Shown here in pieces: positions 1 through 36,818 of a stretch of DNA of 36,818 bases. Location of the stretch: the NCBI RefSeq assembly GCF_006345805.1, contig NW_021836872.1:1-36818 (forward strand). The letters are read 5' to 3'. The stretch is from Octopus sinensis. Lineage: Eukaryota. Each line of letters starts with the position of its first letter. The stretch's first letter is position 1. The position numbers and the translations under genes are program-made. The notes beneath the pieces were generated by a model. That model saw only the letters and a list, made by a program, of their open reading frames with translations, was not told where the DNA came from and made no database searches.

Positions 1-2613
1 TGCATCGAAAGTGTTAGCGGCGAGGTTAGCACTCGACTAACATCTCAAAGCTAAACATAAAGGGTGCATTGTCAGGGCTAAGATCCGTGCAATGAGACAG
101 GAAGGGATCAACGCAGTCGGATGGGCCCGGGTGGTAGAGGGCCAGCATGGCAACAACTCAACCATTCGATCCTTGACGGGCCCAAATGGTCGATTAGTAA
201 ACGAACCCGAGGAGATGTGCAAGGTGTTTCATGATCATTTCGGCCAGCTATTCGGGAGGAGCGGCGAGCTGGAGCGCGGGGAGAAGCTCGCAGAGTTCCT
301 AGCCGGTTCGCCGCGTCTATCGAGGCCGGACGCGGAATCTTGTGAGGCGCCGATCACAGCCAAAGAAGTCGAGGATATGTTGGCAGACTGCGGCGGGGAC
401 AAATCGCCGGGACTCGATGATCTGCCTTACGAACTCTATAGTAGCATGCCAGACTTGTTTGGGCACCTACTTGCATGCGTGTACACCAACTGGCAGCAGA
501 ACGGGAGAATTCCTAAGTCTGTGAGCCGAGGGGTGGTAGCGCTGTTAAGAAAGGACCCAAACAAGGGGGATTTAATTGATAATTTCCGGCCTATCACTCT
601 GCTTAACGCAGAGTTGAAGATCTTGGCCAAGGTCTTAGCAAAAAGGTTGGCGCGGGTCTTGGGTGAACTTGTTGCGAGGCGCAAACTTGCGCCATCCCTG
701 GAAGGACCATCCACGACAATCTCCACTTTCTACGCTATGCCTTAGAAAGGGTAAATAGGATTCCTGGCAAGAGTGGGGCTATGGTCCACTAGGACCAATC
801 GAAAGCGTTTGATAGGGTGGACCATCAGTATCTGGCGGCGGCTGGCTTCGGCCCGACCTTCCGCGGATGGATCATCGCTTTATACAGCAACATCGAATCG
901 GTAGTTCGGGTAAATGGTTTCCTTTCGGAGCCGTTCAGCATTGAACGTTCGGTACGTCAAGGGTGTCCTCTCTCCCCGCTTCTCTACGTTTTGGCCCTCG
1001 AGCCGTTGCTGAGGAGGTTGGAAACTATGAAAGGCACTCCGCAAGATCTTGGGTGCGGAAAGTCAGCTTCGGCGCATGCGGACGACATCACCGTCATCGT
1101 TTCCCGAGTCGAGCACCTACAGTGGGTGGGTGAGGCCTTAAGGGACTACGAAACGGTGGCAGGAGCGAAAGTCAACCGGGATAAATCGGTCGGCTTGCAA
1201 CTCGGCACCTGGAGGGGCAAGACGATTTCTTCCGACAGCGTCGTAGGACGTTGGACGGAAGGACCGGTGAAAATGCTTGGGATCTGGTTAGGTCCAGATC
1301 TCCAGATAGAGAAGAACTGGAGCGAGGTGGCGAGAAAGGTGGCTCTCCTAACTCAGACATGGTCTGAGCGGAAGCTGTCCTTGAAAGGGAGGGCGGAGGT
1401 TGCAGAAGTGTTTATCGCCTCTGTAATCACTTACCGCCTGACCGTCGTGCCTTGCCCTGATCCGTGGCTGAACAAACTGGAACGCATGCTCTTTCGCTTT
1501 TTGTGGAGGGGCAGCAGACCTCTTGTAAGGCGCTCTATTTGCTGCCAAAAGCCGCTGAAGGGTGGGTTAGGGATGCCGTGGCTAAAAATGCGCTCAGGCT
1601 TAGGCACCTCGGGATTTACCTGGACGGTGAGCAGGTGTGGTCTCCGTTTGTCAAGCTGTTATTTCCACAGTTCACATCGTTTAACGAACTGAACCCATGG
1701 ATCAAGTGTAGACCGAGGTTGGGCATGTGGCATGCAGAGTGCTATCAGGCACTCGTGCTTCTTTCCCAGTCGGGCAACGCCGGTGGCGGGGGTACTACCT
1801 CGTTCTTCTATAGAGGGTTAGTAGAGTTTAAGTGTGACGACGTCCTAGGAGAAACTCTGGGCTTCGACGAAAATCAACTGGCCAGCCTGTTCCAAAGAAC
1901 ACTCGGTCCGGGGCCTATGGATAATTACCAAAAGTCCCTGGCCTGGCAATGTTACAAAGGAGCTTTACCGGTTCGAGATAAGCTCTTTAGACCTGGGTGT
2001 GCACCTTCGCCGGTTTGTGCAAGATGTCCTGCACGGAATTGTGCAATGCCCGAAGGTGACTGAACTCTGGGCTTATGTCGAACACCTGCTGTCGCATTCG
2101 AGAAGAGTACAACTGTCAAGCGAATCTGTAATTAAGATCGGTCCGCCGACCTTCCTGAATAGGGAGGAGCGAGCCTGGTTTATTTCGGTAGTTGCTATGG
2201 CGAAAGAAGTAGTGTGGAGGACGAGAGTAAAAGGAATTGCAACAGGCCTGTTTATCTCCAGTCTCGAGCTAATCGACTTTTTCGTTTTCCACATGAAACG
2301 GAAAATAAGGCTGGAGAAGAAATGCCTGTCGCAAAGTGTGTTTCGTAAAAGATGGAAGTCTATAGCAAGTATGTTGCGAGTGAAAGAACCTGTTTTATCG
2401 AGAATGTAGAAAAGGAGAAATCGAAGTCTTCAGCGTATGTGGTTTGTGGGGTCAACCGTGTCCTCCGCTTCATTTTTTGTTATTCACTCATTCTCATTTA
2501 ATTGTATATATTTTAATTGTTTGTTTATTCATACGTTTCGTCTCATTCGAAACCCTGACTCCAACGTTTGTTTGTCTCCTCTTTTTCTCAACCTTATGCT
2601 GAATAAAGAAATA
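1..2613 (+). mobile_element. Tx1/L1-clade non-LTR retrotransposon, 3' part of ORF2 (RT + C-terminal Cys/His region) and 3' UTR; pseudogenised, runs off the left edge
   Basis: ORFs 92-745, 817-1692, 1464-2063 and 1999-2409 join into one ORF2: KSPGLD.LPYELY, NFRPITLLNAELKILAKVLAKRL, DQSKAFDRVDH, QGCPLSPLLYVLALEPL, SAHADD (YADD decayed), C-terminal CARC...H...C. Frameshifts lie near 675, 1590 and 2030, with a premature TAG near 790. The final stop is at 2407-2409 and AATAAA is at 2602-2607. Confidence 0.88.
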
Positions 2614-2632
2614 CTCTCTCTCTCTCTCTCTC
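2614..2632. repeat. (CT)n microsatellite directly abutting the 3' end of the Tx1 element
   Basis: Sequence reads gaataaagaaata|ctctctctctctctctctc. Confidence 0.9.
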
Positions 2633-2639
2633 ATAAATC

Positions 2640-3005
2640 CTTTCATTCTTTATACGGTGGGATAGAAGTGAAAATAGAGAAGAAAGAGAGAAGAATAAAT
2701 TACACAGAGAAAGAAAAGGAGGAAGTGAAAGTAGAAGAGTCTGAACGGACATACAACATTGAAATGCTATCAGCTTATTTATCTACATAACCTAATTGGT
2801 TAGACGATAATAGAACGATAGTAGAGTGAGGGTAAAAGAGAGAGAGAGGTAAACAACAAAACAATTGGTTGACCTAAAAGTTGTCGATGGCTATGTAAGC
2901 AAGGTAAAAATATATTCTGATCTTCTAAACGGGCTTGGTTTAGGTTTTACATCCGCGTTTACTCTATATAATGTAAATGTAAGGATATCATTGTCGTCGG
3001 TAAGT
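2640..3005 (+). promoter_or_regulatory. Candidate promoter / non-coding first exon of the host gene, ending at splice donor TCG|GTAAGT (3000-3005)
   Basis: Non-repeat-looking GA-rich segment with several retained CpGs and a consensus GTAAGT donor. The ATG exon at 16753 has an acceptor, so an upstream UTR exon must exist somewhere. Assigning it here is inference only. Confidence 0.25.
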
Positions 3006-3221
3006 AAATATTGTTTAATATTCATCTAAAGCTTGAATACAAGAAAACATAACTTGCTTTATAATTTCAACTGTCCAATTACAGAAGTTTAAGTTCATAT
3101 TCGGTTTAAATTTGGAGGTTTTATGTCTATTTAAGCGCCTCACAAAAAGCAGAGTAGCTTATTTAAACATGCACGCATAAAATGTGTAGACACACTGGTA
3201 AATTTTTACTGTTATCCGATA

Positions 3222-3252
<31 letters not shown>

Positions 3253-3336
3253 ATATTTACATGTATATGCGTGCATACATATATATTCTCTCTATACATT
3301 CACATAACACAACAGTATGTATATATATGTATGTGT

Positions 3337-3340
<4 letters not shown>

Positions 3341-3398
<58 letters not shown>
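3341..3398. repeat. (AT)n microsatellite
   Basis: Direct reading. Confidence 0.95.
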
Positions 3399-3402
<4 letters not shown>

Positions 3403-3570
3403 AATATTAGGGAATGAATCCAAAATTACAGGGAAAAATCAGATTTAGGGTTAAATCCATTTTATAGTAAAATATTATATAATATAATTCGAGACAAAAC
3501 CACTATTTTAAAACCAAACAAGGAAAGACTTAATCAATACATAAAATTTTAATATAAATTAAATAAACCG

Positions 3571-3614
3571 CCACTACAATTGTTTCATATCTGCTACCGA
3601 CAATCTTCAGGTGG
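3571..3614 (-). ncRNA. Minimal type I hammerhead-ribozyme-like motif (stem II degenerate)
   Basis: Minus strand reads CCAC-CUGAAGA-UUGUCGGUAGCAGAUAU-GAA-ACAAUUGU-A-GUGG. This gives stem I CCAC/GUGG, core CUGANGA and GAAA, palindromic stem III ACAAUUGU and a UA (UH) cleavage site. Stem II pairs only weakly. Confidence 0.55.
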
Positions 3615-3678
3615 ATTTTCGATCTTCTAATCAGTATCAAAATTTGATACTGATTAGAAGATCGAAAATCCACCTGAA
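3606..3678. repeat. Perfect palindrome: 36-bp arms with a 1-nt spacer
   Basis: ttcaggtggattttcgatcttctaatcagtatcaaa (3606-3641) is the exact reverse complement of 3643-3678, checked base by base. Confidence 0.97.
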
Positions 3679-3689
3679 AAATTGATATC

Positions 3690-4280
3690 TTTTAATGAAA
3701 TGTTATAAATATACTTCAGATGGTGCAGATTCTAGTGATATCGGCATTAGTTATAGGAAAAAATTTCCTGAAGGTGGGGAAGAGAGTTTCCGAAAATTTA
3801 CAAAAGTCTGTTTTGTTTTTCTCATACCTTTCAGGAAACTGGGCATTTTTTCCCTTTTTTAATGAAATTTTCTATAAACACCATTCAGATAGTGTAGATT
3901 ATGTTTGTATTGGAATTTAATATGTAAAAGAAAGTAAAAAAAGATATGGGCTTGCTCCCATTTATAATGACAAACAATTCTTATTGAACTTTCGAGTTTC
4001 ATTTTGTGGTTTATATCAGTGTGTATTTGTGCGAGATCGCCAATTACTCTTTCATTTTAAATACGATACAATCTTAACATACACTGTTTGAAAGATATTT
4101 ATAGAAAATTTCCTCAATGAAAATCTATTTTACTGAAAGTTAGGTAGAAACAAAGCCAACTCGTATAAATTTTCCGAAACTGCTCTCCCGACACTCGGAA
4201 AAACTTTTTCGCAACAAGTTTCGATATAATCGAAGTCCACACCTTCTGAATTCCAATTGTAAAGCATTTCATTCGAAAAA
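3690..4280. repeat. Diverged long inverted repeat (arms about 3690-3910 and 4070-4280, spacer about 160 bp)
   Basis: For example gaaattttctataaacaccattcagatagtgta matches the reverse complement of tacactgtttgaaagatatttatagaaaatttc, and gagtttccgaaaattta matches the reverse complement of taaattttccgaaactg. Roughly 70% identity by eye. Confidence 0.7.
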
Positions 4281-4328
4281 GTAAGTTATGAGGAAACAAA
4301 TCGGTGGTGGGGCACAGTTGTGTAGGTA

Positions 4329-4331
<3 letters not shown>

Positions 4332-4372
<41 letters not shown>
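4332..4372. repeat. (TA)n microsatellite
   Basis: Direct reading. Confidence 0.95.
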
Positions 4373-4375
<3 letters not shown>

Positions 4376-4452
4376 CTGTTTATATCCGCCTAAAAGTTAT
4401 AAATCGTGTTTGTGTGTGCATGCATATGTACATTAGAGATACTGTGCTACGA

Positions 4453-4525
4453 TGCGCATACAGTCTTCAGACGGATGTGTGTGACACACATACAGACACA
4501 TATCCGTCTCAAGTCTGTATATGCA
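4453..4525. repeat. Imperfect hairpin, 30-bp arms (25/30 matching) around a (CA)-rich loop
   Basis: tgcgcatacagtcttcagacggatgtgtgt versus the reverse complement of acacatatccgtctcaagtctgtatatgca. Confidence 0.75.
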
Positions 4526-4689
4526 TACGTTAGCTCAGTGACGCCATTAGACACTCATCCACTGACCAGGAACTAAATTTGCTTGGGGTGTGCAAAGCAA
4601 AGTCCAAAAGTTTCTACGAACAAGATAGACTTTTCATTCTTAATACCAAAACAGAAGTATAATAATAATGTTTTTATTATGGGGGTCGA

Positions 4690-5480
4690 CTGAATAGGAC
4701 CTGTGTGCTGGAGCATTCTCCTGATGAAACACGGCCCTCTTCATCAGTCTTCCTGGGCGTTTGGTCTTAGTAGCCTTTCATAACTGCCTTAGCAAGTTGG
4801 CATAGCACTCTCCATTGAAAGTGTGACCCTTATGAAGACAGTCAATAAGCACAATGTCTTTTATATTCCAAAAAATCGGGGCCATAACCTTCTCTGTAGA
4901 TGAAACAACCTTGTCCTTCAGTGGAGCCGGTGAAGAGAGGTGTTTCTTTCCACTGCATGGATTGCTTCTTTGTCTCTGGCTCAATGTGATGAACCCAAAA
5001 ACATCCTGGGTTAGGAAACAATCAAGGAAACGTGCTGGATCCACCTCAATGTCAGATGTTCTCGTGATCAACCTGGAGCATTTTTGATCGGGTGTCAGAA
5101 CGTGTGACACTTAGCGAGCAGAAACCTTAATCAAGCTATGTTCATTTTGCAGAATATCTCAACTCTCTCACAGGATATACTAACAGCACTGGGTATTTAA
5201 TTTATAGTCAATCACCTATCATTCATCATTATGTGATGAACACAATATCTTCCGTGGTGGCAGCAGCAGCAGCAGCTGCAGGACATCCAAGCCATGATTT
5301 TTCTGAAGACTATCTCTTCCCTTGCTAAATTTAGCTGCCACTTTTGTACTGACAACAAGGCAGGAGTGTCAACCCTTAATGTATCATGTCTACATGAATA
5401 ACATCGGCATGAATGTCCTTGAGTGCCAAAACCTTTCCCTGTAGGTACTTGATTACAGCACGATGCCAAATTTTGTCTGT
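4690..5480 (-). mobile_element. Decayed mariner (Tc1/mariner) transposase
   Basis: Minus-strand frames give DKIWHRAVIKYL, VQKW..KF..GR.SL, KVSAR*VSHVLTPDQK (WVPH-like), KVMAPIFWNIKDIVLIDCLHKGHTFNGECYANLL, and KRPGRLMKRAVFHQENAPAH. Many stops and frameshifts. Confidence 0.85.
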
Positions 5481-7699
5481 TTTCAAGAGAAGTTGCTAAC
5501 AATTATTTTTGAAGTTTTCTCCGGACAGTCAGATATCATTATATCTGGAAAGAAACAATGCATTTATTAAATAGGAGAATTGAAATTAATGCAAGCAAGA
5601 TTTCACAGCTCTTTCATCACTCTTTTATAGACAGCCTATGAAATTTTCATCCTACATTCGTACACATGGAAAAGTGTCTCAAAGCATTCCAAAAACTTTT
5701 CTGCATGCACTCATTTTAGCAAAGACACTTTCTACGAGGATGTGCAATGCATTTTTATTATGCATTATGGCACTATGTGCTAGAGGGTGCTGTGTGATTG
5801 TGGTACAGAGCCTGTTCTTCAAATGGTGAATGTGTTGGATGTTTGCTCATTTGATGCTACAGACACAGGTGAAGACAGAATAAGCTGTGTTAGCATCAGC
5901 ACTTGTAGCATACTAGAATGAAAAACAACATCAGAAGCTCTCCGTTTTTCTACAATGTCACGTTGAGAATACTGACAGATTTTAGAATTCCTGGTTACGT
6001 ATGTTGAAGCTGTAAAGTTTAATTAGTATTTGGTGGGGTGGGGGTTTTGATAATGGTGGTGGTATGTGTACTTTGACATTGGCTGATACTGCTTGTACGA
6101 ATTGTGCATCTTGAAACAGATGTGTTAATAGATTTTACTTTATTTACAGTTTGTAGATTTATGATAGTGCTGTGAGGTATACATTCAGATTGAGCTGGAG
6201 TTTTTTCTTTGGTAATTTTAAAGTTTATTGAAAATTTTAAAATTTGGTGTATTGATGCAATTCTCCACACTGAATCTCAGGGGCTAATTCACTTTTTCCA
6301 GAAATTTAAAAAAAAAAAAGTTACCGAAGTTTAAAGTTTCATAATTTTTATCCAGTCATAAAACAGAATTTGGAAGCTATAATTTTGTATGTTCCAGCAC
6401 GTGATGTCAACTGTAAACAAATGAAATATTGACGAAATTCTGCTTTATGCACACCATATAACCCCTCATAAATTTTTTATATTTCGGAATTTTCAGAAAA
6501 TTTTTGTGAATTTGTATTCTACACACAAGAATTCATACAATTATGCAAAAATGGAAATGCATTAGGAAATGTCTGAGGGATTGTTTACAAAGTATGATTT
6601 ATTATGAAAGGAAAATTGTTTTAATATCTCTTATACAATTCCAAAATTGCATGGCTTTCATGCCGGCTTTCTTGTAGACTAATTGAAACGAGAATGGCTG
6701 TTGGTCTACACATGATGTGATATTTGTCTTTAACTCTCCTTACCAAATAGTGCTAAATTTTCTATGTTCATTATGTGATCCACTCCAGAATGATAGCTAT
6801 ACATCATTGTAATCATCTTGACTGGCTCCAGTGAGTTGCAGGGCTGCATCATGCTCCGTTTCAGCTTTGAGATCATTTCTCTGGCAGGATACCCCCTTTC
6901 TAACTCTAACCACTTTACAGTCTGTACTGCATGCTTTTTCATGCCACTGGCAGTTTTGAAGTTGCTAAGTAACTTGCAAGACAAAACAGAACAAGAAAGG
7001 AGAAGAAGAAAAACAGCCCTGTGTGACTTTCTACCCGGAACAAGCAAATGTGTGTTACTATAGAAAAGAAGCATGGCTACCCCACATTTAGATAAGGGTG
7101 GGTGACAGATGGTTGTGATGAGGTGCTAGAGCAAAACCTTCCAAGAGAAAGAGATAAAATGGGTAGTGGATCAGGAGGGAAGGAAGAGATGGTTAGAGAT
7201 GGGTGTAGAAGGGAATGTAGGGAATGATGTGGAGAGGAGGTGTGGCTTAAGTGGAAATAGCATTATGGAGTGGGGTGTAAGTTGAGAGAGAAATAAGTGA
7301 CTCAGTGCTAATGGATCAGAATGTAGAGGATGATGAACAAGGCACAAGAGCAGTGGGAAGAGGGATGTAGAGATACATAAGGGTGGCTATAGTGAGTGGG
7401 TGTGGTGCGAGAATGAGAGCAAGTATGAAGGGTGTTAAGGTAAAATATGGCAGAGAAGAGCTGGGGAACGGATGCTTGTTGAAAGAGATAATAATTAGAA
7501 GGAAGGATGGAAACTGAGGGAAGGCCATAATTGGTAACACATAGTGTTAGGGGATGTAATAGTGTCAAGGAGGGATTGATGTTGGGGAGCTGAGATGTGG
7601 GGATGTTTGACAGGGCCCAGCACAAGCAAGCATAACCAAGGTGATCTTAGGACCTTATATTTGCTGTGATGGATGGGTCTTATCAAGTATAATGAATCC

Positions 7700-7975
7700 C
7701 CAATCATTCAGTTCTTTGTCTTCCTGGGTCACCCTTTTCAACAAGTTCCATCCACTTTAAATGACCAGCATTTCTTTATGCAACTGTTCTCATCCATTTA
7801 CATCACATAACCAAACCAGTGCAGTCTTCACTTTTACATGCTGCATTTGATTCCTTGTATGCCAGTTTGCTGTACATGAAACCTGACATTGCACATCCAT
7901 TGGAGCATACTAGTTTCATTCCTCTCTAGTCTTTGCATGTCCTCTATATTCAGAGTCCACATCTCACCACATCAT
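7700..7975 (-). mobile_element. RTE-clade LINE fragment (family A), C-terminal ORF region
   Basis: Translates as EMWTLNIEDMQRLERNETSMLQWMCNV...RLHWFGYVM*MDENSCIKKC...KG*PRKT. Confidence 0.75.
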
Positions 7976-7984
7976 GATAGTGTT

Positions 7985-8345
7985 GATGATGGGTGCTGGT
8001 GAGGAGCGTTGTGTTGGAGATGTAAGGGCAAGTGCGGCAGCATGGGCGGGAGCAGGGTAATGAGCTGGGTTTGGGAGGTTGAGTTAGGGAAGAAGCTGTG
8101 GACCAAGAGGTCTTGTAGGTTGTGGGCTCATTTGAAGGAGGGGAGGGGGTCAGTTAGGGAAGATATGCGAAGTGGAGGGGTCAGACTGGAGTCACCGTAA
8201 GGCTCGGAGAATGGTGCGTTGGAGAGGTAGGGTGGTGGGGTGGTAGGTGAGGAGAAACGGGAGACAGTGGGGCGGGTGCAGGGGGAGAGAGCAGATGCAT
8301 GGTCCACAGAATATGCTCTGGCAAGGGCAGTGTGGATAGTGGTGA
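7985..8345 (-). mobile_element. Penelope-like element fragment (linker between RT and GIY-YIG)
   Basis: With frameshifts, the minus strand gives LTYHPTTLPLQRTILRA..LQSDPSTSHIFP....SFK*AHNLQDLLVHS....PCSRPCCRTCPYISNTT. This is the typical PLE linker with its PC.RP.C.TC Cys cluster. Confidence 0.6.
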
Positions 8346-8939
8346 GGATATATATATATATAAATGTGTTTATCTATCTGCCTGTTTGTGTGTGTCAGTT
8401 TATCTGTTTCTCTATCTACCTACTTACACAAACCCACCACAAATCACAAAAAATATGCAGTATATTGATTATGTTATCCTGTACTCTCCAGAGATGGTTG
8501 GTATGGAAGAAAATTTGAAAAACAGTCACCACATTTTCTTAATTACCTGCCAACTTAGAAGAGTCAGGCTTACATAATCAGGCTTTTACCTAACATCCTA
8601 CTGAACCCCAGTGCAAAACCAATTTGTAAGATTGGCCACGATGGATGTATAATATTTCAAATTTACAGAAAACAAAAGAGGAAGACAGGTGAGGGAACAA
8701 CAGGTAGATGTATGAATTCAACGCTCAGGAAGAATGGAAAAGTCTTTGATATTTCAAGCTCATGCTCTTTGACAGAAAAGATTGAGTGGAGGAAAATGGA
8801 GAGAGAAAAAATGTGTAGGGATATATAAACTATACACTGTGATTTGTGTGTGTGTGTGTCTGCTTGTCTTGACCTTGCACAATACTCATGAATGTGTCAG
8901 CATCATACATTTGGTGTTGCTCATTTCCAATCATCCACA

Positions 8940-9095
8940 AAAACATGTCCTGTCATGCAGAAAACATAACATTCTTGGAATCAAAGGAAGGTTGGGGAAA
9001 AGAGGGCCATCCAGTCAGAGAAAATCTGTCTCGGTGAATTCTTTCTCACTCATGTTAGTATAGAAATGTGGACATTAAAATGATGATGTTGATCA
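8940..9095 (+). mobile_element. Degraded RTE-type 3' tail (5'-truncated RTE or RTE-dependent SINE)
   Basis: gggccatccagtcagagaaaatctg...ctcatgttagtatagaaatgtggacattaaaatgatgatg resembles the tails at 24070-24210 and 36360-36500. Confidence 0.45.
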
Positions 9096-9499
9096 TGAAT
9101 TACTTCATATATTTGTAGACAATATTTATTTGTTGTATAACCTGGTTTGGCCTAAATTATCCTATTTTAACTCATTGTTCTGGCTTTCCAGCCAATTTGA
9201 AAGTCTGTCCCAGTTTTTAATAATCTTGAAATATTTATTTGTTACTATCTTTATTATTTGACAGAAAGGTGCAAGACATTGGTGCTAATTAGTCTTACTA
9301 AACCCTAATGAAACACTTGTAGCAGGAACCCAGTTGAGACTCAAAATTATAATCTTGTACTTCATTCATACACACGAAAAAGTCCAAATATTTAGAATTG
9401 TTCCTCCAGTTTCAAAAAAGAAGGAAACAGATGACCATTGGAAAACCAGATTGTCCCTGGAGAAACTAACTAGTGACTGAGAATCTTGTGTTGAGACAA

Positions 9500-10100
9500 A
9501 CTATGACATGTTCAAGTATTTATAATTGTTAACATTGGGCCTTATATTACATGCATTTTCCATGAGAAAGCCAGAAACACTGCAAAACTTGTTTGATTTA
9601 ATTTGTCTTGCAAGTATCTCACCAAAAGTGGCTGCTAAAGAAGTTAATTTTGCTTTTCATACTGTTTCGCATGACTTGAATTTCAAAACATCTGACTGCT
9701 TATGAAAGATGATCTTCACACATTTTAGCCAAAGTTGCAGCTAGTCCTGACAAAATGGGAACCTGTAAATTTTTATGCAAAATTTGGAAGGTGCTATATT
9801 GGCATTAAATGAAGCTGAGGTGTACATATTGTGCACAACTTCATGCCAATTAATATCAAATAACTCATGAAAATATTAAAATATTTTCTAATATATACAG
9901 GTCATTTAATGTCTCTAAAAGAATTTTGTGACTTCGCCAGTGTGGGATACAAAAACATAATACAACATGGTAATATATCAGCAGTTGAAATAATTCTTCA
10001 CGTTTGTTCTAGCAGAATTCTGCTGGGACTGGCAAAACAGGAAGATATGTTTTTAGTTTGAATATGGATAGATCAATTTTTTCAAGAAACTGGAGTACAA
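9500..10100 (+). mobile_element. Decayed DNA-transposon transposase, probably hAT superfamily
   Basis: VAAKEVNFAFHTVSHDLNFKTSDCL*K (from 9628) and KILKYFLIYTGHLMSLKEFCDFASVGYKNIIQHG (ORF 9867-10061) resemble motifs I recall from invertebrate hAT-like transposases. Not search-verified. Confidence 0.5.
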
Positions 10101-10620
10101 TACTAAGTAGCAGGAGAAAAAACTATGAATTTGTACCTCAAAACGGAAAGGTTTTGCAGAGAAACCAGGACAAAAAATTAGGAAAAGCATTGGAAAAGTG
10201 AAGAAAGAGTGTAAAAGGTTTTATGAAAGATGTCTCCCATACCTAACCTATGGAAAGAGAACTTTAAACCAGCAGAAGACTGTTGTGGTTAGATATTTTG
10301 GCTAATTGTTTTACAGTCTACAGTTAAAATCAAAGGATTGAAAAGCAATTAGTAAACATTGGTCAGTTATTTGATGTGGCTGTTATTGCAAAGTCTTTGA
10401 GCTTCTAAAGCAGAAGTTTGGGCAACACAAAACTTTACGCATGTAAAATAGTGGCCAAATTATTTGCTCATTGCTAAGAGAAAATCTTAGTGCTGTAGTA
10501 TGCATTCACTATCTACATAGTACTTTTGCACCAGTGCATATGTGGTCAGAAAAGAGGTGCAAGTTAAAGTCAGTGGTTTTCTAATTACTAAATTAAACAC
10601 CCACCTAAGCTGCTCAGATA

Positions 10621-11329
10621 TCTATATATATAAAACTCAACTTGTGTGTCTGTATGTGTATCTGTGTGTGTGTCTGTGCGTTTAACTTCCTGGCACATCT
10701 CCTCCTAGCCAACAAATCGTAGAACCACCAAAAATGGGTCACTTAAAGTTTAGGTGAATGTAAATTGAACTGCGCTATTTTTGTTCCGAAATTCATCTCG
10801 CAAGTGCAAAAATCGATAATGTGTTTGTTTAGGCCTTATCCCATGCATTGAATAGTGAACTTTACTCAGCTGTTTGACGTGAACTGTGTTCACCACGCGT
10901 GCAGGCATGTGTAAATTGCATGAAAAATAAAAAATCAAGATATAAAAATGAATCGCTGTAAACATTGTAGAAATTTGGCAAAGAAATGAATTTTCGGGAT
11001 GTAGCCTGGAGGGTTTTTTCATATTAATCATTTGGACTTTGTGAACACACCAATTGTTTTCATAACATTTTTAACGCTTTGAATTAAATGTGACCATTTT
11101 GCATTGTGTCTGCAGTTTGAATCACTTTAACCAAATTTTAGCAGGCCGGATTTTTGATCATCACAATACATCGCCAGCGACTCCCTGAAACTCTCCCCTG
11201 AAATCCCCGTTGAGAGATCTATATATATAAAACTCAACTTATGTGTCTGTGTGTGTATCTGTGTTTGTGTGTTTAACTTTTGGATCTACCAAGTTTCATT
11301 ATTAAGGATAGAAAGTAGTGTGTAGCAAA
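10621..11329 (+). mobile_element. Two Helitron-type 5' ends (10621, 11218) of the same non-autonomous family, with no 3' end of their own seen
   Basis: Both start A|TCTATATATATAAAACTCAACTT(G/A)TGTGTCTGT..TGTATCTGTG...GTTTAACTT. Confidence 0.55.
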
Positions 11330-11717
11330 TCTATATATATAAAGCTGAAGTTGTCTGTTGTGGCAGGTTTGGTAGCCTTCAACTAACTCTATCTCCTTCG
11401 AGACCCTGCAGCACAAGTTGACCAAAATTGAGAGTATAATAGATGAAGGCTTGCTCTTCATTCTGTAGAAGATAAAATTCAAATCGGACCATGTTAACAC
11501 CAAAAATTATTTACATCAAAAAGGTGCTTTTTTTCTATGAAAATCCCTATTTTTTATGATTTTTGACTGCTGTGTCACTATTTTTCGGTGTATTTCAACT
11601 GGAAAAATGTTTACTTGAAGAGAATAACAAGTTGCATAATGCAAAATTTTTACTTTTCAAAAATTCCAATTCTAAAGGGTTGAAACAAACCCAAGCAACA
11701 CCAGGTGATACTGCTAG
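11330..11717 (+). mobile_element. Non-autonomous Helitron, 388 bp
   Basis: 5' A|TCTATATATATAAAG; 3' decayed hairpin cccaagcaacaccaggt followed by gatactgCTAG|T. Inserted between A and T with no TSD. Confidence 0.75.
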
Positions 11718-13819
11718 TTTTTGATAAAATTTAAAATATCAAATTTCCTATGAAAATATTTCCAAAAGAACAGTATGAAAGTAGTTGGCAGTTGAATAAG
11801 ATGTTACTTGTCAATAGAAACAGATAATTGTATACACTTATTCTATCAGGTAAAGAACTAGCTGCTTTGTACATCTGATTCCTGTCGCTTTGTCTCATAC
11901 CCAGCTGTTAAACCTTCTAAGTGAGAAAGATCAATCATATATCTTACCAGTTCACATGTATCACTTCAGTACTTGCCAGGAATTGCCTTCATATAAGAAC
12001 AAAATAGGCAGTTATGTTAATACATTTGCAGAGAAAAGTCCTCCAGATGGCCCACTCTTCTTTAACACCCATCCCATATGCTGTAACTCTTCATCATTCA
12101 TGGTATTTCCACTGTCCCAAGTTTCAGTTCCTATAATCCTGGTTTCAATCTAAAAAAAAAGTGAGTCTACACTCACACACACTTGCACGCACAAACATAT
12201 ATAGTTTAAAGAAAATAAACGTTAAAAAGGTCAACGCAGGAAGAAAGAAAGTTCGATAACTATGTTATTGTTTTAATGCTTGTATATATATGTCATATAT
12301 ATATATATCATATATATAATATATATATGTATGTTGTTTAATGTACTTAGTATATATTTTCATATATTGAAGATATTATCTAGTCAAGTTTTAAAGCATG
12401 CCTATGTTTGGTGAAAAAAATGGAAAAAGAAAGGTAAAAAAGAATTAGTTACATTCCCTTTGACTGTAGAATCATAAGGCTAGATGAGGCAGAATCATTG
12501 GAAGGGGTCTAAAGTGTACAAAACAGCTTCTCATTCTGGTGAGGTTGGTATTCTCCAGTTTGCCAAAAGAAACTTTGCCATATGTTTACATTTGCTGAAA
12601 ATTTCTGATCTGGAATTCAACAGTGTGGTGGAAGTTTTAGATCTAAAAAGGATGTGTAAAACTGCATAACTTTCATTTGTTTTATCCATTAACATATGAC
12701 ATGGATTTTTCTATAGTTTTCCACTTGATTGTATGTGGTGTGGAGTGTGTCGTAAAACCCATATATGGCTAGCTGACTTAGTTTTGTCCATGTGCCGGAA
12801 AAACATAGGTGTTCAGTGTGGCATTTTTTGAAGTTGCCTTTATACAACCTGATGTAATTCTTCTTTTTAGTTATGTTGTCATATAGTGTAACTGTAATTT
12901 CTGCTTCATATAAGATGAAGTTTATTGGGCACCCCTAGTTGAGTGGACAACGAATGGACAAGCTTCAGAGTCTCAGCAGTTATAACTGGAAGTGGGCTCT
13001 TGGTGGTGGTTATGGATGATGATGCTCTTTATATTGGGGGCAGCAGCTTTATGATAATTTATTTATCTGTTAAAGATCTTTCTGTACTTGTGATTTTCTG
13101 AGAAACGCTTATCTAAGAGAGAGAGAGGAATTTTTAAACTAAATTAGCTTTAACATTTTGGGAGAGTGAGGGCAAACCAAATTAATTTCCTATTCTAAGG
13201 TGCATCTTTTATTATTCATATTATTACTAGAAAAGTTGTAACATAAATTATCTTTGAAGCTACCATTACCTAGGACATTTTCATAGTAAGAGGCTCATCA
13301 AAAATCTCTTTAGTGGAAGAGAGGTTAAATATCCTGCTATTAATGTTTAGCTATCAGGTTTCTAAACCTGGTAGCAAAACTGCTTGTGAGTGCAGTTAAG
13401 TTTCTTGTTGCGTTTATGATATGGTTTATTAGAGTGAAAGTTTAGATCTCGGGAAACATCTTAAAATTGACTTTTAACAAATCGGTCATGACTGTGATTT
13501 TGAGGCTTAATTGACTAAAGGTAGTGAGTATGATCATTGCGGCCATGAGAAATTCCCAATCCATTGTTTAGGTGTAGACCAACATTGTGGGATGGGGACA
13601 TTGAACAATTCATTTGTATCAGATTTCTTAATCCATGGCTATCACTTACTTATCTACTTGCCCTCTTATTTCAGTCACACTCTTACTATCCTCTCTCACT
13701 CATGCTATTTCCCCCAACACTGTTCTGTCTAACTATTCAGCTGGTAAAGTCTCTTTCACCTTACAGTGTAGAAGGCAATCACTACTAAAATTTCACTCAT
13801 ATCATTCTATAAAGTGGTT

Positions 13820-14100
13820 GATGAGCTGTCTAGGATTAGTTAATAACTTATATTACCTAATTAATGAAAAGGGCAGGGGATCAGAGAGCATAGTAGTAAA
13901 GGTAAGAACTGATTGGAAGAAGTTCAGAAAGTTATGACCTCTGCTGGCAACAAAGGGTTTTTTTCTCAGAGTGTAAGATGGATTACATGATGCTTGTATA
14001 TGAAGTGTGATGCTGTTTAAAAGTGAGACATGGGCCTCTTTGAGTGCAAATTTATGAAGAGTAGAATTAAATGAACTGAACATAGTCTGCTGGATGTGTA
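13820..14100 (+). mobile_element. RTE-clade LINE fragment (family A)
   Basis: GSESIVVKVRTDWKKFRKL*PLLATKG..LRV...LHDACI*SVMLFKSETWA...VELNELNIVCWMCN; homologous to the RTE at 31990-32250. Confidence 0.75.
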
Positions 14101-16755
14101 ATAGTATACTATACTAGTGTAAGTATAGCATATACTATACTAGTGTAAGTATAGTATCATATATTATGTTTGCAAAATGATATAATCTGACCTTGCCAGC
14201 AATTTATATGTGTGTACTGTTTGCCAGGAATGCGTTTAATATGTAAATTAGTCTATCCAGTTGTGTCACACTGTTGAACATATTGGGTATTGAAGCAATG
14301 TATCCATGGACTGTTGGTGGGTTAGATGTGGTATTAATGAAAGAGCAATAACTCTTGAAATATGTAAATACACCCATTACCTTCATTTTCTCTCTTCAAT
14401 TGCATTGTTTACATAGACATATTCATTCGCAAATGTTGTAACTGGCAGTGCTGATTCTGGAAAGCTATCACTATAAAGCACCATAGGAGGGAGACAAGTA
14501 CAGTTTGACAATACAAGAATACACTGTTTGCTTTATCATTTTTTTGTCAAAATCATATTTCATTTGAAAGTTTTCTATGTGAACTTTCTTCTCATATAAT
14601 TTGAATCAAAATCCGACTCATGGCATTTTATGCCATTTTCCTTCAATCACCCTGGTATCTCCACCCATTCACAAAGTTTGTCCTTTTTTTTTTTTATTTT
14701 GACTACTGAAAGGTAGCTCTCATCTTTGTTCAGTGTGCTGGAGCACTATAACTTGATTCTTTTGCAGACCATACTGTCATGAAAAGGACTTTTACTGCTT
14801 TATTTTGATATAAAAATCAATGAAAGTAGGTCAAATATTCCCTATGACATATAAAAGTGAAAATGTTATCATCAACTTTCACTTAGAAAATAGTACATTT
14901 TCTTCAAGATTTTTATGTCATAAGAAAGAAAAATTACTTGCCAGTTAGATATGATCATTGCTGAATCTGGCCACAGTATGGTGAAAAAGTGCAAAGTCAA
15001 TAAAGAAAATGGTACACTGACACTACTAGTCTCTGTGGTGAGAGGTTAAACAGAACACAAATCTGAGGTTTCAGAATCCAAGGCTCTGGTTTGGGCCAGT
15101 GTTTCAAGAAATGAACTAATTACTAAGTAAACATATTTCTATAGAAAAATGCACTAAAATGAGCTGCTTCAGACTTCTAGAACCCATAATTAGCATAGAA
15201 TGATTGTATTGTGAATCTTTATTCCCTCTTGTTGTGTAACAAAGTGTGAAGATTGATGTCTGAATTATACCTTGTGGATATTCTTGTACATGTAAATTTC
15301 ATTGAGAAATATTGGTCAAATTTTGCAAACACAATTATATTGTACAATGAATATTATTTTGTAGACTATTTAGGTTCAATATGAAGCATTTTCTTTCCCA
15401 ATTTTGAATATAGTTGGATAATTTGTAGTAGTGTTTACATAGTCATTTTAGGTTTTTGTCTCTCTCTCCTACTAACAAGTTTGCTATGTTACAGATGTTT
15501 TTAATATCTTTAATTCAAGCTTTTAATGCTAAAGCAAGGAATTAGATTTTACATTTTGTTTGTCTTTTAATCTGGGTCTACATGCAATTCTGAGAAAGGT
15601 GCCAGGTCATCATGTCATGTGCTAGAAGCAACAGCTAAATCTTCTGTAAATCATACACTTTTTCATTTGAAAATGTTTTCAAAGATCATTTCATAACCCA
15701 AACGTTTCTCTTGTTTTTTTAAGTGCATTGTACAGAAAAAAGAGACCAAAATCAGTCCAGAGGGGAGGAAAGGAGGTTGGAAAAAATCATAGATTTTCAA
15801 TAAATTTTTCTATAACATACCTTGCCCTGTCATATCCAAGGCGGTGGTGAAAAGAAAATTGGAAAAATCCCCATCAAAATTCAGCTTAGATGGACATCCT
15901 GACCCCAACTCTGCTGCTTATAGCTATTTTTAATAGCCCATTAAAATTGTATTGAAATGGTGTCATGATCCCAAATCTCAGGATTTATTTAGCTTGTATC
16001 TATTACAAATATGCCAAAACTCAAGTCCTTGTGACTCGTACTTTTGAATTTAGCTAAGTCTGAAAACCCTGAAATTGACTGTTTGTTACATGTAACAAAA
16101 TAGGTTTTACATAAATATTTTTAAAATTGCTCCCAAAACAAAGTTTTATATTCAAAAACCTGAAAAAAAATAGAAAGAAAAAGAAAGCCACCTATTTGTG
16201 TAATACAAGTTGGTTATCACCTCAGTTTCAAAGATATATTACAAAATGGTCAATTATTCATGTAGGCTAATTAGGCAAGATTTTAACAAATTCACTGGAC
16301 ACCCAAGTCATCATATCTCCTAAAATATTCATTCAAATTTCACAAATGAGGTATCAAAATGTTTGTTTTTGGATGCTCTCCAAGAAAATGTACAGTAGAA
16401 ATTACATTTAAATAGTTTCAAAAATTCATAGTGACCCCTATAGAAAATCATATTTTACTTGGATGTTCTGAGGTATTTGAAAGAGAGAGTGTAATGGAAG
16501 ATGCTAAAGATATGACTAAACAAAACACTGTTTTTTCTTTGCATTTTTTAGATTAACTGTGTCTAGTATTTTTATTACTTATCCTCTATACTGCTCTTCC
16601 TAATTTCACCATGATAATACTTGCTCATGGGTTCCTGTTTTTGCAAAGACAAGTTCCTATGATTTATGTTGAATTATTTTTTACACTATTATTTTGCATC
16701 ACGGACTATTTGTAGAAATTGTTCCTATCAGTATTTATCATTTTCTTTGTAGATA

Positions 16756-16810
16756 ATGGAATTTAACCCGTTATATTTGAAATACTTGTTCCTTGCACAA
16801 TGCTTCTGTG
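16756..16810 (+). CDS. Host gene coding exon 1: signal peptide of an Ig-superfamily receptor (FGFR-like, tentative)
   Basis: Acceptor ttttctttgtAG at 16751-16752, then ataATGg (strong Kozak context). Encodes MEFNPLYLKYLFLAQCFC + g, with donor GTAAGT at 16811 (phase 1). Splices in frame to 30680, giving ...FCVSLG|IIEGG. Confidence 0.75.
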
Positions 16811-17109
16811 GTAAGTAACAATATGTCTCTTATATAAACATTTTTATTCAGAATTTTTAATTGTCATAAATTTGTATCCACTGTAGAATTTAATCATAAC
16901 TATTGCTGTTTGATCCTAAGGCCAGTGCTGATAAATTATGTTTAAAGGTGTTGCATATGTTGATATTTCATATTGTTTTTGCAGCTTCATTTTCCATTAT
17001 TAAGGTGATAAGTGGTGATTTGAGGTGAATTTGGCTGCTATTTCTAGCAGATTGACTTGAACCTGACTAGCCTACATCTATTTTCATGGCTACTATATAT
17101 TGGCACAGT

Positions 17110-17252
17110 TATAGAGCTTAGAAGTTTGTGTTCCAAACAACTAGCTTTGGGTTCAGTTTCACTGCATGGCACCTTAAGCAAGTATGTTATACTATAGCTC
17201 CAGATCAACCAAAGCATTCTGAGTAGATGTGGCAGATAACTGAAAGCCCATC

Positions 17253-17303
<51 letters not shown>
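17110..17303 (+). mobile_element. 5' half of a tRNA-derived SINE, ending in its internal (TA)n tract
   Basis: gggttcagtttcactgcatggcaccttaagcaagt...actgaaagcccatcatatata is homologous to the reverse complement of 33730-33890. Confidence 0.6.
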
Positions 17304-17305
<2 letters not shown>

Positions 17306-17391
17306 TGAGAAAGCACGTGGTTGAATATATAGAAAATAGTAAAAAGTGAAAAAACTACAGAAGGCTTGTTTTAAAAGGTTAAAAAATATAT

Positions 17392-19385
17392 TTAGTTAGT
17401 TAGTTAGTTAGTTAATTTGGCTCAAAAGCAAATAGCAAGGCCATGTAGGGGGACATGGAGTTAAGTACAGGGTGGTGTTCATGTAAAGAGTTCAGGCCAC
17501 TTGAGGTCCAGGGAGGCTTTGAACAAAGCGGTCGTCGGCATCTTCACCATCTCGTCTGGCAGCTTGTTCCACGGATCTGCAACCCGGACGGAGAAAGTTC
17601 CTCTCCTTCGATTGAGATGAAATCGTCGCAGGTAGAGCTTTTCGGAATGACCCCGCAGCCAACGCTCCGGAGCAGGAGTGAAGAACAGCTCTTTCGAGAG
17701 GTTACACTTCCCGCTTATGATGTTGTGGGCGAGAATGAGATCACCACGGCGGCAGCGTTTTTCAAGAGAACAAAGGTCGAGCGTCCTCAGCCTTTCTTCA
17801 TAGGACAAATTTTTGAGACCATGAACCATGCGGGTAGCCAGCCTCTGGACTCTTTCGAGGTGCTGTATGTCTTTGAGGAGATAAGGAGAAGAGGCTTGAA
17901 TCCCATACTCCAATATGGGTCTCACCAGCGTGACATAGAGTGGCAGGAATATGGCTGCTGTGAGCATTCCGAATGACCGTCGAATCAAAAACAGAATTCC
18001 GCGCGCTTTGTTGGCAGCATGGACGCACTGGGCCGAAGGCGAAAAGGAGGAATCCACCAAGATACTCAGGTCCTTTACCTGATCGGTCCTCTCCAGCAGC
18101 AGACGACCCGGCTCGAAATCAAGTTGAGTTGCAGGAGTAGAGCCGACAGGCAGATGACAGCACTTTGACACGTTCAGACACAGGTCCCAATCGTTAGACC
18201 ACTTCCAAATTTGGTGGAGGCATCGACGAAGATCCTCTATACTACCGCGAGGAGCGACCAGTTTGATATTGTCGGCAAATAGAAGGGTGTGTTCCGTGAG
18301 GTCGTCGGGCAAGTCGTTTATGAAGACTAAGAACAACAAGGGCCCAAGCACTGAACCTTGAGGCACGCCACTGCTCGCACTGGAGACGTTGGACCGTGAA
18401 CCATTAACTTGAACTTGGAAGGAGCGATCTGAGAGGAAGGCACCAACCCATCGTACAATATCCGGATGGAAACTATATGCTTGAAGCTTGACAAGTAGTA
18501 GGCGGTGGTTTACCGAGTCAAAAGCTTTGGCAAAGTCCAATAAAACGATGTCAACAGCATCACTATCATCGAGGATGCGCGTCACCAATTCTTCCATTAC
18601 TAGTAAGTTGGTCAAGCATGATCTCTTCGGCACGAAGCCGTGTTGGGAATCAGTGATCGAGGCTGTGTTTAGGAGGTGGAGCATCATACTTTTCTTAAGG
18701 ATGGTTTCGAACATCTTGCTGATTATTGATGTAAGGGAAACCGGTCGGTAGTTAAGCGGGCCTTCGCGGCTCCCTTTCTTGAAAATTGGGCAGATTATCG
18801 CTGTTCTCCAGTCTGCAGGTATAACACCCGTCGCCAATGACATATTGAATAGTCGTGTTAAGGGCTCGCAAATGACCGGAGCCAACGCTTTGATAACCAG
18901 TGGGTGTATGCCGTCAGGGCCGTGATCCTTGTTGACATCGAGGCCTTGAATAACACGTTTGACTTGGTCCCGCGTGATGATCAATCGAAGCATTGGAGGT
19001 ACCGATCTATCAAATGGAGGGGGTTCACGACCATCATCTTGTTTGAAAATAGTTGAAAAAGCCTCAGCAAATAATTGACTCTGTTGATAAGGATCCTCAA
19101 TCGATACGCCTGTTGAGTCTACCAACGTTGCAATCTGGTTGTTCAAGCGGGAATTCCGCTGGACATGGGCAAAGAAGGTTTTGGGATTGCTACTGGCATT
19201 TGCCGCGATTTTGTATTCATAACTGAAGCGTTCCTTCTTTTCAATTTTCACGGCTCGGTCTCGTTGAGTTTTGTACACCTCAAAAGCTGCAGTCGAATCC
19301 AGATTTTTGAATTCAGCCCAAGCAATATCTCTGAGTCGACGTTCTCGTTTAACCTTCTTCGTCACCCAGGGCTTGTGTTTCTTCT
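17392..19385 (-). mobile_element. CR1-group LINE, 5'-truncated, with an uninterrupted 628-codon RT ORF (17479-19365) and (TAAC)n tail
   Basis: GPDGIHP, NYRPVSLTS, QHGF, DFAKAFDSV, GVPQGSVLGPLLF, FADN (catalytic FADD changed to FADN), RRGDL, FSVRV..WNKLP. No endonuclease domain present. The tail reads ttagttagttag on +. Confidence 0.95.
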
Positions 19386-19900
19386 CCTTATCTCCTCAAG
19401 CTTCTTCTCCTTATCTCCTCAAAGACATACATCATCTCGAAAGAGTCCAGAAGCTGGCTACCTGCATGGTTCTTGGTCTCAAGCATTTGTCTTATGAAGA
19501 AAGGCTGAAGACGCTCGACCTTTATTCTCTCGAAAAACACAGCCACCGTGGTTATCTCATTCTCACTCACAACATCATAAGCGGAAAGTGTAACCTCTCA
19601 AAAGAGCTGTTCTTCACTCCTGCTCCAGAGCGTGGGTTGCAGGGTCACTCCGAAAAGCTCTATTTATGACGATTTCATCTCAATTGAAGGAGAGGGGCTT
19701 TCTCCGTCCGGGTTGAGGATCCGTGGAATAAGCTGCCGGATGAGATAGTGAAGATGCCGATGACTGCTCGGTTCAAAGTCTCTCTTGACCAGAAATAGCC
19801 TGAACTCTTTGTATGACCACCCTCCCTGTACATATCTCTCTGTCCCCCTACATGGCCTTGCTTTTGCTTTTTGAGCCAATAAAAATTGAATTGAATTGAA
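19386..19900 (+). mobile_element. Second, older 3'-end copy of the same CR1 family in opposite orientation, with (ATTGA)n tail
   Basis: About 85-90% identical by eye to the reverse complement of 17410-17900. It carries CGA>TGA and TGG>TAG stops and ends aaaaattgaattgaattgaa. Confidence 0.92.
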
Positions 19901-22313
19901 AAAATACTCTGCCAGAACCTTGGACCCTACACTACAAAAATGTTTTGCTGTTTTTACCAAGTTTGCCCTCAGTAGCTGCCCAAACTCCTCTGCTGAAAGC
20001 TTCCCTGGAATTATATCAGGGAAGCTTTGTATACCACATCAATAGATACTTTCGGCATGAGAGAAAGGCAAAACCCAGATTGGTTCAGTGCTGAGCTCTC
20101 AGCTGGAAACAGTTATCGAAGCAAAGTGTGCAGCTCTGATGCAATACAAGAGTGATTCTTCTACAAAGTCACTCAAAGAACTCAGAAAGGCAAGAAATAA
20201 AACCCAACTGACTGCCAGACGCCATGCAAATAGGTACTGGCAGGAAATCTGTCAGAGTATCCAGTCAGCTGCTGACGGTGGTGACACCTGTGGGATGTAT
20301 GCCGGTTTGAGAAGGCCCTCGGTCCATCCGCAACTAAGTCAGCCCCTCTGAAATCAACTACTGGAGATCTCATCAAGGACCAAATCAAGCAAATGGATAG
20401 ATTAGTGGAGTACTACCAGGATCTCTACTCACGGGAGACCACGGTAGCTGAGTCTGCAATCGAGGATGTCAAGATCTTCCCAGTCATGTGTGAACTTGAC
20501 AGTCTGCCATCTATAGCAGAACTCACCAAGGCTATTGACTCCCTAGCAAGAAATAATGCTCCGGGAAAAGATGGCATCCCCTCAGAGATCATCAAAACCG
20601 GCAAAAACACCATCCTGCTTCAGCACCTTCATGAGCTTCTGTATCAGTGCTGGGAAGAGGGTACAGTCGCTCAGGATATGCAGGATGCTAACATCATTAC
20701 ACTTTGCAAAAACAAAGGTGACCGTGGTAATTGTAACAATTACCGTGGAATATCTCTTCTAAGCACTGTTGGAAAGACCTTTGCTCACGTTATCCTGTCC
20801 AGGCTACAACTGCTTACTTCTCAAATTTATTCAGAATCACAGTGTGGCTTTAGAAGAAGCAGATCAACTATTGACATGATATTCTCCATACTTCAGGAGA
20901 AGTCCAGACAGCAGAAAATGTCATTAGATATGGTCTTCATTGATCTGACAAAAGCCTTTGACTTGGTAAGTAGAAAAGTCCTCTTCATCCTGCTCCAATA
21001 AATCGGATGTCCACTAAAGCTGCTGGGGATCATCAAATCTTTCCATGATGATATGCAAGACATCATACAGCACAACGATTCAACATCAGCCGCCTTCCAA
21101 ATAAAAAATGGGGTAAAGCAAGGTTGTTCCTTGCTCTTATATTATTTGGCATCTTCTTCTCACTGCTGCTGTCACATGCCTTTGAGACATCAGATGATGG
21201 AATCTTTCTGTACAGTAGAAGTGATGGGAAACTGTTCACTCTCTCGCGTCTGTGTGCCAAGACCAAAATCAAAAGTGTCCTGATCAAGGAAATACTATTT
21301 GCTGATGATGCCGCTCTGGTATCACACACAGAAGAAGCCTTGCAAAGGCTTATCAACTGTTTTGAGCAAGCATGTAGTGACTTTGGCTTAGTTATCAGCC
21401 TCAAGAAGACCAACATCATGGGTCAGGCTACATAGGACATCCCAAACACACATATTGGAGACCACAGACTACAGGAAGTGGAGAAGTTTACTTATTTTGG
21501 CTCTACCGTCACCTACAACCTATCCCTTGATGCTGAGCTAAATATACGCATTGGCAAGGCAGATGCTGTGATGGCCCAACTCTCCAAATGGGCATGGGAC
21601 AACAATAAGCTGACCAAGACCACAAAAATGAAGATTTACCAGGCATGTGTACTTAGCACTCTACTGTATGGAAGTGAGTCTTGGACACCATATACACGCC
21701 AAGAGCGTCGCCTAAATATCTTTCACCTGCACTGCCTCTGGAAAATCCTTCTCATCAAATGGCAGGACCATGTCTCCAACAAAGATATCCTCAAGCAAGC
21801 AGGAATACCAAGCTTGTTTGCACTCCTCACACAAAGACGTATGAGGTGGCTTGGACATGTTAGCCATATGGAAGATGGCAGAATCCCCAAGGACATACTC
21901 TATGGAGAGCTTGCTTGGGGCACTAGGTCTGTGGGAAGACAGTTCTTACGATACAAGGATGTTTGCAAAAGGGACATGAAGGCCTGCAACATTAATATAA
22001 CCAACTGGGAAGCAGTTGCCAGCAACCGTGGAGATTGGCGACGTACTGTAAAAGAGGGAACACAAAGGAGTGACATAGAGAGAGAGGAGAAATGGAAAAA
22101 CAAGAAAAGATTTCAAGAAGAAACTATGACATTACAACCAGCCAGGCAAAGTCTTCGCTACATTTGTGGCACCTGCTTGAGGGATTGTTTGTCCAGTATA
22201 GGACTACACAGCCAAAGCAGGAGATGTATTAGGACATGAAATGTAAAAGCCAGACTAGATTATTTTATATGCAACTCCATTGTCTCGCGAGACTAAAAGG
22301 ATGCCAACAACAA
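19901..22313 (+). mobile_element. RTE-clade LINE (family B), 5'-truncated and pseudogenised, with (CAA)n tail
   Basis: RERQNPDWF, APGKDGIP, NYRGISLLS, ESQCGFR, FIDLTKAFDLVSR, GVKQGC, LFADD, YGSESW, RWLGHV, C-terminal CGTC.RDC.S.IGL.S, and 3' end ccattgtctcgcgagactaaaaggatgccaacaacaa. Several stops and frameshifts. Confidence 0.92.
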
Positions 22314-22319
22314 TATATA

Positions 22320-22545
22320 TGGATTTCGTAGACAGGAACTGAAACAAATCAACTGTATATATATATATATATGTATGTATATATGTAAGTGTATGTGTGT
22401 GTCTTTGTGTTTCACCCTCATCACTGCTGTTCATTTATTTACATCCACACAACCGACTGTTTTCACAAGAACAAACTAATAGAATAAGTACCAGGCTTAT
22501 CGACATAAATAAAGCACTAGGCTGTGTCTCATATTTTTGTTTGCC
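22320..22545 (+). mobile_element. Degraded SINE (middle, internal TA/TG tract and 3' half)
   Basis: ggatttcgtagacaggaactgaaa, a (TA)n/(TG)n tract and aatagaataagtaccaggctt match the element at 33430-33890. Confidence 0.55.
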
Positions 22546-22577
22546 CACTCAGTTGTATCTATCAATTTGTCTTTTTA

Positions 22578-22717
22578 TGTGTGTGTGTGTGTATATCTAT
22601 ATGTATTTATGTATGTATGTATGTATGTATGTATGTATGTATGTATGTATGTATGTATGTATGTATGAATGTATGTATGTAACTATCTATCTATATATCT
22701 ATCTATCTATCTATCTA

Positions 22718-22772
<55 letters not shown>
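22578..22772. repeat. Compound microsatellite (TG)n-(TATG)n-(TATC)n-(TA)n
   Basis: Direct reading. Confidence 0.95.
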
Positions 22773-22779
<7 letters not shown>

Positions 22780-22987
22780 GAAAAAAACCATCTTTTATCA
22801 ATTCAAAATGAACAATTAAATTACACCCTTTAGAAAGTTACCTATAATAGAAATATTAACATTAAAATAGCAATAAAATGTCAATGATTAAGTAAATTGC
22901 TAAAAAATAAAATAATAATATATATTATATTGTGTGAAACTTGATTTAGTACTTCTAAATAAGTTTTGGATTTTATTTCCTCAAATA

Positions 22988-23027
<40 letters not shown>

Positions 23028-23873
23028 TAACACCCTAATGGGAGCCTTAACTCCCAAATTTTAGTAATTTCTTTTATGATCCAAAACTAGGTCAAAAGTA
23101 CTGAATGAATCTTTATGAAATTTGGAAATTATATTCTATGCATAAGGGCCATAAACCCCATGACAATTCATGTAATTTTGCTGTTGATGAAATTTTAATC
23201 ATAGATATTAGACACAAATGAAGTAATATTTATAAAATTTCATCTTCTTACAAGTTAGAAAGACCCCTCCATGGGGACTTAACACGCACAATTTTGTCAT
23301 TTTATCTAAGCATAAATGAATACAGTTGTGCTCTTGGAAGCTGTAGGGTTACCTGAGCATAAAAGATGAGCATTATTTATGGTGAGGAATCCTACATTGG
23401 GAGTGGTATCTACTAGGGTAGGATAGCTGACTGCTTATTGTGATGATTCATCTTTTGGTTTCCTGTAGCTTTGCTCTCTTTTACAAACCCAGTGAACATA
23501 TATTTCCTATTTCAAAGAAATTCAAGCAATAGATATAAGACCAAAGTTAAAAAGATTCTCAACAATTCAACTTCTCTGGTTGACATTAAGATGCCCACCC
23601 CCAATAGGGGCATTAACTCTCACATTTTAGAGCTCTATGACCTCCATTTTTCAGGAGCAAAATCCTTTTAACAGGTTCCATAAAACTGGAATTTTGGAAT
23701 ATGCGCATAAAAATCAGTAGTATGGGATACATGTGGCACAATTACAATTTTGTTTGTGTGTGTAAAGAGGCAAATAACCCTCATCTGCAATTTTGATGAA
23801 ATTCGAAACATAGGTATTCCAGTTCATTACAGAAAATATAACAGAAAAGTCTAATTCTTCAATTGTGTGTAAC

Positions 23874-23900
23874 TTGGGCAACGCCGGGTAACTCTTCTAT
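23874..23900 (+). mobile_element. Helitron-like 3' end (hairpin + decayed CTAG); the element may start near the (TA)n at about 23000
   Basis: ttgggcaacgccgggtaactcttctat resembles the 3' ends at 11690-11717 and 28704-28735. Confidence 0.35.
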
Positions 23901-23949
23901 TATATATATACGTGAAAGAGCACAATTCAAGCGTGATTGTTACGAACAT

Positions 23950-24210
23950 CGACTTACTGGCACCTGTGCCAGTGGCATGTGTTAAAAGATTTGAACGAGG
24001 TCATTGCCAGTACCGCCTGACTAGCCCTGTGCTGGTGGCACATAAAAAGCACCCACTACACTCTCGGAGTGGGTGGCGTTAGGAATGGCATCCAGCTGTA
24101 GAAACTCTGCCAGATCACGAATGGAGCTTGGTGCGACCGTCTGGTTCACCAGCCCTGAGTCAAAATCGTCCAACCCATGCTAGCATGGAAAGCAGACGTT
24201 AAATGATGAT
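23950..24210 (+). mobile_element. RTE-type 3' tail with two unamplified TGTGCC-NNN-GGCAC hairpin units and a (GAT)n end
   Basis: gtggcacataaaaagcacccactacactctcggagtgg...ccaacccatgctagcatggaaagcagacgttaaatgatgat; same family as 36310-36500. Confidence 0.75.
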
Positions 24211-24796
24211 ATATATGATATATATGGATATATATGATATATATGGATATATATGATATACATGGATATATATATATATATATATCCATTTATAAAGAGG
24301 CATTTTTCATCAATAAATTTCTCCCCCAACTAAATATGAACACACAACTCAATACAGAACACCACTAACTCTTCAATTGAAACCACTAAACCCTATACAC
24401 TTCCTACACTACTCACATCTCTAAATCCAGAACTACTTACCTCCCTTACAAATAATCTTTTTTCTCAGGAACTATTAGACCTGACACCCTTCATTAACCG
24501 GTGTTATTCAAGCGATGAATAGTTTTGCGTAAACCATCATTTGTTTTGTTCTCTTACTTTATTATCATCTTATAATCATCTCATAATAAGGACTTTTATG
24601 ACTCGTATTACTACCTCAGTCAATCTAAATGTATATATTTGTCGTTATCTGTCATAAATAGCCTTTTTCTATTTGCAATGTGCATTTTTGTTGATTTTTC
24701 TTATTTTACCCTTACATTTCCATGTGTATTTTTTATTTTCTTTCCGTAACATATTTCTACTATCCATATATATATATATATATGGATATATATATA

Positions 24797-25295
24797 TTTT
24801 TTCATTTTTTCATTTTATCTAGTTTCAGCTCACGAGCTGTGGCCATGCTGGGGCACCGCCATTTGGTGTTGCTACATGATTTTACTTCACGAATGCTTTT
24901 TAGCAATTGACATTTGGTGCATGAGAGAGTTTGATGCAGCTGCCCTTATCTGCACCTCCTGCTGTGATGTTGGTTCATCTGGGACACCTGATATGAAGTG
25001 GTCCCACATTATTTTAAAGACATCTGCATCCACACCATGCAGGTCTCTCAGGTCCTTCGGGAGGATATTGAAGAGCTGTGGACCTTTGAAGCCCAGGCTA
25101 TCACAGTATCTTGTCCTACATCTTGATGGCAAATTTGGAGTCCTTGGCCCTATGCAGTGGAGCCCAGTTCTAGTATTTGTGTAACTCTCAATGTGAAAGT
25201 TTGAGACAAGTCCTTCCAGGATCTTCCAGAGGTATATTATGGCATATCTTTATCGCCTACGCTCTAAGGAATAGAGTCTTAATCTCTTGAGTCTG
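24797..25295 (-). mobile_element. CR1-group LINE (second family): 3' end with UTR hairpin and (AAAAAATG)-like tail
   Basis: RLKRLRLYSLERRR*RYAIIYLWKILEGLV...SLGFKGPQLFNILPKDLRDL...VPDEPT...RAAASNSL, then UTR ggcggtgccccagcatggccacagctcgtgagctgaaac. Confidence 0.85.
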
Positions 25296-26372
25296 CTTTC
25301 CTTGAAGAAAATAACTTGCTGCCTGACACCCAACATGGTTTCAGCCAGGAAGTAGCTGCCTAACTCGGCTCCTACAACACAATGACTGGGTACTGAAACA
25401 ACTGCTCAACCACTCAAATGTGGAAGTCATATATCTCGACTTTGCAAAGGCCTTTGATAAAGTCGATCATGGAATGATATGTCACAAACTGTGTGATCTT
25501 GGCATAGTTGGGAAATTGGGAGAATGGCTTCATGACTTTCTGAAGGATAGAAGTCAGGTGGCCACCTCCAATGGGGCCACCTCCAATAACATGCAAATAG
25601 TGGCGGTTGTTCCTCAAGGCACTATTTTGGGACCACTACTGTTCATAATGGCCCTCAGACATGCCCTCATCCGCAGGGAGCCACGATCACAAGTTATGCC
25701 GATGATACAAAAGTTTCACAGGTAATACAGAACCCTGAAGACACTATGCACCTGCAATGTGAGCTGGATGAAATATACAAATGGGCTGAAAAGAATAGCA
25801 TGCAGTTCAATGCTGAAAAGTTTCAAGCTTTATGCTATCAGCATGCAAAACTAAATGCAATACTCAATAAATACACTGGACCTGGAGGGATTGCAATCCC
25901 AGAGGCACAATCAGTGTGAGACCTAGGTATTTACATGATTAATGATGCAACCTTTCATGTGCATGTTGCTAAATTGGCAATGAAATGTAGGTGGCTGACC
26001 GGATGATTCTTAGAGCTTTTAGAACAAGAGACCAGGAAACCATGACGGTCCTCTGGAGGACACTTGTCCTTAGCCACTTTGACTATTGCTCTCAGCTATG
26101 GTCACCAACCAGTGTCAAATAATCACAGAATTTGAGGCAATCCAACGAAGCTACACGAAGAAGATAGCCTCTATATAGATGTAAGCTATTGGGAAAGGCT
26201 CAAGAGATTAAGACTCTATTCCTTAGAGTGTAGGCGATAAAGATATGCCATAATATACATCTGAAAGATCCTGGAAGGATTGTCCCAAATTCACACATCG
26301 AGAGTTACACAAATACTAGAACTGGGCTCCACTGCATTGCCAAGGACTCCAAATTCGCCAAGGACCCCAAAT
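25295..26372 (+). mobile_element. Inverted internal (RT) segment of the same CR1-group family
   Basis: AFLEENNLLPDTQHGF, YLDFAKAFDKVDHG, VPQGTILGPLLF, SYADDTK, DYCSQLWSP, ERLKRLRLYSLECRR*RYAIIY. Ends abruptly at a short ccaagga(c/t)ccaaatt duplication. Confidence 0.88.
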
Positions 26373-26374
26373 TG

Positions 26375-27040
26375 AGGGGCTTCTTATCAAAGTGTCTATC
26401 TGCATTTGCTTGTTTATTCGAATGTGTAGTTTCCTAGTAGTGCTCCCTACGTAGGGTGCCCCACATTTATTGCAGACGACCTCATATACTGCATGTTTTG
26501 ATGTCATTGATGGGGCAGTTGGTGAGTGTGCACTCCACAGTGCTCCCTTAGGTATTTTTCTTGATAGAGCTTTCTTCAGGGATAGACTGGTGTGTACCAG
26601 CTGTATGTTAAGTCTCTCCCTGCGGATGGATGTTGGGTTAGCTGCTGATGTTCTGTCATCTAAGTAGGGCAGTCTAAGGAAGCATGTTTCTGATCTGATG
26701 TTATGGGCTTCTCTGTGTAGTTTACCCACTTTCATTATTCACAGAGGCAGTCTTTTAGCTGTGGATGGTGGATAACCGTTGTGTGCTAAGTTCCTGAGGA
26801 ACCGCTTCATGCTGATGGCTTTGTCACTTACTTCATTGCATCTGTCTCTTATGCATGTTATTTAATTTTGTTATGTGCAGTTTTGGCTTGTGGACCGGGC
26901 CGAATCATAATGCATGAATAGATTCCTAGTCACTGCTTCTTTTGTAAAGATTCATGTGGATGTAACCATCCTCTGTGATCCTGATTTGGAAATCCAGCAG
27001 AGAGAGAGATCCAGGCTTGTCTGGGTGTTCATTTTCAAAT
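26375..27040 (-). mobile_element. Penelope-like element fragment: RT thumb region + GIY-YIG endonuclease
   Basis: AVYEVVCNKCGAPYVGSTTRKLHIRINK (GIY-YIG motif) in ORF 26316-26735. Upstream: EHPDKPGSLSLLDFQIRI and CIRDRC...FLRNLAHNGYP. Confidence 0.8.
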
Positions 27041-27654
27041 TTATGTGACTGTCAATGTAGTTGAATTTTTCATGTATGGAATTTACTCCTTCCGTGAAGG
27101 GGTGAGCATCTCACATTATTCCATCTTTACACAACTACATTCTTTAAATACATATGTATTTATATATATATATATACTTGCTGACATAACCGGTAATTCT
27201 AGGAAAGTGGGGCTTGTCCCTTTGTTCCATTCTCATAATTGTTTCGCTAATCCATTAACAACAATACAAAGTATCAGTCTTACACAGGAACTTGTTTTTA
27301 GGAATTCCCAATAAGTTATGAATTCCCAAATTGTGAAGTCAGTTATGTAATAACATGAAATTAATTACCCGATAGTAAGATTCAAACAAAGTAGCCCCAA
27401 AATGGCTTTAATACATTCCCAGAGTATATAGAACTTAAGAGGAAGCACTGATAAGGTATGTATACTAAAATCATGAAGCATGTTATGTAAGGACAGGCTA
27501 ATGAGATAGGAGATAATAACAATTCAAAGTAAATAACTCTGAAAAAAGCTTTTGTGCATCTGCAGAGAATATTACCCTCAGCGGTGCTAGTGTTTACTTC
27601 GCAAGTTGTGAAATTTGTTTTTGTGATCTTGTTTGTGCTATAGTTTGCAATTTT

Positions 27655-28690
27655 GTCATAAACTGAAAGTTTGAACAAGAGCCAATGTGAAATTTTGCGT
27701 TAAACTTGGGAAGTCTGCTACAGACATTGATCATGCTTTGGCAAGCTTACAGCGATGAGGCAATGAGTTGTATGCAAAGTTTCAATTAGTGTGGATGCTT
27801 CAAAAGTGGAAGAACATCCTAAGAAGACAGAGAGCAATCTGGGTGACCTACCATGAATGTCTGCCTGTAAAATTCATCAGCTTGTGCATGAGGATCATCT
27901 GAAGACAACAACATTGCTGATGCCGGTTTGTCATATTGGTTCATGGAGGCAATCCTAACATCTGAATTGAACATGTGGTGTGTCTTTGCCAAGTTTGTCT
28001 CCTGCTTGCTGACTACTGAACAGAAAGAACATCATGTCAAAGTCTGTCAAGATCTCCATTGGCAGGCTTCTGATGACCCATCCTTTATGTCAAGAATCAT
28101 CACCGGTGATAAGAGTTGGGTCTATGGGTACAAACCTGAGATGAAGCAACCATCATCCCAATGGAAGAGGCCTTCATCACCATAACCAAAGAAGGTATAA
28201 CAGATCTACAGCTCAATCAAGAGCATGCTCATTGTTTTTCAACATCACCAGTATTGTGCATAAAGAATTCATCCATAAGGCCAGACAGTCAATGGAGAAT
28301 TTTACTGTGATGTTGTGAAGCATTTGAGGGAGGACATTTGGCTAAACAACCAGATCTATTGAGCACACAGAAGTGGATTCTTCATGATGACTGCTCCCTA
28401 TCTGAGTTCCTTGCCAAAAACAACATGGTATCACTCCCACACTTGCCCTATTGCCAGGTTTAGCATCTGCAGACTGCCATCTCTTTGCCAAGGTAAAAAT
28501 TTAGCTCAAAAGTTGCCATTTTAACACTGTTGTCATGATGAAGAGTGAATCACAGAAAGTGCTCGACTTGCTTACAGAAAATGATCTCCAGGCCAGATTC
28601 CAATAGTGGCAGGAATGTTGGGATCAGTGTATTGCTGTGCAAGATGACTTTTTCAAAAGAGATGCTGTTAAAACTTAAGTAAACAAGTTA
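27655..28690 (+). mobile_element. Decayed mariner element (near-complete transposase remnant)
   Basis: EQRANVKFCVKLGKSAT (frameshifted), AKFVSCLLTTEQK, IITGDKSWVYGYKPE.KQ.SSQWK, GQTVNGEFY, LHDD, EFLAKN, HLPY..LAS, W..CW.QCIA. Many disruptions. Confidence 0.85.
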
Positions 28691-28703
28691 TTTTTTTTAA
28701 ACA

Positions 28704-29865
28704 CTAGCAGGTAGCCGGCTTTGCCCAGGATTAAGTTAGGATTATAAGCTAATGAAGTTCGTTATTTCAAACCAAACTAAGTAACATCGATGTCATATTG
28801 AGCGAAATCTGTTGAAATTGGTAAAATTTTGGCTGAAAATGAGTTGCAGATGACTTGATTGGGAAATCCCATAAGGAATCGGTCTATGATTTTTTTTCCC
28901 ACTCATCGATTTTTTTCGTTTTTAGAGAACTGAGAGTATTCAAAGATCCCATGACTCCTAAGTAAGGCTGGCATCAAGTTTGAACAAAATACATCAAATT
29001 CGGTAAAAGTTATGGTTGAAAATGGGGTGTAGCCATTTTATTGGGAAATCCTATAAGGAATCGGTTTATCGATTTTTTTTGATTTTTTTATCCTGATTAA
29101 ATGGAAAACCCCATGAGGAATCAGTTAATTGGTTTTCATCCCAAATAGGACTTAACCGAACACAATATTGTTGATTCAAAAACATAAATATATTCTTTAA
29201 AGTTGGTTTTCACACCCAACTCAGTTCTGCAGAATCGGTGTCGTGATGGGAGCGCATGGGTTGATCAGGCTGCACATGCACATGTGATCAGGTTGCACAT
29301 GTGATCAGGTTGCACATCCAGCCCTTTGAAAACACCACCCCCTCATCTAACCCCCCTTTGCCCGGGGTTGGGAAGCCTTCCAGCAAGGAAAATAGAATGC
29401 CCAAAAGAGCTCCCGCTCCTCTGTGTCAGAAGTGGTACATTCAGATCACAACTAAGTTTTAAGAATATATATATATATACACACCACACACACGATCATA
29501 CACATATTGCATACATGTGTTTTGTTCAGATATATGTTCGTGTGTTGTGTGTGTATGTGTGTGGTTGTGTTGCCCGTATATCGACAAAATACTTAACAAA
29601 AGTTTTAACAAAAACTTACTCATAGCTAGAAGGGGACTTAACTCCTGTTGTAAACAATTGGGATTCTCCGACTTGAAAATTGCTAAAAGTTTTGATGAAA
29701 ATTCATTTTTACCATTATGCTGGGGCCTCTGAGAAAAATAAGTTGACAAAAATACAGCTAGGGTCATGATGAATGTCCTAAAATTGGAGCGACATGCATG
29801 CTATGGGACATGCATAAATTACATCCACGTACACACACACATCATGCCTTTTATATATATACAGA
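28704..29865 (-). mobile_element. Non-autonomous Helitron, about 1.16 kb, with internal repeats
   Basis: On the minus strand, 5' A|TCTGTATATATATAAAAGGCATG and 3' cctgggcaaagccggctacctgCTAG|T. Internally, gaaatccc..taaggaatcgg occurs three times (about 28863, 29045, 29105) and the 17-mer tgatcaggttgcacatg three times (29262-29317). Confidence 0.72.
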
Positions 29866-29926
29866 TAACTAATCTGAGAACTTTTTAATACCATTCCCTA
29901 CCTTTTAATATTCTCTTTGTCTTTAA

Positions 29927-30140
29927 GGCGGTGAACTGGCAGACTCATTAGCACACTGGGCAAGATGTTTAATGGCATTTTGTCCAGCTTTACATTCTCA
30001 GTTCAAATTCCACTGAGGTTGAGACTTTGCCTTTCATCTTTTCCAGGTCAATAAAATAAGTACTAGTTGAGCACAGGGGTCAATGTGATCAACTTATCCC
30101 CTCCCCCGAAATTCCTGGCCTTGTACCAAAATTTGAAATC
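29927..30140 (+). mobile_element. tRNA-derived SINE (second family)
   Basis: ggcggtgaactggcaga (A-box-like), gttcaaattcc (B-box-like, 30001-30011), body ttgcctttcatc...aaaataagtac...ggccttgtaccaaaatttgaaa. Paralogue at 31363-31570. Confidence 0.75.
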
Positions 30141-30679
30141 AATATTTTCACTGTCTTCTTCATTGTTCTCGCCACTGTTAATTTTTGCCCAATTAAATAT
30201 ATTAAATAAAATCTTTTAAATTTTAAAACCAAATGTGAATACAAATACAGATTTCACAGAAAATAGAACAAAATGGTAATCATCTGTGTTATTTAAATAA
30301 AGTTCAGGAACCGAATATCTCTTCATATTTGAATGTCTGATTTCACATCCTAAAGTAGGTGTGTGCTTCTGATTGACATGTTACTTTTACATTTCTCCTG
30401 ATCATATGATATGATTATAATATTTGAGTCATTGACAGAAAGTTGATGCCTTAGGCATTACCTATGATACATGGGTGTGATTCCTATTCTCTCTGAAATA
30501 TTCTCTGTACATCTATTCACATTTAATTTTAATTTATACTTTAAAACGAATTTTTCAATTAATCCTCTTAATTTTAATTTATTTCAAGTTGTTGTTCTTG
30601 CATTAGAAAAATTACTTCTTGGAATGACAAGGTAGCTATTAAATGATATGTATGTGTTTTATATTTTCATTTCCTTCAG

Positions 30680-30952
30680 TTTCTCTTGGAATAATTGAGG
30701 GTGGTGCAAAATTTCCCAAGGTGAATCAACCAGTCACTTTTGAATGTCCTTTTAAAAATCAAAACTTTAAACACTGGAAAATTGATGGAAACATCATTAG
30801 CGGAACTAATAAAACTAGAAACTTTGAAGCAAATGTGCTTCCTAACAATGTCAGAATCATAAACATCACACTTCTTCAAAATATTGAGCAAACAATTGTT
30901 TGTGAAAACACCACTGGTGAGAAGACAAGATTTCATGCAATACCATTATTCA
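30680..30952 (+). CDS. Host gene coding exon 2: Ig-like domain (symmetric phase 1-1, 273 bp)
   Basis: Acceptor ttttcatttccttcAG (30678-30679), donor GTAAGT at 30953. Encodes (V)SLGIIEGGAKFPKVNQPVTFECPFKNQNFKHWKIDG...IINITLLQNIEQTIVCENTTGEKTRFHAIPLF: two Cys 51 residues apart, a core Trp, and N-glycosylation sequons NKT, NIT, NTT. Confidence 0.85.
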
Positions 30953-31127
30953 GTAAGTACAAATATAAATCATTTGTATGTATTTTCCTGTCAATATTAA
31001 TCTATTATGACCATGAAGAAAGTATATTTCTATAAACACTAACTTTGAGTTTCAGTCAATTCACAAAATGTTGTAACAAACTTATACTGCCAATAATACA
31101 TTGAAAGAATGTTCATTTTAATACAAG

Positions 31128-31170
31128 ATGATGATGGAGATGATGAAGATGATGATGATTTTTCTTCACT
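31128..31170 (+). CDS. Host gene coding exon 3: acidic box mini-exon (43 bp, phase 1-2)
   Basis: Acceptor ttcattttaatacaAG (31126-31127), donor GTAAGT at 31171. In frame with exon 2 it encodes (N)DDGDDEDDDDFSS(L). Confidence 0.75.
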
Positions 31171-31362
31171 GTAAGTATTTTATCCTATATATGTTGTTCT
31201 ATCAGTATTTACGTGTTGAAAAAAATATATCTTTCTCCTTGTACTACAATACATTTCAGCAATTCAAAAACAAACTTGTTTATATGTTTATGCCAATAAT
31301 ATTTTAATGTTTATAATTTCCCTCGTTATATTATTCCAGTGTTGTTGAAATAGGAATATTCT

Positions 31363-31570
31363 GGCTGAGCTGGCAGGATTGTTACTGTGCTGGGAAAAAT
31401 TCTTAGCAGTATTTCTTTTGATTTTATGTTCTGAGTTCAAATGCTGCTGGAATCAGTTTTGCTTTTAATTCTTTTGGCATCGATAAAATAAGTACCAATT
31501 GAACACTAGGGTCGATTTAATTGACTTTACTCCTTTGAAATTGATGGCCTTGTGCCAAAACTTGAAATCA
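31363..31570 (+). mobile_element. Degraded copy of the tRNA-derived SINE at 29927
   Basis: gagctggcagga...ttctgagttcaaat...aaaataagtacc...ggccttgtgccaaaacttgaaatc. Confidence 0.7.
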
Positions 31571-31818
31571 GTTTTATCGCTGAGATTAAATGTTTGATTT
31601 CAGAAGAGAGTCATAAATTATTCTTGGTTTGATGAAATTAACAAAATTATTAATTATTCTAAAAAGCTGAGAAGTCATCATCATCATCTTCGTATCTTAA
31701 AAAGAACAGTCTTTCAATGCATTATCTTTTTTAGTGTGTATACTGGTTGAATTTCTGATTGTCATCAGAAATGTTATTCTTGAATATGCACACACGCACA
31801 TACACACAAGTATATATT

Positions 31819-33260
31819 ATCATCATCACCATCATCATTGTCATCGTTTAGCATCAATTTTCCATGTCAGTATGAGTGAGATGGTTTGACTGGAGCTGGC
31901 ATGGCCAGGAGCTGTACCAGGCTCCATTGACTTCTGTAGGTTGATAAGGCTGAGATGCTGGAGATGGTGAGGAGAAAGAGCCCCTCGCAGACAAACATTG
32001 CACATCATACTGAACATAGTAACTTCATACCTTTCTAGTCTTTGCATGCCCTCTACATTCAAGGACCATGTCTGCCTATCACGTGGCATTGCTGTTTGTG
32101 CACAGGCATCACACAACCTTCCTTTCTCTCAGAAAGAGAGACTTTTGGTTGCCACTTGAGGTAAAAGATCTCTGAACTTTCTCCATCTTATTCTAGCAAT
32201 TTCATTTCCTCCTCCACTGAAAATTAGGTCACCTAGCTAGCAGATATTGCCCTGTACCTTTAGAGCACCTCTTGGGCATTTGTGAAAATCCATTTCCTGT
32301 ATACTTGTAGATTTTATGACTCCTATGCATTTTCCACATACAGACACTAATTTCTCTGTTAACCTCCCTACTGTTCCACTGCACCTGTTTTGCATCCATT
32401 GCATACCCAGAATACGCTGAAATGAATTTCTGCCTACACCATTCTTACATACTGAGAAAAATCATTTACCTGAAGTGAGTAGGGTCCTGTTTGTTTTCTT
32501 GCTTACTAAGGCTTTTGTCTTTGCTAAGTTAACTTCAAGGCTCTTTGATTCCAGGCTTTGCTTCCACACCTGAAACTTTTTTCTAGTTTTGTTACTGATT
32601 CTGCTGTGAGAGCAAGGTAATTTACATATAGTAGTTCTCATTGGCTTCCAGGCTTAAATTCCTCTGTTATGACCTGGAGGACAATTCTGAATAGGAGGTG
32701 GCTGAGGACTGAGCCTTGATGAACACCTAACCCTACACTAAATTTATCACTGTGCTCATGACTAATTCTAACATTATTTATAGCAACCCTGTACAAGACC
32801 TGAACTGCTTTTCACAAGCCATCTATCTCTAGCTTCCTGAAAGACCAGCATTTTACAGAGCAGGGTGCTCTGTTGAATGCTTTCTTCAGGTCAACTAATG
32901 CCAAGTACAACAGCTTATTCTTAGCTTAATATTACCCTTGTACTTGCCTGACTTCTTCCCATTACTGTGCCAAACTGCATTTCATCTAGCTTAATTTGTT
33001 TCTAATTAATTGGGTTATTATTCTCTCCATAACTGTCATCACTTTGTCAAGCAATTCTAGACCTCTATAATTAATTATGTTAAATGAATTTCATTTACTA
33101 TTTTAGTCACTGATTATGATACTAGTATACCAGTCATTGGGGATTATACCTTCCTGAATAACCTAATTAACTAAACAGTGTCTAGACTGTATCCCTGAAC
33201 CAAGGATTTTTCCAGTCTCCATATCTTTAATTACATTATTTATCACACTGCTGTCTATAT
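31819..33260 (-). mobile_element. RTE-clade LINE (family A) remnant with RT region, internal deletion and (GAT)n 3' tail
   Basis: NYRGLELLDKVM, LVDLKKAFNRAP, GVHQGSVLSHLLF, ELLY(V)N (YADD decayed), RIRWRKFRDLLP, QRLERYE...MCNV. The co-oriented 3' tail is at 31819-31930. Confidence 0.85.
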
Positions 33261-33429
33261 GAATGGTTGGCCCCTCTGTTGGGTTCACTTGATGGGGAGA
33301 CTCCCTTTTTCTATTCATCCGCCACATTTAATAGCCCTTCACAGTTGCTCTTTCACACATTTTTCTTTTCCAAACCACTAAATACCAGCATGCCATTATC
33401 TATCTGTACATCTCAATTCTCTCTGACAC

Positions 33430-33684
33430 ACTCTTTTACTACTTTACTTGTTTCAGTCATTTGACTGCGGCCATGATGGAGCACCGCAGTCGAGCAAATT
33501 GACCCCAGGACTTATTCTTTGTAAGCCTAGTACTTATTCTATCGGTCTCTTTTGCCGAACCACTAAGTTACGGGGACGTAAACACACCACTGTCGGTTGT
33601 CAAGTGATGTTAGGGGTATAAATACAGACACACAAACATACACACACACACAAACACACACACACACACACGCACACACACATG

Positions 33685-33724
<40 letters not shown>

Positions 33725-33890
33725 TACGATGGGTTTCCTTCAGTTTCTGTCTACCAAATCCACTCACATGGCTTTGGTCAGCCCGAGGCTATAGTAAAAG
33801 GTACTTGCCCAAGGTGCCATGCAGTGGGAATGAACCTGGAACCATGTGGTTGGTAAGCAAGCTACTTACCACACAGCCTCTCCTGCGCAT
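33430..33890 (-). mobile_element. Full-length tRNA-derived SINE with an internal (TA)n(TG)n microsatellite and a CR1-like 3' hairpin, inserted into the RTE remnant
   Basis: Minus strand: head gcgcaggagaggctgtgtggtaag...ggttcattcccactgc, microsatellite at 33635-33725, 3' half ...gatagaataagtactaggc...gcggtgctccatcatggccgcagtcaaatgactgaaacaagtaaa. Confidence 0.85.
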
Positions 33891-33989
33891 GTGTAGCAAT
33901 ATGCAAAATCTCGAGTCTCTCATCTTCATAATGTAAGATATTGGCAAACCTGTTTCTGTCTGTTTCTACCCTAGCAAGATAAATCCGGT

Positions 33990-34140
33990 ACCTTGCTTCC
34001 CTTTTAGCTACTTAATATGGTTCTTTGCTACCATCCTTTTTCCACACTTTCCAAACCCATTTCTTCTCTTTTATAGCCCTGTTGACCTGATTGTTCCACC
34101 ACCATATCCCCTTTGATCTGGCAAAAGCTTTGCTCCAACC
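33990..34140 (-). mobile_element. Upstream piece of the same RTE family A element
   Basis: WWWNNQVNRAIKEKKWVWKVWKKDGSKEPY, the typical post-endonuclease WW region of RTE. Confidence 0.7.
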
Positions 34141-34144
34141 ACAA

Positions 34145-34295
34145 ATCATCATCATCATCATCATCATTTCACATCTGGGTTGGATATTTGACAGGCTGGC
34201 TTGGCAGAAGATTGCATCAGGTTTCACTACCTGTTTTGGCAGGGGTTTTATGACTGGATGCCCTTGCTAACACCAACCAACTTATAGAGTGAACT
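34145..34295 (-). mobile_element. RTE-type 3' tail fragment with (GAT)n end
   Basis: Reverse complement: cactctataagttggttggtgttagcaagggcatccagtc...tccaaccc...atgatgatgatgat. Confidence 0.6.
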
Positions 34296-35112
34296 GAATG
34301 ATTGGAGAAACGAAAGAAAGGGGCACTCAATGCATTTGACTAGGAAAACGTATGTTAGTATTTAATAACAGTTTGGTTTGACTCCAAGCAACCTAAAGTT
34401 TTGTAGGCTTGTCATATGAACCTAGCTCCTCAGACTTAGGTAATCAAATATATATTTATACATATATATATATATATATAGTTGAAAAATTTCGTTATAG
34501 GTATAAATATACCAAAAACAAGTATAAAAAATGGAGAAAAATGACGTTGAATCAAAATTAGATTTAATACAAAATTGGATTCAATACATATGCACATTTT
34601 GAAAGACAAAAATATAATCATAGTAATTATAATTAAATTTATGCATTGTCATTCTTATTAGTGTGAGGAATTTTTGGAAGAATATAAAAAAAGTTTAATA
34701 AAACAAAAATTTTTTTAAATAAAGTAAAATGAAATAAAATAAGGTACAATGAGGGAGAATACAGATGGGGTAATAGGAAAAAATCGATATTTACAAACAA
34801 GTTGTAAAAGGGAAAATTAATAATAGTGAGAGGGAAGAAAAAGAAAGACATATCAATGTGCATGCAAGTCTATATGTGTAGTAATCTATAACATAAAAAT
34901 AAAAATCTAATGGATATGTTTAAAGAAATAATATCAGGTTGAGACAAAGTATAATATAAACAATGTGTCTAGTAGAATATAACGCAACAGGTTCACTAGC
35001 AGAAAAAAGCCATAGAGAATTATACATATACATATTAATAATGAAAAACGAAAATATATATATATTACAAGAGGCTTAAACCTGAGAGACAAGACTATGT
35101 TTGAAAATGATA

Positions 35113-36330
35113 CAGTGGCACATAAAAAGCTCCATCCGAACGTGACCGATGCCAACCCCGCTTTGAATGGCTTCTGTGCCGGTGGCACACACCAACCGAT
35201 CGTGGGATCCCGGAACATCTCGCTGTGCTTGAGGAGACCTGTTGAGTCAAGTGCATGTACATGAGAATCGAACCAAATATCAATGGAAACAGTAGTAGTT
35301 GTGATACCTGTGCCGGTGACACATAAAAAGCACCATCCGAACGTGGCCGTTGCCAGTGCAGCCTCCACTGGCTTCTGTGCCGGTGGCACATAAAAAGCTC
35401 CATCCGAACGTGACCAATGCCAACCCCGCCAGCACCATCCGAACGTGGCCATTGCCAGTGCAGCGTCCACTGGCTTCTGTGCCGGTGGCACATAAGAACC
35501 TCCATCCGAACGTGACCGATGCCAACCCCGCGGCCGATGCCAGCACCACCCCGACTGGCTTCTGTGCAGGTGGCACATAAAAAGCACCAACCGATCGTGG
35601 GATCCCGGAACATCTCGCTGTGCTTGAGGAGACCTGTTGAGTCAAGTGCATGTACATGAACATCGAACCAAATATCAATGGAAACAGTAGTAGTTGTGAT
35701 ACCTGTGCCGGTGACACATAAAAAGCACCATCCGAACGTGGCCGTTGCCAGTGCAGCCTCCACTGGCTCTGTGCCGGTGGCACATAAAAAGCTCCATCCG
35801 AACGTGACCGATGCCAACTCCGCCTCGAATGGCTTTTGTGCCGGTGGCACATAAAAAGCACCATCCGAACGTTGCCGATGCCAGCACCGCCCCGACTGGC
35901 TTCTGTACAGGTGGCACATAAAAAGCACCAACCGATCGTGGGATCCCGGAACATCTCGCTGTGCTTGAGGAGACCTGTTGAGTCAAGTGCATGTACATGA
36001 GAATCGAACCAAATATCAATGGAAACAGTTGTTGTGATACCTGTGCCGGTGACACATAAAAAGCACCATCCGAACGTGGCCGTTGCCAGTGCAGCCTCGA
36101 CTGGTTCTGTGCCGGTGGCACATAAAAAGCACCATCCGAACGTGACCGATGCCAACCCTGCCCCGAATGGCTTTTGTGCCGGTGGCACATAAAAGGCACC
36201 ATCCGAACGTGGCCGATGCCAGCACCGCCTTGACTGGCTTCTGTGCCGGTAGCACATAAAAGTAAAAAAAGCACCAACCGATCGTGGCCGATGCCAGACC
36301 CCTCTGGCACCTGTGCAGGTGGCACGTAAA
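35113..36330 (+). repeat. Higher-order tandem array: about 67-bp hairpin monomers (15 motif copies) in about 340-395-bp super-units
   Basis: The TGTGCC-GGT-GGCACA-TAAAAAGC motif occurs at 35116 (partial), 35175, 35309, 35376, 35478, 35563, 35704, 35770, 35837, 35904, 36042, 36108, 36175, 36242 and 36312. A near-identical segment of about 105 bp starts gggatccc at 35204, 35599 and 35940. Confidence 0.93.
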
Positions 36331-36500
36331 AAGCACCCACTACACTCGCGGAGTGGTTGGCGTTAGGAAGGGCATCCAGCTGTAGAAACAATGCCAGACC
36401 AGACTGAAGCCTGGGGCAGCCCCTGGCTCCCCAGACACCGGTCGAACCGTCCAACCCGTGCTAGCGCGGAAAACGGACGTTAAACGATGATGATGATGAT
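36310..36500 (+). mobile_element. RTE-type 3' terminus closing the array, with (GAT)n tail
   Basis: gcacccactacactcgcggagtggttggcgttaggaagggcatccagc...ccaacccgtgctagcgcggaaaacggacgttaaacgatgatgatgat. Confidence 0.85.
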
Positions 36501-36818
36501 AATAATTTAAGTAAAAATGTACAAGCAGAGAAAAAAAACAAAACAAAAAAACTTAACAAAGAGAAGCAATGATCCCAGACAGGACAGGCCAATGTACTCA
36601 GAAGAGTTCTCTTACTCAAAAACTAGCCTGGGTAGGGGAGACAATGAAAAAAGAATAAGCTCATATACAAATATATGAAGGAGAAAATTATTAATTTACA
36701 AGTTATAGAAAAACGTATACACTTATCACAAGGATATACAATCATAGATACATACACACATACACACACATGTTCATACACTTACACATACAAGGGTGCA
36801 TGTGTAAGGGAAGATACA

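Follow-up and report, generated by a model that had tools for sequence, protein, structure and literature searches.

The window analysed here, an entire 36.8-kb unplaced contig of Octopus sinensis (36,818 nt), very probably holds the 5' end of a gene that belongs to an Octopus-restricted family of type I membrane receptors, and the contig most likely ends inside intron 2 of this gene. Exons 1 and 2 translate to residues 1–109 of the RefSeq protein LOC115232233 (Octopus sinensis) with 100% identity. The initial annotation had described the gene as hidden, but RefSeq already annotates this 113-aa product, under the name 'uncharacterized protein'; the annotated protein probably reflects the truncated 5' part of a large receptor gene that was split by the assembly. 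Exon 1 codes for the signal peptide and exon 2 for the membrane-distal Ig-like domain (D1). In the full-length relatives, exon 2 is joined in phase 1 to an exon for a second Ig domain (Ig2), located tens of kilobases downstream; beyond it come some six further Ig domains, a single transmembrane helix and a tail that contains 4–30 tyrosines, with no catalytic domain. The window's own copy would continue in the same manner past the contig end.

Gene structure

The first part of the gene comprises the following features (positions are those of the whole window):

16756–16810, + strand: coding exon 1, ATG + 18 codons + 1 nt (MEFNPLYLKYLFLAQCFC-), signal peptide, from sequence and translation
16811–30679, + strand: intron 1, 13,869 nt, filled with retroelements, with RVT_1 ORFs
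17479–19365, - strand: 628-aa reverse-transcriptase ORF in intron 1 (Pfam RVT_1, E = 2.7e-30)
20393–21001, + strand: second reverse-transcriptase fragment in intron 1 (Pfam RVT_1, E = 9.3e-12)
30680–30952, + strand: coding exon 2, 273 nt, phase 1-1, end of the signal peptide and Ig-like D1
30953–36818, + strand: most likely the beginning of a long intron 2, which runs off the contig

Exon 1 ends at the donor G/GTAAGT (at 16811) and is identical in LOC115232233 and in the paralogs P0002, P0003 and P0022; it is also conserved in O. bimaculoides. Because a conserved acceptor (ttctttgtag) lies 3 nt before its ATG, a 5'UTR exon upstream of exon 1 is suggested. Exon 2 lies between the acceptor ttccttcag/ and the donor A/GTAAGT. 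Two paralog contigs of O. sinensis, and O. bimaculoides as well, retain both exons with their splice sites; this conservation and the RefSeq match establish the gene structure and agree with the boundaries, phase and conceptual translation first given for exon 2. The phase and donor proposed for exon 1 also hold, with the start ATG at 16756, as do the cephalopod host and the 13.9-kb intron filled with transposable elements, in which the reverse-transcriptase ORFs are found. The initial annotation was then right in seeing a real spliced gene, composed of a signal-peptide exon and a divergent Ig exon of phase 1-1, in which the Cys-Trp-Cys core is present.

The insertions in intron 1 are also found in the paralog contigs L001 and L002, and the window is collinear with L001 at 98.9%. 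LOC115232233 is 80–82% identical to its paralogs LOC118761327 and LOC115230241. Downstream of exon 2, the first ~1 kb shares homology with the beginning of intron 2 in O. bimaculoides LOC128247863, an intron of 21.5 kb; the window holds 5.9 kb after exon 2, and past this first ~1 kb it is a mosaic of dispersed and tandem repeats. Three-frame translations of the + strand over 31171–36100 revealed no Ig, transmembrane or kinase coding potential. No Ig2 or later exon was found in the window, L001 or L002, of which L001 covers 12.7 kb downstream of exon 2.

A family of octopus multi-Ig receptors

In a profile search of 1.84 billion proteins, the 110-aa N-terminus encoded in the window was found only at the N-termini of longer Octopus proteins, with the signal peptide and D1 matching at E-values down to 1e-27. 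Restricted to Octopus, these relatives are type I membrane proteins that combine about eight Ig domains (Pfam Ig_3, I-set, C2-set_2 and ig) with a transmembrane segment and tails rich in tyrosine motifs. They include LOC118763632, LOC115212116 and LOC115212249 of O. sinensis and LOC106879981, LOC106874069 and LOC128247863/4 of O. bimaculoides, all unnamed, besides proteins of O. vulgaris. LOC118763632 (P0022) has the identical signal peptide and a fourth D1 variant, and then continues as PLF-NDSGNLYPSFETPNAIKDKKFTLKC...; in P0017, a protein of O. vulgaris, a D1 with 82% identity to that of the window is followed by a full receptor body. Family genes span 141–217 kb, and the chromosomal gene ranges of P0009, P0017 and P0022 are 141–780 kb.

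The membership of the window's gene in this family is established by the homologous signal peptide and D1, the phase-1 junctions and the conserved start of intron 2. The window holds the first two exons only, whereas the relatives add about seven Ig domains, the transmembrane segment and the tyrosine-rich tail. The earlier proposal of the N-terminus of a multi-Ig receptor is thus upheld in that the family is transmembrane, but its three-Ig layout of a fibroblast growth factor receptor (FGFR) gives way to one of about eight Ig domains.

Most of the 4–30 tyrosines in the tails of the relatives belong to recurring YxN, YxxM and Yxx[LIVM] motifs. By regular-expression counts only, YxN (up to 9) and YxxM (up to 10) are the commonest, and each tail has 0–3 ITIM-like motifs ([SIVL]xYxx[IVL]) and 0–1 ITAM-like pairs (YxxL/I x6-12 YxxL/I). 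In the mechanism that we propose, D1 would be the ligand-recognition tip, on which diversifying selection may act, and ligand binding would cause a separate kinase to phosphorylate the tail, to which SH2 adaptors would dock. This signalling mode would be that of non-catalytic immune-type or adhesion receptors.

Nested gene models on the same strand prompted us to consider a locus of the clustered-protocadherin type, with variable 5' exons and shared constant exons. This organization was rejected because paralogs of the same species do not have identical downstream sequence: P0009, P0020 and P0022 of O. sinensis are 64–88% identical over their shared domains, and their longest exact shared stretch is 40 aa. 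The literature searched for Octopus IgSF/ITIM and for the family LOC identifiers contained nothing relevant, and none of six family gene identifiers is mentioned in it.

The D1 domain

The core of D1 reads Cys-x9-Trp...Cys, with the two cysteines 52 residues apart, an Ig spacing. All 13 sequences share Cys41, Trp51 and Cys93 (C22, W32 and C74 in the numbering of exon 2), and the exon-2 product bears three N-x-S/T sequons. Pfam assigned no family to D1 in the 123-aa spliced peptide at E <= 10, and a PDB sequence search with D1 profiles gave no match; the Ig sequence models (Ig_3, I-set, C2-set_2 and ig) do match D2–D8 of the relatives.

The AlphaFold2 model of D1 built on the 13-sequence alignment has a pLDDT of 92.4, a pTM of 0.82 and 9 beta strands. 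This alignment was needed, since a model with only the three 113-aa proteins reached a pLDDT of 41. Foldseek matches of the model in the PDB were mostly Ig domains (TM 0.5–0.6, E 1e-3 to 1e-2), among them TCR V-alpha, nectin-1 D1, obscurin-like-1 and, at rank 21, FGFR2 D1; ranks 1–2 were bacterial type IV secretion outer-membrane-complex proteins, which are not Ig domains. The prediction that D1 folds as an Ig-like beta-sandwich, of either the V or the I set, is established by this model, whose fold matches are moderate.

Terminal exon and status of the copy

Two further stretches downstream of exon 2 have been read as a third exon:

31128–31170, + strand: 'acid box' exon of the initial annotation, a (GAT)n-type microsatellite (31127–31159) followed by GTAAGT; intronic
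34077–34090, + strand: coding part of the RefSeq terminal exon, tatag/CC CTG TTG ACC TGA, giving -TLLT*

In RefSeq, the third exon of LOC115232233 is that at 34077 and not the acidic stretch at 31128. This model would describe a complete small gene, coding for a secreted single-Ig protein of 113 aa (signal peptide, D1, TLLT*), for example a soluble decoy or opsonin-like molecule, and such a form could coexist with the long isoform or replace it. We consider it unlikely. The RefSeq models of the three contig copies (P0001, P0002 and P0003) share the same three exons and the TL[LS]T* ending, the acceptor of the terminal exon is good (0.80 pyrimidine), AATAAA signals occur 0.6 kb downstream, and none of the three contigs has a later Ig exon. 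On the other hand, these contigs are shorter than a typical family intron, and the three copies are recent duplicates or haplotigs, whose agreement is not independent. The terminal coding piece amounts to 4 codons inside a dispersed repeat (33940–34104 matches an unrelated minus-strand site in L003). In addition, Ig2 follows D1 both in the chromosomal LOC118763632 of the same species, whose signal peptide is identical, and in the O. vulgaris relative. The exon at 34077–34090 may belong to a real isoform, short and secreted, or it may close the annotated reading frame artificially.

It is quite improbable that the window carries a dead partial duplicate, in which a segmental duplication copied only exons 1–2 and their surroundings and left them without function. 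The region is rich in repeats, and three near-identical units of exons 1–2 lie on short unplaced contigs with nothing downstream. However, every copy has preserved its reading frame and all of its splice sites, and the substitutions are uneven: 22 of the 26 in exon 2 fall within the first 150 of 270 coding nt (the first 50 codons), with the core unchanged. Furthermore, dN exceeds both dS and the intron divergence, unlike in neutral decay. The truncated 5' end of a receptor gene is the reading that we retain.

The acidic stretch and the FGFR hypothesis

FGF receptors are composed of D1, an acid box, D2, D3, a transmembrane segment and a split tyrosine kinase. The initial annotation had joined exon 2 to a third exon coding for an acid box. 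This candidate is present as a string (aag/ATGATG...CACT/GTAAGT), and the gap of 175 nt from exon 2 is as it had been given. Pyrimidines make up 50% of its acceptor tract; the figure is 85% for exon 2 and averages 47% over all AG dinucleotides. For each of the 11 GTAAGT sites on the + strand there is an AG upstream that leaves an open frame, which gives 76 candidate exons in all. The 15 nt that bear the AG of the acidic stretch are missing in three related copies (L001, L002 and L004), the donor reads GTATGG in L004, the (GAT)n length varies, and the whole ~195-bp segment is missing from the homologous O. bimaculoides intron. With a length of 43 nt, it would also break the frame into the phase-1 Ig2 exon. 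In all relatives the D1–D2 junction has the pattern PLF/PIY-N[DN]xGNLYPSSETPNAIKDKK, in which PLF runs directly to the start of Ig2 (continuing as FTLKC) and no acid box appears. The acidic stretch is not an exon but a GAT microsatellite within the intron.

A reading of the same stretch as the decayed start of an Ig2 exon (NDDGD versus NDNGN) was rejected, since the segment occurs in L004 without the acceptor and is missing in O. bimaculoides, where the true Ig2 exon lies 21.5 kb downstream with unrelated flanks.

The family resembles FGFRs in its N-terminal signal peptide, its Ig-like first domain in a phase 1-1 exon and its type I membrane topology; the fold match to FGFR2 D1 and an in-frame acidic run 175 nt downstream, flanked by AG and GTAAGT, had also spoken for an FGFR or a related receptor tyrosine kinase (RTK). 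This identification is rejected, as having practically no chance of being correct, because no relative has a kinase: Pfam on seven relatives and the precomputed Pfam lists of ~15 relatives gave Ig families only and 0 kinase domains. It is established that the family has neither a kinase nor an acid box; it also differs from FGFRs in its ~8 Ig domains, instead of three, and in having no FGFR sequence match. Where two more Ig domains, a transmembrane segment and a split kinase had been predicted, the relatives have about eight Ig domains, a transmembrane segment and no kinase, and the + strand of the window has none of these downstream. The annotation gains from the removal of a false FGFR call.

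A phmmer search of the relative P0009 against the PDB gave generic IgCAMs as the best sequence matches (contactin-1, Dscam, ICAM-1, NEGR1, Robo and CEACAM5; E 8e-6 to 1e-2, in the middle Ig domains), and no FGFR. This similarity is weak and confined to Ig domains, and D1 and the tail of the octopus family match nothing.

Divergence of D1 and comparison with recognition receptors

Exon 2 is less conserved than both of its flanking introns in 10 of 10 pairs. Its dN/dS ranges from 1.16 to 2.81 in the same number of pairs (10/10), although the pairwise Fisher tests of dN>dS are individually weak (p 0.05–0.4) and the pairs non-independent; the divergence of exon versus intron is the stronger statistic. 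The accelerated non-synonymous change in D1 is established by these comparisons. Between the window and L001, 26 of the 123 mismatches over 20.3 kb fall in the 273-nt exon 2, which is the most divergent 273-nt window, and the structural core of D1 (Cys, Trp and the E–F strands) is unchanged among copies. Across the family, D1 is the most variable domain of the ectodomain, with pairwise identities of 0.39–0.55 against 0.66–0.85 for most of D2–D7; those of the last ectodomain domain are 0.50–0.69. The dN/dS above 1 and the divergence of exon 2, which outpaces that of its flanking introns, suggest diversifying selection on a tip that would bind a ligand.

In the one sequenced individual, an identical signal peptide precedes at least four different D1 variants. 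Two contigs show 0–3 mismatches per kb over most of 20 kb, yet 20 of 91 D1 residues differ between them, with the divergence peaking on the exon. This is the footprint expected of balancing or diversifying selection acting on alleles or on very young paralogs, and comparable footprints occur at the MHC, KIR, CEACAM and Hydractinia Alr loci. As a tentative possibility, the D1 exon could be the hypervariable specificity determinant of an octopus-specific cluster of immune-type or self/non-self recognition receptors. Cephalopods have, to our knowledge, no adaptive immunity, and variable recognition receptors are little known among them. The Octopus-restricted, tandemly duplicated family with ~8 Ig domains offers a concrete candidate for the recognition of pathogens, of self and non-self or of other cells. 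Its tip domain changes faster than the introns beside it, and its tails carry many tyrosine motifs of the SH2-docking type; the genomes, transcriptomes and population data already available would allow the family to be tested.

Among vertebrate IgSF receptors without a catalytic domain, the CD22/Siglecs, CEACAMs and KIR/LILR combine a rapidly evolving distal domain with tails that bear tyrosine motifs. The Alr family of Hydractinia has the same general design (PMC9546547). The octopus family is similar to all of these in a divergent distal Ig-like domain that is missed by sequence models and given as Ig by AlphaFold, in the further Ig domains, transmembrane segment and tyrosine-motif tail, in its tandem clusters, and in the distal domain being the most variable. 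The likeness drawn here is one of architecture; canonical ITIMs are few and ITAM-like spacing is rare in the octopus tails, in which YxN and YxxM dominate.

Finally, as a point against diversifying selection on D1, divergence is also raised in a zone 0.5–1 kb upstream of exon 2, which gene conversion from a less closely related paralog could equally explain.

Structure and annotation of the gene

The initial annotation described a hidden gene, and its first two exons match the sequence exactly. They are the same as those of LOC115232233, which RefSeq had annotated, so the gene was not a hidden one. These exons, the second of which encodes an Ig-like domain referred to as D1, are:

16756–16810, + strand: coding exon 1, from the ATG; 18 codons plus 1 base, encoding MEFNPLYLKYLFLAQCFC; donor G/GTAAGT at 16810/16811
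30680–30952, + strand: coding exon 2; 273 nt, phase 1-1; acceptor ttccttcag/, donor A/GTAAGT

Intron 1, between them, has 13,869 nt. The spliced peptide matches three Octopus sinensis proteins, the best being the product of LOC115232233 (P0001, 113 aa), with 100% identity over residues 1–109; the paralogs P0002 and P0003, encoded in contigs of 60 and 28 kb (L001 and L002), presented 80–82% identity. The window is one entire unplaced contig of assembly GCA_006345805.1. Exon 1 and its donor are kept in O. bimaculoides, and exon 2 and its two splice sites are kept in five genomic copies. Exons 1 and 2 are part of a real gene. A polypyrimidine tract followed by AG (ttttctttgtag) is located at 16742–16755, 3 nt 5′ of the start ATG, and is also found in O. 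bimaculoides; this conserved acceptor-like tract suggests that an unannotated 5′ UTR exon precedes coding exon 1, which would then be internal.

A family of Ig receptors in Octopus

When a profile of the three proteins P0001–P0003 was run against 1.84 billion representatives, its only matches were at the N-termini of longer Octopus proteins (400–1220 aa). These relatives, including others found from the first matches, belong to O. sinensis, O. vulgaris and O. bimaculoides and are labelled as uncharacterized or "Ig-like domain-containing"; at the sensitivity of the profile search, the family appears to be limited to Octopus. In the papers searched for six family gene identifiers, no mention of them was found.

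Complete members present about eight Ig-like domains, with D1 followed by Ig2–Ig8, and one transmembrane (TM) helix (e.g. GTIIGCVIGIVLLIILVLLI). Pfam recognized Ig_3, I-set, C2-set_2, ig and V-set domains in the relatives, and no kinase domain. The tails have 62–430 residues and 4–30 tyrosines, most of these within repeated units (e.g. EPRYLxMKHPDxDDVYVNVSRKPD); regular-expression counts reached 9 for YxN and 10 for YxxM, and canonical ITIMs were few. The junction after D1 is ...P[LI][FY]-N[DN]xGNLYPSSETPNAIKDKKFTLKC in every member. Two of the relatives are decisive. LOC118763632 (P0022), on a 135.9-Mb chromosome of O. sinensis, has a signal peptide (MEFNPLYLKYLFLAQCFCVSLGIIEGG) identical to that of the gene studied here, then a fourth D1 variant and PLF-NDSGNLYPSFETPN..., as far as Ig5. 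In the O. vulgaris protein P0017, a D1 with 82% identity to that of the window precedes a full receptor body with TM helix.

The gene had been read as encoding an FGFR or related receptor tyrosine kinase. This identity was rejected on every testable defining feature: the relatives have neither kinase nor acid box, carry about eight Ig domains instead of three and show no FGFR sequence match. The search of a full-length member against PDB sequences returned weak and generic matches to contactin-1, Dscam, ICAM-1, NEGR1, Robo and CEACAM5, with FGFR not among them. The gene is a member of a family of non-catalytic Ig-superfamily cell-surface receptors in which the distal domain evolves rapidly and the tail carries tyrosine motifs. 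CD22/Siglecs, CEACAMs and KIR/LILR present similar architecture and evolutionary behaviour, as does the Alr family of Hydractinia, a likeness in these two aspects and not one of demonstrated homology. The unusual Ig domains of Hydractinia Alr escape sequence models, yet fold as Ig in AlphaFold (PMC9546547). Although the first claim was largely wrong and the gene had been annotated before, the family and its hypervariable D1 offer a concrete starting point for work on recognition in cephalopods.

At the chromosomal O. sinensis loci of the family, same-strand gene models are nested: LOC115212116, which ranges over 780 kb, contains a 464-aa Ig gene, and LOC118763632 (141 kb) sits within a gene with a 1173-aa product. 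These are either mis-joined tandem duplicates or cases of complex 5′ exon usage; the sharing of constant exons was not supported.

Fold of D1

D1 had no match by Pfam or by PDB sequence searches. Without variation, 13 D1 sequences keep a Cys-x9-Trp...Cys triad in which the two Cys are 52 residues apart, and they also share an N-I-L/I-N-I-T-L strand and an N-glycosylation sequon. The D-x-G-x-Y motif was correctly noted as missing, and this holds for the subfamily (NIEQTIVC). From the 13-sequence alignment, AlphaFold2 produced a model with nine beta strands, pLDDT of 92.4 and pTM of 0.82; from three sequences the pLDDT was just 41. Most Foldseek matches of this model were Ig domains, among them TCR V-alpha, nectin-1 D1, obscurin-like-1 and FGFR2 D1 (rank 21), but the first two ranks went to bacterial proteins from the outer-membrane complex of type IV secretion systems. 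Every match was within TM 0.5–0.6, so that the Ig fold class is supported but not the set type, and FGFR is not singled out. The predicted structure supports D1 as an Ig-like domain.

Divergence of exon 2

D1 is the most variable ectodomain across the family. Between window positions 10855–31198 and L001, 123 mismatches were counted over 20.3 kb, with 0–3 in most kilobases; 26 of them fall in exon 2, which is the most divergent 273-nt window of the alignment (Fisher p = 5e-10 against the flanks). Among the five genomic copies, exon 2 was less conserved than either flank (300 nt upstream, 150 nt downstream) in all ten pairs (e.g. 90% identity vs 98–99%, and 72% vs 80–92%). Nei-Gojobori dN/dS ranged from 1.16 to 2.81, again in 10/10 pairs, with one-sided tests giving p of 0.05–0.4 per pair and the ten pairs being non-independent. 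In the three O. sinensis copies the changes concentrate in the first 50 codons (dN about 0.2), at positions that the model places in the A-B and B-C loops and in the C-C′-C″-D region; the core residues and the E, F and G strands are unchanged. This pattern of substitutions reads as diversifying selection on a putative ligand-binding tip. Divergence is also raised in a zone 0.5–1 kb upstream of exon 2 (window vs L001), so a more distant paralog may have contributed through gene conversion.

At least four D1 variants (P0001, P0002, P0003 and P0022), all preceded by the same signal peptide, occur in one sequenced individual, which implies at least two loci; the near-identical contigs are either alleles or paralogs of very recent origin. 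Over about 18 kb (10855–28800), TE-filled intron 1 included, the window is almost identical to the end of contig VCDQ01000950.1 (L001), with mismatches up to 15 per kb at 22.9–24.9 kb, and the two sequences diverge around and past exon 2. Haplotigs, a redundant assembly or a segmental duplication of very recent date could each account for this match.

The acidic stretch and the end of the contig

A third exon, encoding an acid box, had been proposed 175 nt past exon 2, where aag/ATGATGATGGAG...TTCACT/GTAAGT (31128–31170) can be read in frame as NDDGDDEDDDDFSS. This exon is not supported. RefSeq skips it and splices exon 2 to tatag/CC CTG TTG ACC TGA at 34077, ending the protein in -TLLT*. The acidic residues come from a (GAT/GAA/GGA) run at 31127–31159, the only such run in the window, which is 15–18 nt shorter in L001, L002 and the Logan contig L004; all three miss the AAG acceptor, and in L004 the donor is GTATGG. 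The homologous O. bimaculoides intron is without the segment of about 195 bp, between two GCCAATAATA repeats, that holds the stretch. The acceptor tract is 50% pyrimidine vs 85% for exon 2 (top 0.3% of all AGs), the mean of all AGs being 47%. On the + strand each of the 11 GTAAGT sites has an AG and an open frame to pair with (76 candidates in total), so the pattern has no weight on its own. Finally, the stretch has 43 nt and runs from phase 1 to 2, so that it would break the reading frame into the Ig2 exon of the family, which is phase 1 at both ends (291 nt in O. bimaculoides).

In intron 2 of the paralog in L002 (about 22650–22720), an insertion includes a motif resembling a tRNA B box (GAGTTCGATTCTC); after it comes another copy of the segment TTTTTCT..CTGTAAG.ATTTTATCCTATATATG, which also flanks the acidic stretch. 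The GTAAGT donor region may hence be part of a SINE-like repeat; the segment has one copy only in the window.

The window holds only 5.9 kb past exon 2. Intron 2 of O. bimaculoides LOC128247863 has 21.5 kb, and gene models of the family span 141, 217 and 780 kb. The first ~1 kb past exon 2 shows homology to the beginning of intron 2 in O. bimaculoides; what follows is a patchwork of dispersed repeats and microsatellites, together with a minus-strand RT fragment and a 67/338-bp tandem array. Further Ig, TM and split kinase exons had been expected downstream; the + strand past exon 2 has no coding potential for Ig, TM or kinase, and neither the window nor L001 or L002 gave a tblastn match to Ig2–Ig8. 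Most economically, the contig is read as ending within intron 2 of a long receptor gene. The locus may instead produce a genuine short secreted isoform, as in the RefSeq model, whose terminal exon lies in a dispersed repeat (33940–34104 also matches L003, an O. bimaculoides locus, at an unrelated site on the minus strand), or the window copy may be a dead partial duplicate.

Repeats and other elements

Two reverse-transcriptase ORFs are located in intron 1:

17479–19365, − strand: reverse-transcriptase ORF, 628 aa; Pfam RVT_1, E = 2.7e-30
20393–21001, + strand: reverse-transcriptase ORF; RVT_1, E about 9e-12

The 628-aa ORF is bracketed by inverted copies of ~485 bp each (17417–17899 and 19396–19879; about 87%), the inversion being deduced from reciprocal minus-strand matches to L001; some retroelements that end in inverted repeats have such an arrangement. 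The contig starts with a GC-rich block (1–2800; 54% vs about 33% elsewhere), with a chain of + strand ORFs and one RVT_1 match (E = 1.2e-12), which is another retroelement fragment. The tandem array at 35115–36340, with 67-bp and 338-bp periods and about 51% GC, generates several overlapping spurious minus-strand ORFs of 218–325 aa. Related units are found at 23962–24210 and at many sites in L003, and the array therefore belongs to a dispersed repeat family. Positions 7001–9000 present a strong GC skew (+0.31) and 43% GC, unlike their surroundings, and long microsatellites occur at 3222–3407 ((AT)95), 22576–22770 ((TATG)49) and 33624–33696 (an (AC)-rich run).
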